Source: a virus
Taxonomy: Duplodnaviria; Heunggongvirae; Uroviricota; Caudoviricetes
Length of the DNA: 64,000 nucleotides
Strand: one strand, 5' to 3'
IMG/VR virus record: IMGVR_UViG_3300028577_000006
Position numbers and translations under genes: made by a program. Every line of letters begins with the position of its first letter. The first letter of the stretch is position 1. Positions 1 through 64,000 of the stretch are shown here, piece after piece. Under the pieces are notes generated by a model. It worked only from the letters and a program-made list of their open reading frames with translations, was not told where the DNA came from and searched no databases.

Positions 1-644
1 CTGCTGCCGCGGTTCGCGAAGACGAGGGCAGCGATGCTGCCGCCAACGAGCCAGGTCGTCCACGACATGCCCAGCGGACCCGTGACCGTGCCGTCCGCCT
101 TCGTGGTCTCCAGGAACGAGTACCACTTCTTCGGAGCGCTCGTGACCGGCGCTGGTGTGGTCCAGATCGGCGTCGGTGCCATCGAGCCGTCCGACTGCTG
201 CGTCGGGACGGTCGCGATCGAGATCGGCGCTTGGACCGGCGCGGGCGTCGTGACTGGTACCGCCGTCATGATCGGGTTCGAAGTGTCCGCCGGAGCGATC
301 ACGCTGTTCGGATCGACATAGCCGCCCGGGTCGGCAACGTCGGTGCCGAGACCAAGCAGGCCCATGAGACCGCGGGCAGCCCGAATGGCGGGCGTCGCGC
401 GCAGGTCACCCGGCGCGTACCACATCGGCACCGCGCGCATACCACGCATCGCACGGATGCCACGCGACTCGATCGCCGTCGCGCCCATGCCGCTCATCGC
501 GCGCGAAGCACGCATCGCGCGAATCGCCTCTGGCGTCCGCCACACGCCAGGCCGTGTCGGGTTCGGGTATAGGATGGTCGGCCGACTGGCAGCGAGACCG
601 CCGCGATTCGCGGCAAGACCAACGGACGATGGACGGTACGACAT
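1..644 (-). CDS. Putative virion membrane protein, truncated by the window edge (MSYRP start, Arg/Ala/Met-rich N-terminus, Pro/Thr linker, hydrophobic C-terminal segment)
   Basis: Hand translation from ATG at 644: MSYRPSSVG...IRAMRASRAMSGMGA...GLLGLGTDV...MSWTTWLVGGSIAALVFANRGS, open to position 1. Absent from the ORF track because it is incomplete. Confidence 0.75.
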   Translation of the reverse strand, partial: MSYRPSSVGLAANRGGLAASRPTILYPNPTRPGVWRTPEAIRAMRASRAMSGMGATAIESRGIRAMRGMRAVPMWYAPGDLRATPAIRAARGLMGLLGLGTDVADPGGYVDPNSVIAPADTSNPIMTAVPVTTPAPVQAPISIATVPTQQSDGSMAPTPIWTTPAPVTSAPKKWYSFLETTKADGTVTGPLGMSWTTWLVGGSIAALVFANRGS

Positions 645-647
645 GGA

Positions 648-1586
648 TCAGGCCTTCCTGGCGGCGCGACGAACGCGCTTCGAGTGACGACGATTCTTCC
701 TGGACTTCCGCGACCGATTCGGAGTGGACTTCCGACTCATCAACACCCAGCCAACAGCCGCAAGAGCGGCAGCTCCAACGCCGACATACACCCATGTCAT
801 GTACGATCCAGACGCCGCTGACGACGTGACCGGCATCGCCTGGGTCGTCGAACCAACCAAATCGGACGGGCCGACACCTGGGTCTCCAGTCTGCGCGGTA
901 GCCATCGCTGCATTTGCCGCATCCTGCGCTGCCTGCGCTGCTGCCGCTGCCGCGTCTGCATTGGCCTGCGCCTGCTGAGCGGCGGCGGCATCAGACGCTG
1001 CCTGCGTCGCAGCCGCCTGCTGCGCAGCCTGATTGGCGACCGCCTGCTGCGTCTGTGCAGTGACCAAGGCACTCGTCGCCGCCTGTGTCTTGAGCGCCGC
1101 CAACGCGTTCAGCTTCACAGACACGGTCGGCAGCGTTCCGTCATACTTGCCAGCTGCGATATCAGACAGAAGACCTGTGATCGAAAGAACGCCAAGCTGT
1201 CGTAGCGCAGCCGCCGCGTCAGCGTACGGAGCACCCGCTAGCAGCGATGCGTTCATACTCAGTGCGTTTGCTGCATACGCTTGCAAAGCCGGCGACATGA
1301 TGTTCAGCGCCTGTGTCACAGCCGCCGGATCGATCTTGCCGAACGAGTTAGGCTTGAGCGCCTTCAGCAGCACACCAGAGGTGATCATCGGCGTTCGGTT
1401 CGTGTCGGATGACCCGAAGCTGCCACCGAGTGCGGTCAGATACGTGCCGAGCGCAGCGATGATCGCTGGATCGATGCCGACGTTCGTGCGCGCGGTTGGC
1501 GCTGGCGCGCTCGTGTTCAGATTCAACGCCGGGAAAGCGAGTCCGAGTCCTCCGAAACCTGCCTGCCCTTCCTCATAATAGCTCAT
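648..1586 (-). CDS. Ala/Gln-rich putative virion membrane protein with C-terminal TM helix and basic tail
   Basis: 312 aa ORF, ATGA overlap with the upstream gene, TM-like WVYVGVGAAALAAVGWVLM followed by SRKSTPNRSRKSRKNRR. Confidence 0.8.
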   Translation of the reverse strand: MSYYEEGQAGFGGLGLAFPALNLNTSAPAPTARTNVGIDPAIIAALGTYLTALGGSFGSSDTNRTPMITSGVLLKALKPNSFGKIDPAAVTQALNIMSPALQAYAANALSMNASLLAGAPYADAAAALRQLGVLSITGLLSDIAAGKYDGTLPTVSVKLNALAALKTQAATSALVTAQTQQAVANQAAQQAAATQAASDAAAAQQAQANADAAAAAAQAAQDAANAAMATAQTGDPGVGPSDLVGSTTQAMPVTSSAASGSYMTWVYVGVGAAALAAVGWVLMSRKSTPNRSRKSRKNRRHSKRVRRAARKA

Positions 1587-3814
1587 CTGGCTCTCCTACT
1601 CGTGCGACGGCGACGGGTGTTCTTGCGTGAGCGCGGATGCTCATGACTCGACACCGCGATCAGCGCGCCTGCGACTGCGACGGCCAATAGTAGCGGAACA
1701 GCGACGCTGTTGTCGACCTGACCGAGCCCAGACATACCGCCTGCCCTCTTCCACTGAGCGAGCAGGTCATCCATTCCTGCCGGATACGACTTGTACTCGG
1801 TCTTCCAGGCCTGGATTGTGTTCGCAACCAGCTGGGCGCCGGCCTGACTGGTGGGGCTCAAAGCACGCAGACACGCTAGCACATCCTGCTCGATCTGCCT
1901 TGCATGTGCGTCCGCATTTCCCTTACGGATGGGATCGGCGTTGATCGAGTTGACCTCAGCCCACTTCGAAACCGCCAGCTGATGGCCGGCGATGCATCGA
2001 CTGAGCTTTGCCGTCGTCAAATCGCGGTCTGCATTCGCATCGCCGTGAGCGCCCAGCCAGGCATATCCCACTGCGAGCGCAGCCAGCAGAGGGTTGATGA
2101 CGTTGGACAGCTCCCAGGCAGCCTTGTCGAAGTTGCTGGCCTCGGAAGTCCCCGACTGGTCACAGCCGGCACCCTTGATCTCGAAACACGACCAGCGCGC
2201 ATTCGCCGAGGCGAGCGCCGTGTTGATCACCACGATCACTTGGCGAATGAGCGTGCCGTTCTTGTCGATCTGTGTCGCAACCGCAGGCGCAGGCGCAGGC
2301 GTAGCAGCGGCGCCGAGACCGCTGGTTGGCGTTGCGCTGAATGTCGTGGGGCCAAGAAGGTTCGCAACTCTCTTGACGGTCGCCGCTGTGACCAGAAGCG
2401 GCACAGAGATCTGCGTCTGCGCAGCGTTCGATGCGTCCACCGCGATCGACATCGTCCCTGCCAAGAAGCCGGCGAGCTGCTGGCCAGCGGACATGAAGAC
2501 GCTGCGGATGTTGTTGCGTCTGACCGGATCGGAGTAATCGACGCTCTTGTACTCGTTGAACTTCGCGTTCACGTAGTCGTTGAGCGACGTCGCGGTGCGA
2601 ACGCGCAGCGCGATGTACGGCTTGTACCCGTCATCGCCAAAGCGAGCGAGCGAAGCAGAGACCTGCGCATACAGGTTCTGAAGCGGCACGACTGTCTGCG
2701 TCCACTCCTGCCCAGCCTTCGCGTCGCTTGCGTCCTCGTTCACGCCAAAACGATCGCAGCCAGATGCCGCCGTCAGAAAGCAGACCCAGCGCGAGTACGC
2801 CCGATCCAGCGCCGTCAAGATGATCGCCTCGGCCTTCTGCAAGCCGCTCAGCGTCGCGTAAATCGGTGCTGTCAGATCTGGAATGATGGCATTCAGATCG
2901 TTGACCGACTCAACCGCGCTGCCCCTCATGTCGGAGCGCGTGTTGTTCCTGTTCAGCGCGTCCGAGTAGTCGATCGTCTTGTACTGCGCGAACTTCTGAT
3001 TCGCCCAGTCGCTGGCGGCGGCTGCGGGGGCGAGCGTGATGCGCGCATAGTTGATGTTGTCCGCCTGAAGCGGGCTACTTCCAAAGCTTCCGATCTTTTG
3101 GACAGACAGTCCGTGAGCGTCCAACAGCGGCTGGATGGTGCGGGACTGCTCCTGCGCAGCCTTGTCGTTGCCGTGGTCTTCGTTCGCGCCGAATCGGCCA
3201 CAGCCCGATGCATCGTACTGGTAACAGATGCGGCGTGAGACCGCAGAATCGAGGGCTCGCAAGATCGACTGCCTGACAGCGTTTGCAGTCGCCACGTCCG
3301 TCGCCGCGCCCGCCGCAGACGCGTACTTCCCGGCCATCGCCTGGCCAGTGTCCAACATGTTCTTGCGGATGTTGTTCCGCTTCAACGCGTCAGAGTAGTC
3401 GGTGCTCTTGTACTCGTTGAACCAGTTCTCGATCTGCTCGAAGTCCTGGTCTGCATCAGACATGTTCGACATCGCGTTGTCGACGTTGCCGCCAGCCGCG
3501 CGCGTCTGCTGAATGCACTGAGCCACCTGCGTCTCGATGCGCGAGATGGACGGCTGATCTGGCGACGCTGCCGCCTTCATCTGAACCAGCTGCTGCTGCA
3601 ACTGCGCACACTGCGCTGCCAGTGCGGCAGGGTCAGGTCCGGCCGCTGCACCACTACCAGTAGCGCCGCCGCCTGCGGCTGCCCCGCTGCCGACGAGTGC
3701 GTACGCGGCCACGCCGCCAACGACTGCAAGGCCGCCGACCGCAAGCAGCTTCTGCTTGGTCGAGAGCGGATTGCGTCGCATCCGGCGCCTTCTCGTCTTC
3801 ATTCGGCGGGCCAT
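1583..3814 (-). CDS. 743 aa protein with two TM segments and three Cys-containing internal repeats
   Basis: N-terminal RRRMRRNP plus TM; repeats YKSxDYSDxxxRNNxR and C-x7-GC-x4-(N/S)E; C-terminal TM plus RKNTRRRRTSRRAR. Confidence 0.85.
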   Translation of the reverse strand: MARRMKTRRRRMRRNPLSTKQKLLAVGGLAVVGGVAAYALVGSGAAAGGGATGSGAAAGPDPAALAAQCAQLQQQLVQMKAAASPDQPSISRIETQVAQCIQQTRAAGGNVDNAMSNMSDADQDFEQIENWFNEYKSTDYSDALKRNNIRKNMLDTGQAMAGKYASAAGAATDVATANAVRQSILRALDSAVSRRICYQYDASGCGRFGANEDHGNDKAAQEQSRTIQPLLDAHGLSVQKIGSFGSSPLQADNINYARITLAPAAAASDWANQKFAQYKTIDYSDALNRNNTRSDMRGSAVESVNDLNAIIPDLTAPIYATLSGLQKAEAIILTALDRAYSRWVCFLTAASGCDRFGVNEDASDAKAGQEWTQTVVPLQNLYAQVSASLARFGDDGYKPYIALRVRTATSLNDYVNAKFNEYKSVDYSDPVRRNNIRSVFMSAGQQLAGFLAGTMSIAVDASNAAQTQISVPLLVTAATVKRVANLLGPTTFSATPTSGLGAAATPAPAPAVATQIDKNGTLIRQVIVVINTALASANARWSCFEIKGAGCDQSGTSEASNFDKAAWELSNVINPLLAALAVGYAWLGAHGDANADRDLTTAKLSRCIAGHQLAVSKWAEVNSINADPIRKGNADAHARQIEQDVLACLRALSPTSQAGAQLVANTIQAWKTEYKSYPAGMDDLLAQWKRAGGMSGLGQVDNSVAVPLLLAVAVAGALIAVSSHEHPRSRKNTRRRRTSRRAR

Positions 3815-3827
3815 TCGTCGTTCTCCC

Positions 3828-4118
3828 TCAGAGCCAGGACTGCGTGGCGCACATGTCCATGCATCGGCTGTACGCGCCCTCGGTCAGTGCACCTGAGCAT
3901 CGGTCTTCGCAGACCGGAGCCGTGTCGTAGTAGTAGCCGTACCCGTAGTAGCCAGGGCCCCAGCCCCACGACGGATAGCCCCAGCCGCTGCGACCGCGGC
4001 GCAGGCGTGGTCGACCGCGCCCGCCATGACCGCCGTGCCCATGACCGCCGTGCCCATGGCCACCGCCGCCGCCCTTGCCGAGGCCGCTGGCGATTCTCAT
4101 CGGCTGTCGATAGCTCAC
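3828..4118 (-). CDS. Small Gly/His/Tyr-rich protein with C-terminal Cx3C...Cx3C
   Basis: MSYRQPMRIASGLGKGGGGGHGHGGHGHGGHGG...CEDRC...CMDMC; GTGA overlap with the upstream stop. Confidence 0.7.
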   Translation of the reverse strand: MSYRQPMRIASGLGKGGGGGHGHGGHGHGGHGGRGRPRLRRGRSGWGYPSWGWGPGYYGYGYYYDTAPVCEDRCSGALTEGAYSRCMDMCATQSWL

Positions 4119-4450
4119 GAACGCCTACCCTTCCGTCGCTTCTTGCGCGTGCTCTTGTTCGCTGTTGGCCTCGGATGAGTCATGCGGTCGTAGAAGAACC
4201 ACAGTGACCATGCCGAGAGCGCCAAGCTCGCGTAGGCGACGTACTCCATGCGAACGGCCCGCGAGCGGTCTTCATCCACGGTCGTGGTCTGTCCGAGGTG
4301 GTCGTTCATCAGACGCGGCGGATGCGTCTGGAAAACCATCGGAGAGACGGTGCCACGCTGACGCTGGGGCTGCCCATAGTCGGCGAACACCCAGGGGTTC
4401 GTGACGCCCCAGTTCTGGTACCCGAGCGCTCGGTTGACCTTGTACGTCAT
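4115..4450 (-). CDS. Small membrane protein with basic tail
   Basis: MTYK start, TM-like YVAYASLALSAWSLWFFY, tail PTANKSTRKKRRKGRRS. Confidence 0.75.
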   Translation of the reverse strand: MTYKVNRALGYQNWGVTNPWVFADYGQPQRQRGTVSPMVFQTHPPRLMNDHLGQTTTVDEDRSRAVRMEYVAYASLALSAWSLWFFYDRMTHPRPTANKSTRKKRRKGRRS

Positions 4451-4453
4451 GAT

Positions 4454-4993
4454 TCAGCGCTTCTTCCTGCTCGTGCGCTTGGCGCGGCGACTGCCGCGCT
4501 TCTTCGGACGACTGTTGCGCTTCACGCGACGACGATTGGCACGCAGAGGGTGGCCGCCGATCTTGACCTCCACCTCGTCACCGTCCTCGTCGGTCCGATC
4601 CATGTCGGGCGTCCAGTCGGGATGCGACGGCGAGTACAGCGAGAGATCGAACGAGCCGAACTTCTTCGCCGCTGCTGTGAGCTTCTTGCCAGCCGCTTCT
4701 TCCCAATCATCGTCCTCCCAGAATCCGACGCCATGATCGTTGCGCGTCATCCAGAAGTCGTAGCCGGCCTGCTCGTCCTCGTCGCCACGGCCGAGAAACG
4801 CACCGCTCCAGATCGGCTCGTTGTCGGCGTAGAACTTCTCGCAGTCACGCTTCATCGCTGCGAGTGTCTCTGCGTCGATGTCGCTCGGCTCGTAGTTCTT
4901 GTCGAGCGGATAGCCGCCGCTGTCCGTGCTCTCGTCGTTCGAGGCAAAGAGCGCAGCTTCGATGTACGCATCCGTGAAATCCTTGAGACTCAT
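4454..4993 (-). CDS. Conserved-looking phage protein (AGYDFWMTRNDHGVGFW motif) with basic tail; possible virion core protein
   Basis: 179 aa ORF with an acidic globular part and tail RANRRRVKRNSRPKKRGSRRAKRTSRKKR. Confidence 0.75.
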   Translation of the reverse strand: MSLKDFTDAYIEAALFASNDESTDSGGYPLDKNYEPSDIDAETLAAMKRDCEKFYADNEPIWSGAFLGRGDEDEQAGYDFWMTRNDHGVGFWEDDDWEEAAGKKLTAAAKKFGSFDLSLYSPSHPDWTPDMDRTDEDGDEVEVKIGGHPLRANRRRVKRNSRPKKRGSRRAKRTSRKKR

Positions 4994-5289
4994 CGTGCTC
5001 TCCTGCTCGTGCGGCGCGCACGACGACTCGTGCGGCGATTCTTCTTCATCGGACCCAGCGTCGTCAGGCCTTCGCGCTTGCGGTCAGCGTCGATCTTCAT
5101 CCGCTTCGCAACCACAGCGCTCATCGCGGCGTGGAAGTCCGGACTCGTCGAAGTCAGCGACAGGGCGCCGCTTTCCAAGATGAGCTTCACGTGCCAGCGA
5201 ACGCCGTCGTAGCGACAGTCGATCGCACGCTCGCCGCGGGGGCGAGCCCGCACCCAACGTTCCGCCTGCATACGCGCCTTCGTGGTCAC
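4990..5289 (-). CDS. Small basic protein with Arg-rich tail
   Basis: GTG start at 5289 overlapping the upstream TGA; ends KKNRRTSRRARRTSRRAR. Confidence 0.65.
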   Translation of the reverse strand: MTTKARMQAERWVRARPRGERAIDCRYDGVRWHVKLILESGALSLTSTSPDFHAAMSAVVAKRMKIDADRKREGLTTLGPMKKNRRTSRRARRTSRRAR

Positions 5290-6050
5290 CGGCGGCCTCG
5301 GCTCGTGCGCCTCTTCGTGCGGCTGGTACGCTTCAGATTCTCTGTGACGCGCCAAACGGAGCGGACAAGAGCACGGCGCTCTGCGGCCGTCAGCTCAAAC
5401 TTCTTCTGAACACGCGTGAGCGCCGCCTCACGCTTGGTGCCCAGATTTCGCAGCTTCAGCGCCATCACACGTGCTGCTGTGAACCTGTCCGGACCATTCC
5501 TCTTCGATGCGTTCTGGACGCGATACTCGTTCGCCCACTCCTCTGCCATTTCCTTCGCGACCTGCTTGCGGGTCGCCGGAGTGAACAGACGGTTCCACGT
5601 TCCGCCAACATCCTTGGCGTACTTCTTCGCGCCTTCATCCACGATCCAGCCGAAGCCCTTCGCGGCGAGAGCGAGATCGAACTTGCCCTGCTGCATGCGC
5701 CTGACGAGCGCTTCGCGATACGCCGCGCCCTTCTGGTACGTCGGGTAGTCGTTGTCGATGAAGAGCTTCAACTCGTCCGCTTGCTCTTGGTCGAGCGAGC
5801 CGCCGCGTGCATTTGATGTGAGTGGCTGCGAGTCCCAAACAATCCACACCCAGCCGCGCTTGGGCGCGTCCGTGTACAGGCGCTGGGGGTAGGTCTCCCG
5901 ACGAAGCCACGCGAGCTGGCCACTTGGCATCTGCACGCGCACCTCACGTCCCCAATCAGGAAGCTTGACGCCCGTGGCGCGTGCGAGCTTGCCCGCGTCC
6001 GCGTCAGAGATGCGGTAGTGCGTGCCGCCAGAGATGGACTTCAGCTTCAT
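5286..6050 (-). CDS. Hypothetical protein (ADELKLFIDND...GKFDLALAAK domain) with basic tail; possible core protein
   Basis: 254 aa ORF with coding-like GC3; tail VTENLKRTSRTKRRTSRGRR. Confidence 0.75.
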   Translation of the reverse strand: MKLKSISGGTHYRISDADAGKLARATGVKLPDWGREVRVQMPSGQLAWLRRETYPQRLYTDAPKRGWVWIVWDSQPLTSNARGGSLDQEQADELKLFIDNDYPTYQKGAAYREALVRRMQQGKFDLALAAKGFGWIVDEGAKKYAKDVGGTWNRLFTPATRKQVAKEMAEEWANEYRVQNASKRNGPDRFTAARVMALKLRNLGTKREAALTRVQKKFELTAAERRALVRSVWRVTENLKRTSRTKRRTSRGRR

Positions 6051-6052
6051 GA

Positions 6053-6400
6053 TCAGTCCTCGTTGCCAGCCTTCATGTTCCGGCGAGCGAAGCGCTTGTT
6101 GCGCTCACTCTTCTTCTTGCGCGCGTGGCGCGGGCGCCACCATCCGAAGTACGCCCAGATCGCGCCCATGCCGACTGCGCCGACCGCGAGTCCGAACGTC
6201 ATCGTGCGGTAGAACGGGACCGTGTCCGTTGCCGTCGTCGCAGGCGTCTGCCCGATACCGTACAGCGGATACGGCGCCATGCCGGCTGCCTGACGGGCGC
6301 CGCCACTCGCTCGCTGCGCCTCCGCCGCGTACATGACGGGCCCTGGGCTGCCGTCCTGATCGACCACGTAGTCCGCTGCGCTCATCTTTCGCGGTGCCAT
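6053..6400 (-). CDS. Small membrane protein with basic tail
   Basis: LYGIGQ motif, TM-like FGLAVGAVGMGAIWAYFGWW, tail RPRHARKKKSERNKRFARRN. Confidence 0.75.
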   Translation of the reverse strand: MAPRKMSAADYVVDQDGSPGPVMYAAEAQRASGGARQAAGMAPYPLYGIGQTPATTATDTVPFYRTMTFGLAVGAVGMGAIWAYFGWWRPRHARKKKSERNKRFARRNMKAGNED

Positions 6401-6403
6401 GAC

Positions 6404-7900
6404 TCAGTTCTTCCTTCCACGGCGCGACGAGCGCCGGCTGTTCCGCTTCATCTGACGCATCATCTTCCGGAAGCTGTTCTTGACGTTCGCGGTCATCTTC
6501 TTGCCCGTGTCCGTCTGCGTCGCGGCGAGATAGCCGACTCCGAGCACGCCCACGCCGATCGCGATGTTCCTCGGCGTCAGAAGACCGAGCCCAGAAGAAG
6601 AAGTCGCAGGCGCCGGTGCAGGGGCCACAAGCGAGTCCGGCGCAGTCTGCGTGACCTCGCCCATGCCCGCTGCTGCCGGCGAGTGATAGAAGCTGCCCAG
6701 GTCGGCCTGAAGCTTCTTCTGATCGGCAACGAGCGGACCGATGTGGTCGGCTGCCGCCTTCGAGAGCGCCGGCTTGTTCGCGCGAATCGACGAGGCCATC
6801 CGATCGAGTCGCGGCAGACCGCCGCCAGCCTTGGCCCGATCCGACAGGTCGCGCATCGTCGCATGCATCACGCAGTGCGCGAGCGTGTCTTCGAGCGCTG
6901 CGTCGGGCTTGTAGCCCATCTGCACGAGACGATCGGCGACGAGCTTCGCCTTGCGCGCCATCTGCGGACCGAGCGCATCCGTCGCCGACGCGAGGAACTG
7001 CGAGCGCGTCGCCTGGCTCGGCATCAGCTTCGCCTCGGAGATGAGGCAGCTGGCCGCCTTTCGCCCGAACGCCTCGATGTGCGAGGACGGCCCGAGACGA
7101 TCCGACTGCATCTTCGGCATCGGCCGACGACCCTGCGCGTTTCCGTTCATGAACGGGCTGAACGCCTTCGGCGGCGGCGCGAGCGCCGGCACGCGCTTGC
7201 TGAGTGGAACGCCACTCGCGTTGACCTGCGTGACGGTCCAGTTGTCAGCGGTGGAATCCCACATCGCCGACTGCTGCATGCCGTCTGGATCTTCCTCTGC
7301 GATGTACGCCGGCTGCGCGAACTGGTTGGCAAAGATGCCGTCTCGCGCGCGGAACGTGACACCCTCTTCGACGTCGAAGATTCCAGAGCCGATGACGTTC
7401 TGTTCGCTGTCGTCGTACTCGTAGGACGAGCGATCGTACTCGGTGAGCGGATCGATGCCCTCGTGCGATGGCATCTCGTTCTCTTGCGACGGAACGAACG
7501 CCGCCTGGCGCGCGATCGAGTCGGGCGTCGCGTAGCGCGGCATCAGGCCGTTCGACGACTGACGAGCGTCCGAGTCGCCGAGATCCGACATGTCCGTGCC
7601 CTGCTGCGAGTACGGACGATAGCCGGAGTTGTCCGCGATCTGCCACGGGTTCTCGCCGTACGTCGTCTGATTCATGCCAGGACCGTTGTCCATGTCATCC
7701 ATCATGACGAAGCTCGACGTGCCCTCGACATCCGTCGCCGGAGCAGGACCACCGCCGCGCTTCGGGAGTTCCTCCTGAAGCTCATCGGTCAGGAAGTCGT
7801 CATCCACGGACGAGCCCTGGTAGTCCTGCACGTCGAGGTTGGCATTGCCGCGCATCGTCGGCAGCTCCATCTCGTCATCTGCAAAAAGGTCTTCGCTCAT
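6404..7900 (-). CDS. Protein with acidic disordered N-terminus, helical domain, C-terminal TM and basic tail
   Basis: ATG at 7900 (MSEDLFADD) with upstream GGGAAGAG; TM IAIGVGVLGVGYLAAT; tail MTAN...KRNSRRSSRRGRKN. Confidence 0.8.
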   Translation of the reverse strand: MSEDLFADDEMELPTMRGNANLDVQDYQGSSVDDDFLTDELQEELPKRGGGPAPATDVEGTSSFVMMDDMDNGPGMNQTTYGENPWQIADNSGYRPYSQQGTDMSDLGDSDARQSSNGLMPRYATPDSIARQAAFVPSQENEMPSHEGIDPLTEYDRSSYEYDDSEQNVIGSGIFDVEEGVTFRARDGIFANQFAQPAYIAEEDPDGMQQSAMWDSTADNWTVTQVNASGVPLSKRVPALAPPPKAFSPFMNGNAQGRRPMPKMQSDRLGPSSHIEAFGRKAASCLISEAKLMPSQATRSQFLASATDALGPQMARKAKLVADRLVQMGYKPDAALEDTLAHCVMHATMRDLSDRAKAGGGLPRLDRMASSIRANKPALSKAAADHIGPLVADQKKLQADLGSFYHSPAAAGMGEVTQTAPDSLVAPAPAPATSSSGLGLLTPRNIAIGVGVLGVGYLAATQTDTGKKMTANVKNSFRKMMRQMKRNSRRSSRRGRKN

Positions 7901-7949
7901 GTCCGTCTCTTCCCGCTTGTTGTAGGCGCCCAGCCTGTTTCGGTATCGA

Positions 7950-8663
7950 TCAACTAAGAAGAATCCACGCAAGGGCGGCGACACCCAGAATCCCGCCGCC
8001 AGTCATGATCAATCTGTTACGCGCCACCGTCGCACTGGCCGCTGACTGCTGAGCAAGAAGCAGCTGCTGCTGCGCTTGCTGAGCCTGAGTGGCGGCGAGT
8101 GTCGCCTGAGCTTCGCGCTGTTCCCGAGAACAGTCCATCGCTCCACCGGCGATTTGTGAACCAACTCCGATGAGGCCACCGATGATTGTACCGTAGACCG
8201 GTACGATGCTGACGATCCCGCCAGCAGTTGCTGCACCGCCAGCGATTGTGCAGCCTGCGGCACGATCGTTCTCGGAAAGCTGACCCAGCGGGGTGTCGAG
8301 GAGTCGGTCCCAGCCGAGCTTGTTGCCGACTTCGTTCCGGACCGCCTGCGCGCCGCGCTTGTAGACGCGCTCCGCAAGCGTGCCGCGAATCGCGTCGAAC
8401 ATCGCTTGGTCCTTGTTGCGATCCTTGAGATTCGTCGCGTACCGAACAGTGACCGACGGCCACAAGCCCGGCTGAAGCTCGTCGAGCTTCGCGCGAAGGA
8501 CGGCGTACCGATCGGCGACAGGCGCCCTGGCGACCGCCAACATGATGCTGCTCGCATCGAGAGACGCGCGCGCGAAGATCGGATTCGAGGACGCAGCCGC
8601 CCCGACAGAGATGCCTGTGGCTTCTCCGAGACCTCGACGCCTGCGTGCTGCTCGATACGACAC
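7950..8663 (-). CDS. Putative virion membrane protein, paralog of the gene at 8667-9428
   Basis: MSYRAARRRRGLGE start; ASSIML...QPGL...KDQAMFD domain; glycine-zipper segment; C-terminal TM. Confidence 0.8.
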   Translation of the reverse strand: MSYRAARRRRGLGEATGISVGAAASSNPIFARASLDASSIMLAVARAPVADRYAVLRAKLDELQPGLWPSVTVRYATNLKDRNKDQAMFDAIRGTLAERVYKRGAQAVRNEVGNKLGWDRLLDTPLGQLSENDRAAGCTIAGGAATAGGIVSIVPVYGTIIGGLIGVGSQIAGGAMDCSREQREAQATLAATQAQQAQQQLLLAQQSAASATVARNRLIMTGGGILGVAALAWILLS

Positions 8664-8666
8664 ACG

Positions 8667-9428
8667 TTACTTCTTCAGAACGCCGTAGAGGATGGTCGCG
8701 ATCACCAGCCCGCCGCCGCCGAGCAGTAGGTACTGGAAGGTCATCTGCTCTTGGTGCTGTTGCAGCTGAAGCTGCTGGAGCCCACTGCTCTGCGCTGCCT
8801 GTGCCTGCGCCTGCGCGGTCTGAGCCTGAAGCGCCAGCTGACCCGCGTTGCATCCGGCGATCTGCCCGCCAGCCTGAGCACCCGTGATGCCAGATGTCGA
8901 ACTACTGCCACCGGTGTTGAACTGCGCGAGCAATCCGCTGACGAGACCGGTGGTGCCAGCGCCGTACGAGCAAAACAGCGCGTTCGCATCGTTGACGCCC
9001 TGACTCGTGTGGCCTGCGACCTCCGCGACTGTCTGCCCGAGACCGGACACCCCCTTGGCAGCGGCGAGCGTCCGCGCTGTCAGGACGTTGGCAACGGCAG
9101 CAGTGATGACGTCGAACATCGCCTGGTCCTTCGCCGTCGTCGGCTTGCCAGCCGAAAGACGGTGGAAGTTCAGCTTGGCAGTCTCTCCAAGGCCAGGCTG
9201 CGCTGCGTTCAGGATGGAGACCATCTCTCCAAGACGCTTGGCAGGCGGAACCGAAGCCATACGGAGCATGATCTGCGATGCGAGGACGGACGCCGAAGAG
9301 ACGATCGGGTTCGTCTGCGTCAGAGCGCTCGCAACAACCGGAGCCTGCTCTGGCTCCACGGCACCCAGCCCGAGAAGGCCGCGACGCGACATCCCTCGGA
9401 GCCTGGAGACTCGGCCTCGGTAGCTCAT
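8667..9428 (-). CDS. Putative virion membrane protein, paralog of the gene at 7950-8663
   Basis: Start at ATG 9428 (MSYRGRVSRLRGMSRRGLLGLGA) with SD AGGAGAAGG; ASQIML...QPGL...KDQAMFD; C-terminal TM. Confidence 0.8.
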   Translation of the reverse strand: MSYRGRVSRLRGMSRRGLLGLGAVEPEQAPVVASALTQTNPIVSSASVLASQIMLRMASVPPAKRLGEMVSILNAAQPGLGETAKLNFHRLSAGKPTTAKDQAMFDVITAAVANVLTARTLAAAKGVSGLGQTVAEVAGHTSQGVNDANALFCSYGAGTTGLVSGLLAQFNTGGSSSTSGITGAQAGGQIAGCNAGQLALQAQTAQAQAQAAQSSGLQQLQLQQHQEQMTFQYLLLGGGGLVIATILYGVLKK

Positions 9429-9841
9429 GACCTTCTCCTGCGACGACGACGACCGTTTGCGGTCGACGGCGCTCTTTTGGGAGAGCGCATGGCCAGCATG
9501 ATGATTCCGAAGAGCACTACCGCGCCTCCGATCGCCAGATACACCGGCGCATTGCTCGACTGCGACATCGGCACCTGGGACGCCTGAAACCATCCGGGCT
9601 GCGTGCTTGCAGCAAACGATGCGTTGATGTCCTTCTGTGGAGTGATCGACGCCGATGGGATGCCGCTCTTCGTTCCAGACGCAGGGGCGCCACTCGTCGT
9701 CGGCTGAGCCAGCTGCGAGATCGCTCCGTCGATGTCCAGCTGCTGCGCGGGCGTAGACGAGATCGTGACCTGGCCAAAGCCATGCCCGCCATGATGCTGG
9801 GCGCGCAGAGATCCAGCGCGCGCTGTCGGCTTGTAGCTCAC
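9425..9841 (-). CDS. Small membrane protein with basic tail
   Basis: GTG start at 9841 (MSYKPTARAG...HGFGQ); TM VYLAIGGAVVLFGIIMLAM; tail STANGRRRRRRRS. Confidence 0.75.
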   Translation of the reverse strand: MSYKPTARAGSLRAQHHGGHGFGQVTISSTPAQQLDIDGAISQLAQPTTSGAPASGTKSGIPSASITPQKDINASFAASTQPGWFQASQVPMSQSSNAPVYLAIGGAVVLFGIIMLAMRSPKRAPSTANGRRRRRRRS

Positions 9842-10179
9842 CTGGACCTCTTCCTGCGACGACCGTTGCGCCTCGCAGCAGCGGGCTTGCCGAAGCCTTG
9901 TGCGAGCGCGATGGGGAGACCGAGCGGCCAGAACGCGCCGCCGACGATGCCCCAAACGAGCGCCCAGCCGATGGACTGATTGCGCTTGTAACCGTGGTAC
10001 GCGAGAGCAACGACCGAAGCCGTACCCGCAACGTACATCGCGGTGCGCACCGGCTGCGAGATGGTCAGAGCCGTGCTCGTGGACGTCGTCGCCACCGGCG
10101 TAGCCGGTGCCGCCTGCTGTCCAAGGCCTGCCGCCGCGAAGAGCCCGCCGCCCGGCCCGTAATAACCCATGCCCTGCAT
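9838..10179 (-). CDS. Small multi-TM membrane protein with basic tail
   Basis: MQGMG...AAGLGQ; two hydrophobic segments; tail AARRNGRRRKRSR. Confidence 0.75.
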   Translation of the reverse strand: MQGMGYYGPGGGLFAAAGLGQQAAPATPVATTSTSTALTISQPVRTAMYVAGTASVVALAYHGYKRNQSIGWALVWGIVGGAFWPLGLPIALAQGFGKPAAARRNGRRRKRSR

Positions 10180-10201
10180 GTCGATTGCTCGCTTTCTTCT
10201 C

Positions 10202-10816
10202 TCAGAAGGATTGGACGTCGAAGTTCGAGTACTGCTTGACGCGCTTCAGCATGCTCGCCGTGCGACGTCCGGCGACCGGATCGAGTACCCACCAGGTCTT
10301 GGTGCGCGGGTCCTGTGCCGTCGCGAACACGTGCGTGTGTACCTTCGGCTCACCGGGCCAGCGCGGCGAAAATCCGACTGTCACGAAGCGGACTGGCGCA
10401 CCGATGCAAAGACACGTCGTGCCGATCGCGAGAGCAAGGTCGTCGCAATCGAACGCACCACGACCCGAAAGCGCGTCATCGAGAAGGCGCTCTGGATCGC
10501 GAATCATCTCGACGTGTACGGGGTCGCGCGTGTACCTGCCGGCGTTTCCCCACCAACGACAGATCGAGACGACCTCCGAAACGTAGTCCTTCGGTCGTAC
10601 GTTGCAGATGATCTGCTCAGCGTGGCGGCGCACCTTGAACGAGCGCTCGCCACGATCACCCAGTGCAAGCTGGATCATCTTCGCAACCGTGTGGTCAGTG
10701 CCACGATACGGTTCGAGAGTGCCTACGGCGTTGTTGTACGCCGGTGAATAAACGCTTGCGCGGAGCATCGGCTGTTTTTTTAGCCGTACCCGAAGCGCCC
10801 GGAAGGAGTCTCGCAC
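10202..10816 (-). CDS. Transglutaminase-like cysteine protease (Cys-His-Asp triad)
   Basis: RYTRDP...GAFDCDDLA...VRFVTVGF...HTHVF...WWVLDPV matches the transglutaminase-like core. Start uncertain (10816 or 10768). Confidence 0.8.
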   Translation of the reverse strand: MRDSFRALRVRLKKQPMLRASVYSPAYNNAVGTLEPYRGTDHTVAKMIQLALGDRGERSFKVRRHAEQIICNVRPKDYVSEVVSICRWWGNAGRYTRDPVHVEMIRDPERLLDDALSGRGAFDCDDLALAIGTTCLCIGAPVRFVTVGFSPRWPGEPKVHTHVFATAQDPRTKTWWVLDPVAGRRTASMLKRVKQYSNFDVQSF

Positions 10817-10847
10817 GACATGTGGGCTCCGTGCAAGTGCTCGGGCG

Positions 10848-11183
10848 CTATCGTCGGGTCGACAGCTTCAGGCCATTGCGGACCATGACCTTCGGCAACG
10901 CATCTCTGGATACAATCGCGGGCCGGGCACTCGTACGCTCCACGCGCACGTCGACCACTTCGCGACCACGCACGACCTTCACAAGGGCAAATGCGTCTCC
11001 GGGGACAACGCCGACGCGCTGAAACGCCGCCACCGCACCGGGTGGCAGCGTTCCAAGCTCTCCGTCGATCCAGCGCACGTTCAACCTTGGCTGCAAGGTG
11101 AGCAGCTGGCCTACTCGGCGCTCCATCGTCTCCCTTTTGGGCTGCGGTAGAGTCCTGTAGTTGCCGATGTTCTTCGGATTCAC
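10848..11183 (-). CDS. Hypothetical protein
   Basis: 111 aa ORF co-oriented within the operon. Confidence 0.55.
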   Translation of the reverse strand: MNPKNIGNYRTLPQPKRETMERRVGQLLTLQPRLNVRWIDGELGTLPPGAVAAFQRVGVVPGDAFALVKVVRGREVVDVRVERTSARPAIVSRDALPKVMVRNGLKLSTRR

Positions 11184-11194
11184 GGAACCGAAGA

Positions 11195-13828
11195 CTACTC
11201 GCTCTCGTCTTCGCGCGCGAGTTCCTCACGGAGCAGTGCCATCGACGCACGCACGAACTGCTGGCCGCCGGGCGAGACTCCGGCGCTTCGCGGCTCGACG
11301 GCTGCGATGCCCGCCAAGATCTCCTGATCGCTCTTGGCGGCCAGGCCCTCCAAGATCGCAGTCGGATAGTCGCCGTCCATGATCTTGTCCACGAAGTCCT
11401 CGGGCTCATCGCCCGACACCACTGCTTCGTGAATCATCTTGGCGACCATCTGCGCGATCTGCTTCTCGATGGCGTTCATCGGGACCTTCTCCGGGCGTGC
11501 GGCGCCTGCGGCCTGCGGCGCCTGCGGCTGTTGTGGTGCGCCCTGCGGCAGTTGCTGCTGAGGCGGCTGCTGCTGAGCAGGCGCTTGTGGTTTAGCCTGT
11601 GAGGGCTTTCCCGCAAAGGGACCAGGCTTCTTCTCCCACGGCGGGATCGGATGCGGAAGTCCTTCGGCGAGATTCGGAAGCGGATCGAAGTTGGCTGAGC
11701 CGCCGCGCTTGCGACGAACGGGCGCCGGGCGCGGATCGCCATGCACCATGCCACCCGGTGGCATCGGCTGGCGCGGAGCTGGCGCCGGCTGCCTTGGCTT
11801 CGGTTCGCCCGCCGGAAGCAGACGAGCTGGCGCTGGAGCCGCGCCGACCGGCGTCAGCCGGGGGCCGTGCTCGGTCTGCACAACCATCATCGGTCCCATG
11901 GGCGTTTCGACCATCTGACCCGGAACCATGCCGCCGCCCTGCTGCTGTGGCGCGGCCGGTCCGCGCACGAGGCTGCCCAAGGCGGTCAGAAGCTCTGGAC
12001 CGCGCTCTGCGATCGTCTGCACGACTTCGTTCACGTCCAGGCCGGACCCAGAGAGGCCGATTCCAGACGACGAACTCGAAGACGAGGAAGACGCGACGGG
12101 CGTGTTCTCGACCAGGCCCAGGCCGTGTTGCGCCGCTTCACGGAACTCGCGGAAGCGAGCCATCTGCGCAACCGGATCGTGCGTGTCCTGGAGCTTGCTG
12201 CGGACTTCGCCGATCTCACGCACCTTGGTGTCGATCTCCTGTTGAAGCCAACGCACGCGCTCGGCGTGATTGGTCTCGATCATGGAGATGCGCGCCTCGT
12301 ACTGCTGCTTGATGCGCTCTTCGGCCTGATCTTGCCTGTCCTTCGCTGCCTGATCGCGCTCGTTCTGCTGATCGCGAGCACGATCTTGATCGCGCCGACG
12401 CTCGTCGCGCTCGTTCTTGATCTGCTCTTCGAAGCGCTGCTCTCGGTGCTTCCAAGACTCCCGCTCCGACTGAAGCTCTCGCGCACCAGCCTCACGAAGA
12501 GACGCGATCTCGCGATCGTGTGCAGCGCGTTCCATTCGCAGCTGCTCTTCCTGGCGAGCATCACGCGTCGTCTGTTGCTCGCGAAGCGCGGCGATCTCCC
12601 GCGAGTTGGCTTCGCGCGTCGCCGCGATTTCCCGCTCGTGCCCCGAGCGAAGGCTTTCGATCATCGACTGCTGCTGCTGACGCATGGCGTCCATCTCAGC
12701 ACGATGCTTCTCCGCCGACTGATCGATCACCTTGCCCGCAAGCTCCAGCTCGCCCCGCTGTGGCGGCTGCGGAGGAGGAGGCGGCGGCGGCTGAGGCATC
12801 GCCGACATGAGTTCGCGGAACTCGGACGCCAGGCTGGGACGATTGTTCTCCATCTCGTGAACCTTCCGCAGCTGCTCTTCCAAACTTCGCCGCTGATCTT
12901 CGACCGACTTCTCCAGCAGGCGGTAGCGCTCTTCGGCTCGCTCACGCTCCATCGCCAGGCGATCTTCCATCGCCTTCTTCTCCGCATCGAAGCGCTCTTG
13001 CGTGAGGCGCGTGACGTCGTTGGCCCGACGCTGCTCTGCCTCGATGATCGGCTGCGCAAGCTGTCGCGCTTCCTGGATGCCGACGTCAGCGCGGTCTTCT
13101 GCGCGCTCCGTCCGAGCACGCTCCGACACGATGACCTCTTTGAGCGCGCCCAGCGTGCTCTCGACGATCTTCGGGTCTTCTCGTGGCGACGAAGGAGGCA
13201 TCATCATCGTGGGGAAAGACGCTGCGGCAGATGCTCCGCCATCCTTGGCGTCCATCGTCTGCTGCGCGCGCGAAACACGATGCATCTTTGGCTCGCCCTG
13301 GATGTTCACGCGCACCGACTCGTAGTGCTGCGTGCCGATGTTCGTGCCGGACTTGGGCCCCACAACGCGCACGAGATATTCGCCGCCGCCGTACTCGTTC
13401 GAGATGAACGCTTCGTCGATCGGCTGGTCGTAGTCGTCGAGAAACCCGTCAGCCTTTCGTCCTCCGAAGAAGATCTTCGGCCACGTGCGATGGACCTGAA
13501 GCCTGAACTCGGGCCGCTGACCGATGCTGTACTTCGAGACCAGGTCTCCAAGCATCTTGACGTTCTCGACCGGCTTCGGCAGGTCTGGAACCACCGTGTG
13601 AAGCGCTTCCAGCTGCTCCAGCGTGATCGGCTTCAGGTCGTTCCTGTCCGCCTTCTCGGTCCGCGCTGACGCCATAGGAGACGGCATCTCGGCATCGTCG
13701 ACCTTGGACTCTTCGCCGTCGCCGTCGCTGTCGATGGCACGGGCCGCCGGCTTCTTCTTGCCGGCGCCACGCCTGTTCACGACGTTCTCGACGATCTTGT
13801 CGACCTCGTCCTCAGCCGCCTCAGACAC
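11195..13828 (-). CDS. 877 aa coiled-coil and Pro/Gln-rich protein; possible scaffold or membrane-assembly factor
   Basis: Long E/R/Q heptad-like central region, Pro-rich linkers, N-terminal VHRTWPKI...GGGEY domain. Confidence 0.85.
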   Translation of the reverse strand: MSEAAEDEVDKIVENVVNRRGAGKKKPAARAIDSDGDGEESKVDDAEMPSPMASARTEKADRNDLKPITLEQLEALHTVVPDLPKPVENVKMLGDLVSKYSIGQRPEFRLQVHRTWPKIFFGGRKADGFLDDYDQPIDEAFISNEYGGGEYLVRVVGPKSGTNIGTQHYESVRVNIQGEPKMHRVSRAQQTMDAKDGGASAAASFPTMMMPPSSPREDPKIVESTLGALKEVIVSERARTERAEDRADVGIQEARQLAQPIIEAEQRRANDVTRLTQERFDAEKKAMEDRLAMERERAEERYRLLEKSVEDQRRSLEEQLRKVHEMENNRPSLASEFRELMSAMPQPPPPPPPQPPQRGELELAGKVIDQSAEKHRAEMDAMRQQQQSMIESLRSGHEREIAATREANSREIAALREQQTTRDARQEEQLRMERAAHDREIASLREAGARELQSERESWKHREQRFEEQIKNERDERRRDQDRARDQQNERDQAAKDRQDQAEERIKQQYEARISMIETNHAERVRWLQQEIDTKVREIGEVRSKLQDTHDPVAQMARFREFREAAQHGLGLVENTPVASSSSSSSSSGIGLSGSGLDVNEVVQTIAERGPELLTALGSLVRGPAAPQQQGGGMVPGQMVETPMGPMMVVQTEHGPRLTPVGAAPAPARLLPAGEPKPRQPAPAPRQPMPPGGMVHGDPRPAPVRRKRGGSANFDPLPNLAEGLPHPIPPWEKKPGPFAGKPSQAKPQAPAQQQPPQQQLPQGAPQQPQAPQAAGAARPEKVPMNAIEKQIAQMVAKMIHEAVVSGDEPEDFVDKIMDGDYPTAILEGLAAKSDQEILAGIAAVEPRSAGVSPGGQQFVRASMALLREELAREDESE

Positions 13829-14462
13829 TCGGCGTACCGTCGGGCTTCTTGTCCGCCGCCGACGCCTCCGTCTCTGCCGCCTCCGACGCCGCGCCTTCTT
13901 CAGGCTCCTCGTCTTCGTCGCCGTCCTCGTCCTCGTCCTCGTCGTCCTCGTCGTCCTCGTAGTCGTCGTCTTCGTCCTCGTACGTGGTCATCTCTTCGAG
14001 GAGGATGTCGATCTGTTGCGAGACCGCTCCGTAGGCCTTCATGACCTCCTGATCCTCTGGCAGCTTCTTGGTCAGCAGAGCGCCGAGCGCGTGCATCGCG
14101 GCCACGATGGCCTGCACGGTTTCCATGGAGGCGCCGCCATCGTCGCCCTCGTCGTCGCCGATGTAGTCGTTCACCGTGCGACGGAGGCGATGGATGTCTT
14201 CGGCGTTGCTCGCTGCGAGCGCGTACGTGTCGTTGAGCGCTGGCCCGAAGATCTCGATGATCTGCACCATCTGCGGATACAGGAACTGCGCCACGAACTG
14301 CCGCAGCTGTTCCGGATCTGCGAACACCGGCTTGCCGCCGTTGCCCTTGTCCTTCAGCAGCTTCTTGCGCGAGCCCTGAAGGTCGCTCCGGAACTTCGCC
14401 AACATGGGCGCAAGCGGAACTTCGGTGGGCTGCTCGATCGACGTGCTCTCGTTTTCGCTCAT
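13821..14462 (-). CDS. Highly acidic protein with Asp/Glu-rich tail
   Basis: 213 aa ending in EDEDDDYEDDEDDEDEDEDGDEDEEPEE; overlaps both neighbours. Confidence 0.8.
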   Translation of the reverse strand: MSENESTSIEQPTEVPLAPMLAKFRSDLQGSRKKLLKDKGNGGKPVFADPEQLRQFVAQFLYPQMVQIIEIFGPALNDTYALAASNAEDIHRLRRTVNDYIGDDEGDDGGASMETVQAIVAAMHALGALLTKKLPEDQEVMKAYGAVSQQIDILLEEMTTYEDEDDDYEDDEDDEDEDEDGDEDEEPEEGAASEAAETEASAADKKPDGTPSV

Positions 14463-15022
14463 GTGCTCTCCTGCTGGTTCAACGCCTCTTCGACGTCGAT
14501 CTCGCCATAGTCACGGGCAGCTTCACGGGACTGCTGCTCCTGCCTGTTCTCGAAGTCGTCGATCATCTTCACCGACGCCGGATCCCGGCGCGCGTGCTCC
14601 TCGTCGCTGACCGACTCGCGCAAGTAGCAGGCGAAGATGGACGTCTCACCGATCTTCATCAGCTCGCTCTGGGACGCGAGACGCAGGCAGAATCGGTGGA
14701 TCTGCTGCGGTGCCGTGAAGCCCGCGATCTTGCCCTCGGCCTCGGTGAGCATCGGCGCGTAGTAGCGGCACGGCCGGCGGCCGGTCGCAACATCGCCCTT
14801 GCACACCAGCGTACGAGGGCTCACCCAAGACTTGGGACCGGGGTCTTCAGTCACGATTTGAACTCCCTGCCCAGGCGGCCCTTCCACCACGGCGAGCGCT
14901 CCGAACTCCACGTGTGCACCAAGCGGATCCGCAGGCATCGGTACCTGAAAATCACGCTCGGACACGCCAACCGTAGGTTTGCCGTCGTCCCCGGTAACGG
15001 GGATCTCGTCTGAAGCGCCCAT
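14459..15022 (-). CDS. Hypothetical protein, first gene of the leftward operon
   Basis: 187 aa ORF with high GC3 and ATGA overlap with the next gene. Confidence 0.7.
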   Translation of the reverse strand: MGASDEIPVTGDDGKPTVGVSERDFQVPMPADPLGAHVEFGALAVVEGPPGQGVQIVTEDPGPKSWVSPRTLVCKGDVATGRRPCRYYAPMLTEAEGKIAGFTAPQQIHRFCLRLASQSELMKIGETSIFACYLRESVSDEEHARRDPASVKMIDDFENRQEQQSREAARDYGEIDVEEALNQQEST

Positions 15023-15310
15023 GGACCGGACGCTAACTACCCAGCTTTCCCACTACAAGAGTCTGGAAGCCTAAATCGATTTATCATGCCTTGGAGTACA
15101 GCGAAGCTTCGTTCGGTCCTGGAAGTCGCGCCTGCCGAGGCCAGACCACGTCCCCGGACAGGTGCCATACGGGCCTCTCGGATGCAGGGACCTGTCGCCG
15201 GAGACAGCGTGAGCCGAGCCGACCACCGATCAATCCGAGCCGCACTCGCGCCAACCAGGTTTCACCTACCGAAAAACACAAGCGTTTTTCATTACTTACG
15301 CACTAGTCGG

Positions 15311-15338
15311 TTGACGCCTGTATGGTCGCTGTTAGAGT
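15311..15338 (+). promoter_or_regulatory. sigma70-like promoter for the rightward early genes
   Basis: TTGACG-N16-TAGAGT upstream of GGGAG and GTG at 15384. Confidence 0.6.
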
Positions 15339-15383
15339 GTCTTTCGAGCCGGCAAACAAGCCTGGCCGCTGGGAGATAGACCC

Positions 15384-15719
15384 GTGAGCAAGATCGAATC
15401 GGACATGGCCCTGGCAGCCGTCTTGGCCCGCTACATCCCGAAGAATCACAGCCCCCTGTTCATCGCGAACCTGGCGCTCCTCGTGTCCAGGGACGCGGAC
15501 GGCCTGCATCGGCTCGCCGAACACGAGTGCAGCCGCGGCCTCATCGATCGGGAGAAATCACGCGTCGCGCTCCTGGAGACACGCATCTCGGCCTCGCTTC
15601 ATCCCTACGGCGTGACGGCCACCTTCGGCGGCGACCCCCGCGGCAGCGTGGTCAAGCTCAAGTTTCCCAACGGGGAGACGTTCGGCGACTTCGGTGGCGA
15701 AGGCCTGTGGTGCCTCTGA
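15384..15719 (+). CDS. Hypothetical protein
   Basis: 111 aa, SD GGGAG, high GC3. Confidence 0.7.
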   Translation: MSKIESDMALAAVLARYIPKNHSPLFIANLALLVSRDADGLHRLAEHECSRGLIDREKSRVALLETRISASLHPYGVTATFGGDPRGSVVKLKFPNGETFGDFGGEGLWCL

Positions 15720-16024
15720 TGCGCCGCAACCTCCACCAAATCGCCAAGGCGATCAACGAAACGCCGAAGCTCGGCCTCATCGCGACGTCAGCCAAAAGCT
15801 CGTCGAGCACCGACAGCAAGGTCGCCGGCACACGCTTCCGGCGCCAAGGCAAGGGCCGCAAGGGCGTGCGGCTTGTGGTCAAGCTCGTGAAGACGGGCGA
15901 GGTCGTCTGTGATCACGACTCGTCGCAGACGTACCGCACCAACGACGAGGTGGAGCGCTGGCTCGAAAAGTGGGCCAAGGGCGATCGGTGGCACAAGAAC
16001 TACAGCCGGAAGATCGGCAAGTGA
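15719..16024 (+). CDS. Hypothetical basic protein
   Basis: ATG overlaps the upstream TGA (TGATG); MRRNLHQIAKAINE... Confidence 0.65.
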   Translation: MRRNLHQIAKAINETPKLGLIATSAKSSSSTDSKVAGTRFRRQGKGRKGVRLVVKLVKTGEVVCDHDSSQTYRTNDEVERWLEKWAKGDRWHKNYSRKIGK

Positions 16025-16422
16025 CCACCGCCGCCAAGGTCGTCCGCGAAGCCAACAGGCAGATCGAATCCGCGCGCAAGCGCTTCGACCACGACATCGC
16101 AGAGCTTGCCGCCCACGTGCGCACCGAGCACATCGTCCCGCTTTGCCGCGAGTTTGACTGCGAGTTCTTTTCTGGCAACGGCACCTTCTTCTTCTCGTTC
16201 GGCAAGCGCGATCGGCATGGGCTGGCCGACCTCTGCATCGGCAACGCCGCCGACGAGGTGCACCTGGCCCCGAAGAAGATGCAGAAGCGTCTTCGGATGA
16301 TCATGTAGATCCTCGACATCGAGACGGAGCACAACGGCTGTGTCGGCTACGCCGTGGCCGACGTCCTTCGAGAGACCGCCGAGGAAGAAGCAGCTCGCTG
16401 GTTGACACGTCGTAAGCCGTAG
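16021..16422 (+). pseudogene. Hypothetical protein interrupted by an in-frame TAG at 16306-16308
   Basis: Frame continues after the TAG as ILDIETEHNGCVGYAVADVLRE... with high GC3 to a TAG at 16420. Confidence 0.5.
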
Positions 16423-16437
16423 CTATAGTGTCTGACA
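16402..16437 (+). promoter_or_regulatory. sigma70-like promoter with overlapping TGTC-N-GACA operator
   Basis: TTGACA-N16-TATAGT; TGTCTGACA at 16429-16437. Confidence 0.75.
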
Positions 16438-16475
16438 CACGAGTCGCCTCACACGGCGGCCGGGAGGAACGGAAG

Positions 16476-16880
16476 ATGAGTGAACGGAGTCACAGGCAGT
16501 TGCTCGGCGGCATGCGCGATCTCGCGCTGGTGAAACTTCGCAAAGCGCACCAGGTCATGACCGACAACGCTGGCATGAGCGAAGGCATGCGAGCGCACCT
16601 TCGAGCCGAGTACGAGGGCGTGCGCGGCTACGTAGACGCGCTCAACGACGCGATCAACAAGATCGATGGCGTCGATGGCGGTGGTCAGCGTGACGCGGAG
16701 CGGCGCGAGATCGAACGCCAGGTGCTGGCGCTCGGCGACACACCGGAGCAGCGCGTCGAAGCTGCCCACCTCGCGCTCGGCGACGCCGTGCTGGCATGCC
16801 TCGACGAGTGCCCGCGCGACGTTCAGGACGCAGTCAAGGTCTGGCGCGCGGCCAGTGAAGCGCTCGCGAGGGCAGCATGA
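16476..16880 (+). CDS. Hypothetical helical protein
   Basis: ATG after GGGAGG; ATGA overlap with the next gene. Confidence 0.7.
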   Translation: MSERSHRQLLGGMRDLALVKLRKAHQVMTDNAGMSEGMRAHLRAEYEGVRGYVDALNDAINKIDGVDGGGQRDAERREIERQVLALGDTPEQRVEAAHLALGDAVLACLDECPRDVQDAVKVWRAASEALARAA

Positions 16881-17356
16881 AGACCAGCGTCAAGTCGCAG
16901 GCGCTGAGCAAGCTCGTGCAGAGCGCTGCGTTCCTTGCGGCGCTCGACAACCCCGTGCTGCGCGCCATTGCGCAGAGTCACGAGCACTATGTCGTCACGG
17001 CCAATGGTCTGGCCATGACCGAGTTCAGACTCACGCCGACCGGCTTCTGCTTCTTCGTCGCGGGCAAGCATGCGCGCGGACACGTCGTGTGGGACATCGA
17101 ACGGTGGCAGCGGGAGAGCTTCGTACACACGGCCGTGGAAACGCGCATCTTCGAATCTGCGGGGCGCGTGGACTACGCGAGTGCCCAAGAGGCCGGCCAC
17201 GAGATCGCACACGTCGGCGAGGTGCTCCAGTACATCAGAAGCGTCATCCACACGACGCTTGACATCGACGACGACGGGGTGCTTGCCGAGTGGCTGCGCC
17301 AGGCACATGCAGAATGGGCTCGGGTCTGGATCGATGCGTCGAGGGGGGTATCGTGA
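16877..17356 (+). CDS. Hypothetical protein
   Basis: 159 aa ORF in a translationally coupled run. Confidence 0.7.
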   Translation: MKTSVKSQALSKLVQSAAFLAALDNPVLRAIAQSHEHYVVTANGLAMTEFRLTPTGFCFFVAGKHARGHVVWDIERWQRESFVHTAVETRIFESAGRVDYASAQEAGHEIAHVGEVLQYIRSVIHTTLDIDDDGVLAEWLRQAHAEWARVWIDASRGVS

Positions 17357-17907
17357 GCCGGGCGGAGAGACGAGCGCCGCTCAAGATCGAACACATCGAT
17401 CTGACCGGCGTCACTCGCGACGCGGACGACTTCTACTGCCAGATCATGATCGACACTGGCAACTACTCGGGCGGCGGCTCGCGCAAACCGTGGATCACCT
17501 GCGGTCGCATCAAGCTCCAGTTCCCCGACAGCCGCGGTGCTCGTCCGGCGATCTTGTCGGCCCGCGCCGGCTACGGGATCACGGACTTCGAGCATGACTC
17601 GGCGTACATCTTTCAGATCCCCGTCGTCGGCTTCGAAGTCTCGTTCGTGGAAAACGGGATGGTCTACGCCGAGTGTGTGATCGGCGGCGAGCCGGACGAC
17701 CTGCGTGTGCCCACGAAGGCTGGCTACGATCCCACCAAGCTCGAAGGCGCCGACGTGTGCACCAGCGAGAGCTGCAAGAAGCCACACGGCATCGTCCCCG
17801 AAGGGTACTACGCAGGTCCGCCAACCAGCGAAGAGATCTGGCGAAGTCTGGTGAGCCGCAAGCTGGAGATCGTCTTCGGACCGAAGAGCAAAGACAAAGA
17901 GTCATGA
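17353..17907 (+). CDS. Hypothetical protein
   Basis: GTG start after GAGGGGG; high GC3. Confidence 0.7.
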   Translation: MSRAERRAPLKIEHIDLTGVTRDADDFYCQIMIDTGNYSGGGSRKPWITCGRIKLQFPDSRGARPAILSARAGYGITDFEHDSAYIFQIPVVGFEVSFVENGMVYAECVIGGEPDDLRVPTKAGYDPTKLEGADVCTSESCKKPHGIVPEGYYAGPPTSEEIWRSLVSRKLEIVFGPKSKDKES

Positions 17908-18221
17908 GCGAACGTCGCGTCTGCCCCGATGGCGGCACCTGCCATCACGAGTGCCCTGGTGAGTCCCCCGCCTCGTGCTCCAGAGTTCACGGGTGCTCGC
18001 CGATCAGCGGTGTCTTTCCCGGCAACGTGTGGCCAAGGGAAATCTCGCTAGCCGCGATGATTCTCGCCGTCGAAGCCCAGCAGGACCGCTCCAACCACGT
18101 CAAGGTCCACTGCAACAACCTCGGGCCGTATACGCCCACGAATCCGATGCACTGCATCCACTGCGGCAAGCTCGGCACGTTCTGGAAGCGTAGAGACGAG
18201 CCCTGCCCCGGAAACGGATGA
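17904..18221 (+). CDS. Cys/His-rich small protein (possible Zn-binding)
   Basis: CPDGGTCHHEC...CSRVHGC...HCIHCG. Confidence 0.6.
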   Translation: MSERRVCPDGGTCHHECPGESPASCSRVHGCSPISGVFPGNVWPREISLAAMILAVEAQQDRSNHVKVHCNNLGPYTPTNPMHCIHCGKLGTFWKRRDEPCPGNG

Positions 18222-18224
18222 ATC

Positions 18225-18815
18225 ATGCTTCCCGTCACGCTCGGCAACACGAAGATCGCGGACAAGCCGTCGGTCACCGTTCGCGACTACCTCGCACTCT
18301 GGTCAGAGCGAGAATCGGAGTGGGACGACGCCTGGCTCTACACGCAGGCGATGCGTGCAGCGATCCCGCCGGACTTCGAGGACGATGGCAGCGGAGAGCA
18401 GTACGACCGCTTCAAAGCTGTCGTACGCAAGGGCTTCGAGATCGACGATCTGATACTCGCCGCCAGGGCGAAGCGCATCCGACCGGTCGTGCGGCACAGC
18501 TTCTGGCTGCACCACATCAAGCCTGTCGACCTGCGCAGCACGGCGTTCACGTGGGACCCCAAGCTCACGAAGAAGGCAGACGAACGCCTGACGACTGCGT
18601 TCTCGATGCCTACGCTTCACGGCTACGGCTACTACGGCATGTTCAAGCCGTCGATCGCCGAAGTCCTCGCGCAGCTTCCGCGCGCTCTGGCTGGAAACGT
18701 GGTCGCGTTCGAGACGAACGGACCGGACTCCGCCGACGACCTCAACGGCGAGAAGATCGCCCTGAACGCCGGCTACCACGTCGCCACGACCACGTTCTAC
18801 GTGCTCGGCGATTGA
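18225..18815 (+). CDS. Hypothetical protein
   Basis: 196 aa ORF, high GC3. Confidence 0.7.
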   Translation: MLPVTLGNTKIADKPSVTVRDYLALWSERESEWDDAWLYTQAMRAAIPPDFEDDGSGEQYDRFKAVVRKGFEIDDLILAARAKRIRPVVRHSFWLHHIKPVDLRSTAFTWDPKLTKKADERLTTAFSMPTLHGYGYYGMFKPSIAEVLAQLPRALAGNVVAFETNGPDSADDLNGEKIALNAGYHVATTTFYVLGD

Positions 18816-18839
18816 CTGTCCGACACCTCGTGTTAGAGT
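18812..18839 (+). promoter_or_regulatory. sigma70-like promoter with TGTC-N-GACA in the spacer
   Basis: TTGACT-N16-TAGAGT; TGTCCGACA at 18817-18825. Confidence 0.65.
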
Positions 18840-18877
18840 AAACGCGAGTCGGCCAACACGTCGACCTGGACGGACCA

Positions 18878-19333
18878 ATGCTCAAGACGATCACGAAAGA
18901 AGATCTCGAACAGTCGCTCGTGCCGCCGGCCCGGAAGGGCGACGTGGTCGTGCGCGGAAAGGACCGCTGGGTCCTGCCGTACGACCTCATCTGGCGGCGC
19001 AACATTCGATGGCCGGCGCACCAGGGCTACTGGAGCCTGGCACTCCCGCACTACCGCTACGGCGTCGTGCACGAAGGTGACACGGTCGAGGTCGCTGACG
19101 ACGTCGCGTCGATCTACTTCCCGTACCCCGAGAAGACCGAGTGGCATCACCGGCTCGAAACGCCAGACTACGACAGCCACAAGGGCGACTGGCACGTCTA
19201 CCTCCTCGGAGCTGACGGCGCTCCGCAAAGAGCCGATAAGGCCGGCGGCGTGCATCGGTTCGCCACGCATGCAGCCGCTTCCGAACACGCGTGGTGGCTG
19301 AACAAGAAGCACTGCGGAGCCAAGAGTGCGTGA
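18878..19333 (+). CDS. Hypothetical protein
   Basis: 151 aa ORF, high GC3. Confidence 0.7.
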   Translation: MLKTITKEDLEQSLVPPARKGDVVVRGKDRWVLPYDLIWRRNIRWPAHQGYWSLALPHYRYGVVHEGDTVEVADDVASIYFPYPEKTEWHHRLETPDYDSHKGDWHVYLLGADGAPQRADKAGGVHRFATHAAASEHAWWLNKKHCGAKSA

Positions 19334-20078
19334 AGACATCGAGAAGGTCATCTGCGAGCGCCCGCGCCTTCAGCAGGATGGCGGAGTGCACACTCGCACC
19401 CATCGACGGCGTCTGAATCGCATCAACGGCGAGTCTGACGTCAAGCACGAGTCGATGCGGCGGCCCTTCAAAGCGATGGGACGCTCGAAAGAGTTCAGCG
19501 ACTTCTTGGAGCCCATCAAGGGCTTCCTGAAGAAGAGCGTTGGGCGGCCGTGGAACAAGGTCCACTCGGAGCTTGCGACGTTGCTTTCGAAGAGCACAAC
19601 CACGGGGCGGCACGTCTGGACGCACATCGACCAGTACGTCGAGAAGAGCCCGATCTTCATCGACGGCAGGGTGTACCGCGGTGAGGTCGGCACGAAGCGC
19701 TACGGCGGCGGCGGTCTGAGCGAGCTTCCGAAAGGCTCGTACTACGTGAGTGCGCATGGCCTCATGCTCGCGTACCGCAAGAAGCCGCTTCCGTACGGGC
19801 ACGGAAAGCCGAAGGTCACGGCCGTGCAGCTCCTGAGCCCGGTCGAGGGCTACGTGCGCGTCGACAAGACGTGGTGGCACGTGACGTTCAAGATGGAGAT
19901 GTCCGTCAATCCTTACGGCGGTGAGCCCGACGTGCTCGGCGTCTACCTGGCGCATGCACGAGAGACGTACGGCCACGTGAAGGGCGACCCCGTGGCCCAG
20001 TCGATGATGTTCCGACGGGCGGTCTCTCGCCGACGCATGTCCAAGAAGGACATCAAGAACTACGTCGTGAACCCCTAG
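19326..20078 (+). CDS. Conserved hypothetical protein (EKVICERPR...VGRPWNKVHSEL type)
   Basis: 250 aa ORF; motif pattern resembles an uncharacterised family I recall from bacteria and phages, not verified by search. Confidence 0.7.
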   Translation: MREDIEKVICERPRLQQDGGVHTRTHRRRLNRINGESDVKHESMRRPFKAMGRSKEFSDFLEPIKGFLKKSVGRPWNKVHSELATLLSKSTTTGRHVWTHIDQYVEKSPIFIDGRVYRGEVGTKRYGGGGLSELPKGSYYVSAHGLMLAYRKKPLPYGHGKPKVTAVQLLSPVEGYVRVDKTWWHVTFKMEMSVNPYGGEPDVLGVYLAHARETYGHVKGDPVAQSMMFRRAVSRRRMSKKDIKNYVVNP

Positions 20079-20113
20079 CGTCAGTCCGACACCGAGCCCG
20101 CCGTCTACGGAGC

Positions 20114-20572
20114 ATGACCGTCGAAATGTCGAAGAAGAACACACCGCCACTTCCTGGGCAGACCGCCCTGTTTCCCGCGCCGCCGGCTCCTCAGCCGATC
20201 GCCGTGCCTGCACGGCCGACCACGGCCGAGGTGCTGGCTGCTCGCGTCATCAAGCCGCGTCGGCGGCGCGGAGCGCCGGGACCGGCTGACGTCGAGGGCG
20301 CGATGCGTGACGACGCGCTCGATGCTCTCGAAGCAGCGCGCGCGGCGCTCGTCGCTGAGGCGCACAAGATTGCCGTCCAGCTGGCCCGCCAGCGGGGGCG
20401 CGTGACCAGCGTCGAGGTCTGGCACTCTCTGCTCGCCTACGGCTACGAAGAGCAGATGAAGGGGTATGACGCTCGCTGGTTGGGGTGCGTATTTCGCCGT
20501 GGATGGCGACGCATTGGCATCGAGCCAACCGGCAGCCACAAGCGCATGGTCAGCGTCTGGACGCTGGCGTGA
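20114..20572 (+). CDS. Hypothetical protein, possible winged-helix DNA-binding C-terminus
   Basis: 152 aa; VTSVEVWHSL...ARWLGCVFRRGWRRIG. Confidence 0.65.
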   Translation: MTVEMSKKNTPPLPGQTALFPAPPAPQPIAVPARPTTAEVLAARVIKPRRRRGAPGPADVEGAMRDDALDALEAARAALVAEAHKIAVQLARQRGRVTSVEVWHSLLAYGYEEQMKGYDARWLGCVFRRGWRRIGIEPTGSHKRMVSVWTLA

Positions 20573-20850
20573 CGCTTCGCGTGCCCACCGAAGTCGACGT
20601 CACATACGGGCGCCTGACGGTCATAGGTGACGCTCCGAGCCGCAACGGAGAGCGGTTCTTGCTGTGCCGCTGTTCGTGCGGCACGGAGAAGGAACTCGAC
20701 CGCAACTCTGTCCGGCGAGGTCGAACCAAGTCGTGTACCTTCACGCGCAACGTTACTGAGCTTGGCTGCCCGGACTGCCTCGAAGAGGACGACTGCGAGC
20801 CGCTGGCCGAGACCCCGGTGCCGGAGAAGAAGGGCAAGCAGAGACGCTGA
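20569..20850 (+). CDS. Small protein with the GRLTV...CxCxCG...GRTKSC module typical of HNH endonuclease N-termini; no nuclease domain
   Basis: YGRLTVIGDAPSRNGERFLLCRCSCGTEKELDRNSVRRGRTKSC. Confidence 0.6.
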   Translation: MTLRVPTEVDVTYGRLTVIGDAPSRNGERFLLCRCSCGTEKELDRNSVRRGRTKSCTFTRNVTELGCPDCLEEDDCEPLAETPVPEKKGKQRR

Positions 20851-20979
20851 TCGAGCTTGCATGTTCCTGAATAGTGGGTAGCTTACGACATACCAGCCGC
20901 CGGACATGGCGGAGGACAGGAGGTTCCTGATGGCTCGTTCGACTGCACAAGGCGCCACTGCGCCGATCACGGAGGAGCC

Positions 20980-21309
20980 GTGATCAACGTGACGTACATC
21001 GCGGCAGGCTCGGATACCACGATCCCGCTGCCGTTCCCCGCAGACCTCGATGCGTGGCGCAAGCTGCTCGGCGGTCCGATCGATGTCGTCGACTGCGATG
21101 ACACCGCCTGCCCGGTCGCGCTCGTCACCCTCTTCCAGGGCGGCCCGGTCGTGGGGCGCCACCGGCCAAATCCTTTCGCAGCCGAGTTCGCTGGCGTCTG
21201 CGTGCATGGGCCGGTCGTGCTCGTAGCGGGCGTGAGCGCGGTCTACTTCTTGGACGATCAGTTCGAAGGATGGGAGGGCGACGAGCCCGAGGAAGCGAGA
21301 GCACGATGA
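20980..21309 (+). CDS. Hypothetical protein
   Basis: GTG start after GGAGGAG. Confidence 0.7.
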   Translation: MINVTYIAAGSDTTIPLPFPADLDAWRKLLGGPIDVVDCDDTACPVALVTLFQGGPVVGRHRPNPFAAEFAGVCVHGPVVLVAGVSAVYFLDDQFEGWEGDEPEEARAR

Positions 21310-21827
21310 GCGACGAGATGACGGGCATGAACGAGGCCGATCGCGCGGAGCTGGAAGCGGACCCGGTCGCTTACGCGGAGCACTTGCTGATGCAGTGCCT
21401 CTTCGCGAAGACCAAGCGCGAGGCAGAAGACCGACTCGACGGCCAGGCCTTCGCGATCATCAGCACGCTGAAGGACGCTCTGAAGGAGGCGCGACAGAAG
21501 CTCGACATCGCGCATCGCGCTGAGCAAACGCTGGCCATGGTCGACGAGCGCCTTCGCGAGCACATCGTCGAGCCGCGCTCGCACGGCATCACGACGCTTC
21601 ACCTTCTCGGCGACGTGCTCGGGCTCGCCAAGCTCAACGAGAACGCCTCCTTCGAGATGATGCGCGAGTGCGTCATCGCCGGGATCATGGAAGGCGGCGA
21701 TCGCGAGATGCGGTCCGACTACCAGTCGCGCGCGCCACACGAGATCGTCAACCACCTGCTCTACATGAAGGAGCTGCACGCGAAAGAGAACGCTGCGCGC
21801 GCCGCGAAGAAGGCGAGCGAGTCATGA
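21306..21827 (+). CDS. Hypothetical helical protein
   Basis: ATGA overlap; high GC3. Confidence 0.7.
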   Translation: MSDEMTGMNEADRAELEADPVAYAEHLLMQCLFAKTKREAEDRLDGQAFAIISTLKDALKEARQKLDIAHRAEQTLAMVDERLREHIVEPRSHGITTLHLLGDVLGLAKLNENASFEMMRECVIAGIMEGGDREMRSDYQSRAPHEIVNHLLYMKELHAKENAARAAKKASES

Positions 21828-22081
21828 GCACCGCACAGAGCGTGTCCGACGAGACCGGTGTGCAGGCCGGACCAGACGCGACCGTAGAAGAGGCCATGCG
21901 CTACGTGCGCGCCTGGGCGAAGGTTCAGCGCGCAGCGGACGAGAGTCACGCGTCGGACGAGAACGACGACGGGATGAAGGGCATGCGCGCTCGCTTCGGT
22001 CTGCACCGCGCGATCGAAAATGCCAAGGCGGCCGTCGAGCGCGCGGCTGCACGCACGCTCTCGGGAGGCGCCGATGTCTGA
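21824..22081 (+). CDS. Hypothetical protein
   Basis: MSTAQSVSDETG...; coupled start and stop. Confidence 0.6.
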   Translation: MSTAQSVSDETGVQAGPDATVEEAMRYVRAWAKVQRAADESHASDENDDGMKGMRARFGLHRAIENAKAAVERAAARTLSGGADV

Positions 22082-22464
22082 GACAATCGCGCTCGACGTC
22101 GCGATTCTGACCGTCGTCGGTTGCAAGCGAATCTACGGGAACGGACGCAGCGACCTTCGCGCGTATTTCGAAAGCGATCGGATGCTACCGACCGCCAAGC
22201 TCGTCAGTGACGCGCGCTACCCGCCACGAGACGCTGAGCCCGTATCTCGACGAGAACGAGACGCGCGCGCTCGCCGTCGCCGCCAACCGCTGGCCCATCG
22301 ATCCGCCGGTCGGTCTGGTCGGCGCGCGCGTGCTCGCCACCATCGAGGCGAGCATCACGGTCGACGAGAAGTGGCCGAACGATCCTCCGCGCTACTCGAT
22401 GCGCATCATCAGCTACCGCGCCGTCCACGAAAGCGATGAACTGAAGGAAGCGAGCCCGTCATGA
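22074..22464 (+). pseudogene. Hypothetical protein with apparent frameshift near 22206
   Basis: Coding-like frame MSETIALDV...AKLV switches to frame VTRATRHETLSPYLDENE... Confidence 0.45.
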
Positions 22465-22760
22465 GCGCGACCAAGTCACTCGAAGATCGCATCGCCGACC
22501 TCGAAGCGAAGGTCGCGCAGCTGGCCGATGTCGCCGAGCGCGCGCTCACGCCAGTCACGATCTCGTGCAGCACCAACCTCGACGCGTTTCGCATGGTGCG
22601 CTGGCCCGTGATCGCCGCGTACCCGCCGCGCATCGGCGAGCGCATCGACGGACGCGAATGGAACAGCAACAAGGTCGTCGCAACCCTGCGCGTCTGCGGC
22701 ATCACGCACTCGCTCGATCGCGACGGGCTGCCGTACCTCAGCATCGATCTGCACAAGTAA
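22461..22760 (+). CDS. Hypothetical protein
   Basis: 99 aa, SD GAAGGAAG, ATGA overlap. Confidence 0.65.
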   Translation: MSATKSLEDRIADLEAKVAQLADVAERALTPVTISCSTNLDAFRMVRWPVIAAYPPRIGERIDGREWNSNKVVATLRVCGITHSLDRDGLPYLSIDLHK

Positions 22761-22796
22761 TCGTCATCCGCGTAGTACCCCAAGGAACCGTTGCCC

Positions 22797-23309
22797 GTGT
22801 CCGACAAAAAGCCGCACCCGATCACCACGATGGCCGCTCCAACAGAGCGGCGCGTCAGAGAAGCGCTCGTCACCCTGTCGTACTTCCTGCGCGAGAACGC
22901 AGGATCGAGCGAGCGTCTGCTCGATGACTCGGACATTCCCGACGTCAGATTCGACCAGGTCTTGCACCCGGCGCAGCTGGCGGCCATGGCAATCACATGC
23001 TCGGTCCTGGCCGAGAGTCTTCACGATCAGGAGAGCAGCAAGCTCTTCGTCGTGGCATCGACGGACCTGAACTGCGCGGCAGCACACCTCGTCAGTCAGA
23101 TAGCGCACGAGCCTCTCGTCAACGACTACGAGCACACCTCACGCGAGGAGCGCTTCATCGATCTCCAGCAAGCACAGCGGCGCTTCGCGGCGCGCGCGAC
23201 CAAGTCTGGGCGCCAGCTGACGCACCTCGGCCTCAGCCGGCTCTCCGAGATCTGGCCCGAGGCCTACGAGAAGGACGACGAGGCCCGGGACCACGGAGGA
23301 CACGAATGA
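22797..23309 (+). CDS. Hypothetical protein
   Basis: AAGGA upstream; a TGTCCGACA palindrome overlaps the GTG start. Confidence 0.65.
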   Translation: MSDKKPHPITTMAAPTERRVREALVTLSYFLRENAGSSERLLDDSDIPDVRFDQVLHPAQLAAMAITCSVLAESLHDQESSKLFVVASTDLNCAAAHLVSQIAHEPLVNDYEHTSREERFIDLQQAQRRFAARATKSGRQLTHLGLSRLSEIWPEAYEKDDEARDHGGHE

Positions 23310-24079
23310 CCGTCGATACCACCACGCTCATGATCGCTGCGCAGCTGAAGGCGCTGAAAGCGAACCTGGATGTCACCAACCCGATGGGCGATATCAAGAA
23401 GGCCATCGTCGTTCTCGTCGAGAACATCCAGAACGTGCGCGGTCAAAACGCGACGCGCGCCAACAACGACGCGCGCGTCATGCTGATGCACGTGCTCAAC
23501 AACGGCGGGCTCGGCAATCCGGGCGACCTCGGCATCAACGCCACAGGCTTGAGCCGAGAAGCGGCCGACGAGCTTCGTAGGCATCTCGTGCAGGTCGATC
23601 GCGTCCGCGGTCAGCAGATGGAACTCTACGGCCACCTGAGCGACGCACTCGCGCGTCTCCAGGAAGCGCGCGCTCACGTCGCGCTCGCGAACGTGGCCAT
23701 GGCGAAGCTGATCGCCACGGTCACCGAGGATGTCGAAGCCGAGGTGAAGCATGCGGCCGAGAAGACGCCGGAGCCGGTGCCGGCGTCACGCGCGCTCCGA
23801 CTTCAGATCCATGTGCCCGGCGTTGCCGTGCGCGAGGAGACATTCGATCAGGACATCGTGAAGGTCGGCAGGCTGCCGACGAGTCACCTCCGGTTCGAGG
23901 ACGACAACGTCTCGCGCATGCACGCCGTGATCGAGCGCGACAAGAACGAGGGATGGTTCGTGATCGACCTCGGCTCGGCCGGCCGTACGATCGTGAACGA
24001 TCGCAGCGTCAACAAGGCCAAGCTCAACGTCGGCGACACGATGCTCTTCGGACGCGTCAGCGTGAAGGTACTCGGATGA
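23306..24079 (+). CDS. Coiled-coil protein with C-terminal FHA (phosphothreonine-binding) domain
   Basis: VREETFDQDIVKVGRLPTSHLRFEDDNVSRMHAVIE...IDLGSAGRTIVND...KAKLNVGDTMLFG shows FHA GR, SRxH and DLGS motifs. Confidence 0.85.
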   Translation: MTVDTTTLMIAAQLKALKANLDVTNPMGDIKKAIVVLVENIQNVRGQNATRANNDARVMLMHVLNNGGLGNPGDLGINATGLSREAADELRRHLVQVDRVRGQQMELYGHLSDALARLQEARAHVALANVAMAKLIATVTEDVEAEVKHAAEKTPEPVPASRALRLQIHVPGVAVREETFDQDIVKVGRLPTSHLRFEDDNVSRMHAVIERDKNEGWFVIDLGSAGRTIVNDRSVNKAKLNVGDTMLFGRVSVKVLG

Positions 24080-24285
24080 GCGAGCCGTGCCGGTGCGGAT
24101 GGCTAGGCGTTGGCGACCATCCGTGTCACGGGCTGGCGTACACGTGCCGCAAGGCCTCGACGCCTCGCTACTACCCGCAGACGATGAACTTCTCCCTCGC
24201 AGGAGCGCAGATGAAGCTCAGCGTGACGGAGACGCACGCCTGCGACGAGTGCTGGCGAGCGTTCAAGAGCGGAGAGAGACAATGA
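24076..24285 (+). CDS. Small Cys-rich protein
   Basis: CRCGW...HPCHG...ACDECW. Confidence 0.6.
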   Translation: MSEPCRCGWLGVGDHPCHGLAYTCRKASTPRYYPQTMNFSLAGAQMKLSVTETHACDECWRAFKSGERQ

Positions 24286-24659
24286 AGAGCATGCCCGAGG
24301 GGCGCGTCGTCCACATGCGGATGCTGAACGGCCGCAAGCGCTACCGCGTCTTCAACGCCATCGCCGAGGAGTACATCACCGAGGAGTACTCGGAGCAGCA
24401 GATGCGGCGCTACATGCTCTGCGAGATCATGAAGAACGTGCAAGACGAGATCGATGGCGCGATTAGCGGCGCCAACACAAGCAGCACATCGGTCGGCCCG
24501 TGGCAGACCGAGCGCTGCCGCAAGCATGGTGTCTGTCACCACGATTTCCGTCCGGGGCCTCACCTTGCCTTCATGGGCGTGCCCAGTCGCTGTCTGACGT
24601 GCGGCAGAGAAGAGGACACGGCCGCTCACCGCAAGACATCAGCATCGGGCTGCCGATGA
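24282..24659 (+). CDS. Hypothetical protein with C-terminal Zn-ribbon-like motif
   Basis: CRKHGVCHHDF...CLTCG. Confidence 0.65.
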   Translation: MKSMPEGRVVHMRMLNGRKRYRVFNAIAEEYITEEYSEQQMRRYMLCEIMKNVQDEIDGAISGANTSSTSVGPWQTERCRKHGVCHHDFRPGPHLAFMGVPSRCLTCGREEDTAAHRKTSASGCR

Positions 24660-25027
24660 CCGACGAAGCGCAGGCGCTGTCATTCGGCGATGTAGTCTCA
24701 GTGACGCGGGGCTCCGAGCAGATCTCGCCAGGCATGCCCGGATGCCTGCGCACGGTCGTCGGCGTCTATCTGCGCCAGATCGGCGAACACCAACACTTCG
24801 TGCGCCTGCTCGAAGACGACAAGCTCGCGACGAACGGCTACTGCACGCATCGCGGCGACAAGGGTACGTGGACGCGCGTGCGCGCTCTCGGCACCCACTG
24901 CGATCCGCCGTTCTGCATGCGATGCGATGGCGATGGCTTCGTGATGCGCGACTGCGGCAACGGCGGCGACTACGAAGCTGTCGAGTGTCCGGTGTGCAAG
25001 GGCTCTGGCCGAGGAGGGACGACGTGA
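24656..25027 (+). CDS. Hypothetical protein with DnaJ-like CxxCxGxG zinc-finger motifs
   Basis: CMRCDGDG...CPVCKGSG. Confidence 0.65.
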   Translation: MTDEAQALSFGDVVSVTRGSEQISPGMPGCLRTVVGVYLRQIGEHQHFVRLLEDDKLATNGYCTHRGDKGTWTRVRALGTHCDPPFCMRCDGDGFVMRDCGNGGDYEAVECPVCKGSGRGGTT

Positions 25028-25824
25028 ACCAGCTTTGGGCGATCCAGACGAAGCTGACCCAGGAGGACAGCACGCGTCATCTCGTGCGCGCCTTCCAAGA
25101 CTTCGGTCTGAACTGGGCTGCCTTCCCATTCCCGCCGTTCGTAGGCAACGTGCCTGACTTCAGATGGGACGGCCCGATCATCTACTACGGCTCGACCGCA
25201 CTCGTGAAGCGAGTGTACGAGACGTACAACCTGCACAAGAGCGCGCGTCTCTGGTACGACGAGTTCACGCACCAGCCGACGTGGTACGGACCGCGCTTCG
25301 GCGCAGCGTACCTGAACCGCAAGGGGCGCTTCGTGCGGCTCGGCGACTTCCTGAACGAAGACCATCCGTTCGACTTCCGCTTCTTCGCGCGCCCGAACAG
25401 CGGCCTGAAGCTCTTCGCCGGCAAGGTCTACGACTTCGTCGACTTCCAGCAGTTCGTCGACATGAGCCAGAACAACGTGCTCATGACGCTCGATGCGCAG
25501 ATCATGGTCAACGAAGAGGTCCGTCAGATCGAACGCGAGTTCCGCACGTGGATCGTGGACGGCGAGGTCGCTGCCGCTGTGCAGTACAAGGTCGGCACCA
25601 AGATGTGGCCGAGCCAGGAAGTTCCCGAAGAGGTCGTCGCCTTCGCACGGGCGAACGCGCGCGAGTGCTCGCCATCGCCCGTCTTCGTGCTCGACGTCGC
25701 ACAGACGCCTGACGGACTCGCAGTCATCGAGATCAACAGCTTCCACTCATCCGGCTTCTACATGACCGAGCACATCAGCGACGTCGTAGCCGAAGTCTCG
25801 AACTACGTGAAGAGGACAATGTGA
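25024..25824 (+). CDS. ATP-grasp domain protein (DUF4343 / R2K-like)
   Basis: FARPNSGLKLFAGKV...EFRTWIVDGEV...FVLDVA...VIEINSFHSSGFY. Confidence 0.8.
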   Translation: MNQLWAIQTKLTQEDSTRHLVRAFQDFGLNWAAFPFPPFVGNVPDFRWDGPIIYYGSTALVKRVYETYNLHKSARLWYDEFTHQPTWYGPRFGAAYLNRKGRFVRLGDFLNEDHPFDFRFFARPNSGLKLFAGKVYDFVDFQQFVDMSQNNVLMTLDAQIMVNEEVRQIEREFRTWIVDGEVAAAVQYKVGTKMWPSQEVPEEVVAFARANARECSPSPVFVLDVAQTPDGLAVIEINSFHSSGFYMTEHISDVVAEVSNYVKRTM

Positions 25825-26327
25825 TCGTCGCAAACGAATACCCGGAGCCCACGAATACCGACAGGCCTCGTCTCACGCCACGCGAGCTTCAGGTGCTGAA
25901 GGTCATCGCCACCGGTGCGTCGAACCGCAAGACGAGCAAGCTGCTGAAGTGTTCGCAGCACACGATCAAGTTTCACGTGAACTCGATCTTGTTCAAGTTC
26001 GACGCGAACACGCGCACGCAGGCGGTCGTGAAGGCGATGCGCGCGGGGATGCTCGATGAGGACGGGAAGCTTCCGGAGATCGAGCAAACCAACCGCGGCT
26101 TCAACAAGTACGCGACGATCGTCGACTCGTACGGCGGGTCCATCCGCGTGCAGCAGTCCTCTGCCTTCGGCATGGCCCACGTCTGGCTGTTCGTGAAGGA
26201 CCACGAAGGACACGAGGGATCGGCGCACCTGACCCCGCAGAACTGCCGCGACATGATCGCGGCGCTGGAGCTTCACCTGAAGGTCGTCGCGCGCGAGGGG
26301 CTCGACGCAGAGGGCGACGCTGCGTAA
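25821..26327 (+). CDS. LuxR/GerE-type HTH regulator fused to an unknown C-terminal domain
   Basis: LTPRELQVLKVIATGASNRKTSKLLKCSQHTIKFHVNSILFKFDANTRTQAV. Confidence 0.85.
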   Translation: MIVANEYPEPTNTDRPRLTPRELQVLKVIATGASNRKTSKLLKCSQHTIKFHVNSILFKFDANTRTQAVVKAMRAGMLDEDGKLPEIEQTNRGFNKYATIVDSYGGSIRVQQSSAFGMAHVWLFVKDHEGHEGSAHLTPQNCRDMIAALELHLKVVAREGLDAEGDAA

Positions 26328-26347
26328 ACGCGCTACCATTTGCGGCG

Positions 26348-26593
26348 ATGACCATGGCCTGGATAGAGACCAGTCGAAACGTTTGGGGCATGACGCTCGG
26401 CGACCTACGCGTCGTCGTTCAACGCGAAGAAGGCGACTACTACCTCGTCTGCCCACAGGTCGGCATCCGCGATCGGCTCATAGTCGTGCACAATGACACG
26501 AGCATGCCATGGGTCGCGCAACGCGAGGCCCTGCGCATCGTGCGCAAGCGGCTGGAAATGTGGCTCGCCGCGTTTCCGCCGCCCGAAGAATAG
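26348..26593 (+). CDS. Hypothetical protein
   Basis: 81 aa ORF. Confidence 0.55.
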   Translation: MTMAWIETSRNVWGMTLGDLRVVVQREEGDYYLVCPQVGIRDRLIVVHNDTSMPWVAQREALRIVRKRLEMWLAAFPPPEE

Positions 26594-26594
26594 G

Positions 26595-26630
26595 TTGACT
26601 CATACTGCTTCGTTGTTATAGTGTCTGACA
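26595..26630 (+). promoter_or_regulatory. sigma70-like promoter with overlapping TGTC-N-GACA operator
   Basis: TTGACT-N16-TATAGT; TATAGTGTCTGACA identical to 16424-16437. Confidence 0.75.
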
Positions 26631-26640
26631 GCGGAGACAC

Positions 26641-27915
26641 ATGGCGGCGCGACTCATCGGCGTGATTCTAAAAGATGCGGTGTCCTTCAAAGAGGACGAG
26701 AGCCCGCACCCGCAGTGCCTTGTAGGAAGGCTCGATCGCTTCGACCCGGCGAAAGACACCTTCTTCATGCAGGGCCTGTGCGCCCTGCACATTGGGCTTA
26801 GGGCATGCGCGGCGATCGTGTCGGTCGTCGACAACGTTCACCTGTTGCCACTGCTCATCACTCATCCAAACGACGCGCGCTTCACCGACTACGCGTACGA
26901 GTGCATCCCGCCATCCGCTGAGGACGTCAGCCTTCTGCCGTTTCAGGAAGTGCTTGAGCGTGACCTGTTCACGATCGTGGCCACGTCCCACCATGCGACA
27001 CGCGTTGTCATCGCCGAGCGCAGGCACAGGAAGGTGCACCCACAGAAGCGTGAACTGACGCCGCAGGAGCAGCGTGACCGCGACGTGTGGAACGAGGTCA
27101 TGACGGAGATGAAGGCTCGCATCGCCGCGCGCGCTGGCAGCAGATTCATCGGCGACGCGGACAGTCGTGCGTGGTGGCAGCGAGTAGAAGAGCGGCGAGA
27201 ACACGAGCGCAGGTGCGACGCCGCGCTCATCGAGGCGCAGGTGCGCCTTGCAGAACTTCAGTCAGAGCGTGTCGTTGTTCAGTGCGAGTCGGAAATCGAG
27301 CGAGAGCTTCGTGGGGCTCTCGGACAGCAGACGGCGTGCGTGGCGTTGACGGACGAAGAGCGCGCAAGCATCCGCTTCGGCGCCGTCACCAAGATCGTGC
27401 GTCCCGGCAGATCTGAATGCTGGAGTCGGCTCGTGTGGCCTGGCTTCAAGACGGGCCAGTTCGTGTTTGGCACCGCGCCTGCGGACCGTGCCCAATACCT
27501 CATCCGTTACAACTACGACAACGAACGCCTGCCCGTCGACACCGGCGGCGTGATGGAGTTGGACGAGCGGACAAGCGGCAGAGTATGCCTGTCGTCTAGC
27601 GGCTACTCGCTGCGAGTGCCGCGCCTCGATGACTACGAGCGCACCTGGCTGCCGAGCGGCGCCGTGCCGCCGCCAGGCTACCCGGTCACCACGCCGTACG
27701 AGAACCAGATCCGCAATATCAACACACGCCCCACCGCTACCTTGAGCCGCTCGCAAGCTGGCGCTCGCTACGCGCGCACGCTCAAAGAACGCGCCGACGC
27801 GAAGTCGCTCCTCTGGCAGAAGCACAACGCTCAGAAGGCGGCGTTCGCAGCAAAGCGCGCCGAGGAAGAGCGCATCCGAGAGGCAGAAGAGCGCGTCCGC
27901 AACTTCGGCACCTGA
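26641..27915 (+). CDS. Hypothetical protein
   Basis: 424 aa ORF, SD GGAG, directly after the promoter. Confidence 0.75.
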   Translation: MAARLIGVILKDAVSFKEDESPHPQCLVGRLDRFDPAKDTFFMQGLCALHIGLRACAAIVSVVDNVHLLPLLITHPNDARFTDYAYECIPPSAEDVSLLPFQEVLERDLFTIVATSHHATRVVIAERRHRKVHPQKRELTPQEQRDRDVWNEVMTEMKARIAARAGSRFIGDADSRAWWQRVEERREHERRCDAALIEAQVRLAELQSERVVVQCESEIERELRGALGQQTACVALTDEERASIRFGAVTKIVRPGRSECWSRLVWPGFKTGQFVFGTAPADRAQYLIRYNYDNERLPVDTGGVMELDERTSGRVCLSSSGYSLRVPRLDDYERTWLPSGAVPPPGYPVTTPYENQIRNINTRPTATLSRSQAGARYARTLKERADAKSLLWQKHNAQKAAFAAKRAEEERIREAEERVRNFGT

Positions 27916-27963
27916 GAGCTTGCGACACACTTCGGTTCGCGCTACACAGGCTGCGGTGTCGTC

Positions 27964-29040
27964 ATGCGTCCCAAGCTCCTCACCCGAGATCAGTTCCGCG
28001 AAAGCGTCTTCGCGCGCGATGGACACCGGTGCGTCGTGCAGGATGTTGCGGGGCGCTGGCGCTGCTCCAACAAGGCCGACGATGCCCATCACATCCTCGA
28101 TCGGTCCCTCTGGACATCGAAGGCCGAAGCCGGCGGATACCTGATCGACAACGGGGCGAGCGTTTGTGAGCGACACCATCTAGAGTGCGAGCAGACGACG
28201 ATCTCGTGCGACGAGCTGCGCGCATGGTGCGGCATCAAGAACGTCGTGCTGCCGGAACACCTCGATGCCGACACGTCTTACGACAAGTGGGCGAATCCGG
28301 TCTTGCCCAACGGTCAGCGCATGCGTGGTGAGACGTTCGATGGCGATAGCGTGCAGAAAATGCTCGCGCCTGTGCTGCATCTCTTCACGAATCGCGTGAA
28401 GTACCCGCGTACGTACCACGTGCCCGGCTCGCCGGGCGCCACAGATGACGATCGCGTCATGTCGAGCGTCGACTTCATCCGGAACTTCCGCGGCCAAGAC
28501 GTCGTGATCACCGAGAAGTTGGACGGAGAGTGCACGACGCTCTACCGCGACTACCTGCATGCACGATCGCTGGAGTACCAGGCGCACGAATCACGTGATT
28601 GGATTCGTGCGCTGCATGCACGCATCGCGCACGAGATCCCCGAGACGTGGCGCATCTGCGGCGAGAACCTCTACGCGAGGCACTCGATCGCGTACCAGAA
28701 CCTGCCCAGCTACTTCATGGTCTTCTCGATCTGGGACGGGCTTCGCTGCCTGTCGTGGGACGAGACGGTCGAGTGGTGCAAGATGCTCGACCTTCACTGC
28801 GTGCCAACGCTCTATCGTGGCACGGAGCCGCCGCTCCAAGGTTCGCTTCATGGTCGACGCACCAACCGAGGCGAAGAAATCGAGGGCTGGGTCATGCGTC
28901 TGGCTGGCGACTTTCACTACGGCGCGTTTCGACGCTCGGCAGCGAAATACGTGCGTGCTGGGCACGTCACGACCGACACGCACTGGATGCATGGACGTGT
29001 GGTACCCAACGGACTGGCAATAGGAGAAAGCGCCTCATGA
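27964..29040 (+). CDS. HNH domain fused to an RNA ligase (nucleotidyltransferase) domain
   Basis: N-terminal RDGHRC...DAHHI...NGASVCERHH; C-terminal EKLDGE (motif I), EGWVMR (motif IV), AKYVR (motif V). Confidence 0.85.
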   Translation: MRPKLLTRDQFRESVFARDGHRCVVQDVAGRWRCSNKADDAHHILDRSLWTSKAEAGGYLIDNGASVCERHHLECEQTTISCDELRAWCGIKNVVLPEHLDADTSYDKWANPVLPNGQRMRGETFDGDSVQKMLAPVLHLFTNRVKYPRTYHVPGSPGATDDDRVMSSVDFIRNFRGQDVVITEKLDGECTTLYRDYLHARSLEYQAHESRDWIRALHARIAHEIPETWRICGENLYARHSIAYQNLPSYFMVFSIWDGLRCLSWDETVEWCKMLDLHCVPTLYRGTEPPLQGSLHGRRTNRGEEIEGWVMRLAGDFHYGAFRRSAAKYVRAGHVTTDTHWMHGRVVPNGLAIGESAS

Positions 29041-29453
29041 ACACGTCACGCTCGATGATCGCAGTCTTGGCTCTTCTCGCACTCATCTTCGCCAGCTGCG
29101 CCGGAACGCAGCGCGGCTGTGCGTCGATCAACGCAACGCAGTTCGGTGCCGACTGGATCGTCGTGCAGATGGACATGAACGGCGTTCCGTATCGCTGCTG
29201 GGAACTGCACGACACGTCCATCGCGAACGAAGGCAGCAGCGACGGCGTCTACTGGCTTAGTCCGCAGGGTCACCTCGTGCACATCTCGGGACACTACAAC
29301 CGCGTGCAGGTGCAGGGTCGACGATGGGACGAGGCCTTCGCTGAGGTTGGTCTGACGCAAGAGACGTGTCGGGCCGCCCAAGAGGCGCGCATCGTCTTCA
29401 CCGAAGCCGGCGGTCACTACGAGCACGAGAGCACAGAGCGAATGAGCCGGTGA
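29037..29453 (+). CDS. Lipoprotein
   Basis: Signal peptide MNTSRSMIAVLALLALIFAS-C. Confidence 0.75.
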   Translation: MNTSRSMIAVLALLALIFASCAGTQRGCASINATQFGADWIVVQMDMNGVPYRCWELHDTSIANEGSSDGVYWLSPQGHLVHISGHYNRVQVQGRRWDEAFAEVGLTQETCRAAQEARIVFTEAGGHYEHESTERMSR

Positions 29454-29893
29454 CCAAAGGCGTACGCAAGGACACCGGCAGAAGCGCCAACTGGAAGGGC
29501 GGAAGAACCGTCACCTCCCACGGCTACGTTCTGCTCTGGGTCGGTAAGGGGCATCCTCTTGCTGATTGCAGAGGATACGCGTACGAGCATCGCGTGATCA
29601 TAGCGCGCAAGCTGAAGCGGAAGCTCAAGCGAAAGGAGCAGGTGCACCACGAAGACGAGCAGCCGAGCAACAACGTCGAAAGCAATCTGACGCTCAAGTC
29701 GAGCATGGCCGTGCACAAACTTGCGCATCGTTCTGCGGAGAACGCGGATCGGCTGCGTAAGCCGGGTCAGCGGAATCCGGTTGTGAAATGCGCGTGTGGT
29801 TGCGGATCCTCCTTTCGCCGCTTCGATACCAGCGGCAGGCCACGCATATACGTTTCCGGACACAACAGGCAGAACAATGGGCGACTCAAGTAA
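29450..29893 (+). mobile_element. Free-standing HNH homing endonuclease
   Basis: YAYEHRVII...EQVHHEDEQPSNNVESNL; lower GC3 than neighbours; overlaps the next gene. Confidence 0.75.
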
Positions 29894-30767
29894 TATACAA
29901 TGGACGGCCAGGACTTGGAATCCATTTGTCGGATGCCAGAAGGTTTCCGCCGGCTGTGCAAACTGTTTTATGTTTCGCGACATGCGCCGCTTCGGGCTCA
30001 ACCCTGATGTCGTACGACGCACTTCGCCCCGCACGTTCAACGGTCCGCTTCGCTGGCAGCGTGAACAAGACAGGCTGCTTGCCAAGCGCGGCATCCCGCT
30101 GCTCGATGGGCGCGAGGTCACCAGCGAGACTTTTGAGGGGCAGCCGATCCCCGGCTCGCTCGTGTTCCTCGCCAGCTGGACGGACTTCTTCGTCGCCGAG
30201 GCTGACGAGTGGCGCCCCGAGGCGTGGGAGATCATCAAGAAGTGTCCGAATCTGATCTTCCAGATTCTGACGAAGCGCCATGGCCGCATCGAGAAGTGCC
30301 TGCCGCCCGATTGGGGCGACGGATACCCTAACGTGTGGCTCGGCGTGAGCGCAGAAGATCGCGAGTGGTGGGACCGACGCGTCGGCGTGCTGCGTAACAT
30401 CCCTGCGCGCGTACGTTTCGTGAGCTACGAGCCTGCGATCGGCAGCATCGAAGGTGCGAGCGCCGAAGGCATTCACTGGGTGATCATCGGTGGAGAGAGC
30501 GCGCCGGGCCGTCAGTTTCAGGTGAAGTGGGCGCACGAGGCGATCAAGATCTGCCGACGCGATGGTGCTGCGCCGTTCGTGAAGCAGATGGGCTCGTTCC
30601 CGATGATCGAAAACTACCCGCTGTACGACCCCGTCAACGAAGTGTGGCCACCATCCACAGGCCTCGTCCAGCTCGGTCTCAAAGACCGGCACGGCGGCAA
30701 CATGAACGAGTGGCCACAAGAGTCACTGCGTGTTCGCGAATGGCCGAAGCAGCTGTTCGCGGCGTGA
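29877..30767 (+). CDS. Phage Gp37/Gp68 (DUF5131) family protein, radical-SAM-like
   Basis: SNIQWTARTWNPFVGCQKVSAGCANC...LTKR...PNVWLGVS...RFVSYEP...WVIIGGES...FVKQMG. Confidence 0.9.
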   Translation: MGDSSNIQWTARTWNPFVGCQKVSAGCANCFMFRDMRRFGLNPDVVRRTSPRTFNGPLRWQREQDRLLAKRGIPLLDGREVTSETFEGQPIPGSLVFLASWTDFFVAEADEWRPEAWEIIKKCPNLIFQILTKRHGRIEKCLPPDWGDGYPNVWLGVSAEDREWWDRRVGVLRNIPARVRFVSYEPAIGSIEGASAEGIHWVIIGGESAPGRQFQVKWAHEAIKICRRDGAAPFVKQMGSFPMIENYPLYDPVNEVWPPSTGLVQLGLKDRHGGNMNEWPQESLRVREWPKQLFAA

Positions 30768-30792
30768 CCTGTCAGACACTTGGTGCTACACG
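30764..30792 (+). promoter_or_regulatory. Weak promoter-like element with TGTC-N-GACA; possibly drives a leaderless mRNA
   Basis: GTGACC-TGTCAGACA-cttggtgc-TACACG aligns with the 18812 promoter; GTG start 7 nt downstream with no SD. Confidence 0.5.
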
Positions 30793-30798
30793 TCCGTC

Positions 30799-31638
30799 GT
30801 GCGAACGATAGCCGTCGGAGACGTTCACGGATGCATCGAGGAGTTCGACGAACTTCTCGACAAGACCTCGTTCCGTCCCGGCGTCGATCGTCTTGTGCTG
30901 CTTGGCGATCTGATGGACAGGGGCCCCGATGCGCCTGCCGTCGTGCGTCGCGCGCGCGAGCTGGGTGCGCTCTGCGTGATCGGCAACCACGACGACAAGC
31001 ATCTGCGCTGGCGCAAGCACGAGCAGAAACGCGCGGCGACCGGCAAGGCAAACCCGATGCGCGCGATGCGTCACCCCGACGCTGACGCGCACGAGAAGCT
31101 CACAGAGGCGGACTTCGCCTGGCTCGCATCGCTGCCCACGGTGCTCGATCTCGGTCCAGTCGGCGGGCGCGAAGGGCGCTGGCTCGCTGTGCACGCTGGC
31201 TTCGAGCCGAAGTGGCCGCTCGCTCAACCCGCCGCGCACACAGGCTTCGCGCCGAAGTGGCTCGGCGAGCAGCGCCCGGACAAGATGCTGCGCGTTCGCT
31301 ACGTCACCGCAGACGGCGAGATGGTGTCGATCAGCAACGACGTCGACCAGCCTGCTGGAACGGCACGCTGGGGATCGGTCTGGACGGGCAAGTACCACGT
31401 CGTGTATGGACACCACGCGACGTCTCTGACGCAGCCTCAGCATGACATGTTCGTCGAAGTCGACGACACCGTCGGCAACATCTGGCACCGCTTCGGACTG
31501 GACACGGGCTGTTGTTTCGGTGGCTGTCTGACGGCAATGGACATTGGCACGTTCCAAACGGTGAGCGTGCCTGCCAAGCGGCAATATGCCGACCTGTGGC
31601 ATGGCGACGACCAACCAAGAAGTGAGAACAGCGGATGA
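30799..31638 (+). CDS. Calcineurin-like metallophosphoesterase (PrpA/ApaH/Pnkp-type)
   Basis: GDVHG, GDLMDRG, GNHD, VHAG, YGHH, LDTGC motifs. Confidence 0.9.
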   Translation: MRTIAVGDVHGCIEEFDELLDKTSFRPGVDRLVLLGDLMDRGPDAPAVVRRARELGALCVIGNHDDKHLRWRKHEQKRAATGKANPMRAMRHPDADAHEKLTEADFAWLASLPTVLDLGPVGGREGRWLAVHAGFEPKWPLAQPAAHTGFAPKWLGEQRPDKMLRVRYVTADGEMVSISNDVDQPAGTARWGSVWTGKYHVVYGHHATSLTQPQHDMFVEVDDTVGNIWHRFGLDTGCCFGGCLTAMDIGTFQTVSVPAKRQYADLWHGDDQPRSENSG

Positions 31639-31910
31639 CGACAAAACGAGTTTCGACGAGCTTCAACAAAGATCAGATCTATCTGATGCACGAGATCCTC
31701 ACCCAGCTGACGCGAGGCGGTGATCCGAAGCTGCTGGTCCGCAACAAGGCCTACGGAGGTCTCGTGAAGTCGGTTCAGCAGCTTCGCGACCGCGCCGACA
31801 ACCCCAACCCGCCACGCCCCAAGACCGTCTCGGAACCGCCGACCGTCGGCAACGGCACGGCCGTCTTCGAGGCGCCGGAGACGGCGGCACAGGAGCACGC
31901 GGCCAGCTGA
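31635..31910 (+). CDS. Small protein, possibly ribbon-helix-helix-like
   Basis: KRVSTSFNKDQIYLMHEIL pattern; Pro-rich tail; fold call is weak. Confidence 0.55.
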   Translation: MTTKRVSTSFNKDQIYLMHEILTQLTRGGDPKLLVRNKAYGGLVKSVQQLRDRADNPNPPRPKTVSEPPTVGNGTAVFEAPETAAQEHAAS

Positions 31911-31946
31911 CACATCACGCCGTAGCTTTCGACGCACCTTCCCAAG

Positions 31947-31980
31947 AAGCGCAACGATTTCAAGTCGTTGCGCTTTTTGT
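31947..31980 (+). terminator. Rho-independent terminator
   Basis: 11 bp stem AAGCGCAACGA / TCGTTGCGCTT, 7 nt loop, followed by TTTGTTT. Confidence 0.85.
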
Positions 31981-32009
31981 TTGATCTTGCGCATGTGACA
32001 CACTAGGGT
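31981..32009 (+). promoter_or_regulatory. sigma70-like promoter for the recombination/replication operon
   Basis: TTGATC-N17-TAGGGT immediately after the terminator. Confidence 0.5.
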
Positions 32010-32052
32010 CGCTCCTCCGTCCTGGCCATCGCTGGGAACCCAAGGAGGAGCG
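32010..32052 (+). promoter_or_regulatory. Hairpin sequestering the Shine-Dalgarno of the 32058 gene
   Basis: CGCTCCTCC (32010-32018) is complementary to GGAGGAGCG (32044-32052). Confidence 0.6.
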
Positions 32053-32057
32053 GGCCG

Positions 32058-32345
32058 TTGACCGTACCCAAAACGTTCGTGGACCAGAAGCTCTTGTCGA
32101 CCGGGGAGGTCGCCAAGCTCATGAAGGTACACAGAGGCACAGTCTGGCATTGGATCCGGATTGGTCTTCTCCGATCGGAGAAGGTTACCGACCGGTACTC
32201 AGGTGTCAGTCGCAAGTCGCTGGCGGACTTCAAGAAGACGTATCACCAGCAGACGACTCCTGTCGTTCCGGCTGCCGTGTCCGTCAGTCCGAAGAAGCCG
32301 CCAGCGTCTCCGCCAACCAAGACAACGCGTAGGAGGCCGAAGTGA
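32058..32345 (+). CDS. MerR/excisionase-type HTH (HTH_17-like) DNA-binding protein
   Basis: LLSTGEVAKLMKVHRGTVWHWIRIGLLRSEK; TTG start after GGAGG. Confidence 0.8.
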   Translation: MTVPKTFVDQKLLSTGEVAKLMKVHRGTVWHWIRIGLLRSEKVTDRYSGVSRKSLADFKKTYHQQTTPVVPAAVSVSPKKPPASPPTKTTRRRPK

Positions 32346-33382
32346 GCGAAGACGACGACAACGACAACGAGGCGACGAGTGGGACCCTGGTGCCAACGAT
32401 GGATGGCGACCTGATCAACCTTCACGAAGACAGCCCGGATGAGCCGGAGATGTCGAAGTACACGCTGGCCCAGCTCGATGAGCTTGGACTGCCGGCGCCG
32501 CTCGCGTCGCCAGAGGTCATGCGCGGTCTCTACGCGTATCGCCGCAAGATCGTTGCGTCGATGCTCGATCGTGAGCACGACTTCCTGTACACGATCTCGT
32601 ACGAGGAGCAGGGCAAGAAGCGCGACAAGCTCACGACGAGCTACGCCGAGGCCATCAAGTACGCCAACACGTACAAGGTGCCGTACAAGGCCACGCCGAA
32701 GAAGAGCGGCATCGCCAAGCTCGCCACCGCCTTCGGCGTGGAGGAGAAGCTCATCCAGCAGCTGGGCCTGCCGGTCGAGCCGACTGCGAACTACGCGTAC
32801 GCGAAGTACGAGGTCACCGCGAAGAAGAGCGGCAAGAAGGCGATCGGCGTCGGCTTCGCTCGCATCAACGAGCGCGGCTTCCCGATGCCCGAACACCACA
32901 TGATCGCGCTTGCCGACACGCGCGCATGGGGCCGTGCGGTCCTGCGTCTCGCCGGTTTCGGCGAAGCGGGCGCAGAAGAGATCGACGGCGAGGTCATGCC
33001 CGTCCAGACCATCCGCATCGTTCAGGGCGACCCGGCGCCAGCGAAGAAGCTCTCCGAGAGCGCACAGGCGGAAGTGCTCACCGTCGAAAAGGCGCCCGAG
33101 CCGACTCGGGTCCCGGTTCAGCAGGCAGCACCGGCGGCGGCCCAGCAAGCGGCGCCGCAGACCGTCGCCGCAGCACAGGGCATCCCGATGCCGTCGATCA
33201 CGACGATCACCGAGGCGCAGGTGGGCAAGCTCTCCTCGCTGCTGAAGGCGAAGTTGGGATCCAAGGACCGCGCCGTTGCGTGGCTCACGGCCGAAGCGCA
33301 CGTGAGCACTACGCGCCAGGTCCCGGAATCGATGTACGCAAACCTCGTCAAGAAGCTCGAAGCCATCCAGGAGGCCCAGTAA
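32342..33382 (+). CDS. Putative single-strand annealing (recombination) protein
   Basis: KSGIAKLATAFG...IALADTRAWGRAVLRLAG core, Pro/Ala linker, C-terminal helical domain; next to an SSB-like gene. Confidence 0.6.
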   Translation: MSEDDDNDNEATSGTLVPTMDGDLINLHEDSPDEPEMSKYTLAQLDELGLPAPLASPEVMRGLYAYRRKIVASMLDREHDFLYTISYEEQGKKRDKLTTSYAEAIKYANTYKVPYKATPKKSGIAKLATAFGVEEKLIQQLGLPVEPTANYAYAKYEVTAKKSGKKAIGVGFARINERGFPMPEHHMIALADTRAWGRAVLRLAGFGEAGAEEIDGEVMPVQTIRIVQGDPAPAKKLSESAQAEVLTVEKAPEPTRVPVQQAAPAAAQQAAPQTVAAAQGIPMPSITTITEAQVGKLSSLLKAKLGSKDRAVAWLTAEAHVSTTRQVPESMYANLVKKLEAIQEAQ

Positions 33383-33383
33383 C

Positions 33384-33860
33384 ATGCCGTCGGTAAAGGT
33401 CACCCACGATCTCAGCAAGGCTGACAAGCCGCCGGTCCGCACTCCACTGACGCCCGGACAGTACGACGCTCTCATCGCCAACTCGACGCTCGGCGTCACC
33501 CAGAACGGGTTGGCGAAGTTTACGGTCGAGTACCGCATCGTGAAGACCGCGGACGGTGACCAGACGAGCGCTGGGCGGCGCGTGTACCAGGACTACGTCG
33601 TCGAGGCGAGCGCCGACACCGAGATGGCAGCACGCGAAGCGTTCCGCATTCGTCAGCTACTCGATGCGACCGCGATCTCGTACACGGCTGACGGAGGCGG
33701 CTTCGACTTCAACACCGATCACCTTCACAACAAGGCCGTGCGCATCACGGTCACGCAGCGACCGGGCAAGAAGCCGAATCAGGATGGCATCATCCCGATC
33801 TTCAACAACGTCGAGCGCGTCGACATGGCCGGACAGCTCAACGAACAGGACGTCATCTGA
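33384..33860 (+). CDS. DUF669-like single-stranded DNA-binding protein
   Basis: LTPGQYDALI...GRRVYQDY...NKAVRITVTQR...FNNVERV. Confidence 0.65.
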   Translation: MPSVKVTHDLSKADKPPVRTPLTPGQYDALIANSTLGVTQNGLAKFTVEYRIVKTADGDQTSAGRRVYQDYVVEASADTEMAAREAFRIRQLLDATAISYTADGGGFDFNTDHLHNKAVRITVTQRPGKKPNQDGIIPIFNNVERVDMAGQLNEQDVI

Positions 33861-34351
33861 TGGAGGAGTCCAACATCATGGCGACGATCGAGAAGGCGGC
33901 AGAGCTGGGTGACGCGGAACTCGCTGCGGCAATCGAGGCGGACAAGAGGCTCGGCGCAGAGCTGTGCGCTCCATCCGACTTCCCAGACCTCACCACCGTC
34001 GAAGACTGGCAGAAGGCGATGTACCTCATCGCCAAGAGCAAGGGATGGTGGACGAACCAGGAGACGGGCGCTCCCATCGACCCGATGGCTCGTCTGCCCG
34101 AGACGATCGCGCTCATCCACAGCGAAGCCAGCGAGGCTCTCGAAGAGTTTCGCGGCGACCGCATGGAGGTCTGGTACTCGGAGTCGAAGACCGGCCCCAA
34201 GCCGGAAGGCTTCGGCGTCGAGCTTGCTGACGTGGTGATCCGATGCATGGACACCGCCGAATCGCTCGGCATCGACCTGCACGCGATGATGCGGTTGAAG
34301 GCGAACTATAACCGTCGTCGACCATATCGACATGGCAATAAACGCGCCTAA
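33860..34351 (+). CDS. MazG-like NTP pyrophosphohydrolase
   Basis: IALIHSEASEALEEFR...ELADVVIRCMD...KANYNRRRPYRHG. Confidence 0.85.
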   Translation: MEESNIMATIEKAAELGDAELAAAIEADKRLGAELCAPSDFPDLTTVEDWQKAMYLIAKSKGWWTNQETGAPIDPMARLPETIALIHSEASEALEEFRGDRMEVWYSESKTGPKPEGFGVELADVVIRCMDTAESLGIDLHAMMRLKANYNRRRPYRHGNKRA

Positions 34352-34895
34352 ACAAACCGGCTACAAAACGTGCAACAAGTGCCAACGCACGCTTCAAATC
34401 ACGCAGTTCACACCTTACGCCGCCAACCGCGACGGAAGAAAGCACACGTGCCGTGCCTGTGTGAATGAGCGCATCAAGGAACTTCAGCGCCAAGACCCTA
34501 GTCGGCTCGTAAAACAGCGCGAAAAATCTCTTGCCTGGATACGTGCGAACAAAGATGCATACCTAGCCTCGAAGAAGAAAAGCGTCGCTAAAAATCGGCA
34601 CAAGATACGCGTATACCGGCGGCGTGCAAATCTTCGAGCGTTTGGCCTAACTACAGAGATGTACGATGCGATGCTGCAAGCTCAAGGCGGTCACTGTGCG
34701 TGCTGTCCTCAGCGGCCGGGAGTTGAAAACAACGGAAAGCATTTCCCGGTCGACCATTGCCATGCTACCGGTCGTGTTCGTGGCATCCTGTGCGTCAACT
34801 GCAACCGTGTTATCGGCTGGGCAGGCGATGATCCCGCGCGTCTTCGGCGACTTGCTGACTATCTTTCTTTGAGCGTTTCCGGATCGTCGAGCTGA
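34332..34895 (+). mobile_element. Free-standing endonuclease VII-type (His-Me) homing endonuclease
   Basis: KTCNKC...YDAMLQAQGGHCACC...VDHCHATGRVRGILCVNCNRVIG; AT-richer than flanks; overlaps the mazG-like 3' end. Confidence 0.8.
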
Positions 34896-34969
34896 TCTTC
34901 CTTCGCCTGGACGCTGCGCAGCCCGGCGAATATCACCTATCGTCGGCGCGCACCATCCCGGTCTTCTTC

Positions 34970-37900
34970 ATGCCTCACGTCCACGTTCCGGAAATCGTCT
35001 ACGCGATCAACACCGTGCAGCCTCCTCTGGAGCGCGCGTGGACGGAACAGCCAGGCTCGTTTGGTGACGAGTGGACGTGCGTCGACATCATTGGCAGTCT
35101 CGATGCCGATGGGTTCGTGTCGAAGAATGCGCTTGCTGCTCAGGCGGCCACCGAGAACATCGCTTCCACGACGTTTGCGGTGCCGCCTAGTGGCTCTCCG
35201 ATCGGCCTTCGTTACTACCAGAAGGAAGCCGTCGAGGCTGTCTTCAAGCTCTGGCAAGAAGGGAAAAACGCACCGGTCATCATCCTTCCTTGCGGATCTG
35301 GCAAGACGATTGTCGCAGCGGAAATAATGCGTTGCGCACATGAATCCCGACTGATGCTGCGACCCGTGTTCCTCGCGCACCGTCAGGAACTACTAGAGCA
35401 GACGATGGCGAAGGTGCGCATCATGGCGCCGAAGTGCACGGTCGGGCTCGTGCAAGCCGAACACAACGAGACCGCGCGCGACTTTGTGGTCGCGAGTGTC
35501 CAGACACTTGCTGGCAAAAACGGAGATCGCATCAAGCAGATCCTGGATCACGGCGCGCCGAACTTGCTTATCATCGACGAAGCTCATCACAGTACGTCGC
35601 CGTCGTTCCAGCGCGTGATCGCGGCCTTCCAACAGGCCAACCCGAACATCTACATACTCGGCCTGACCGCGACCCCGGGCCGAGCCGACGGCACTAGTCT
35701 CGATCGCGTCTTCAACTGCGTCGCGTATCAGAAGTCGATCTACGACATGATCAGCGAGGGATTCCTCGTGCCGCCCGTTGGCGAGCGACTCGTGCTCGAC
35801 ATCAAAATCGATGAGATCGATTCCGAGAGCGGCGACTTCGTCACAAAGCAGCTCGCGAAAATCGTCGACAAGCCTGCGGTCAACAAGCAGATCGTCAAGG
35901 AATGGATTCACCGCGGCCAAGACCGCAAGACGATCGCGTTCTGCATCACCAAGCAGCACGCGCAGAACATCGCTGACGAGTTCGTCGCATCAGGCGTCCC
36001 ATCCGCCGTCGTCAACGAACAGACGAAAAGCGCGCAGCGCAGAGAGCTGTTCCAGAAGTTCCGTGAAGGACACATCAAGGTGCTGTGTTCAGTCGAGGTG
36101 CTCACCGAGGGCTTCGATGAGCCGAGCGTCGAATGCGTGCTCATGGCGCGACCGACGCAGAGCCAGGCACTGCATGTGCAGTGTTTGGATGCACAAACAC
36201 AGGTTCTGACCCGTCGAGGCTGGCGCGGCCCTGACGACATTCGCGACGACGACATCGTTGCGACGATGGATGAGCACACCGAACGTACCGTCTGGTCACC
36301 GATTCTTTCACGCGTGGACAGGCCGCTACATCCGCAAGAGCGCATGTTCGCGTTGGATCTGCCAGGCCTAGACATCCGCGTGACTGGCAACCATCGAATG
36401 CTGTACAGGCAGCGTCGCAACAAGAAGCCAATCTGGACGGTAGCGTCGCAGATGCCCAAGTGCTTCAGCGCAATCGTTTCGGCACTGGAGCCGTCTGACA
36501 CGGCTGACTGCCAAAACATATCGGACGCTGATCTTACGCTGCTTGGGTGGTGGTACGCGGAGGGGTCATACACCAAGAGCAGAGCGATCTGTATCTACCA
36601 GGGCGTGAAGTCTAGATTTGCTCAAGAGATCGAAGACGCCATTCAGGCGTGCGGCATCAAGTTCGGCCGTGGGGAGCGCACTTACGACACGCGGTACAAG
36701 AAAAACCATACGATGATCCGATGGACTATGTCGTATGGGGCGCCCCGTGGAAGGGACAAGCACAAGCGTGGGTGGGGATACATGGATGGCTGGGTACAGA
36801 CTGATGGAACCAAGCGGCCAACGCCGCTGTTTCACAATCTCTCCGCCAGACAGTGGCGCCTGTTCTTGGAGGCGTTCAATAAAGGCGACGGCGCAAGACT
36901 AGACGGTCCTGCGCACGACTGGGAGGCTCATACGTGGTCCATCTATCAAAAACCCGGAACTGGGTTGCACGATGAGTTTCAGGCGCTGTGTCTGACACGC
37001 GGCATGCGCTGCAACCTTGGAGAACACGGAAACATGTCTGGCCAAGGCTTCGCCAGGCTGTACATCAGCCCTGACAAGCGCTACCACACGATCAACGGTG
37101 GCCGGCCGGAGTTGACCATGCGCGAAGTGCCCGCCATCGCTGGCGAGCGTGTGTGGTGCGTGGAGACGGTTACAGGCACGCTCATCACCCGTCGCAACGG
37201 TAAGGCCGCTATCGTAGGCAACTGCATCGGACGAGGTCTCCGGCTCTACCCAGGCAAGCAGGACTGTCTCGTCATCGACTGCACCGCGAACTCTTCGAAG
37301 TACACGCTCGCACAGCTCGCAAACCTCACGGGTCTGGAACCGCCGCGTCCGCCGGGCGAAGGCGTGCCGCAGCCCGAGGGCGAAGACGAAGTGGCGATCG
37401 AGGGCGAGACGCGCGTGGACGGCGTGTTCGCACAAGCGCTCGACTTCAAGCTCCGCAAGCGCGAGTCGAAGTACGTGTGGCGCGAGATCCCCGCGTGCGG
37501 CTGGGCGCTCCAGATTCCCAAGATCGGCTACTTCCTCGTCGCGTGGCACGGAGGCGACAAGAGCCTCGCGACCGTCCGATTCCACGACCTGCGTGACGGA
37601 CGCCGTGACACCAAGCCGATCGAGGTCACGCCAAACGCCATCGACTTCGAAATGGCCTACGGCCTCGTCGAAGCCGAGGTGCAACGCCTGCTCGAAGCGA
37701 AGTCTTCGCGCGCACGCCTCCGCGACAAGGAAGACGTGGATGCCGGTCCGGAGCCATTCGCGTTCCTCGAAGATGGCCTTGAAGACGATCTCGTGATCTC
37801 CGAGACGACGCTGAAGAACGACGCCGGCTGGCGCACGCGGCCGATGACGAGCAAGCAGCGCGACTTCCTTTTGAGCATGGGCGTGAAGCCCACCGCGATG

Positions 37901-38086
37901 CCGGACACCTCCGGAGAAGCGGCGGACCTGATCACGATCATGGACGTCGAGCGGGACATGAAGAAGCGCGAGCCCGCAACCTCGAAGCAGCTGTACTATC
38001 TGAGGATGAACAGCGTGCCGTACGAGAAGGGCATCACGAAAAACGCTGCCAAGAAGCTGATTCTTTCACACAGGCTCGGGAGGTAA
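34970..38086 (+). CDS. SF2 DEAD/DEAH-box helicase (intein-containing)
   Basis: LRYYQ, LPCGSGKT, IIDEAHH, GLTATP, LTEGFD and Q|CIGRGLR motifs; start uncertain. Confidence 0.9.
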   Translation: MPHVHVPEIVYAINTVQPPLERAWTEQPGSFGDEWTCVDIIGSLDADGFVSKNALAAQAATENIASTTFAVPPSGSPIGLRYYQKEAVEAVFKLWQEGKNAPVIILPCGSGKTIVAAEIMRCAHESRLMLRPVFLAHRQELLEQTMAKVRIMAPKCTVGLVQAEHNETARDFVVASVQTLAGKNGDRIKQILDHGAPNLLIIDEAHHSTSPSFQRVIAAFQQANPNIYILGLTATPGRADGTSLDRVFNCVAYQKSIYDMISEGFLVPPVGERLVLDIKIDEIDSESGDFVTKQLAKIVDKPAVNKQIVKEWIHRGQDRKTIAFCITKQHAQNIADEFVASGVPSAVVNEQTKSAQRRELFQKFREGHIKVLCSVEVLTEGFDEPSVECVLMARPTQSQALHVQCLDAQTQVLTRRGWRGPDDIRDDDIVATMDEHTERTVWSPILSRVDRPLHPQERMFALDLPGLDIRVTGNHRMLYRQRRNKKPIWTVASQMPKCFSAIVSALEPSDTADCQNISDADLTLLGWWYAEGSYTKSRAICIYQGVKSRFAQEIEDAIQACGIKFGRGERTYDTRYKKNHTMIRWTMSYGAPRGRDKHKRGWGYMDGWVQTDGTKRPTPLFHNLSARQWRLFLEAFNKGDGARLDGPAHDWEAHTWSIYQKPGTGLHDEFQALCLTRGMRCNLGEHGNMSGQGFARLYISPDKRYHTINGGRPELTMREVPAIAGERVWCVETVTGTLITRRNGKAAIVGNCIGRGLRLYPGKQDCLVIDCTANSSKYTLAQLANLTGLEPPRPPGEGVPQPEGEDEVAIEGETRVDGVFAQALDFKLRKRESKYVWREIPACGWALQIPKIGYFLVAWHGGDKSLATVRFHDLRDGRRDTKPIEVTPNAIDFEMAYGLVEAEVQRLLEAKSSRARLRDKEDVDAGPEPFAFLEDGLEDDLVISETTLKNDAGWRTRPMTSKQRDFLLSMGVKPTAMPDTSGEAADLITIMDVERDMKKREPATSKQLYYLRMNSVPYEKGITKNAAKKLILSHRLGR
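36182..37222 (+). mobile_element. Intein (347 aa) with a homing-endonuclease-like core, inserted in helicase motif VI
   Basis: Starts CLDAQTQVLTRRGW, block B VTGNHRM, ends VWCVETVTGTLITRRNGKAAIVGN; +1 residue Cys; lower GC. Confidence 0.9.
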
Positions 38087-38089
38087 GTG

Positions 38090-38791
38090 ATGCCGAAGAT
38101 CCACGCAGAAAGCCATGACCGCGTCGGACACTGCGTTCAGTGCGATGCCGCGTGCTGCCGCGCCTGCCACTTTTGTAGTGGCGACAAAACGCTCGTCGGT
38201 CGGCTTCTCGAACAGCGCGACCACGAGTCGTGGATGCACGCGGCGTGTCTCTCGATCGCCGATGGCGTTCCGGGCTGGGACAACGACTTCCCGGACGGCT
38301 CGTTCTCGCTCGCGATGCAGACGGTGCAGCAGCTGCGCGTGAAGTTCGAGGAGGCGATGGCCACCAACGAGCATCTCGCTGCCGAGATCGCCAGTCTCCG
38401 CGGCAAGAACGAGGCGCTGAAGCTACAGGTGTCCAGGCTTCGCTACGGTCCGAGCAGCGAAGGTGACCGAGCGATCCAGCGACTGATGGACGACAGCAAG
38501 TCGCTCGGCGCCTTGGCGCGCTCATATCCCGACAGTGACATGATGTTCGACGTTCACAGGGTGTGGCCGAAGATCGCCCCGGGCGGCGTCAAGATGGACG
38601 GGTTCCTGGTGAGCGTGGCGCAGGTCGACGAAGGCTGGATCGCGACCCGGTTTGGCGGCGGCGACTACCGCGTCATCGCCAAGGAGTTTGTCCCAGATCA
38701 TGGCTGGATCCGCCGTGGAGTGGCACGGGTGGACATCGCTGGCGAACCCAAGCACACGCTGAAAGTGACTGGCTATGCAGAAGCTCGCTGA
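38090..38791 (+). CDS. Hypothetical protein with a C-terminal domain homologous to the N-terminal domain of the 877 aa protein
   Basis: VHRVWPKIAPGGVKMDGFL...FGGGDYRV...IAGEPK. Confidence 0.75.
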   Translation: MPKIHAESHDRVGHCVQCDAACCRACHFCSGDKTLVGRLLEQRDHESWMHAACLSIADGVPGWDNDFPDGSFSLAMQTVQQLRVKFEEAMATNEHLAAEIASLRGKNEALKLQVSRLRYGPSSEGDRAIQRLMDDSKSLGALARSYPDSDMMFDVHRVWPKIAPGGVKMDGFLVSVAQVDEGWIATRFGGGDYRVIAKEFVPDHGWIRRGVARVDIAGEPKHTLKVTGYAEAR

Positions 38792-40085
38792 CCTCTGCAA
38801 AGAGCACCGTGTCGGACAGCCCGACTCGGAGACGACGGTGATGGTCTATCGAGCCACTGACGGCTTCAATGAACACGTCGGCAGCTACAACGAGTGCATC
38901 GACGAGAACTTCGTCGGTCGCCATCACGGCAACGGTAGGTACATCGGCGAGATCATCTCGGACAGCGGGCTCGGGCAGGGCTACGAACTCGTCAGTGAAG
39001 AGGGCGAGTGCGTATTCACACTCACCGGCTGGAACTGGCACGTGAACGAAGATCCGCACAATGCGAGCGAGCGAGCCAGTCGGGCCGGCTACGAGCGCGG
39101 CATGCGCGATGCCGCAGTGCAGGTGCTGGAACAGACGAAGCACAGCGCCGAGGGCCAGCTGCTCGCGCGCTCTCTCTTCTCGACCGCGGACGAAAAGGCT
39201 CCGGTCGACTGGCTCGATCCGGAAATCGAGCGCCTCGAAGACCTAGTCGGCGGCGTGCACGACGTCCTCTGGAGCGAGTCGCATCGCGGCGAAGACATCG
39301 AAGCCATGGCGCGGCGCGTGAAGAAGGAACGAGACACGTTCTTGCGCCAGGCGCGAGACGCGATGCAGGAAACACGTATCGCACTCGTCACGCACGAACT
39401 TCTGAAGTCGCAGCTGCGGAAACGTGTGCGCGAAATGGCGTACTCGCCGGAGAGCCTGCTGGGCGCAGAGATCGCCGGGATGATCAAAGACGATCGCGAA
39501 CAACCACAGAGCGAGCCGGAGATCGCCAAAGCAGCGTCCGACGCTGTCCGACAGGAGGTGGACCGCGTGTTCATCGCCGACATGAGCGCCGTGCAAGCCC
39601 GCGAGACGCGTATCCGCGAGACGGAGATCCGAGCGCGCGTGGCCGCCACCGGCGCCAGCTCGTACCGTGTCACGTCGCGGCGATCGCACACCGACGAGTA
39701 CGACTCGTTTCTCATCTGCGGCGAGGTCGAGTGGTATGTGGACGAGCGCTTGTGTGACGAAGACGTCGCCCTGATCGCGAACGCGCCAACAGATCTGCAC
39801 TTCCTGCTGCGCGTGCTCGGCGAGGAGCGTGAAAAGACGCGCGAGCTTGGACCGCTGCGTCAGGCGCTTCAGTCGATCGCACACGACACCACCGAGAAGG
39901 CGATCTGGATGACGGCTGCACATGCGCTGGCGCCGCATGCGATCGCGCACGAGATGCCACGCCACTCGATGTTCGCGGATGGACCACTACCCGGAGGACG
40001 CACGCGACACCTGTCGCGGCCAGTCATCATTCCGCCGCGTCAAGGCTTCATCGTCCAGGTCGCTGCCGACCCGAAGAGGCGCTGA
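38775..40085 (+). CDS. Hypothetical multi-domain protein
   Basis: 436 aa ORF, high GC3. Confidence 0.7.
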   Translation: MQKLADLCKEHRVGQPDSETTVMVYRATDGFNEHVGSYNECIDENFVGRHHGNGRYIGEIISDSGLGQGYELVSEEGECVFTLTGWNWHVNEDPHNASERASRAGYERGMRDAAVQVLEQTKHSAEGQLLARSLFSTADEKAPVDWLDPEIERLEDLVGGVHDVLWSESHRGEDIEAMARRVKKERDTFLRQARDAMQETRIALVTHELLKSQLRKRVREMAYSPESLLGAEIAGMIKDDREQPQSEPEIAKAASDAVRQEVDRVFIADMSAVQARETRIRETEIRARVAATGASSYRVTSRRSHTDEYDSFLICGEVEWYVDERLCDEDVALIANAPTDLHFLLRVLGEEREKTRELGPLRQALQSIAHDTTEKAIWMTAAHALAPHAIAHEMPRHSMFADGPLPGGRTRHLSRPVIIPPRQGFIVQVAADPKRR

Positions 40086-40639
40086 TGTACCCCGGACTCT
40101 ACGACCGACCGAAGCTCGCCGCCTACAGGTCATACGCACCGAAGCCGGAACTTCAGTGGTGCGCACCACCGCCAACGTTCGACAAGACGACGTTCCACGT
40201 GGACACGAACTGGCCGCCGTTCAGCGTGAAGGCGCTGCGTGAGGCGTACACGATCGACTACGAGAAGGTGGAGCTTCATCTCGCGCTAGCGGTGCCGATG
40301 AACGAGCCGCATCACTGCACGCACGAAGGACCATGGACGCTTCACTCGTGCGAGACGTGTGATATCCGCGAGGCAAAGCTCATCACGGGTTTGTTCGCGT
40401 GGCTCCTGGACGACAAGACTGCGCTCGACCAGGTCCGGCCACAGCCATACGTCGCGTGCATGCATCCGGGCGCGACGGTCTACGAGCAGTGCAAGACGTG
40501 CCGCGAGCTGCACTACAAGTTCGGGCTCAACGAGCGTGACTCGATGTTCGCCAAGTACAACAAGTACAAGAGGTACAGACAGCAGGCGAAGCAGGCGAGC
40601 TTCGCCATGGCCCTCGGACCGTACGGTGGCGTGAGATGA
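40085..40639 (+). CDS. Hypothetical Cys/His-containing protein
   Basis: 184 aa; TGATG overlap; CETC and CKTC pairs. Confidence 0.7.
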   Translation: MYPGLYDRPKLAAYRSYAPKPELQWCAPPPTFDKTTFHVDTNWPPFSVKALREAYTIDYEKVELHLALAVPMNEPHHCTHEGPWTLHSCETCDIREAKLITGLFAWLLDDKTALDQVRPQPYVACMHPGATVYEQCKTCRELHYKFGLNERDSMFAKYNKYKRYRQQAKQASFAMALGPYGGVR

Positions 40640-40703
40640 ACAACGCGCGCGCCGTGCTGTAGGACTTGCAGCCGGCCCAAGCTTACGACACACTCGGAGG
40701 CTC

Positions 40704-40841
40704 ATGAACCCGCTGCCGGTGCTGCTCGGGCTACTCGTCGGCGCTCTGGCGATGGTCGTCATGGCGATCGGCATCGTGCTGTTCTCGGTGCTCAGGCTCG
40801 TGGCGTGGATGCGAAAGAAGAGGAGAAGCGACGATGATTGA
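40704..40841 (+). CDS. 45 aa single-pass membrane protein
   Basis: SD GGAGG; MNPLPVLLGLLVGALAMVVMAIGIVLFSVLRLVAWMRKKRRSDDD; below the ORF-track cutoff. Confidence 0.65.
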   Translation: MNPLPVLLGLLVGALAMVVMAIGIVLFSVLRLVAWMRKKRRSDDD

Positions 40842-41196
40842 CCCGCGACTCGCTACGGCGATCCACGAAGGCGCTGCCGCCCGCAAACAGGTCGAAGATG
40901 CGGCGAGAACGTCGGCCACGGAACAGGCCGACACGAAGGCGAAGGCCGAGCGTGAACATCGCGCGCGGCTGAAGAAGACGTGGGTCGACGACGGAAAGAT
41001 CTTCTCGCTCATTCGCGACGTCGCCGCTACCGGCGGGGATTCCGTCAACATCGCGGATGGCGGCGCCGCTCTCGCGGGCGTGCTCAACGCGGTGCCCGGA
41101 CTGAAGGCGGAACATCAAACCTTTCGGTATCGTCCTTCCGACGATCACGGCGAGATCGACGGCGAGTCGATCAAGGTCACGTGGAAGACGCCATGA
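40834..41196 (+). CDS. Hypothetical protein
   Basis: 120 aa, SD AGGAG. Confidence 0.7.
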   Translation: MIDPRLATAIHEGAAARKQVEDAARTSATEQADTKAKAEREHRARLKKTWVDDGKIFSLIRDVAATGGDSVNIADGGAALAGVLNAVPGLKAEHQTFRYRPSDDHGEIDGESIKVTWKTP

Positions 41197-41618
41197 GCGA
41201 GCCGATCCGCTACTTCAGGGGCGAGTACCGCTGGCTCTCTAACTTCTGGTCGTGCTTCGTAGTGCTCGATGGGCAGACCTATCCCTCGACGGAAAACGCC
41301 TACCAGGCCGCCAAGACGCTCGGTCACGACGCGCGCGTTCCGTTCCGCAGCTGCTTCGCGACTAAGGCGAAGAGGGCCGGGCGCGCACTGAAGATCCGCG
41401 GCGACTGGGAAGAGGTGAAGCTCTCGGTCATGGAAGACCTACTGCGCCAGAAGTTCGCCACGGCAGAGCTGCGTGAGCGACTGCTCGCCACCGGTGACGT
41501 CGAACTGATCGAGGGAAACGATTGGTCTGACACGTATTGGGGGGTCGACGACAAGCTCGGCGGCCAGAACAACCTCGGCAAGCTCCTCATGCGCATCAGG
41601 GAAGATCTGCGGCGATGA
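41193..41618 (+). CDS. NADAR (YbiA-like) domain protein
   Basis: WLSNFW...STENAYQAAK...MEDLLRQKF...LLATG...IEGNDWSDTYWG...GQNNLGKLLMRIR. Confidence 0.9.
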   Translation: MSEPIRYFRGEYRWLSNFWSCFVVLDGQTYPSTENAYQAAKTLGHDARVPFRSCFATKAKRAGRALKIRGDWEEVKLSVMEDLLRQKFATAELRERLLATGDVELIEGNDWSDTYWGVDDKLGGQNNLGKLLMRIREDLRR

Positions 41619-42229
41619 AGCAGACGGCATTCGACATCGAAGAAGAAGTGGCGCGCACCAAGCTGTCTCTCGATGACGACGTGGTGCCGATGGGTCCATA
41701 CGACGGCCTCGTACTCGCGGGCACTGGTCATCGGCCCGAGAAGCTCGGCGGTCACACCGAGGTCGCTCGACAGAAGCTTGTCGCGTTCGCGCGTGACCAG
41801 CTCGCTCACTACAACCGCAACGGGAGCATCGGCAAGGTCGTCTCGGGCATGGCGCTCGGATGGGACCAGGCTCTCGCCGAAGCTGCCGTCGCGCTCGACA
41901 TCCCCGTGCTCGCTGCGGTCCCATGCGAAGGACAGGACTCGACGTGGCCGCCGCACGCGCGCAGACGCTATCGAGAGTTCCTGGAGCAGCGCGGCGTCAC
42001 CGTACACGTCGTCTGCCCTGGCCCGTACAAGCCGTGGAAGATGCAGGTGCGCAACGAGTGGATGTGCGATCGAGCGCAGTATCTCCTCGGGCTATGGGAC
42101 GGCACCGACGGCGGAACTGCGAACTGCATGCGCTACGCGTTCAAGAAGATGGAGCGCGGGCCTGGGCCCGTGCCACGTATCGCGAACTGCTGGGCCGAGT
42201 GGGAAGACTGGAATCGGAGTCGACGATGA
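41615..42229 (+). CDS. YspA-like SLOG family protein
   Basis: GTGHRPEKL...SGMALGWDQ...RNEWMCD...WDGTDGGTANC. Confidence 0.85.
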   Translation: MKQTAFDIEEEVARTKLSLDDDVVPMGPYDGLVLAGTGHRPEKLGGHTEVARQKLVAFARDQLAHYNRNGSIGKVVSGMALGWDQALAEAAVALDIPVLAAVPCEGQDSTWPPHARRRYREFLEQRGVTVHVVCPGPYKPWKMQVRNEWMCDRAQYLLGLWDGTDGGTANCMRYAFKKMERGPGPVPRIANCWAEWEDWNRSRR

Positions 42230-42651
42230 GCGCCAGCATCGACGAAGCGGATGAAGCGACCGAGTGGGCGGTACGCAAGCTGAAGAAGGCGCGTACGAAG
42301 ACGGCGCACAGCGGCCCGTTTCCGTCGGTTACGCTCACCAAAACGGGCGCATGGATCAAGGACCAGTACGACCGCATGGTCAACGAACTCGAACAGGCCG
42401 AGCGCGCGCAGAGCAATCTCATGGAGCAAGCGCGCGAGAGACGCAGCGGCTTCGGATCCCACTACGACGAGACGTCCCGCCGGCTGAACTTGAAGTACGC
42501 CGACGAGTTCTGGACCTGGCACCGGCGCATGAGCCGATTGCTGGACCACGTTCAGGTGCTCGCCGAGAGCCTCGCCGACGACGACGAGGTCACGCTCAGC
42601 GTCGCCGAGGTGAAGAAGCTGTCTACGTCGATGGAGAAGCCGCGTGAGTGA
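42226..42651 (+). CDS. Hypothetical helical protein
   Basis: MSASIDEADE...; coupled start. Confidence 0.65.
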   Translation: MSASIDEADEATEWAVRKLKKARTKTAHSGPFPSVTLTKTGAWIKDQYDRMVNELEQAERAQSNLMEQARERRSGFGSHYDETSRRLNLKYADEFWTWHRRMSRLLDHVQVLAESLADDDEVTLSVAEVKKLSTSMEKPRE

Positions 42652-43107
42652 AGAACGACAGAGCAAACAGGTGATCGTGATCCGCAAGGATTTGGGCATG
42701 CGTCGTGAAAGCAGATTGCGCAAGGCGCGCATGCGAGCATGAAGGTGTTGCTCGACTTGATGCCTCGAAACCGAGATCTGCCCACCGACGGGCGTCCGGT
42801 TCTGCTCCACCGCACGCTGATGACGCCAGGGCTCGCCGAGAACTCCATCTCGACCGGGTACTGGTCTGACACCGCTCTCTCGGACTGGCTCGATGGCATC
42901 TTCACCAAGATCACCGTCTCGGTCGACGGCGAAGAGGCGTTGCACGCGATCTACCAGCAGGCGCTTCGCGCGAAGCTGCCGGCGGCGATCATCCAGGATG
43001 CGGGCAAGACCGAGTTCAACGGCGTGCCGACGTTCACCGCCGTCGCGATCGGGCCGGCATGGGCCGACGAGATCGACCCCATCACCGGAAAGCTTCCGTT
43101 GCTGTGA
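42644..43107 (+). pseudogene. pth2: Peptidyl-tRNA hydrolase PTH2 family, split by a 1 nt deletion near 42707
   Basis: Frame A: KQVIVIRKDLGMRR. Frame B: KQIAQGAHAS...TKIT...IQDAGKTEF...TAVAIGP...IDPITGKLPLL. Inserting one G restores MRRGKQIAQGAHA. Confidence 0.85.
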
Positions 43108-43168
43108 CCTTCAAGGCCATCCAGCTGCCAGATGGTCGCTACCTTCCACCGTGGGCCTTCGGTGGCGC

Positions 43169-43432
43169 ATGGTGGACGTTGTGACCGAACGGCCGCACAA
43201 AATCGGCGATCGCTGGCGCGTGCCCGATCCGCTGCCGGAGTCCCTCGGCCACCTCTTTCGCAACCACGTAATGGTCGTGACCTACATCCACCACACGAGC
43301 GAGAACGGCCGACAGCAGGTCGTCTTCTACCGCGACACCGAGCACCCATGGGGCGCACTCGGCGACGAGCATCCGATCGATTCCTATCTTCTCCACGAGG
43401 AGATGGGCTGGACGCGTGTGGAGAACGAATGA
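43169..43432 (+). CDS. Hypothetical protein; may extend to GTG 43104 across a frameshift
   Basis: MVDVVTERPHKIGDRW...; the upstream frame MTFKAIQLPDGRYLPPWAFGG also looks coding. Confidence 0.5.
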   Translation: MVDVVTERPHKIGDRWRVPDPLPESLGHLFRNHVMVVTYIHHTSENGRQQVVFYRDTEHPWGALGDEHPIDSYLLHEEMGWTRVENE

Positions 43433-43659
43433 TGGGCCCACAGATCAAGCTGAAGCTGGGCGACAACCCGCTTCCGATCCACGACGCCGTCGCTCGCGTG
43501 GAAATGGGACCATCGCGCCCGCACAACCCGTTCGGTTCCACGTACGTGATGGTGATCATCGGCGGCCGTGATGCCGGCAGCTGGGCGGGCACTCACGAAG
43601 AGTGCGAAGTGTGGCTCGAAGGATTTCTGATCGGGCGCCTCGGAACTGTCGGACGCTGA
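43429..43659 (+). CDS. Hypothetical protein
   Basis: MMGPQIKLKLGD...; coupled start. Confidence 0.6.
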   Translation: MMGPQIKLKLGDNPLPIHDAVARVEMGPSRPHNPFGSTYVMVIIGGRDAGSWAGTHEECEVWLEGFLIGRLGTVGR

Positions 43660-44312
43660 TGATCGATCACTTCGCGTGCTGGCTCGATCTTCCGTGGGCC
43701 GTGCTCGACGTCGAGACGACCGGCTTCGCGCCGAGCTACGCCAAGATCGTCGAACTTGCGATCGTCCGCATGCGCGGCGGCAAGGTCGAGCGAAAGTGGT
43801 CATCACTACTAAACCCCGGCATAGACATCCCGCGCGAGGTCTCACGCGTGCACGGCATCGACAACTTCGACGTACGCCACGCGCCGAGGTTCATCGACAC
43901 GCTCACGACCATCGTGCCGCTGCTCGACGGAGCGCTGCCCGTCGCCTTCAACGCGCCGTTCGACAGACGCTTCGTCATGGCAGAGTTGAACGCGAACGGC
44001 TTCGATGGTATCGCCGTGCCTGCGCTCTCCGCTGAATGGGAGCGATGGGCGGACCCGTGCAGCTGGGTGCGCAGTCTGGATCGGTTCGTACAGGAAGGGA
44101 AAGCCAGCAACACGCTCGAAGCGGCATGCCGCCGCTGGGGCATCACCTTCGAAGGTGATTCACACCGCGCCATGCCGGACGCGGTCGCTACCGGAGAACT
44201 GCTATGGGCGATGGCGCCAGAGATCGGACGCATGACCGCAAGCGAGCTACTGCGAAGACAGGCGCTCCTGACCGACCGCAAGCCGCGGGATTCGTCGACT
44301 TCGAAGTCCTAG
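43659..44312 (+). CDS. DEDDh 3'-5' exonuclease (DnaQ/epsilon-like)
   Basis: VLDVETTG, VAFNAPFD, HRAMPDA. Confidence 0.9.
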   Translation: MIDHFACWLDLPWAVLDVETTGFAPSYAKIVELAIVRMRGGKVERKWSSLLNPGIDIPREVSRVHGIDNFDVRHAPRFIDTLTTIVPLLDGALPVAFNAPFDRRFVMAELNANGFDGIAVPALSAEWERWADPCSWVRSLDRFVQEGKASNTLEAACRRWGITFEGDSHRAMPDAVATGELLWAMAPEIGRMTASELLRRQALLTDRKPRDSSTSKS

Positions 44313-44674
44313 CCGACCAGCTCAACGCCACGATCGAAGAGATCGAAGACGCGCTCTCGCAGCGCTACCAGATCAACATCACCACACGCATCCCGCTCAT
44401 CGTCGAGATGGGCGGCGAGACGTACACGGGCGGCCTGACGTGGAAGAAGGCTGGCTCACCAGCGATGATGAGCATCGTCATCGACTTCATGCAGCCCAAG
44501 ACAGGCGTCGCACAGAGCGATCACTTCAGCCGCTCACCAGGTCACTGGCGCTACGCTGCGGTGAAGGCGCTGCCGCATCTGATGGCGGCCATCGACGTCG
44601 AGCAAGCTGCTGCTCGGGAACGCATGCAGGACGCGGTACAGAACGCCGCGGCATTCCTGGAGAGCTTGCGATGA
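44204..44674 (+). CDS. Hypothetical protein, start uncertain
   Basis: Coding-like from DFEVLADQLNATIEEIED onward. Confidence 0.5.
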   Translation: MGDGARDRTHDRKRATAKTGAPDRPQAAGFVDFEVLADQLNATIEEIEDALSQRYQINITTRIPLIVEMGGETYTGGLTWKKAGSPAMMSIVIDFMQPKTGVAQSDHFSRSPGHWRYAAVKALPHLMAAIDVEQAAARERMQDAVQNAAAFLESLR

Positions 44675-44919
44675 CGACGAAAGGCTGCCAGGCGATCTAC
44701 GAGGACGACAAGCTCGACAACTTCGGCGATCCGCAGTTCTGGAAGTGCGGGCGCGACGTCGTGACGAACACCGAGCACTGCCCAAAGCACCTTGCTGAGG
44801 AAGTTGCAGAGAAGCGACGTAGCTACGAGGCGACGGTGGCAGGCCTGCCGCGCATGCACGCGCAGATCGTCGCTCTCGAAGAAGCTCTCGAAGCGTACGA
44901 GCACGCGGCGTCGACATGA
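44671..44919 (+). CDS. Hypothetical protein
   Basis: MTTKGCQAIY...; ATGA overlaps on both sides. Confidence 0.6.
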   Translation: MTTKGCQAIYEDDKLDNFGDPQFWKCGRDVVTNTEHCPKHLAEEVAEKRRSYEATVAGLPRMHAQIVALEEALEAYEHAAST

Positions 44920-46085
44920 CGGCGTACTCGGTAGAAGACAAGGTTCGCTTCCTACGTGAAGCGACGATCGGCGCGCCCGACGTGAGCGCTTTGCGCAGCG
45001 ACACGCGCGACGGGCTCGGCCCGCCGTGGTCGCCCGTGTGGGGCACGCTGTCGGACAGGGTCGTGCAGATGCATCTCGCGGGCGAGATCGAGATCGGCTC
45101 CTATCCGCTCATCCCGGTCGACGGCGGCTTTCCCGTCACGTGGTGGGTCGCTGCCGACTTCGACGGCAAGATCCCAGGCGTGCAGTGGGAGCGCGACGTG
45201 CGGCGCTTCACGCGCTACCTGCTCGACGTCGGCGCGAACGTCATGGTGAACCTCTCGCGCTCGGCCAAGGGCGCACACGTGCGCGTGCTGTTCAAGGAAG
45301 CGGTGCCGGCGTGGATGGCTCGGCGATGGATGTTCGCGTGGCTCGAAGAGGCGGGCGTCGCGGCTGACTCCGACTTCGACGGCAACACGAGCTTCGATCG
45401 ATTCATCCCGCCGCAAGACACGCTACAGAGCGGGCTCAACGAGAAGGGCAAGCGCGAGATCGGCAACCTCATCGGCTCGCCGATGAACGGACGACTCGCC
45501 CGCGCATACAACGGGACGCTCGTACTCGACCCGATCGCCGCCAGCCTCGATCGATGGGAGCCGGACGGTAAGCACTGGGATCATCTCGTCGCCGCACTCG
45601 AAGGTCGCGCGTGGGGAGTCGACGAGCTGCGCAAGGCGCTTGCCGACACACCGGGCACGCCGGACCTGAACCCACCTGCTTGGCGCAACATCGTGCACTA
45701 CGACGGACAGCGGCGGCGACTGAACGTGGTACCCGCTGACTCGACACTCATCCAGTTCACGCTCCACTTCTGCGAGTTCTTCCGACACGCAAGCAGCCTT
45801 GGACAGATGAGCTACACGATGTGGCTCGCGCTCTCGACTCAGTTGCACCACTTCGGAGACGAGGGGCACAGTATCTTCCACGAGATCTCCTCGGGTGATC
45901 CTCGGTACAAGTACGAGGACACAGAGAAGATGTGGATGACCACGCGCGACCTGCCGCAGAAGTGCACGACGATCGCGCGCGAGTGGCGGTGTCCGCATCT
46001 CGACACCGTGCGCTGCGCCGGTGCGAAGGCGCCTGCGTACTTCCACGAGCACGCGTACTACGAACCGTACGAGCCGCCGACGTGA
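44916..46085 (+). CDS. Archaeo-eukaryotic primase (TOTE-primase-like) with PriCT-2-like C-terminal domain
   Basis: GSYPL, WWVAADFDG (DxD), SRSAKGAHV (motif II His), GNLI; C-terminal MWLALSTQLHH...W...PQKC...CPH. Confidence 0.8.
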   Translation: MTAYSVEDKVRFLREATIGAPDVSALRSDTRDGLGPPWSPVWGTLSDRVVQMHLAGEIEIGSYPLIPVDGGFPVTWWVAADFDGKIPGVQWERDVRRFTRYLLDVGANVMVNLSRSAKGAHVRVLFKEAVPAWMARRWMFAWLEEAGVAADSDFDGNTSFDRFIPPQDTLQSGLNEKGKREIGNLIGSPMNGRLARAYNGTLVLDPIAASLDRWEPDGKHWDHLVAALEGRAWGVDELRKALADTPGTPDLNPPAWRNIVHYDGQRRRLNVVPADSTLIQFTLHFCEFFRHASSLGQMSYTMWLALSTQLHHFGDEGHSIFHEISSGDPRYKYEDTEKMWMTTRDLPQKCTTIAREWRCPHLDTVRCAGAKAPAYFHEHAYYEPYEPPT

Positions 46086-46093
46086 ACGCCTGG

Positions 46094-46109
46094 ACTTTTG
46101 ACTAAAAGT
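46094..46109. promoter_or_regulatory. AT-rich inverted repeat overlapping a TTGACT -35-like hexamer
   Basis: ACTTTT-GACT-AAAAGT in the primase/NTase intergenic gap. Confidence 0.45.
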
Positions 46110-46130
46110 GTGTCGTAATCTACGGCCGCA

Positions 46131-46760
46131 ATGAGCGCCATCAACGTCGATCCGAAGGTCTACGAACTGCTCGAAGTGGTTCACGAGACGGTCGATCCGC
46201 TTGGCGTCGAGTACGCGATCGGCGGAGCACTGGCCATGGCCGCCGCTGGCTACGCACGGCACACGAAGGACGTCGACTTGTTCGTCGTGGAGAAGGATCG
46301 CTTCAAGGTGCTTCGCGCGCTCCGTCGCGCGGGACTCGACGTGATCTCCGTGTTCGAACCGCATCACTACGCCGCGTACTTGCCGGGTCATCACGACGAC
46401 CTGGAGGTACGCATCGACGTGATGGTGCCTGCTGACGAGCCAGACCTGTCTGCGATCGAGTACCCGGAGCGAAAGGCGCTGACCAAGGGCGGGCACGAGT
46501 TCAACGTCGTCATCCCAGACTTGCTCGCGGTCATGAAGTACCACTCGGACCGAGAAAAGGATGAAGACGACTTCAGGGCGATGTATCGGCACGCGACTTT
46601 CGATCCGGAGCAGGTGCGCGCGATCGTCGTGTATCTAGCAGGCGAAGAAGACGCAGATGAGGCTGGGCGCGAATGGGACAAGCTGATCGCCTCGTTCCAG
46701 AGGCGCAAGATGACTTCCAGGCCAAAGGCCAAGCGCAAGTACACGCCGCCCGGGCGGTGA
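46131..46760 (+). CDS. Pol-beta superfamily nucleotidyltransferase
   Basis: YAIGGALAM...RHTKDVDLFV...IDVMV...MKYHSDREKDEDD. Confidence 0.8.
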   Translation: MSAINVDPKVYELLEVVHETVDPLGVEYAIGGALAMAAAGYARHTKDVDLFVVEKDRFKVLRALRRAGLDVISVFEPHHYAAYLPGHHDDLEVRIDVMVPADEPDLSAIEYPERKALTKGGHEFNVVIPDLLAVMKYHSDREKDEDDFRAMYRHATFDPEQVRAIVVYLAGEEDADEAGREWDKLIASFQRRKMTSRPKAKRKYTPPGR

Positions 46761-47191
46761 CGGTGTCCGACGAGATGACGCCGGCCGAGAAGCTCGTCAT
46801 CGTCGAACAGGAGCACGCGCGGCTGCGAGCCGAGTACGAGGCGTTCCGTCAGACGCTGCGCGATCCTGCCATCGCGCCGTGGCTCGACGGCCAGGAGGAG
46901 CGACCACTCCGCGCGTTGACGCAGATGGAAGTGGCCGCTGTTCGGCACATCAACAAGCTGGCGCCGCAGGTCAACAAGCTCGCACGCGCCGAGGCCTTCC
47001 TCATCGTACGCACACTCGACGAGACTGCCGGACGGCCGAGCGACGGTGGCCTCGAAGACCCGGAGGCGCTTTTGCGCGCGGCTCTCGTGTGCCTTGCAAG
47101 AGCCTGGAAGGACGGGCAGCGGGACGTCGAGAGCCGGGTGGTGCTGAAAGCGATCGCGGCCTACTTGCAGAGCTTGGATGACGACGTGTAG
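46757..47191 (+). CDS. Hypothetical helical protein
   Basis: GTG overlaps the upstream TGA; high GC3. Confidence 0.65.
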   Translation: MTVSDEMTPAEKLVIVEQEHARLRAEYEAFRQTLRDPAIAPWLDGQEERPLRALTQMEVAAVRHINKLAPQVNKLARAEAFLIVRTLDETAGRPSDGGLEDPEALLRAALVCLARAWKDGQRDVESRVVLKAIAAYLQSLDDDV

Positions 47192-47265
47192 CATCACGTG
47201 TCGGACGTCGGACACGGAGAAAAGCAACGCGCATCTACGATCACGCGATTCGAGTTCTCGGCGGG

Positions 47266-48522
47266 ATGGACATGCAGGGCGACCTGCGAGGCGCCGGACC
47301 TTTCGGCGCTCTGTGGACGCGCGCTCAGCTGTTCATTCGCAAAGGCGCGCACCCGTCCATTTCCAATGCGGATCTATGCGGCTCTCTTGGAAAGCAGACG
47401 CTGTCCAACTTTGTCGTCACGCTGTGGCTCGACCCCAACGCCGAAAGTACGCGAACGCTCTCGGCGCGCGAGATGGAGGCGAAGTGTCTGGAACACCTGC
47501 GTGTAGAAGCGAACGGGGTCGCCGTTAGGACCACCGTCATCTGCCCGGCCAGCGAAACCGTCGTGACGCTGCCGGGTGCCGAAAGCGTCGTCATGGGCGA
47601 GGGCGATCCGGGCGCCACGATGTTCTTCGGAGGCGATTTGGTAGAGCATCTGAACGGCCTCGTGCGCGATGAATCTGGCGCGTGGGCTCCAGGCGACCCG
47701 AACATGACGCGCATCATCAAGCTGTCGTGCGACGTGGGAACGAGTGAAAGCGCATCGGTACTTCATGCGGCCATGGCCGAGGAGGCACAAGAAACGGCCG
47801 AATGGATCGCAAACGAACTGGCGCTGCTCCATGAAGTCATCAGGCGCGGTTGTACCGATCTCCGGCGCGCGCGGCAGACGGCCATGGAAGCGTTTTCGTT
47901 GACGGCTGCGGCGATCGGACGGACGGCTGCCGTTCACTGCTTCTCGAACCACGAAGTGGTCATGAAGGAGCTGTTCGGCCAATGTACGCGCGGCTATCGG
48001 TACGAAACACATGGCATGGCAGAGGCGTGGCCAAAAGCGACCGGGTCCGACGTCGCCGCTGGCATCCATGAAGCGACGATATCGGATGCGCGGTATGATG
48101 CCGCCTCTCGCATCGTGACGGTGTGCTTCGATGTGATCGGCGGCGGAGCCGTCTTGCAGCAATACTGCCTTGGCCGCATCGCTGCGGGCGAGGTGCCTGA
48201 TCGCGAAAAAGGCCATTATATGGCGTGCTTCGCTGTGAGCCACATGTTTGAGATTGCCGAACATCCGGACCACGATGGCGGCATCTTCTTCGAAGACCGT
48301 CCCGCGCCGAAGATGAGCAAGCTGGTTGGTAAGCGAGTTCTGGTCTGCGTCGAACAGCCTGCCTGGCTAGCGACTGGCGTCGCTGTAACCGGGGTGGCAG
48401 CGGCAGCCGGGAGAGTCGTGCAGCTCGCACCAGGAACATACAACGTCACAATGCCGTTGCGCGTTCCCCCAGGCGTGTGCGTGCGGGCTCCTGCGGACGT
48501 ACGCATCGAGAAGACTCGGTGA
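47266..48522 (+). CDS. Hypothetical protein; probably starts at 47178 across a frameshift in an A-run near 47222
   Basis: 418 aa ORF, open upstream as KATRIYDHAIRVLGG without a start codon. Confidence 0.6.
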   Translation: MDMQGDLRGAGPFGALWTRAQLFIRKGAHPSISNADLCGSLGKQTLSNFVVTLWLDPNAESTRTLSAREMEAKCLEHLRVEANGVAVRTTVICPASETVVTLPGAESVVMGEGDPGATMFFGGDLVEHLNGLVRDESGAWAPGDPNMTRIIKLSCDVGTSESASVLHAAMAEEAQETAEWIANELALLHEVIRRGCTDLRRARQTAMEAFSLTAAAIGRTAAVHCFSNHEVVMKELFGQCTRGYRYETHGMAEAWPKATGSDVAAGIHEATISDARYDAASRIVTVCFDVIGGGAVLQQYCLGRIAAGEVPDREKGHYMACFAVSHMFEIAEHPDHDGGIFFEDRPAPKMSKLVGKRVLVCVEQPAWLATGVAVTGVAAAAGRVVQLAPGTYNVTMPLRVPPGVCVRAPADVRIEKTR

Positions 48523-48881
48523 GAGAAGGCTTCGCGAGGTCGTATGTGTCGCTGTGGAAAGCCGCGGATGCCTATCCGGTCACGGTCGCTAGGCTCGATG
48601 CCTATGTCGACAGGACGATCTGGATCGAACAGATAGACGTGTTTGCCAGCGCGCAGATTTCGGATCTCATTGTTCTCATAGACATCGACGGTCGGAGACA
48701 CGTTTGGACCGGGAAGCAGCAGGTACGGCTTGCTCCAGGGAGCCTGCTCATAGTCAGCGCCGAGGCGCCGCGTCTGCGCATCGACCGTGACGCGCACTTC
48801 TGGGCGTCGATTCGTGGACCGGCGGAACGCGTGGCGTGCCAGGTGGCACGTGAACACGTCGCCAGGAAAGTGTACTCGTAA
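48519..48881 (+). CDS. Hypothetical protein
   Basis: GTG overlaps the upstream TGA. Confidence 0.5.
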   Translation: MREGFARSYVSLWKAADAYPVTVARLDAYVDRTIWIEQIDVFASAQISDLIVLIDIDGRRHVWTGKQQVRLAPGSLLIVSAEAPRLRIDRDAHFWASIRGPAERVACQVAREHVARKVYS

Positions 48882-48905
48882 CCGCAAGCGCAGAGGAGTG
48901 TAGCA

Positions 48906-49335
48906 ATGGAACTAATCTACATCGAACGACTATCCGAAGAGACCAGGCGCGAAGCCTTCGTCGCCGATGGCGTGGCGCATCGCACGGACAACCAGCGCAG
49001 GGTTTCTATCGAGAAGCTGTCGCCGTGGCTTCGAGAGCGCCTTCTCGATGACGCCGCCATCGTCTGGCGCTGTCGACTACGACGCTGGACCGGACGCCTA
49101 CGCAGAGCTTGTGATGAACGACGCGGACGGTGTCAGGCGCTACCAGATCGGCGAGACGCTTCGCGTTCCGAGCGAGTTCTTCGTCCGCGACGTCGAGAAC
49201 CTCAGCTCGGAAGAGGAGAAACTGCGGTACGTGGAGGAGGCGCTGGAGAAGGCGCTGAAGGCTGGACACGACATCTGGTTGACATACGAAGCCAACCAGG
49301 CCGAGGACGAGCCGCGGCCGAGTCGCACGTACTAG
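48906..49335 (+). pseudogene. Hypothetical protein with apparent frameshift near 49065
   Basis: MELIYIERL...DDAAIV continues as GAVDYDAGPDAYAELV in another frame; the unshifted frame becomes Arg-rich with low GC3. Confidence 0.5.
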
Positions 49336-50468
49336 GCGCCTAGAACCTGGCTCCACTGTTTGCTGTAGACAGCGTGCGGCGCACGCGGACAGCCGACTGG
49401 CAACAATCCCTCCCGTGCCAGACTCACGTAGTCTTCGCTGGTAAAGCGTTCTAACGGCCAAAGAGCACGTATGCGTGGCAGCTCTCGCCTAAACCGCTTC
49501 CAAGACCACAACTGGGCGCGCGGCGCGATAGCGTCGCACTCTTGACGAAGACTCGACCCTAGGCTTTTTAGCCTCACGTCCAGGCCTTGTCCAGTAAGCC
49601 CAGGATACCCTTTCATGTTTTTAGTATGGGACGATGGGCGGCCGGCACGGGCACATACGGTTCGTAGCACACGTCGGATCTGAGCCAGGCTCATGTCTCT
49701 TGGGAAGAATCTGGCTGGCGCAAACAGGCGCTCGAACCCGTATCCAAGATTTATCAGGCACCACGAGTATGCCGCCGCCCACTTCCGACCGTCACCCACA
49801 ATGACGCCAGATCGAGGCGTTGGCCAGCGCCCGTGTCGCTCGTAATGAGTGCGTGCCATTTTAACGATCAGTTTTCTTGACCACACGCCCCGATGTGCAC
49901 CGAATAGGCGCGCAGGATTATGCCCGTTAACGCGTATCCACGTGAAGGCATTCATCCAACTATGCGCGGCCGGAAGACCAAGCGAACCGCTGCGCTTGTG
50001 TGGCGGCTTACCCGTTATCCGTCTCACGACCTCCGCGCCATCCAGCATCATGCGTAACGTGTACGGAGCTGGTGGGCGCGATGGATAGTACCCCTGATAC
50101 TTCCAGTTTGGATGACCAGGTCGGCAGCTGTTCAACAAGAACGGTTCGTGTAGATCGCGCTCTGCTCGATCACGAGCGTCAAGCTCGACGATCTTTTTTG
50201 ACTCGGCAGCTTTCACGCGGCGACGCGTCGGACACGAGGCGTCACACGAGCCTACGCACCTATTGCATTCAAGGCGCAGCGTCACCCGCAGGAAGGGTGC
50301 CAGTCCACGGGCAGACAGTGCGCGCAGCCAGGCGTTCTTGGGACGCTCCTCTTTCTCTTTCAGATGCTGCCTTAGGCGTTCAGCGCTTCCGCATTGAGTA
50401 ATGCCGACGTACCGTATTTCGTTCAGAACAGGACAGACCTGCTCGTACAGCTCGTGTACGCTGCCCAT
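49332..50468 (-). mobile_element. GIY-YIG-like free-standing endonuclease with C-terminal helical DNA-binding-like repeats
   Basis: LYEQVCP...IRYVGIT...ERLRQH; visibly AT-richer island at about 49400-50150. Confidence 0.65.
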
Positions 50469-50480
50469 GCTCAGTAACCT

Positions 50481-50849
50481 TCAGCGCCAGCGGCGAGCGA
50501 GCGCGACGACGATCGCGAGCTTCATCCGATCGAACGGCTTCAAGCCTGGCCCAGGGCGACACGCCACGAAAGGCCACTTCGCCAACGAGGCGTCGTCGAC
50601 CAGATACCGCTCCTTGCTCGGCCTTCGCGGACCGTCGATCGCGATCGACATCGCATCGAGCACGCGGCCGATCGGTTCGCGGTCGCGCAGAAGGATCAGA
50701 TCCGCCATGACCCTGCTGCGACGATCGCCCTCTACGAGACGAATGTGATCGAGGATCGCCATGTGAGCGCCCGGTTCGAGATCGACCACACGAAGATCGT
50801 CGCCGCGTTGCATCACGACCTTCGGCAACACGTCCTTGGGCAGCTTCAT
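50481..50849 (-). CDS. Hypothetical protein
   Basis: MKLPKDVLPKVV...; ATGA overlap with the lipoprotein stop. Confidence 0.6.
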   Translation of the reverse strand: MKLPKDVLPKVVMQRGDDLRVVDLEPGAHMAILDHIRLVEGDRRSRVMADLILLRDREPIGRVLDAMSIAIDGPRRPSKERYLVDDASLAKWPFVACRPGPGLKPFDRMKLAIVVALARRWR

Positions 50850-51745
50850 GACATGGGGACGTTGATCGGGAACACCATGGAGAACGCATGCGACGGCGCA
50901 GACGTCACGCATCGCACCGTAGGCGAGCCGGACGCGCCAGTCGTCATGGCGACGTGCCAGTTGCCACCAGTTCCCAGCCCATCACAATCCGTAGAGCTGG
51001 CGAGCGGACTTGCCCACGGGATGTCAGCGCCGCTCACGGTGGGGCACACGATGGTCGTTTGGTTGCACCAGGCGCGAACAGGCGCCGTGCTCCAGTACCC
51101 GGGAGTCCACGAATATGCGTTGGGACCACCGACGAGCCCGATCTGTCCAACCCAGCCGCCGACTGGCGATGAACCCAAGGTACGAACTGCCGCGACCTGC
51201 GCCGCAAGCTCGGCGCTGTCCTGCCAGGACAAGGCCATCGCCTGGCCGCCACTGACGGGCGGCGCGGCGTAGTAGACACAGTAATGGTGGCCATTGACCA
51301 CGGCCCCACCGGGACACGCGATGCGTCCACAGTCCGAATCGGGACACATCGCCAGATCGGCCGCATCCACATGCACCGCCCGGACACCGCCATCAGACGC
51401 CGGACCAACGAAGTGACCCGGATCACACGCCTCGCCCGGATCGAGGACAGCGTTGCCACACGTCGCGGACACCACGGCCGCATCGTCGGGAGACGTGCCA
51501 GCATCCTGACCGCCCGAAGCGTCTTCGCCGACCACGCCGGTATCCGGAGTCACGACGCCGGTGTCCACACCCGGACCCGCGTCGACCGTCAGGATGCCCG
51601 TGTCGCCCATGAACATCGGGCCGCCGTCACCAAGGGGCATGCCCGAATCGGGCGCCTGGGCGCCGTCCACGACGAAGTCGATCTCGCCGCAGCCGATCAT
51701 GCCCAGCGATGCCACCGCGAAGAAGAGTGCGACAAAAAAGCGCAT
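50846..51745 (-). CDS. Myxobacterial-type lipoprotein: DAG/DTG low-complexity linker, Cys-rich repeat, possible C-type-lectin-like C-terminus
   Basis: MRFFVALFFAVASLGMIG-C lipobox; DSG/DAG/DTG repeats; CGNAVLDPGEACD; GHHYCVYY...SWQDS. Confidence 0.8.
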   Translation of the reverse strand: MRFFVALFFAVASLGMIGCGEIDFVVDGAQAPDSGMPLGDGGPMFMGDTGILTVDAGPGVDTGVVTPDTGVVGEDASGGQDAGTSPDDAAVVSATCGNAVLDPGEACDPGHFVGPASDGGVRAVHVDAADLAMCPDSDCGRIACPGGAVVNGHHYCVYYAAPPVSGGQAMALSWQDSAELAAQVAAVRTLGSSPVGGWVGQIGLVGGPNAYSWTPGYWSTAPVRAWCNQTTIVCPTVSGADIPWASPLASSTDCDGLGTGGNWHVAMTTGASGSPTVRCVTSAPSHAFSMVFPINVPMS

Positions 51746-51992
51746 AGGAACCTCCCACCAAGCTGCTTCAGGCAGCCCGCCAAGTCCAACACGCGAAGCT
51801 TGAGCGCTTCGTCGATGGGAGGGAAGGCGGTTTCCCTCGTCTGCACCAAACGTAAACCCGGACCGCGCAGAGTCAACGGGCACAAAGACCAATGGTTTCG
51901 CGCCTGCCACACCTGGTGGTGGATCTGGCCGATGTGTCCCACCTGTAGCGTCTTGACCGCCACGGATGGGAGAGGCCACAGTCGACGTCCCC

Positions 51993-52026
51993 AAACACAA
52001 AAGCCCCCGGATTTCTCCGAAGGCTT
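51993..52026 (-). terminator. Rho-independent terminator on the minus strand
   Basis: AAGCCTTCGG-AGAAAT-CCGGGGGCTT (two G-U pairs) followed by TTGTGTTT. Confidence 0.7.
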
Positions 52027-52174
52027 CGTGCGGGCGACCTCGCAGCGCTAACTGCCGGTCGTCCTGTTCCCCGCGCCAGTTCCAGGTGGTACGGATGACT
52101 GATCGCGAATCTAACTGCCGCTCCCGACCGCGTCAAGCGCGAGTTGTCGGACAGTGCTGCGGTCAGGTGACAGC

Positions 52175-55100
52175 GTGACGTCAAACCTGCGCTGGCTGTA
52201 CGAGCGCTTCCGCACCGCTTCCAAGGCCGCGTTGATCGCGCCCAAGGGCAAGCCGGGCGAATGGATGGAACTTCACGCACACACGCCCGAGGCCGGCTTT
52301 GTGGGCGAGGCGGCCGGCAACATGCCCACCGACTCGACCTCTGCGCTGATCTTGGCGCTCAAGCAGCTGGAAGGCGGCGTAGCTCTCAACGCCCTCGTCG
52401 GCGTCACAAGCGACCTGGAAGTGCGTCTTGGACACTTCCGGAACGGCACCTCCAAGACGATCTACATCCGGTTTTTCCTCGCTGCCCCAGGCAAAAAGCA
52501 GGGGCGGAAGGGCATGACGCGAGCCGAGTTTCCGGCCTCGCACTCGAACGTCCAGACTGAACTTTTTGGCCCGGATCCGGGGGCAACAAACCCCGAAAGT
52601 GTGAGTTCGTCAGGTGGAGTCCGTCGGACCGAATCGACAGCCGGAACGGAAAATCGACCCGACGGACTCCACCTGGAGAACTCACACTTTTCGGACGTAG
52701 AGCCGGTTTATTTCGACGAGGAAAAGGCGACGGATGGCCAGTCTGTGCCGGCCTTCGATCACCTCATCGATGTCGAAGATTTCGAGCGGTTTCTGGCCGA
52801 AGGCGGCGCCGAAGAAGACAGTGAAATCGGTAGGTTCGTTAAGGAAGCTGTCGAAGAAGCAAGGGCGATGATTGAGGCGGACGAGACGCCCGACTTCGCC
52901 GAAATCGCGCGCTCAATGCGAGCAACGCTCGATCTGGCACATGGGCCTCCAGCTGTCGTTGATGTCGAAGCACCAGAACCGCAAGACTGGCACAACGCCG
53001 CGGGACAAGTTGGCGAGTTTACAATGTCGATTTGTCAAAAATACCGTCGTGAGAAGGGCAAACTGGCAATCCTGTGTCCGTCGCCGTCCGGCGGGAAACC
53101 ACTTCATGAGGACACGCTGGTCACGATGGGCGACGGCTCGCTGCGACCGATCAAAGAACTCGTTGTTGGCGATCTGGTCGTCTCTGGCGCTGGCCGCATC
53201 ACGAGCGTCAGTGCCGTCTACGACCAGGGCCCCCTCGACGTGCTGAAGGTCACCACACGCTCTGGCCGCGCGGTGATCGCAGAGAGCACCCATCGTTTTC
53301 TGACGCAGCGGGGATGGGTCGAAGCAGGGTCGCTCCGACAGTACGACCGCCGTGGTAGCGGAAGCACACTCGGGGAAAACGGCGAAAAACTCGGTCGTGG
53401 CGATGCGCTTCAGCTGGGACACGGCATGGAACGCCAGCCCACCAGCACCATGTCCGAAGTCGAAGCCAGATTCCTGGGATACATGACTGGCGACGGTGGT
53501 GCCACGCAGCCACGAAGCCTGCGATTCAGCAACATCGATCCACATGTTTTGGCTAAGTTTTTCAGAACATGCGAGACGCTCGGGATGTGGGTCAGGCAAC
53601 TGAACCGCGCTGACTGGCAGATTGGATACGCGGATCGAGTAGATCTGTCCGCACTGTCCGCAGACGAAAAGCACCAGCGTCGCCTCGCGATGGCAAAGGC
53701 CGCGTATCGTCAGCGAAAGGTGACTCAGTCTCACAAAAAGGCTGTCCACCATCCAGGACGACTTCTTCTCCAAGAACACGGCATTATTGGCAAAAAATCT
53801 ACCGAAAAGCGCGTGCCGTCGGCCATCTTCGGTGCAACAGACCGCGCGATCGTCGAGTTCATCGGGGCCTATTTCGAGTGCGATGGTACCCGTCGTGAGA
53901 GGCCAGCCGGCGGCACCTGGCGTGACGGAAGCGGGCCGCCGGGGGCATCGTTCTCCTCCACATCACGAGGGCTTCTCGCCGATGTTCAGACCCTGCTTGG
54001 ACGCCTTGGCATCCGGACCTCGCTCCGTCTAAAGAACGGAACTTACAAAGAAAAAAGGCATATTTCATGGCGCCTGGCGGTTCTTGATCTAGGGCGATTT
54101 TTCGATCTGATCCCGATCGAAGGCGCGAAATCCGGGCAGTCCGGTGCGTCAAGACGGCGTGAACCAAGCGGGCATCTCGCCCCAGATCCGGTGATGAAAA
54201 TCGAGCCAGCCGGACAAGCTCGCTGCCTGTGCATCACTGTGGCCGACGACGACTCGTTCCTGGCCAACGACTTCGTCACCCACAACACGCACGCGATGGT
54301 TGAGGCCGCTCGGGCCGACCGAGCAGCTGGCAAGCGCGTCGGCTACGCCGTCCTTTCCCGTGGACTGATCGAGGAGGCCAAGGAGCGTCTGACGGGCGGC
54401 AGCCAGCGGCTGGTGCAGCTGCACGTGATCGAAGGGCGACACGCCGGGAACTGCGTCGAGTTCGAATCCGTCGAGCAGGCCGCCGCGCTCGGCTACGCGC
54501 CTGGCACGCAGGTCTGTCCGAAGTGCGACAAATATCCTAGTCTTTACAACCCATTCTCCAGCCTCGACCGGAACCTCACCTGCGAGTACTACGCCTCGCG
54601 GCTGCGGGCGCTTCGCGAAATCGCCCACGCGAATCGCTACCAAAACACGCTCGTGCACCCGTACCCGCTGATCTTGACCACGCACGCAGGCATGGCGATC
54701 GGCACCGCGATGCACGCCCGTGGCCAGAAGACGTTCCGATCGCAGCCGAGCCTTTGGCAGTTCGACACGATTTTCATCGATGAGGACCCCACCGGCGCCC
54801 TTGAACAACAGCTGGAAATCAAAGAAGAACAGCTGGTGTACAAGTGGCTGGACCCCGTCTCCAAGCGTCCGGACGCGCACACGCAGATGACCAGGGTTCT
54901 GCGCGGCATGTTCACCCTCGCGCGCGCCGAGCGACACGTCGCCTGGACCAGCGGATTTCGGGACAACATCCACGCTCGCGATCACGGGAGCACCTACGCC
55001 AGCAACGATCTGATCGGCCTACTACAGCGGGCCGCTCGGCTGCTGGGCTACGACCTCGAAGAGGTGCTTGCACAGGTCGAGAACGAGTCGTCCGTGAAAT

Positions 55101-56761
55101 CGCCGAAGCGAGGTGAACTCCTCAGCATGAGCGGCGAAGATGCCGCCGAGCGATACCCCCACCGATTCCTGGTGACGATCAGTCAGGCGATCCGCCACGA
55201 GATCAACACGCGCAAAAACGCTCCGGAAAGCGGCGCCGGCCTCGACCTCGCATACCGCGTCCACGCCGACCTGACCCTCACGCCAGAGTCGGACCCGCAG
55301 ACCTCGGGGACCACCGTCGGCGCCATCAGCCTGACGATCGCGACGCCCTTCATCGCCCCCGAGTCCAACGTCATCATCGGCGACGCGTACGCCTCGGTCG
55401 AACACTACGAAGCGCTCTTCCGCCGCTACAGGCTCTACAACGACGTCGACATCGTGAACCACCGCGTACAGTGGCCAAAATCGTCACTCCTCATCCGCAT
55501 CCCCACCCGCTGCACCAGCGGCGATTTCCCCACTGACGCGAGCTTTCTCCAGCACTGCGACCAGGCGATCCTGCCCCTGTTGGGCATGGAAGAGGGCCGG
55601 CGAGTCCTGCTGTACACGCACAAGCAGTCCCGCGAACTACTGGAGGGCTGGCTGAACGAAAAGGCCAGAGATATCGGCATCGAAGAGTACAAGGTCGAGC
55701 ACTGGGGATCGGGGCGCGGCAAGGACATCTACCGTGACTTCGACACGTTCATCGCCGCGACCGAGTACCTGCCGAACATCTACGGACTGGTACACGAGGC
55801 GAACATGCGCGTGGCTCAGGCGAACCCGATGACCCCTCGGATCTACTTCTGGAGCCCGGGCGAAAAGCGCAAAGCGGGCGCAAGCCTGACCGACGCGATC
55901 ACCGGCGGCGACCCGACGCTCGCCAACGCGTTCCAACGTCGAGCCATCGACGAGCTTGCCCAGGCCGTCCACCGCATCCGCCCCGCGAAGCCTCGTCCCT
56001 GCGAGTTTTGCGGCAAGTTGCTCGGCAAGGACCCACGCGTCTGCCCATCCTGCAAGGCAGATCAGCCGTACATGCGATGGCAGAAGCGCTGCTGGATTCT
56101 GGGCTACCACGTCCCGATGTCCGCTGAGCTTCTTGCGGCAACGAGCACGGCCGTTCTCGACGAGAAGACCATGGAACTCAAGCGAGACGGCCTGGACCAC
56201 TGGGGCCGTGGAGCCCGCGTGAAGGTCCATGCAGACCTTGGCCTGCTCAGCTTCGTCTCCGACCGGGAGATCGCCACCGCGATGGGAGACGTTTTCCGGA
56301 GCGTGGGGTGTTGGTCCCCAGCCTTCTGCCACCTGCTGATGGGTGTGCCACTCGGTGACGCTCTGAGCCGCGTTCTCGGCCGGGTCTCGGAGGACTCGGA
56401 ATGGGAAGCTCATGGTCAACCCATTAGAGAACATGTCTCTATAGGGTCAACCATCGGCTCTGCTCTCAAAGTCGTGTCAAACCCCTTCTCCGAGCCACAT
56501 CGGCTCACCGACCGGATCTACACACCCACAGCGGCCTGGAAAGAGGATGCGGTCAAGATCCCCCAGCTGCCGGTGTATCGGTCCGCCCGGCGGCTTTTCA
56601 TCGACGCCCTGTCCCAGGTCAGCCGTCCGCCGGAGACCTGGCGCGTAAAGAGGGACTGGATGCCCAAGACGTCCCCAGGCTACGAATGCATCGGCGATCC
56701 GCGTCGCCTGGAAGCGATCATCGACTACTACGGGCCCAACCCGCCCCAGGTCCCGTTCTGA
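52175..56761 (+). CDS. Large SF2-like replication helicase/origin-binding protein (intein-containing)
   Basis: After removing the intein: PSGGK|T Walker A, CPKC/CEYY Cys cluster, IFIDED Walker B, VIIGDA, HWGSGRG, LAQAVHRIRP; start uncertain (52154 or 52175). Confidence 0.75.
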   Translation: MTSNLRWLYERFRTASKAALIAPKGKPGEWMELHAHTPEAGFVGEAAGNMPTDSTSALILALKQLEGGVALNALVGVTSDLEVRLGHFRNGTSKTIYIRFFLAAPGKKQGRKGMTRAEFPASHSNVQTELFGPDPGATNPESVSSSGGVRRTESTAGTENRPDGLHLENSHFSDVEPVYFDEEKATDGQSVPAFDHLIDVEDFERFLAEGGAEEDSEIGRFVKEAVEEARAMIEADETPDFAEIARSMRATLDLAHGPPAVVDVEAPEPQDWHNAAGQVGEFTMSICQKYRREKGKLAILCPSPSGGKPLHEDTLVTMGDGSLRPIKELVVGDLVVSGAGRITSVSAVYDQGPLDVLKVTTRSGRAVIAESTHRFLTQRGWVEAGSLRQYDRRGSGSTLGENGEKLGRGDALQLGHGMERQPTSTMSEVEARFLGYMTGDGGATQPRSLRFSNIDPHVLAKFFRTCETLGMWVRQLNRADWQIGYADRVDLSALSADEKHQRRLAMAKAAYRQRKVTQSHKKAVHHPGRLLLQEHGIIGKKSTEKRVPSAIFGATDRAIVEFIGAYFECDGTRRERPAGGTWRDGSGPPGASFSSTSRGLLADVQTLLGRLGIRTSLRLKNGTYKEKRHISWRLAVLDLGRFFDLIPIEGAKSGQSGASRRREPSGHLAPDPVMKIEPAGQARCLCITVADDDSFLANDFVTHNTHAMVEAARADRAAGKRVGYAVLSRGLIEEAKERLTGGSQRLVQLHVIEGRHAGNCVEFESVEQAAALGYAPGTQVCPKCDKYPSLYNPFSSLDRNLTCEYYASRLRALREIAHANRYQNTLVHPYPLILTTHAGMAIGTAMHARGQKTFRSQPSLWQFDTIFIDEDPTGALEQQLEIKEEQLVYKWLDPVSKRPDAHTQMTRVLRGMFTLARAERHVAWTSGFRDNIHARDHGSTYASNDLIGLLQRAARLLGYDLEEVLAQVENESSVKSPKRGELLSMSGEDAAERYPHRFLVTISQAIRHEINTRKNAPESGAGLDLAYRVHADLTLTPESDPQTSGTTVGAISLTIATPFIAPESNVIIGDAYASVEHYEALFRRYRLYNDVDIVNHRVQWPKSSLLIRIPTRCTSGDFPTDASFLQHCDQAILPLLGMEEGRRVLLYTHKQSRELLEGWLNEKARDIGIEEYKVEHWGSGRGKDIYRDFDTFIAATEYLPNIYGLVHEANMRVAQANPMTPRIYFWSPGEKRKAGASLTDAITGGDPTLANAFQRRAIDELAQAVHRIRPAKPRPCEFCGKLLGKDPRVCPSCKADQPYMRWQKRCWILGYHVPMSAELLAATSTAVLDEKTMELKRDGLDHWGRGARVKVHADLGLLSFVSDREIATAMGDVFRSVGCWSPAFCHLLMGVPLGDALSRVLGRVSEDSEWEAHGQPIREHVSIGSTIGSALKVVSNPFSEPHRLTDRIYTPTAAWKEDAVKIPQLPVYRSARRLFIDALSQVSRPPETWRVKRDWMPKTSPGYECIGDPRRLEAIIDYYGPNPPQVPF
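53099..54286 (+). mobile_element. Intein (396 aa) starting with Pro, class 3-like, with LAGLIDADG endonuclease, inserted in Walker A
   Basis: PLHEDTLVTMGDG...ESTHRF...FLGYMTGDG...FIGAYFECDG...RCLCITV...VTHN; +1 residue Thr. Confidence 0.9.
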
Positions 56762-56769
56762 GGAGCATC

Positions 56770-57513
56770 ATGGCCTTTCGTTCCACCCGAGCCCGACATG
56801 AGCCTCCGCCCCCGCCCCGCGGCGAGTCGACGCTGACGATCCCAGACGCTTTGCTCGCCTGGGGCCGCGACGCGGCACGCGCGGTGACCTGGGCGCGCGA
56901 CTGGGCACAGGAGGTGACCGAGCTTGCCGCCCGGTCCGAGCAGGCCCCGTTGGACGAGAAGGCCACCGAGGAGCTGCTGTCACGCCTGGAGGGTCTCGTC
57001 GTAGAGGCGATCCGGTTCGAGCGCTCCGACCTACTCGAAGGTCTCGACATCCAGACGATGGAGTGGCTGGGGCTGGCGGTGACGTTCGACATGAACGGTG
57101 AGCCCGTGTCCGTCGGCCGCGAAGGAACCTTCACCTGGTCCGAGGTCCGTGTTCTTCATCAGGCGTGGGAGCAAGCGCTTCTCGCCAAGCGTCTTCGCGA
57201 GGAAGGCTCAGGCGGCGAGGGCTATCCGCCGCCAGAGCCGTTGGGCGCGATGGCACTTCGTTCGTTGAAGCTGCTTCGCAGTGAATGGCCCGACGCGCGG
57301 ATTGGTGACGTCGCGCCGAGCGAGGAACACGTGTGCATCTCATGTGCGAAGCCGCTGACGGCCCTCGCCATCGAGCTTGATGGCGATCTGCACTACTGCG
57401 GCGCGTGCTGGTCCGAGAACATCGGCGAGCCCGCGCGACGTGGTCAGGAGGCGATCTTGGCGGCTCGTCGCAAAGCGCAGTCGCGGATGTCCAAGCGCTC
57501 GACGTCGAACTGA
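56770..57513 (+). CDS. Hypothetical protein with C-terminal CxxC...CxxC
   Basis: SD AGGAG; CISC...CGAC. Confidence 0.7.
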   Translation: MAFRSTRARHEPPPPPRGESTLTIPDALLAWGRDAARAVTWARDWAQEVTELAARSEQAPLDEKATEELLSRLEGLVVEAIRFERSDLLEGLDIQTMEWLGLAVTFDMNGEPVSVGREGTFTWSEVRVLHQAWEQALLAKRLREEGSGGEGYPPPEPLGAMALRSLKLLRSEWPDARIGDVAPSEEHVCISCAKPLTALAIELDGDLHYCGACWSENIGEPARRGQEAILAARRKAQSRMSKRSTSN

Positions 57514-57515
57514 CC

Positions 57516-57545
57516 TTGCCCAGCGGCGTGTGTGCGGAGTAGGCT
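57516..57545 (+). promoter_or_regulatory. Possible sigma70-like promoter for the structural block
   Basis: TTGCCC-N18-TAGGCT. Confidence 0.4.
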
Positions 57546-57582
57546 TGCTCGATTCGGGTCCCAGACCAACGAGGCGGAGAAG

Positions 57583-58350
57583 ATGTCCGGAACAAGAGCA
57601 ACCCAGATGTCGCGCGCGTTGCCGCGCTCTCCGACGAACAACGACCTGCTTCGTGTGTCTTGGGGCAACAACGTCGATCCGCTCGATCTGGGCGCCACCC
57701 CGAACACGCTCGAAAACGGCGCCATCGTTCAGGTGTCGGACTTCGACGCGTTTCGTCCTGGTCAGCAGATCTACTTCTACCTGACCGTCTTCAACGCGGA
57801 CGATTCGTTCGCTCCGGGTGATCCGTACATCTCACGTGTGCGTCTGAAGCCGTGGTGGCTTCGGACGAGTGACGACTTCCGGCCACCGGGCGGCAACGTG
57901 CCGCCTGCGCCCGGCAACGCGCAGGGCGGTCCGATCTGGACGCCCAACGACTATCGGCAGTTCGGAGGCCTCGCGGCGAACCCGTATCCGCCGCCAACGC
58001 CGTCCACGCCGCTGGTGCTTGGCGCCAACAACAATCGGGCATGCTGGTTTCCGCACCCCAAGATGATCGACGTGAGCGAGTGGCAGGCAGTGAATCCGCC
58101 GCCGGCATCGCTGCCGCGAACGTCTGACTCGATCATCGTCGATGAGGTGTTCGCGATCGATCTCCAGAATCCTGGCGATGCGGCGTACCAGAACATCCGG
58201 ATCGGAAACCAGACGAAGGTGGGGCGATGCGTCGTGTTCCAGTTGATTGCTCACGGCTGGGCACTCGGCTTCACGCATCAGTTCAACACGGTTGGTGAAG
58301 GCAGTCCGCATCTGCTCATCGATCTGACCTGGCAGACGGGAACGCTCTGA
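57583..58350 (+). CDS. Beta-rich, Pro-rich putative virion structural protein (vertex-like)
   Basis: SD GGAGAAG; alternating aromatic beta-strand patterns; first gene of the spike/fibre block; role inferred from context. Confidence 0.6.
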   Translation: MSGTRATQMSRALPRSPTNNDLLRVSWGNNVDPLDLGATPNTLENGAIVQVSDFDAFRPGQQIYFYLTVFNADDSFAPGDPYISRVRLKPWWLRTSDDFRPPGGNVPPAPGNAQGGPIWTPNDYRQFGGLAANPYPPPTPSTPLVLGANNNRACWFPHPKMIDVSEWQAVNPPPASLPRTSDSIIVDEVFAIDLQNPGDAAYQNIRIGNQTKVGRCVVFQLIAHGWALGFTHQFNTVGEGSPHLLIDLTWQTGTL

Positions 58351-58514
58351 TGTCCAGCAGCCGTCCAGAGACACACTTCGCGTTGACCAGCGCCTCGGCG
58401 ACGGCGCAGTTCATGTCGCAGCTTCGCACCGCGCTCGGCTTGGCGGCGGACGCAACGACGCAGCAGATCTTGGATCGCATCGCGCAGCTGACTGGGCCAC
58501 AGCTCGGGCAGTGA
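58350..58514 (+). CDS. 54 aa protein sharing an N-terminal motif with the downstream spike protein
   Basis: TGATG overlap; MSSSRPETHFALTSA...LTGPQLGQ; below the ORF-track cutoff. Confidence 0.6.
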   Translation: MSSSRPETHFALTSASATAQFMSQLRTALGLAADATTQQILDRIAQLTGPQLGQ

Positions 58515-58655
58515 GCCCAGTTGCGCACGGCCGGACAACCGTGCCATGCTTCCGGCGGGCGCTTCGGGTACGGCTACATCAGCCGATGCCGCGTGCCAGC
58601 CATGTTTGCGTGACCTTCTGCTTGGCAGTCGTCGAAGCAGCTTCGAGGGATACCC

Positions 58656-59840
58656 ATGGCTGACGCTCGTCCGGAAGTTCACTTTTCGATCACGAGCGCG
58701 GTTGGGTCGGCGCCGCCGCCCGCTTCGCTCGATCGGTTCGCGCCGAAGTACCTGATCGGCAACGTGCCGAACGGCGACAGTGCGACGCCGTACTCGTCGA
58801 ACGGTTTTGTCTACATTCCAGATCCAGGAGACGGATCTGGAATCGCGGCGGCGCTCGCAAACGACGACGGCGATGTCTGGATGCGTCCCGGTGTTTACGA
58901 CCTGGCCGGCAACCGACTCATCGTGCAAGCAGCTACGCGACTCTGGGGCTCGGGTGATAGCACCACGATCCAGACGTCCGGCACCACCGACAACTGCGCC
59001 GTCGAGGTGCAAGCCGGTGGCGAGTTCGCATGGTGTCGACTCTTCCACACCGCTGCCACCGCCGGAGCTGTTGGACATGGGATCGTCGAGATCACCGAAG
59101 TCGGCGCGTACGCCCACGACCTGACGATCGTACTCGGCACGCGCGTCACCAGGCTCAACGGTGGCATCTACGTCTCCGGTGCCGGCTCGACCACAGTCTC
59201 TCGCGTCGAGAACGTGACGGTCATCCTGCCTCTCGGGGCTGGCGGCGCCGTAAGCACGTGGTTGGCTGGCATCTACGCCTCCGCCGTCACGCACATCGTG
59301 CAGGTCCGCAACGTGACGGTCACCGGAGGCGACGCCGCACTCCTGTCGCTTCGCGCCGAGCTGCACGTCGATGCGCTGTTCGCCACCGGGCAGTCGGGAG
59401 TACCCGTCTACGCACCGGCGGCCTTCTTCACGATCAGTGGCAGTCGGACGATCATCCAGATTACCCAGGCGAGCGTGACGTCCGGCATCTTCCTCCAGGC
59501 CGGCGCGTACGAGATCAGCTCGGTGCGGTTCGTCAACATTTCCGGCGGAGCGGCGATCCCCGCGATCCTCTCCAGTGGTACCGACATCTCGGGTGTCTGC
59601 ACGATCCACGCTTGTGAGATCACAAGCGGGTTCGGTCCGGCGATCAGCTTGGACTTCATGCAGGACTCTCTGATCTACGGAAACCGGATCGCCTCTGCGG
59701 CTGGCGTGGTTCCCGTTGCGCTCGGCAGCACGACCGAGAACTGCATCGTGAGCGGCAACGTGAGCCGTGGCTCTGGCGGCACCTTGCCGACGAACGCCGG
59801 TATCACCAACAGCTTCGCCAACAACATCTGGGGCGCTTGA
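58656..59840 (+). CDS. Right-handed beta-helix (pectin-lyase-like) spike or receptor-binding protein
   Basis: IAAALA...VWMRPGVYDL...LWGSGDSTTI start pattern; repeating V/I-x-N/G rungs; ends IVSGN...FANN. Confidence 0.7.
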   Translation: MADARPEVHFSITSAVGSAPPPASLDRFAPKYLIGNVPNGDSATPYSSNGFVYIPDPGDGSGIAAALANDDGDVWMRPGVYDLAGNRLIVQAATRLWGSGDSTTIQTSGTTDNCAVEVQAGGEFAWCRLFHTAATAGAVGHGIVEITEVGAYAHDLTIVLGTRVTRLNGGIYVSGAGSTTVSRVENVTVILPLGAGGAVSTWLAGIYASAVTHIVQVRNVTVTGGDAALLSLRAELHVDALFATGQSGVPVYAPAAFFTISGSRTIIQITQASVTSGIFLQAGAYEISSVRFVNISGGAAIPAILSSGTDISGVCTIHACEITSGFGPAISLDFMQDSLIYGNRIASAAGVVPVALGSTTENCIVSGNVSRGSGGTLPTNAGITNSFANNIWGA

Positions 59841-59843
59841 ACT

Positions 59844-61796
59844 ATGGCGACCAGGCAGCCTGGAGCATCGACGTCGTTCCCCAACGGTCAGGCCCGAGAG
59901 CAGTTCGGGCGCGACTGGGGTAACTACGCGAGCGCTGCGACGCTGCCGAACGCGGCGGGCAACGTCCTGCCGGCCAGTCAGTTCACGCTCGAAGCGGGTG
60001 ACCGCGCGTATCTGATCGTCAGCGGCACGAGCGGGCTGGAGTACCTCTGCGTCAGCGCCGGCACTGCGGGTGGTGGCGATGCTGTCTGGATCGTGAACTC
60101 GGGCGGTCTCGGCCCGTGGTCGAGCGTGCTCTACGTCGACAACGTGCGTGGCAACGACACGACTGGGACCCGAGGCGATGACAATCTCCCGTTCGCGACG
60201 GTGCAGGCTGCGCTCAATGCGATGCAGACGAACGACGCAGTGCTTCTTGCGCCGCAGACGTTCACGTTGACCGCGCCGCTCACCGTCCCAGCGCCGGTCG
60301 TTCGAGGGTCGTGTACTGGATTTGGCGGCAACGCACCGCGTCTGTCCAACAACCTGGTGGGCACCACGCGAATCGTCAACAGTGGCGTGTTCCTGGCGCT
60401 GTGGAACTTCGCGACGCTCGGCATTACGGATTTTCGCATGTCGCAGATGGAGTGCGTCGCTACCGGCGGCACGCTCGGGATCAGCGCAGACGGAAGCGCG
60501 TACGCGAAAGACACGTTTTTCAGCGGCGGCCTGTTTCTTCAGAACATGGTTCTGTTCAGCGGCGGCATCACAATCAAGTACGCAAGCGTCATGGCGCTGG
60601 ATAACGTCGTGTCGTTCCCAGTGACAGTTGTCTCTTGTGCTGCCGTGGCGATTGCCAATCTCACCACGTTGATCTCCAGCGCGTTCTCGTACGATGCGAC
60701 CGATCCGCTGGCACCTACGGCGCAGTTGAGCGTTGCGATCACAAACTGTTCGAGCCCCGGAGGGATTACGTTCGGGCCCGGACAGCCGCAGTTGAGCTGC
60801 GATGCGACGAGCGCACTCGCTTCCGACATCACCGGAACCGGCCTGTCTGTGGTCGGCGCGAAGCTGCCGAAGCTCTCGGTCTTGGGGGTCATGCGCGGCA
60901 ACGTCTTTCTGAACGCGGCCGGTCAAGAACTTCCTGACACAGCAAGCGTGCTCACGATGGACTTTCGAGGCGCGAAGCTGGTTGCCGCGGTACCGGCGAT
61001 CTCACTCGTGTATCGGTTCAAGGTCGCAGGCGTGGCCGCGAACTTCCAGACCGTACGCATGGATTCGGCGACGGCGCAGCCAGGCACGACGTTTCTGGCT
61101 GACGTTGGCATTCATCTTACGATGCGTGGCACTGTTGCACCGTTGGCCGTGTACTCCACTCCAGGCGTGACCGGCGACATCCTTCCGCCGAGTCCGCTGA
61201 TCATCGCCCCCACGGCCGTCGCATCGAATCCGCAGCCGATCGCCTACCCATGCCGCATCCCCGCTGGCTCGACTGCGGTCACGGCCTTCGTAGCGTCCGA
61301 CAACGCCGCCGCGGTCCCGACGCAGGTGATCAGCTCGACAAGCACCACCGGCTTCTCGGCTGGCCTGAACGCGCTGCCGTTCGACGTCCCGCACCTGTCC
61401 GGCCTCCTCACCGGCGCTGCCGGCGCTGTCGTGGCCTACGCAGGCGACGAGCCGACATCCGTCGCGCTCGTCCCGGTGAACTATCCGATCGGCCGCGCGT
61501 GCCGCGTCGGCGTGCTGAAGGTGTACGTCTCGACGAATGGCCTCGCGACGGCAACGACGTTCACGCTCTACAAGAACAACGTCGCCACGGCCATCACGCT
61601 GAGCGTCGGCGCAGGCGCGACAGGCATCTTCTCCGACACGACGCATACGGTCGACTTCGCGCTGAACGATCGGTACGACCTGCGCCTCGACAACACCGCC
61701 GGCCTCGTCAGCACGATGGTCTTTGGCGCTTCGTTCGAGATGTTCATCAACCCTCTAGCAGGAAACCTGTATGCATCGGTTTCCTTCCCGGGATGA
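59844..61796 (+). CDS. Spike/receptor-binding protein with beta-helix-like core
   Basis: LYVDNVRGNDTTGTRG...PFATVQAAL...VLLAPQTF is a typical beta-helix enzyme N-cap; beta-sandwich-like C-terminus. Confidence 0.7.
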   Translation: MATRQPGASTSFPNGQAREQFGRDWGNYASAATLPNAAGNVLPASQFTLEAGDRAYLIVSGTSGLEYLCVSAGTAGGGDAVWIVNSGGLGPWSSVLYVDNVRGNDTTGTRGDDNLPFATVQAALNAMQTNDAVLLAPQTFTLTAPLTVPAPVVRGSCTGFGGNAPRLSNNLVGTTRIVNSGVFLALWNFATLGITDFRMSQMECVATGGTLGISADGSAYAKDTFFSGGLFLQNMVLFSGGITIKYASVMALDNVVSFPVTVVSCAAVAIANLTTLISSAFSYDATDPLAPTAQLSVAITNCSSPGGITFGPGQPQLSCDATSALASDITGTGLSVVGAKLPKLSVLGVMRGNVFLNAAGQELPDTASVLTMDFRGAKLVAAVPAISLVYRFKVAGVAANFQTVRMDSATAQPGTTFLADVGIHLTMRGTVAPLAVYSTPGVTGDILPPSPLIIAPTAVASNPQPIAYPCRIPAGSTAVTAFVASDNAAAVPTQVISSTSTTGFSAGLNALPFDVPHLSGLLTGAAGAVVAYAGDEPTSVALVPVNYPIGRACRVGVLKVYVSTNGLATATTFTLYKNNVATAITLSVGAGATGIFSDTTHTVDFALNDRYDLRLDNTAGLVSTMVFGASFEMFINPLAGNLYASVSFPG

Positions 61797-61805
61797 GGTG
61801 CTCTG

Positions 61806-63656
61806 ATGAGTGCTGATGGACCCGCGCTGACAGTCGCCGAGTTTTCTGACAACACCCTCTGGGCGTTGCATGGAACGACCTGGGTGCAGGTACCCACGCC
61901 GATCGGTCCGGGACCTGGCCCAGGCACGTCGACCGACAAGGCGCTCGTGCGCTGGAACGGTACGACCGGTACTGCGATCCAGAACGGCATCACGGTCGAG
62001 TCGGACACGGGCGAGCTTCAGGCGGGTCTCGGCGCCGTCACGACCCCGTCGCACACTTTCCTTGGTCGCTTGACGGATGGCATGTACTCGGTCGCTGCGG
62101 GTTCGCTGGGCCTGACGTCCAACGGCGTTCTCGGCGTGACGCTTGCTTCGCAGACCAGCGGCAACACGCCGAATCTCGCGATCACGGACAGCACACGTAC
62201 GGGTGCGGCCGGCGCGCTTCAGATCGGCGCGAGCATCTCGCACACGCTGAACCAGACCGGAACGGCCGCGTTCACGTCGCTCGACATCGTTCAGACCGTC
62301 ACCGCCGCGGGTTCTGGCGCACAGTATCTGATCAACGGCAAGGCCGGAGCAGCGGGCACGACGCAGGTCTTCTCTGTTACCAGCGCCGGGATCATCACCG
62401 GCTCCAAGCTCGTGTTGGGTCTCGGCGCGACAGGTGCCGGCAACCTCGCGCTACAGATCGGTTCCACCGCGCAGTGGGGTGCGTACGCCGACGCGTCGAA
62501 CCTCTTCTGGACGCAGAATAGCGCGAAGTTGCTCGCGTTCACGTCGAGCGCAACAACCGACTACTTCTTCAGTTGGACGTCGCGGAACCTCGTCGCCGGC
62601 ACGAACCAGGTCATCCAGTCGTGGGTGGTCAACACCGCTCTGACGGGCGTCACCATCAACAACGCGGTCGCGTTCACCGGTGCAGCCGGAATCTCGCAGA
62701 TCGGCGTGCAGCTCGCGCACACGATCAATCAGACGAGCACGGCAGCCTTCACGTCGCTGGACATGGTGCGCACGGAGACGGGCGTCGGGTCGGGCGCACA
62801 GTATTTTATCAACGCCAAGGCGGGAGCGGCGGGCACGACTCAGGTGTTCGTGGTCACGAACGCCGGGCGCGTCCTCACAGGCGACGGCACGAGCGCGCTT
62901 CCGGCGAATGCGTTCGTCTCCGACGCGACGATGGGGTTCTACCGAATCTCGGCGTCGCAGCTCGGCGTGTCGTTCGCCGGTACGAACTACCTCGCCCTCA
63001 CCGGCACTGGCTCGACCGCGGGCATCATCTCTCTCCAGGGCGGCGTCTCGCTCATCATCTACGGCGGCGCATCGAACACGGCGACCCCCTCGTCGATCTT
63101 CCGCAACGGGTCTTCTGGCAACACGCAGTTCACCGGCGGCGCGGGCATCTTGCAGATCGGGACGCAGTTCGACTTCCGCCTGAACCAGACCTCGACCGCC
63201 GCGTTCACCGCGATCGACATCCTCATCACCGAGGCGTCGGTCGGCACTGGCGTGCAGTACCTGATCAACGCCAAGGCGGGAGCGGCGGGCACGACACAGG
63301 TTTTTTCAGTGTCGAACAAGGGCGGCATCGCGTGTACGGCGGTGAGCCCTGCGGCGCTAGCTGCTGGCGCTACGGCCGATTACTCCGGGCTCGGACAGAG
63401 TACATATGCACGGCTGACACCAGATGCGGGCGGCACGTCTTCGATCAGCGGTTTCCTCGCGACCAACGTCCCCGACGGTCGCATGGTCGTGATCGTGAAC
63501 ATCGGCGCTGCCAATCTGTCGATCACGAATCAGGACGCCGGGTCGACGGCGGCAAACAGGGTGATCACCATCGGTGGTGGCACGATCGTCGTTGCCGCGA
63601 ACGGCATCTTCAAGATGATCTACGATCTAACCACGGCGCGCTGGCGCCAGATCTGA
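61806..63656 (+). CDS. Gly/Ala/Thr-rich fibre protein with three internal repeats of about 60 aa
   Basis: QIG...NQTxTAAFTx(L/I)D...G(S/T)GxQY(L/F)INxKAGAAGTTQVF occurs three times. Confidence 0.8.
   Translation: MSADGPALTVAEFSDNTLWALHGTTWVQVPTPIGPGPGPGTSTDKALVRWNGTTGTAIQNGITVESDTGELQAGLGAVTTPSHTFLGRLTDGMYSVAAGSLGLTSNGVLGVTLASQTSGNTPNLAITDSTRTGAAGALQIGASISHTLNQTGTAAFTSLDIVQTVTAAGSGAQYLINGKAGAAGTTQVFSVTSAGIITGSKLVLGLGATGAGNLALQIGSTAQWGAYADASNLFWTQNSAKLLAFTSSATTDYFFSWTSRNLVAGTNQVIQSWVVNTALTGVTINNAVAFTGAAGISQIGVQLAHTINQTSTAAFTSLDMVRTETGVGSGAQYFINAKAGAAGTTQVFVVTNAGRVLTGDGTSALPANAFVSDATMGFYRISASQLGVSFAGTNYLALTGTGSTAGIISLQGGVSLIIYGGASNTATPSSIFRNGSSGNTQFTGGAGILQIGTQFDFRLNQTSTAAFTAIDILITEASVGTGVQYLINAKAGAAGTTQVFSVSNKGGIACTAVSPAALAAGATADYSGLGQSTYARLTPDAGGTSSISGFLATNVPDGRMVVIVNIGAANLSITNQDAGSTAANRVITIGGGTIVVAANGIFKMIYDLTTARWRQI
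62215..63330 (+). repeat. Three dispersed repeats of about 180 bp within the fibre gene
   Basis: Approximately 62215-62395, 62695-62875 and 63148-63330; a 32 nt block is identical at 62808-62839 and 63264-63295. Confidence 0.8.
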
Positions 63657-63663
63657 GGAAAAC

Positions 63664-63975
63664 ATGTCCACTGCCACACTACTTTCTACGTCTGCTACGC
63701 TGCGTGCACAGCTTCACGCCGAGCTACCACCGGGGAGCCAGCAGTCTGACGCCGCCTTGGCCGCGCTCGATCTGGTGGATGCGAACATCCGATTCAACGA
63801 CATCGAAGAGCACAAGGCGCGAGCCAGTGCTCTGGCACAGAAAGACATCGCGACGCTTTCGCCGGCCGAACAGTCCGCTTGGCTGAACGTCGTACGGGCT
63901 CAAGACGCAGAGGCAGAACGTCTCTCGAACAAGGCAGAAGCAGGGGCAGATGAAACACCAGAAAAAAACGGATAG
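63664..63975 (+). CDS. Small helical protein, possible fibre assembly chaperone
   Basis: SD GAGGA; follows the fibre gene; function from position only. Confidence 0.6.
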   Translation: MSTATLLSTSATLRAQLHAELPPGSQQSDAALAALDLVDANIRFNDIEEHKARASALAQKDIATLSPAEQSAWLNVVRAQDAEAERLSNKAEAGADETPEKNG

Positions 63976-64000
63976 TCGTTCCGTGACCGCGTCCACCACC

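Follow-up and report, generated by a model that had tools for sequence, protein, structure and literature searches.

The window (the whole stretch of viral DNA that was analysed, 64,000 nucleotides in length) opens with a run of minus-strand late genes, 14 of them located at 3-10179, with 48 plus-strand genes serving as the early, or background, set. The features are compiled in Table 1. Directly upstream of this block and on the same strand resides g15, the gene of a Cys-His-Asp protein, as given in the preliminary description of this DNA, and all 15 instances of a Gly-hydrophobic-Gly motif (G-[LMIF]-G) quoted there are present in the genes to which they had been assigned. The co-transcription of the block, claimed there outright, is suggested by the shared strand and by 4-nt gene overlaps, these being the sole indications. 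The virus itself is a large, uncultivated and probably tailless bacterial virus.

Table 1. Late genes of the window, the enzyme gene and their motif sites
Gene	Coordinates	Strand	Motif positions	Description
g01	3..644	(-)	345-353 and 483-491	MSYR start; GMG at aa 52, GLG at aa 98; gene runs past the window edge
g02	648..1586	(-)	1542-1559	MSYYEE leader; GFG-GLG at aa 10-15
g03	1583..3814	(-)	1721-1729 and 2312-2320	743 aa, two anchors; GLG-A at aa 499, GLG-Q at aa 696
g04	3828..4118	(-)	4077-4085	GTG start giving MSYRQ; GLG-K at aa 12
g05	4115..4450	(-)	4292-4300 (variant)	MTYK start; ALGYQ at aa 8-12; variant HLGQ at aa 51
g09	6053..6400	(-)	6251-6259	115 aa; YPLY-GIG-Q at aa 48
g10	6404..7900	(-)	6659-6667	498 aa; GMG-E at aa 412
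g11	7950..8663	(-)	8625-8633	g12 paralogue; leader MSYRAARRRR, then GLG-E at aa 11
g12	8667..9428	(-)	9363-9371, 9186-9194, 9036-9044	MSYR leader ending GLG-A at aa 20; internal GLG-E at aa 79, GLG-Q at aa 129
g13	9425..9841	(-)	9773-9781	GTG start giving M-S-Y-K; leader ends GFG-Q at aa 21
g14	9838..10179	(-)	10165-10173 and 10120-10128	113 aa, two-helix membrane protein; GMG at aa 3, GLG-Q at aa 18, GFG at aa 95
g15	10202..10768	(-)		transglutaminase-fold (modelled) Cys-His-Asp protein; candidate leader peptidase
g16	10848..11183	(-)		small protein encoded upstream of g15; N-terminal NIGNY
g17	11195..13828	(-)		877 aa, coiled-coil; GIG-L at aa 589, GLG-L at aa 569

The motif occurs 20 times in the 14 late proteins, as compared with a mean of 4.84 (sd 2.1) after composition-preserving shuffling within each protein, and none of 5000 shuffles reached this count. 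Its density amounts to 5.9 per 1000 aa versus 0.88 in the 48 plus-strand proteins, i.e., a 4-fold enrichment over composition and an approximately 7-fold one over the early genes, which bears out the suspected excess over the early background. At least one copy is found in 11 of the 14 proteins encoded downstream of g15; g16 and g17, located upstream, carry the motif too, in addition to what had been described. Sites beyond those listed initially were found at 9186-9194 (g12), 6584-6592 (g10) and both 12056-12064 and 12116-12124 (g17). Within the first 35 residues the motif is present in 6 of 19 late but only 1 of 48 early proteins (Fisher p = 0.0016), and an M-[ST]-Y start characterizes 7 of 19 late and none of the 48 early proteins, with about 17 such starts counted along 60 kb of a relative. 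This start is kept as protein, the Ser/Thr/Tyr codons differing, and an unbiased tripeptide count placed GLG and MSY (in the L003 locus also LGQ) among the most over-represented tripeptides.

As had been described, the motif resides in flexible leaders and linkers of late proteins: it is found in N-terminal leaders, usually with a Met-Ser/Thr-Tyr start, in flexible linkers ahead of membrane anchors at a motif-to-anchor spacing of 8 to >250 residues, and near some C-termini. Over nine loci 154 instances were counted, of which about 20 lie inside Gly-rich membrane helices and are probably ordinary sequence. The flanks are rich in Pro, Ser, Thr, Ala, Gly and Gln (0.54 vs 0.45), and Gln directly follows the motif at 22% of the non-membrane sites versus 5% in the background. 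Met, Ile or Leu at P4 (two residues ahead of the first Gly) was found at 25% of 134 sites versus 14% in the background, hence the exact fit of six sites to the adenovirus consensus, to which the preliminary description had attached meaning, is probably mostly coincidence; a small residue ahead of the motif and Gln, Glu or Asp behind it are the steadier features. Several established signal types were considered and dismissed on sequence grounds, namely a twin-arginine signal (most leaders lack both RR and a hydrophobic region), a prepilin-type leader (the residues after the Gly do not form a hydrophobic segment) and a tripartite signal of the sortase/PEP-CTERM kind (given the variable motif-to-anchor distance and the many N-terminal sites). 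No polyprotein-like fusion with the motif at its joints emerged either, the 800-aa protein of L007 being unrelated to g10-g14.

The motif recurs in eight syntenic relatives, so that its conservation in homologous contigs is established, and its columns are conserved far more than their flanks; in six related loci its density is 4.28 per 1000 aa in late versus 1.38 in early proteins, and enzyme and motif are both present in every relative found. The g12 site at aa 129 is kept in 12 of 13 family members (columns 0.85/1.0/1.0 vs a flank identity of 0.17). In g10, where GMG-E sits in the linker preceding a C-terminal anchor and basic tail, GMG or GLG is found in 6/6 orthologues (1/1/1 vs 0.44) and the next residue varies between E, Q and D; this interchange at one orthologous site fits a primed-side preference and does not fit an essential Gln. 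The g09 site, 19 residues ahead of the anchor, has both Gly columns invariant in seven sequences and the hydrophobic class between them kept in 6/6 orthologues (1/1/1 vs 0.52). HLG of g05 is present in 7/7 orthologues, the version of L008 being HLGLGQ, the hydrophobic-Gly-Gln site of g14 in 6/7, the motif of g16 in 6/8 (as G-[LI]-G-[NS]-Y) and the GIG site of g17, which lies within a Ser/Gly-rich linker of this possible scaffold protein, in 5/8. The g03 GLG-Q is located immediately ahead of the C-terminal helix, and the L008 homologue carries GLG at aa 507 and 765. In the L001 lineage the counterpart of g04, whose body after GLG-K is Gly/His-rich and of low complexity, reads MSYRQPLY-GLG-K, and that of g13, a protein with C-terminal anchor and basic tail, has SLGQ at the corresponding place. 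An internal PLGQ is located at aa 125 of g11. The sites at aa 437 of g10, aa 3 of g14 and aa 569 of g17 are not conserved among orthologues. Within the g11/g12 family, the part of the leader that connects MSY to the motif differs from member to member in both length and sequence. Of 14 members, three lack the leader and start about where it would end, and a fourth possesses only an MTY stub without motif; the leader thus behaves as a removable module.

The likely start of g15 is MLRAS, with the open reading frame reaching 10816. Its score for Pfam Transglut_core (PF01841) is 22.9 bits, just under the cut-off of 23.0, P0130 among its relatives scores 23.3 and two close homologues possess a precomputed match, while no other Pfam family was reported for g15 at E <= 0.01. 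The family comprises at least 141 proteins; C124, H162 and D179 are invariant in the 27 of them that were aligned, strict patterns at all three triad residues are found in 114/120 homologues, and the sequence at the catalytic Cys is DCD[DE]. An AF2 model (pLDDT 83; Foldseek probability 1.0) superimposes best with 3kd4 (Z 13.4, rmsd 2.8 over 150 residues), and with TG3, FXIII, TG2 and 3isr at Z ~11 and LapG at Z 8.8, i.e., putative proteases score Z 13.4 and 11.3 and cross-linking transglutaminases Z ~11. As judged from this model, g15 has the transglutaminase fold that had been proposed for it, and the modelled fold is equally compatible with proteases such as LapG and with cross-linking transglutaminases; amidases and cell-wall isopeptidases belong to this fold as well. 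With identities mostly of 60-85% among relatives, as compared to mostly 30-75% for the neighbouring genes, g15 exceeds every other gene of the block in conservation. Some family members carry an intein inserted right before the catalytic Cys, and the enzyme of the L007 lineage (P0104) has an N-terminal extension ending ALGLGE. Neither a hydrophobic N-terminal signal segment nor an anchor is apparent from the g15 sequence, so the protein is expected to be cytoplasmic unless packaged. A profile search with g15 retrieved 1978 cluster representatives with a threshold of E <= 0.001 and 337 when it was set to E <= 1e-10; tblastn of g15, P0104, g10 and g05 against 50,697 phage records gave nothing significant, and a sequence-profile search of solved structures returned only spurious summed matches to designed Kelch repeats. 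Modelling residues 17-204 of g15 in complex with residues 18-66 of g09 gave a score of 0.01 in an uncontrolled run, which is neutral as to binding.

A cultured relative was found in Salisaeta phage SSIP-1, whose gp34, annotated as a structural protein with neither function nor processing given, is a distant homologue of g15 (25% identity, E 2e-9), a match obtained only by structure search and small-database BLAST; the best BFVD match of g15 is a 304-aa entry, equal in length to gp34. SSIP-1 resembles the window in four proteins with C-terminal anchors, ORF36, gp37, ORF52 and gp53, in which GMG or GLG falls within residues 17-34. It differs in the C-terminal membrane anchor of gp34, g15 being soluble, and in a genome of 44 kb versus ~300 kb in the closest relative of the window. 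Regarding other maturation proteases, the Pfam families C5, C48, S78, ClpP, S49 and S77 gave no match in the relative G001 (297 kb, 90%-complete), i.e., no adenain, Ulp1, HK97-type, T4-type, ClpP or S49 protease family was found; many genes of these viruses could not be assigned to any family.

Considering these findings, the motif is tentatively suggested, with somewhat less than an even chance, to be a code for leaders and cleavage that g15 reads. In this reading the late operon encodes a common short linear signal, built from Gly, a hydrophobic residue (mostly Leu) and a second Gly, with a small residue ahead and in many cases Gln, Glu or Asp behind; it is located at the ends of Met-Ser/Thr-Tyr leaders, in flexible linkers shortly before C-terminal anchors and near a few C-termini. 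In the first instance the leader would address its protein to the particle, and soluble g15 would recognise the sites and cut the precursors during or after particle assembly, whereby leaders would be stripped and ectodomains released from their anchors. Here, we infer the cutting at the sites, the position of the scissile bond and the identity of g15 as the enzyme, the latter being linked to the motif mainly by gene adjacency. In favour of this reading we count, for the motif, its excess, the replication of this excess in related loci, the conservation of its columns, the composition of its flanks, the Q/E/D interchange and the leaders that some family members do without; for the enzyme, the invariant triad, the high identity, the intein before the catalytic Cys of some members, the proven proteases within the fold group and ALGLGE on the L007 enzyme itself; and further the six protease families without match in G001 and the structural annotation of SSIP-1 gp34 along with the motif on small SSIP-1 membrane proteins. 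Against it we count the conserved extreme N-terminus (Met-Ser/Thr-Tyr), unexpected in a discarded leader, the fold, which is as near to cross-linking transglutaminases as to putative proteases, nearer to the former than to LapG, and shared by amidases and cell-wall isopeptidases, the mainly positional link between enzyme and motif, and the window sites that are not conserved.

It is precisely the conserved N-terminus, with its varied codons, that would be easier to understand if the leader were retained or read as an address, and a reading considered possible but rather unlikely takes motif and Met-Ser/Thr-Tyr start together as a tag for addressing or docking that stays uncut. By binding to a component of the capsid, the scaffold or a membrane patch, this tag would bring tail-anchored proteins into the particle. 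In this case g15 would have another task, e.g., that of a cell-wall endo- or isopeptidase carried in the virion for entry or lysis, with which the membrane-anchored structural protein gp34 of SSIP-1 is consistent, as an entry enzyme would be of this kind; moreover, phage transglutaminase-fold cell-wall isopeptidases exist, and PeiP appears in the BFVD list, if weakly (E 0.025). Such a role is at odds with g15 having no signal peptide or anchor, sites at N-termini, linkers and C-termini of unrelated proteins fit a protease better than one docking geometry, and the leader is dispensed with in some orthologues. The alternative of a true transglutaminase, for which the Gln behind the motif would be the acyl donor of isopeptide cross-links stabilising the virion, draws on the Z ~11 matches to factor XIII, TG2 and TG3 with their identical triad order, on the excess of Gln after the motif and on the flexible termini in which the Gln donors of known transglutaminases are frequently located. 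It is nevertheless deemed improbable, as 78% of the sites lack Gln and hence do not provide the donor required by cross-linking transglutaminases (EC 2.3.2.13), the Q/E/D alternation in g10 would abolish donor function, the catalytic Cys resides in DCD[DE] and not in GQCW as in animal transglutaminases, and the basic tails of the late proteins are Arg-rich rather than Lys-rich.

Since adjacency alone ties the enzyme to the motif and many genes here have no recognisable family, the cutter might also be a host protease or an unrecognised viral one, g15 then being unrelated to the motif; little probability is assigned to this, given the six common viral protease families without match in the 90%-complete relative, the conservation of g15 above all others in the block and the motif borne by the enzyme of one lineage. 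That the motif is a functionless by-product of Gly-rich low-complexity composition is hardly credible: the late proteins do contain 9.3% Gly and part of the instances fall into Gly-rich helices, but the shuffles, the conservation of motif columns over flanks, the late/early contrast replicated in six related loci and the recurrence in distant relatives and SSIP-1 all speak against it.

Adenovirus, poxviruses and T4 make their particles from precursors. To our knowledge, no maturation protease is known for tailless membrane-containing phages. If the sites were cut, a whole environmental virus group would build its particles from precursors too, with a different protease fold, and the code would let unannotated proteins be predicted as particle components; tag and enzyme form a simple testable pair, which is directly approachable as SSIP-1 is cultured. 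In the literature, no description of a Gly-hydrophobic-Gly tag combined with a transglutaminase-fold maturation system was found; the initial claim of a system undescribed in bacterial viruses agrees with the literature searched, although a homologue of the enzyme is on record as SSIP-1 gp34.

Among known systems, LapG possesses a C-H-D triad and, cutting between two Ala residues, removes an N-terminal module (PMC3032545), and vasohibins are further proteases of the transglutaminase fold group (PMC4866520). The window shares with LapG and the bacterial transglutaminase-like cysteine proteinases (BTLCP) the transglutaminase-like fold and the Cys-His-Asp triad; LapG, whose specific site is made up of small residues, differs in being periplasmic and calcium-dependent with one giant adhesin as substrate, and g15 shows neither the family profile nor the periplasmic location. 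By analogy, and with comparable reserve, the code is suggested to work either as the T4 capsid-targeting sequence does with gp21 or as the adenovirus protease does at IVGL|G. As in T4, an N-terminal leader ending at a simple consensus is common to several unrelated particle proteins, a hallmark found here too, and a protease of its own, for which g15 is the candidate here, is encoded among the morphogenesis genes. T4 differs as a tailed phage whose gp21 is a serine enzyme (S77) cutting after Glu in Leu/Ile-x-Glu, and neither S77 nor S78 matched in G001; the candidate of the window is a transglutaminase-fold cysteine enzyme, the motif is Gly-hydrophobic-Gly and sites reside in pre-anchor linkers as well. 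For the adenovirus protease (AVP, adenain) sites of the type IVGL|G were reported (PMC4246237). This system differs in fold and clan (C5, clan CE; neither C5 nor C48 matched in G001), and the P4 residue of its consensus, (M/I/L)-x-G-x-G or (M/I/L)-x-G-G-x, is found at only 25% of the sites here, the G-x-G part following by construction. Likenesses lie in the many precursors of a jelly-roll-capsid virus, with basic, DNA-binding segments, that carry Gly-x-Gly-type sites, in some near-C-terminal sites that would free short peptides and in the pVIc-releasing site, which is literally Gly-Leu-Gly; any resemblance to adenain is regarded as convergent. More tentatively still, g15-type enzyme and a genome-wide Gly-hydrophobic-Gly leader code may constitute the particle-maturation system of a large clade of mostly uncultivated tailless, membrane-containing phages, including both SSIP-1 and giants of ~300 kb, which would provide the first known maturation protease for such viruses, functionally convergent with that of adenovirus down to Gly-Leu-Gly.

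Having a G+C content of 64% and a minus-strand block set apart from a plus-strand block, whose products comprise a helicase, an archaeo-eukaryotic primase, an RNA ligase, an exonuclease, a phosphoesterase and an intein-bearing 1535-aa protein, the window is a large virus-like genome, in which no tRNA genes were found. Terminase matches of the 1535-aa protein to phiCbK-like phages were confined to residues 300-712, which constitute its LAGLIDADG intein, and no family was recognised for the intein host protein. All motif instances quoted in the preliminary description were identified in the window, and the frequency of G-[LMIF]-G held up against the early proteins (48 plus-strand proteins) as background: the 14 genes lying downstream of g15, the enzyme gene, possess 20 instances in 3389 residues (expected from within-protein residue shuffles, 4.84 ± 2.1, with 0 of 5000 shuffles reaching 20), whereas the early set possesses 12 in 13,600 residues, slightly under its own expectation. 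The motif lay within the first 35 residues in 6 of 19 late proteins, the corresponding figure for the early set being 1 of 48 (p = 0.0016). In an unbiased tripeptide count, the highest-ranking non-repetitive words included MSY and GLG in the window and in locus L003, GLG in L006 and LGQ in L003; none of the three ranked in the more divergent L002. The enrichment is real, and an origin of the motif by chance is highly improbable.

Searching with the enzyme protein, which has at least 141 metagenomic homologues, led to two syntenic IMG/VR contigs, L001 (297 kb, 82% identity) and L002 (71%), and five further loci with DNA were taken in (L003 to L008, the downstream part of L007 being short). Gene order is conserved among these relatives, whereby two small genes, a coiled-coil protein of about 800 aa and a protein of about 110 aa precede the enzyme, followed by a membrane protein of about 110 aa, two paralogous proteins of about 230 aa, one of about 480 aa and so on. 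Across nine loci, 143 late proteins were found to carry 154 motif instances, 49 of them within the first 35 residues and outside membrane helices and 20 inside predicted membrane helices; in six of these loci the rate was 4.28 per 1000 residues in late genes versus 1.38 in divergently transcribed genes.

The typical leader starts with M-S-Y, continues with a variable stretch of 0 to about 25 residues, which is rich in Arg in the window's lineage, and ends in a small residue, Gly, Leu/Met/Ile/Phe and Gly; in the L003 lineage the entire leader may be as short as seven residues. A Met-Ser/Thr-Tyr start was identified in seven late proteins of the window as compared to 0 of 48 early ones, and in 43 proteins of the nine-locus survey, where the Ser, Thr and Tyr codons vary, hence pointing to selection on the protein. 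The Ser/Thr, as opposed to the Tyr, may partly be a consequence of ATGA start/stop overlaps. A small residue ahead of the motif occurs at 51% of sites (background 40%) and Met/Ile/Leu at the adenovirus P4 position at 25% (background 14%), while among non-membrane sites Gln directly follows at 22% (background 5%) and Gln/Glu/Asp at 40% (background 17%). Variants lacking the first Gly retain hydrophobic-Gly-Gln or -Glu, HLGQ of g05 being HLGLGQ in L008. A sub-type, G-[IL]-G-[NS]-Y, locates to the N-terminus of g16 orthologues and, in several proteins of L001 and its continuation L009/L010, to the C-terminal 6-20 residues. Arg-rich C-terminal tails, often opened by Asn (e.g., PNR...), were observed on nearly all proteins of one block, with motif and tail on opposite sides of the anchor in its single-pass proteins. 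In g04, which may bind metal, the body consists of a Gly/His run (GHGHGGHGHGGHGG), then Gly/Tyr/Trp repeats and four Cys; the L001 counterpart resembles it.

Conservation of the motif in homologous contigs, as proposed earlier, was borne out in part. Across the aligned members of seven families, motif columns contrast with variable flanks, among them sites of g12, g10, g09 and g05 (table), while orthologue alignments revealed no conservation at g10 aa 437, g14 aa 3 and g17 aa 569. The g11/g12 pair is kept in five of seven relatives covering the region (14 family members in all). The leader was found on 10 of the 14, while three members start about at its end and one retains an MTY stub without the motif; as members variably have or lack it, the leader behaves as an add-on module.

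Positions of features, in the window unless another sequence is named
Feature	Position	Strand	Remark
Minus-strand block	1-15022	-	19 late genes defined (g01-g19)
Plus-strand block	from about 15.4 kb	+	
Block with Arg-rich tails	648-10179		
Met-Ser/Thr-Tyr gene starts	644, 1586, 4118, 4450, 8663, 9428, 9841	-	three of seven from GTG
g04	3828-4118	-	96 aa
g11 and g12	7950-9428	-	tandem paralogues
g15 (enzyme)	10202-10768	-	start most likely at MLRAS, from alignment
Cys124 context	10397-10408	-	codons
g16 sub-type site	11163-11171	-	
1535-aa protein	52154-56761	+	
Sub-type motif, L001	12568-12933		
P0104, L007 enzyme orthologue	10001-10654		
SSIP-1 gp34 (JN880423)	21296-22210		
g12 site	aa 129		motif columns 0.85/1.0/1.0, flanks 0.17
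g10 site	aa 412		motif columns 1/1/1, flanks 0.44
g09 site	aa 48		motif columns 1/1/1, flanks 0.52
g05 site	HLG		motif columns 1/1/0.67, flanks 0.47

The earlier assignment of the neighbouring gene as a Cys-His-Asp transglutaminase-like enzyme was confirmed by fold matches and by the invariant residues Cys124 (DCD[DE]), His162 (HTHVF) and Asp179 (VLDP). The match of g15 to Pfam Transglut_core reaches 22.9 bits (cut-off 23); its AlphaFold model (mean pLDDT 83) matches the putative protease 3kd4 (Z 13.4), the putative cysteine protease 3isr (Z 11.3), TG3, factor XIII and TG2 (Z about 11), PNGase (Z about 9), LapG (Z 8.8) and the CPR-C4 protease (Z 8.4), with Foldseek in agreement, which renders the fold secure. 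Cys124 resides in Asp-Cys-Asp-Asp/Glu as compared to Gly-Gln-Cys-Trp in animal transglutaminases, acidic surroundings that might suit basic leaders or calcium. A profile search returned 1978 cluster representatives at E <= 0.001, of which 337 reach <= 1e-10 and 37 reach <= 1e-30. Several members of this set (P0121, P0122, P0123, P0152) bear an intein, a Hint module in some cases with a LAGLIDADG domain, immediately ahead of the catalytic Cys as +1 residue; a position right at an indispensable active site is the usual intein location. Alone among 120 homologues, P0104 has its conserved domain preceded by a leader-like N-terminal extension (MYRQ ... ALGLGE) that ends in the motif. In BFVD, the top viral hit is a 304-aa entry (E 1.5e-7), taken from its length as gp34 of the cultured Salisaeta phage SSIP-1, which is annotated as structural protein and aligns with g15 by direct BLAST at 25% identity over 146 residues (E 2e-9, small database). 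Four small proteins of SSIP-1, ORF36, gp37, ORF52 and gp53, combine a C-terminal anchor with GMG or GLG at residues 17-34.

The predicted fold alone leaves g15 between protease and cross-linker. Cross-linking via the Gln after the motif is improbable, weakened by the swaps between Gln, Glu and Asp, as at the g10 site, where the following residue is E, Q or D depending on the orthologue. Cutting by an unrecognised or host protease is equally doubtful; in the 90%-complete 297-kb relative, Pfam C5, C48, S78, ClpP, S49 and S77 gave zero matches and Transglut_core matched only at the g15 orthologue. An uncleaved docking tag, with g15 acting as cell-wall isopeptidase, is less unlikely than these.

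Ranked first, albeit tentatively and at somewhat below even odds, is a leader-and-cleavage code, in which the motif sites would be processing sites on particle proteins and g15 their candidate reader. This ranking was chosen because the sites, found on many unrelated particle proteins in N-terminal leaders, linkers and C-terminal stubs, all in flexible segments, have the distribution that virion maturation proteases leave behind, because leaders are dispensable in some orthologues, because the primed-side residue is a preference only, and because the block's one protease-like gene is also its best conserved gene. As papain-like enzymes often prefer a hydrophobic residue at P2, a cut after the second Gly would be the simplest guess. 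Virus-encoded precursor processing as a kind is already known; for tailless membrane-containing phages, the literature searched yielded neither a maturation protease nor a shared leader. LapG provides the precedent for a protease of this fold that specifically removes a leader by cutting at small residues (PMC3032545). Cutting at the C-terminal G-[IL]-G-[NS]-Y sites would release short aromatic peptides reminiscent of adenovirus pVIc. Alternatively, the scissile bond may lie between the hydrophobic residue and Gly, the bond at which the adenovirus protease cuts IVGL|G (PMC4246237).

Follow-up and report, generated by a model that had tools for sequence, protein, structure and literature searches.

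We analyzed a 64,000-nucleotide window from an uncultured, large double-stranded DNA virus of bacteria (150 to 300 kb; Caudoviricetes; IMG/VR record IMGVR_UViG_3300028577_000006), with the interval 648-10179 as the region of interest. A sequence-only reading had reported ten Arg/Lys/Ser-rich C-terminal tails in this interval. All ten are present on the minus strand, with 9 to 27 residues from the junction Asn (from which tail length was counted) and net charges of +6 to +17. Gene calls were home-made, and because 64% G+C DNA makes off-frame open reading frames (ORFs) Arg-rich, a small number of singleton tails beyond the operon could be false. Starts were corrected for the gene listed as 9425-9955, which begins at a GTG at 9841 overlapping the upstream stop, and for the gene listed as 6404-7984, which begins at 7903; the true start of ORF 4990-5355 is probably later than 5355. 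The features are as follows.

651-719, minus strand: tail of a 312-residue protein (gene 648-1586), 23 residues, net +13
1586-1621, minus strand: tail of a 743-residue protein (gene 1583-3814), 12 residues, net +7
3767-3814, minus strand: N-terminal basic arm of the 743-residue protein, ending in Arg-Arg-Asn-Pro
4118-4159, minus strand: tail of a 111-residue protein (gene 4115-4450), 14 residues, net +9
4457-4537, minus strand: tail of a soluble, acidic 179-residue protein with a phrog_1915-type domain (gene 4454-4993), 27 residues, net +17
4993-5040, minus strand: tail of a small soluble protein (ORF 4990-5355), 16 residues, net +9
5289-5339, minus strand: tail of a soluble, basic 254-residue protein (gene 5286-6050), 17 residues, net +9
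6056-6136, minus strand: weak variant tail of a 115-residue membrane protein (gene 6053-6400), Lys-rich with an acidic stretch at its end
6407-6487, minus strand: tail of a 499-residue protein (gene 6404-7903), 27 residues from a Thr-Ala-Asn junction
9428-9457, minus strand: tail of a 138-residue membrane protein (gene 9425-9841), 10 residues, net +7
9841-9867, minus strand: tail of a 113-residue membrane protein (gene 9838-10179), 9 residues, net +6
10202-10816, minus strand: putative cysteine protease, transglutaminase-like (papain fold; PF01841, 22.9 bits against a cut-off of 23)
11195-15022, minus strand: trio of acidic proteins with which the operon opens
34310-34348, plus strand: possible outlying copy in an acidic 163-residue protein (33860-34351), 13 residues, net +6

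The 312-residue protein has a membrane helix rich in Gly/Ala, then a short basic linker with Ser-Thr-Pro at its end, and then the tail, which contains a 24-nucleotide internal tandem duplication (691-734). The tail of the 743-residue protein follows its second membrane helix and closes with the unit R-R-T-S-R-R-A-R. The basic N terminus of this protein, also noticed in the sequence-only reading, stands directly before the first membrane helix and, judged by its sequence, represents the module in leader form, its Asn facing the body of the protein. The tail of the 499-residue protein likewise comes after a membrane helix and is partly amphipathic before reaching K-R-N-S-R-R; its junction Asn is kept in 7/7 genomes. 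The 111-residue protein has a Pro-Thr-Ala-Asn junction downstream of an aromatic hydrophobic segment and has orthologues in all five relatives examined (G002, G003, G004, L028, and L029), with the tail and junction Asn seen in G002, G004, L028, and L029. Junctions in the 138- and 113-residue proteins read Ser-Thr-Ala-Asn-Gly, followed by seven Arg, and Arg-Arg-Asn-Gly, respectively. The tail of the 115-residue protein is the weakest of the ten, and its Lys-rich, acidic-ended shape is kept in all relatives.

Soluble proteins are tailed as well, as had been claimed: hydrophobic segments are missing from all three proteins of 4454-6050, based on a 17-residue Kyte-Doolittle maximum of 0.2 to 0.7. 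The 179-residue protein has a Leu-Arg-Ala-Asn junction and a K-R-T-S-R unit at its end, and the 254-residue protein has Val-Thr-Glu-Asn followed by two R-T-S-R units. The small protein between them carries two tandem R-R-T-S-R-R-A units, the first in CGT codons and the second in AGG AGA, which is the Shine-Dalgarno sequence of the next gene. R-T-S-R recurs in four window proteins, matching the earlier observation. The Asn-initiated basic end of the 163-residue protein has no orthologue support, and its membership is uncertain.

To describe the module, we took a tail census of 614 proteins, using six relatives (45 to 84% identity) as comparison genomes. It contains 65 Asn-initiated tails in about 34 BLAST-unrelated groups; in about 20 groups the tail lies 6 to 30 residues after a membrane-like helix, and about 14 groups are without a membrane helix or hydrophobic segment. 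The typical tail has a median length of 15 residues, a charge of +9, and about 62% Arg plus Lys, the rest being Ser, Thr, Asn, Gly, Ala, and Pro. Arg is enriched 5.6-fold, and Asp, Glu, Ile, and Cys are essentially absent; acidic and hydrophobic residues are no part of the tail pattern. The junction reads hydrophobic-x-(Ala/Pro)-Asn and then Arg (Asn-Arg-Arg-Arg). With tail starts defined without reference to Asn, 17 of 67 tails have Asn directly ahead of their first basic residue, compared to a proteome frequency of 2.4% (binomial p = 3e-13), and in strong tails it lies within two residues of the start in 46/64 (Ser 12, Gly 12, Thr 7, Gln 4). Asn also occurs inside tails (R-R-N-S-R-R). The same module is found as N-terminal leaders, mostly Asn-Pro, and as internal linkers, likewise bounded by Asn. 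Its flanks are mirror-symmetric: a small residue or Pro adjoins the Asn and a hydrophobic residue stands about three away, always on the body side. The sequence-only reading had missed that the module also occurs at N termini and internally.

The tails often contain an ordered unit, (K/R)-R-T-S-R-R, with Thr-Ser outnumbering Ser-Thr 39 to 2 and R-x-S-R outnumbering R-S-x-R 51 to 2 (shuffles gave about 6 each). The R-x-S-R order is therefore real. The suggestion that RxxS/RTS sites act as phospho-switches found no support: no protein kinase scored above threshold in either whole relative, and the FHA protein encoded in the window has no conserved counterpart in the relatives.

Could such tails be a functionless by-product of translational coupling (a Shine-Dalgarno sequence plus ATGA read as Arg), G+C-rich codon usage, and the positive-inside rule? 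AGG and AGA do account for 53 of the 85 Arg codons at -3 and -4 from the stop, versus about 5 to 10% elsewhere, and in 46 of 65 tailed genes the stop runs into the start of the next gene (ATGA or GTGA). Ser codons within the unit are of the AGY type about 33 times out of 35, and short tandem duplications inside tails suggest slippage of a terminal cassette. However, the Shine-Dalgarno overlap explains only codons -3 and -4, as the sequence-only reading had argued, which is two of a median 15 residues, and copies of the unit farther upstream are encoded with CGN. A downstream ribosome site cannot account for modules at the N terminus or inside a protein, soluble proteins are tailed, and the Asn junction and Thr-Ser order go far beyond composition. 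Of the nucleotide differences between orthologous tails, 329 fall in the third codon position, 219 in the first, and 170 in the second; 208 codon changes are synonymous and 222 nonsynonymous. This codon-position-biased constraint indicates translated tails and refutes a reading-frame artefact. The rest of the genomes, with equal G+C and coupling, is rarely tailed. These counts largely refute the by-product reading, which we consider very improbable.

Tailed genes are concentrated in one place. They make up 10 of 13 co-directional genes in the interval 648-10179 compared to 2 of about 52 elsewhere in the window (Fisher p = 1e-7), and the homologous blocks of two whole relatives behave the same way (13/30 versus 5/312, p = 7e-12; 9/15 versus 4/147, p = 2e-8). 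Tagged genes cluster in a late operon adjoining structural genes. The tail and its Asn are conserved in the six relatives, down to 45% identity. Tail number ranges from 4 to 18 per genome among relatives, three of which are nearly equal in genome size, so tails cannot be a fixed requirement for packaging.

For the phrog_1915-type domain, the homologues indicate in which lineage the tail was gained. All eight clade homologues of the 179-residue protein are tailed, whereas six more distant homologues stop at the globular domain. In the wider family, which comprises 5,800 clusters, the best 149 cluster representatives include just two with a tail, and these are the closest ones. One tail-less homologue lies among small early-type genes of another phage. 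AlphaFold2 predicts residues 1 to 149 to be folded and the tail to be unstructured (pLDDT about 48). On this comparison, a domain common among phages is tailed in this virus lineage alone, indicating a lineage-specific gain.

Proteins that end in a membrane helix and an Arg cluster recall C-terminal sorting signals of the sortase, exosortase, or MYXO-CTERM kind, which a host or viral transpeptidase would read. Such signals, like those of the PEP-CTERM, MYXO-CTERM, and LPXTG systems, end in a membrane helix and then an Arg cluster, as do many of the tagged proteins. No NCBIfam sorting-domain model was significant, the best E values of 0.03 to 0.14 being far below the cut-off. The order of elements here is instead helix, linker, Asn, and a much longer tail, and the helix is not preceded by a signature motif. 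A helix is missing altogether in about 14 groups, and the module also stands at N termini and internally, which argues against a C-terminus-specific sorting machine. The features tested already contradict a sorting signal, and we regard this explanation as extremely improbable.

The module also forms a protein of its own. An Arg/Ser-repeat protein of 740 to 921 residues and net charge +113 to +197, present in G001-G004, is the module in tandem: it has 300 to 400 residues of repeats, and a tail-type junction precedes 26 of the 52 modules. It resembles a condenser of nucleic acid, and this dedicated protamine-like protein strengthens the proposal that the tails bind DNA or a scaffold. Where a genome has fewer tails, its repeat protein is more highly charged (sums per gene set, 297, 218, 215, and 236), a weak hint of shared function.

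The earlier proposal of a common tag that brings cargo into the particle stands in part. A common portable tag, distinct from the positive-inside rule and from coding by-products, follows from its presence on about 34 unrelated groups, about 14 of them without a helix, from the conserved Asn, from the lineage-specific gain on the phage domain, from tailed enzymes such as a Fic/DOC protein, and from the clustering in the late operon. The tag would bind DNA or a scaffold, and the operon position would place the proteins in the virion. Our preferred explanation, held with roughly even confidence, is that the module serves as a portable, disordered, polycationic tag, which would attach to the packaged DNA or core and route cargo to the particle. 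The Asn joins the module to the protein that carries it. In this lineage, dozens of unrelated proteins have the module at the C terminus or, less often, at the N terminus or in an internal linker; the late operon encodes most of them. Its ligand would most likely be packaged double-stranded DNA or a DNA-protamine core. Counting against it, HK97 capsid, terminase, and FtsK-type ATPase had no Pfam match in two whole relatives, and the particle type of the virus is itself conjectural.

The tails after membrane helices speak against tethering to DNA, as the positive-inside rule predicts that these tails are cytoplasmic. In PRD1-type assembly, this face gives rise to the outer leaflet, which looks toward the capsid rather than the DNA. 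Tails on that side would fit a rival reading in which the tag is an assembly address with a non-DNA ligand, either the anionic lipid of an internal viral membrane or an acidic scaffold later expelled, by which membrane and peripheral proteins would be recruited to the assembling particle. Polybasic stretches bind anionic lipids, and the operon opens with an acidic trio that could serve as scaffold partner for basic tags: a coiled coil of 877 residues and net charge -23, and two proteins of 213 and 187 residues with net charges of -38 and -13, respectively. Among proteins of at least 100 residues, the 213-residue one is the most acidic across the five sequence sets that were compared (the window, G001, G002, L028, and L029). 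Soluble groups, leaders, and internal linkers fit this reading less well, and the repeat protein is hard to accommodate as a lipid or scaffold binder. Moreover, the membrane helices have their own short basic cluster ahead of the linker and Asn, so the tail is an extra element. A non-DNA ligand is thus credible but unlikely.

The Asn itself could be a processing site, at which the Arg segment is cut off after assembly by the transglutaminase-like protease or by Asn-cyclisation chemistry. Cutting would free protamine-like peptides or remove an assembly tag, comparable to adenain acting on adenovirus core precursors. Self-cleavage after Asn occurs in the coats of nodaviruses, tetraviruses, picornaviruses (VP0), and reoviruses (mu1, Asn-Pro) and in FlhB/YscU (Asn-Pro). 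Here Asn stands exactly at the junction of tails, leaders, and linkers, where a cut after it would part body from module in every orientation, and the papain-fold protease, the only candidate processing enzyme nearby, is encoded within the same operon. Its profile match is borderline, however, and no Asn-specific peptidase family was detected. The mirror-symmetric flanks are unlike a directional P4-P1 site, Asn is also internal to tails, and leaders are mostly Asn-Pro, while few proteases cut before Pro. We therefore rate processing at Asn as improbable.

The preferred DNA- or core-binding tag has partial parallels. Viral Arg-rich arms (the hepatitis B core C-terminal domain and the N-terminal arms of nodaviruses, bromoviruses, sobemoviruses, and circoviruses) are likewise terminal, disordered, 10 to 40 residues long, interspersed with Ser/Thr/Asn, and borne by structural-module proteins, with Arg-x-Ser sites in hepatitis B core. 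Unlike those arms, the module is portable, occurring on about 15 to 30 unrelated proteins per genome, including membrane proteins and enzymes, and has a fixed Asn junction and ordered K-R-T-S-R-R in a 150- to 300-kb virus of bacteria, where nucleic-acid binding is presumed. Adenovirus also combines a dedicated, highly basic core protein with short basic peptides on virion precursors (VII, V, pre-Mu, and pVIc) and a cysteine protease encoded with structural genes, the basic segment lying at a defined junction. That junction is (M/I/L)-x-Gly-Gly rather than Asn, and adenain, which processes the adenovirus proteins, belongs to clan CE rather than the papain fold; cleavage in the present system would be conjectural, and its host is bacterial. 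The T4 capsid targeting sequence and encapsulin cargo-loading peptides are also short terminal tags on unrelated cargo, absent from homologues elsewhere, and their cargo also includes enzymes that probably act once a new cell has been infected. They are short peptides of a hydrophobic or Gly/Leu type and dock on a specific shell or scaffold pocket, whereas the present module is polycationic, variable in length, repeatable, and found at either terminus, suggesting a polyanion ligand rather than a pocket.

By binding the genome, the module would tie membrane-anchored and inner virion proteins to it and help neutralise it. It may also be the address that carries soluble cargo into the particle, such as the phrog_1915-domain protein, nucleotidyltransferases, and a Fic/DOC enzyme, which does carry the tail. 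To our knowledge, such an Arg-tail design is known from hepatitis B virus and adenovirus but hardly from viruses of bacteria.

All ten basic C-terminal tails that the sequence-only reading had described between positions 648 and 10179 are present as stated, the one on the 6053-6400 product being a weak Lys-rich variant. Such tails end 10 of the 13 genes in this interval versus 2 of about 52 in the rest of the window (Fisher p = 1e-7). The same reading had placed tails on soluble proteins, and the three tailed products of 4454-6050 indeed have no hydrophobic segment; the other seven carry one 7-25 residues ahead of the Asn that joins tail to protein body. We corrected the gene starts of 9425-9841, 8667-9428, and 6404-7903, and 4990-5355 probably also starts later. 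These genes belong to a single long minus-strand operon running from position 1 to ~16,000, mostly with ATGA or GTGA gene overlaps and with AGGAG-type ribosome sites, which marks this DNA as that of a prokaryotic virus or mobile element. The window has a G+C content of 64%, and its remaining genes encode a helicase, an archaeo-eukaryotic primase, an RNA ligase, an ATP-grasp protein, and an intein-bearing giant protein.

Features of the window
3-644, minus strand: first gene, running past the window start, with its C terminus outside the window
648-10179, minus strand: interval of 13 genes, ten ending in Asn-joined tails
691-734 and 4993-5040: tandem duplications inside two tails, with periods of 24 nt and 21 nt
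1583-3814, minus strand: 743-residue protein
4454-4993, minus strand: 179-residue soluble protein
5286-6050, minus strand: 254-residue soluble protein
6404-7903, minus strand: 499-residue protein
11195-15022: head of the operon
13821-14462, minus strand: 213-residue acidic protein, net charge -38
22997-24079, plus strand: FHA-domain protein (Pfam E = 1e-14)
46131-46760: nucleotidyltransferase-like protein

Searches of Pfam, PHROGs, and NCBIfam with the ten tailed proteins returned a known family, phrog_1915, for the 179-residue protein only, and no sorting domain. An ESM Atlas look-up with the 254-residue protein gave no usable match (TM-score ~0.33), and a literature search on the motif and on Arg-tailed phage membrane proteins found nothing relevant. 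We compared the window with four contigs taken whole, using our own codon-usage gene calls, and with two metagenome contigs, using database gene calls. All relatives found are uncultured sequence, and a search of 50,697 cultured-phage records with three proteins found no relative.

Relatives of the window, with identity
G001: IMG/VR contig, 297,749 bp, 72-76%
G002: IMG/VR contig, 152,857 bp, 48%
G003: 161,502 bp, direct terminal repeats, 45-49%
G004: 159,872 bp, direct terminal repeats, 45-49%
L028: metagenome contig, 84%
L029: metagenome contig, 76%

Pfam families for HK97-type capsid, Terminase_6N, and FtsK-type ATPase had no match in the whole G001 and G002 contigs, nor did M23 peptidase. 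In L029, the structural operon carries an insertion at its middle, an IS605 OrfB/TnpB-type gene (5889-7025).

The tails are translated and under constraint, as indicated by orthologous tails, whose differences fall at the third codon position 329 times versus 219 and 170 at the others. This pattern, together with orthologue conservation, rules out the reading-frame artefact that had been named as a possible refutation. Conservation of the Asn in homologs, whose absence had also been named as a refutation, was confirmed for the 499-residue protein, whose junction Asn is present in 7 of 7 genomes. The first gene is probably an eleventh tagged protein, because its G001 orthologue has a short C-terminal tail, Thr-Pro-Asn-Lys-His-Arg-Arg-Arg.

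Across the window, G001, G002, L028, and L029, 65 of 614 proteins have an Asn followed by at least 50% Arg/Lys to the C terminus. They sort into about 34 groups that, tail aside, share no BLAST similarity, so that, as with particle-targeting tags, the same short terminal peptide stands on unrelated proteins. About 14 of these groups lack a membrane helix, and 16 have orthologues in at least two genomes. An earlier count in the window, G001, and G002 found the Asn start in 37 of 60 basic-tailed proteins versus 4 of 510 without a basic tail. When the tail start was set without reference to Asn, an Asn preceded it in 17 of 67 tails, versus a proteome frequency of 2.4% (p = 3e-13), and an Asn lay within two residues of such a start in 46 of 64 strong tails.

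Arg makes up 51% and Lys 12% of tail residues, and acidic and hydrophobic residues are almost absent. Ahead of the Asn, group-weighted counts give Ala (37%), Lys, Arg, or Pro at position -1; Thr, Arg, Ala, or Lys at -2; and Val/Leu/Ile/Met (52%), Ala, or Pro at -3. After membrane helices, the order is a short basic cluster, a small-residue or Pro-rich linker, the Asn, and the tail; since a basic cluster already precedes the linker, the tail is an element added to the usual positive-inside residues. Within tails, Thr-Ser occurs 39 times versus 2 for Ser-Thr, and R-x-S-R 51 times versus 2 for R-S-x-R, compared with ~6 of each in shuffled tails. The (K/R)-R-(T/N)-S-R-(R/K) unit has its commonest start exactly eight residues before the C terminus, with a second copy seven or eight residues further up.

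We also examined the nucleotide sequence beneath the tails. AGG and AGA make up 53 of 85 Arg codons at positions -3 and -4 from the stop and are rare elsewhere, upstream unit copies use CGN codons, and of the 65 tailed genes, 46 run into the start of the next gene. The earlier statement that Shine-Dalgarno overlap explains only the final residues was thus correct, and the overlap accounts for two of them. The tail as a pure by-product of ribosome sites is effectively excluded, given this two-residue limit and the existence of N-terminal copies. A repeated DNA element was likewise rejected: we found only matches of 20-28 nt at 75-80% identity, which correspond to the peptide unit and ribosome site. 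The unit Ser codon is almost always AGY, which, with the short tandem duplications within tails, suggests slippage as the way tails lengthen and copying as the way they spread.

The module is also portable, as seen most directly in the 179-residue protein. AlphaFold2 folds residues 1-149 confidently and leaves 150-179 unstructured (pLDDT ~48, no secondary structure), so this tail is, as in viral Arg-rich arms, a terminal disordered Arg-dominated segment. All 8 clade homologues are tailed, with the junction Asn and terminal unit conserved, and all 6 more distant homologues stop where the globular domain ends. An exhaustive search for this phrog_1915-type domain returned 5,800 clusters (E <= 0.001); among the best 149 representatives, a tail was found in 2, the two closest to the query. 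For this domain, the tag is therefore absent from the compared homologues outside the lineage, again as for particle-targeting tags, and one tail-less homologue lies among small early-type genes on an unrelated 86 kb phage contig. The globular domain itself represents a very large family without a Pfam model, often found as a C-terminal fusion on longer proteins (P0016-P0164).

Enzymes carry the module as well. A Fic/DOC-family enzyme (G001 248945-249418, plus strand, also L025:8945-9418; Pfam E = 3e-13) has a full tail with two R-x-S-R units, making it a candidate packaged host-modifying enzyme. Its gene is part of the structural block and is read from the opposite strand. Outside the structural block, the nucleotidyltransferase-like proteins of the window and of G001 (195879-196499 and 197146-197847) have basic tails, one with a K-R-T-S-R unit and none with a junction Asn.

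The module is not confined to C termini. K-R-T-S-R-R leaders begin proteins in G001, G002, and L029. Asn, usually as Asn-Pro, closes these leaders, and it also closes the basic arm that starts the 743-residue protein; internal modules have Asn on one or both flanks. The Asn is flanked on its body side by a small residue or Pro, with a hydrophobic residue two or three positions off, and because these flanks are alike at both ends, the pattern is mirror-symmetric about the module. The mirrored flanks prompted the idea of Asn as a helix cap, which remains speculation only, as AlphaFold2 shows no helix in the tail. Seven operon genes within 620-9841 (starts 644, 1586, 4118, 4450, 8663, 9428, and 9841) share a Met-(Ser/Thr)-Tyr start, after which most have Arg/Lys and a brief basic run that extends to a Gly-hydrophobic-Gly motif. 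These starts recur in G001, G002, L028, and L029, on both tagged and untagged proteins, and so form a second, separate terminal signal.

This arrangement differs from known sorting signals. PEP-CTERM, MYXO-CTERM, and LPXTG proteins have a signature motif, a helix, and a short basic cluster, at the C terminus only, whereas here the order is helix, linker, Asn, and long tail, with about 14 groups helixless and with N-terminal and internal copies. The best matches to curated NCBIfam sorting domains had E values of 0.03 and 0.14 and scored below half of the cut-offs. A sortase-type signal is thus effectively excluded by the helixless groups, the N-terminal copies, and the lack of a profile match. 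The T4 capsid targeting sequence and encapsulin cargo-loading peptides are hydrophobic or Gly/Leu, unlike these polycationic tails. We conclude that the tail is real and under selection, a portable module whose sequence follows a defined grammar.

All four whole relatives also contain a tandem gene pair encoding a ~245-residue protein (202-271) with an N-terminal Arg arm and a 740-921-residue protein with several hundred residues of Arg/Ser repeats.

Arg/Ser-repeat protein genes
G001: 218134-220356
G002: 120944-123403
G003: 33931-36696
G004: 60057-62771

The repeat protein has a net charge of +113 to +197 and shares a conserved Gly-Tyr-Ala-Gly-Gly C-terminal end with its ~245-residue neighbor. 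A tail-like junction, such as Val-Thr-Ala-Asn or Met-Thr-Ala-Asn, precedes 26 of 52 repeat-protein modules, and each tail elsewhere resembles one unit of this protamine-like protein. G003 and G004, the distant relatives, retain the Asn junction, with just 4 and 6 tails and no Thr-Ser unit, and their repeat proteins are the most highly charged of the four; repeat-region charge is higher in genomes with fewer tails. Summed tail and repeat-protein charge per gene set is 297 (G001), 218 (G002), 215 (G003), and 236 (G004). With four genomes and unknown copy numbers, such a relation is at most a hint of a shared function.

Tagged genes in the relatives cluster in the late operon beside putative structural genes: 13 of 30 genes in the G001 late block (226-250 kb) versus 5 of 312 elsewhere, and 9 of 15 in the G002 late block (127-140 kb) versus 4 of 147 elsewhere. 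Viral Arg-rich arms belong to virion proteins, and the tagged proteins may be virion proteins as well; some of them are enzymes. We would class the tag with arginine-rich genome-binding arms, here spread over many proteins of one lineage of bacterial viruses, a function we infer from these features. A disordered +9 arm would bind a polyanion, and packaged DNA would be the obvious one for a virus. Polyanion binding seems most plausible because the module can stand at either terminus, is repeatable, and in tandem form makes the highly charged repeat protein. The tail would then be an address label for proteins traveling with the genome, which fits the tail gain on a widespread domain, the late-operon placement of that gene, and the tailed enzymes. 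We give this combined reading an even chance. Of the original encapsidation or sorting-tag proposal, the common portable tag stands, while the ligand and address role are what we infer.

The ligand could instead be an anionic lipid or an acidic scaffold, which we consider unlikely. It stays a serious rival because of topology: a tail after a membrane helix should be cytoplasmic and, in a PRD1-type pathway, would face the capsid, not the DNA. A scaffold would also fit the three acidic proteins that head the operon. The 213-residue protein is the most acidic of at least 100 residues in the window, G001, G002, L028, and L029, and its gene is directly upstream of that for an 877-residue coiled-coil protein (net -23); these two are a possible scaffold-like partner of the basic tags.

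The fixed Asn might also be a processing site, although this appears very unlikely. Whichever way round they stand, cutting after Asn would part the module from the protein body. Asn-dependent self-cleavage has ample precedent among virus coat proteins, and a neighboring gene encodes a transglutaminase-like protease, with a borderline score of 22.9 bits versus a cut-off of 23. However, mirrored flanks, Asn inside tails, and frequent Pro after Asn are unlike a conventional protease site. Adenovirus-type processing relies on a clan CE protease and a Gly-Gly type site, whereas here the junction is Asn and the sole nearby protease candidate is the transglutaminase-like one.

The suggested phospho-switch found no support beyond the ordered R-x-S-R, which places Ser/Thr in an Arg context as in the hepatitis B core-type Arg domain. 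No protein kinase scored above the Pfam cut-off in the whole G001 and G002 contigs, and a host kinase may act on these sites. The window's FHA-domain protein has no counterpart in G001 or G002.

Returning to genome binding, a broader version, which we regard as quite unlikely, would give a single Asn-bounded module three roles: protamine-like core building block, cargo label, and source of cleaved peptides. As a label, the module would attach dozens of unrelated proteins, host-modifying enzymes among them, to the genome so that they are delivered with it, and cleavage after the junction Asn would free DNA-condensing peptides at maturation. This would be a bacterial-virus counterpart of adenovirus core biology.

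New here are the statistics on the Asn junction and Thr-Ser order, the lineage-specific tail gain on a widespread domain, the leader and linker forms with mirrored flanks, the junction that tails share with the repeat protein in four genomes, a figure for how much the ribosome site explains, and the differing tail numbers of the complete relatives. The general view is that bacterial viruses package their DNA naked, with no protamine-like proteins, and that the few proteins they inject are loaded through special-purpose contacts. The uncultured viruses of this lineage, 150-300 kb in size, appear to mark dozens of proteins with a single simple label, transferable and charge-based, and to pair it with a dedicated Arg-repeat protein. 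If the label binds the genome, it would be an independent invention of the adenovirus and hepatitis B core-protein strategy and would offer a ready-made means of bringing foreign proteins into such particles, and the Asn junction plus Arg tail would be a sequence rule predicting the virion and injected proteome of uncultured viruses.
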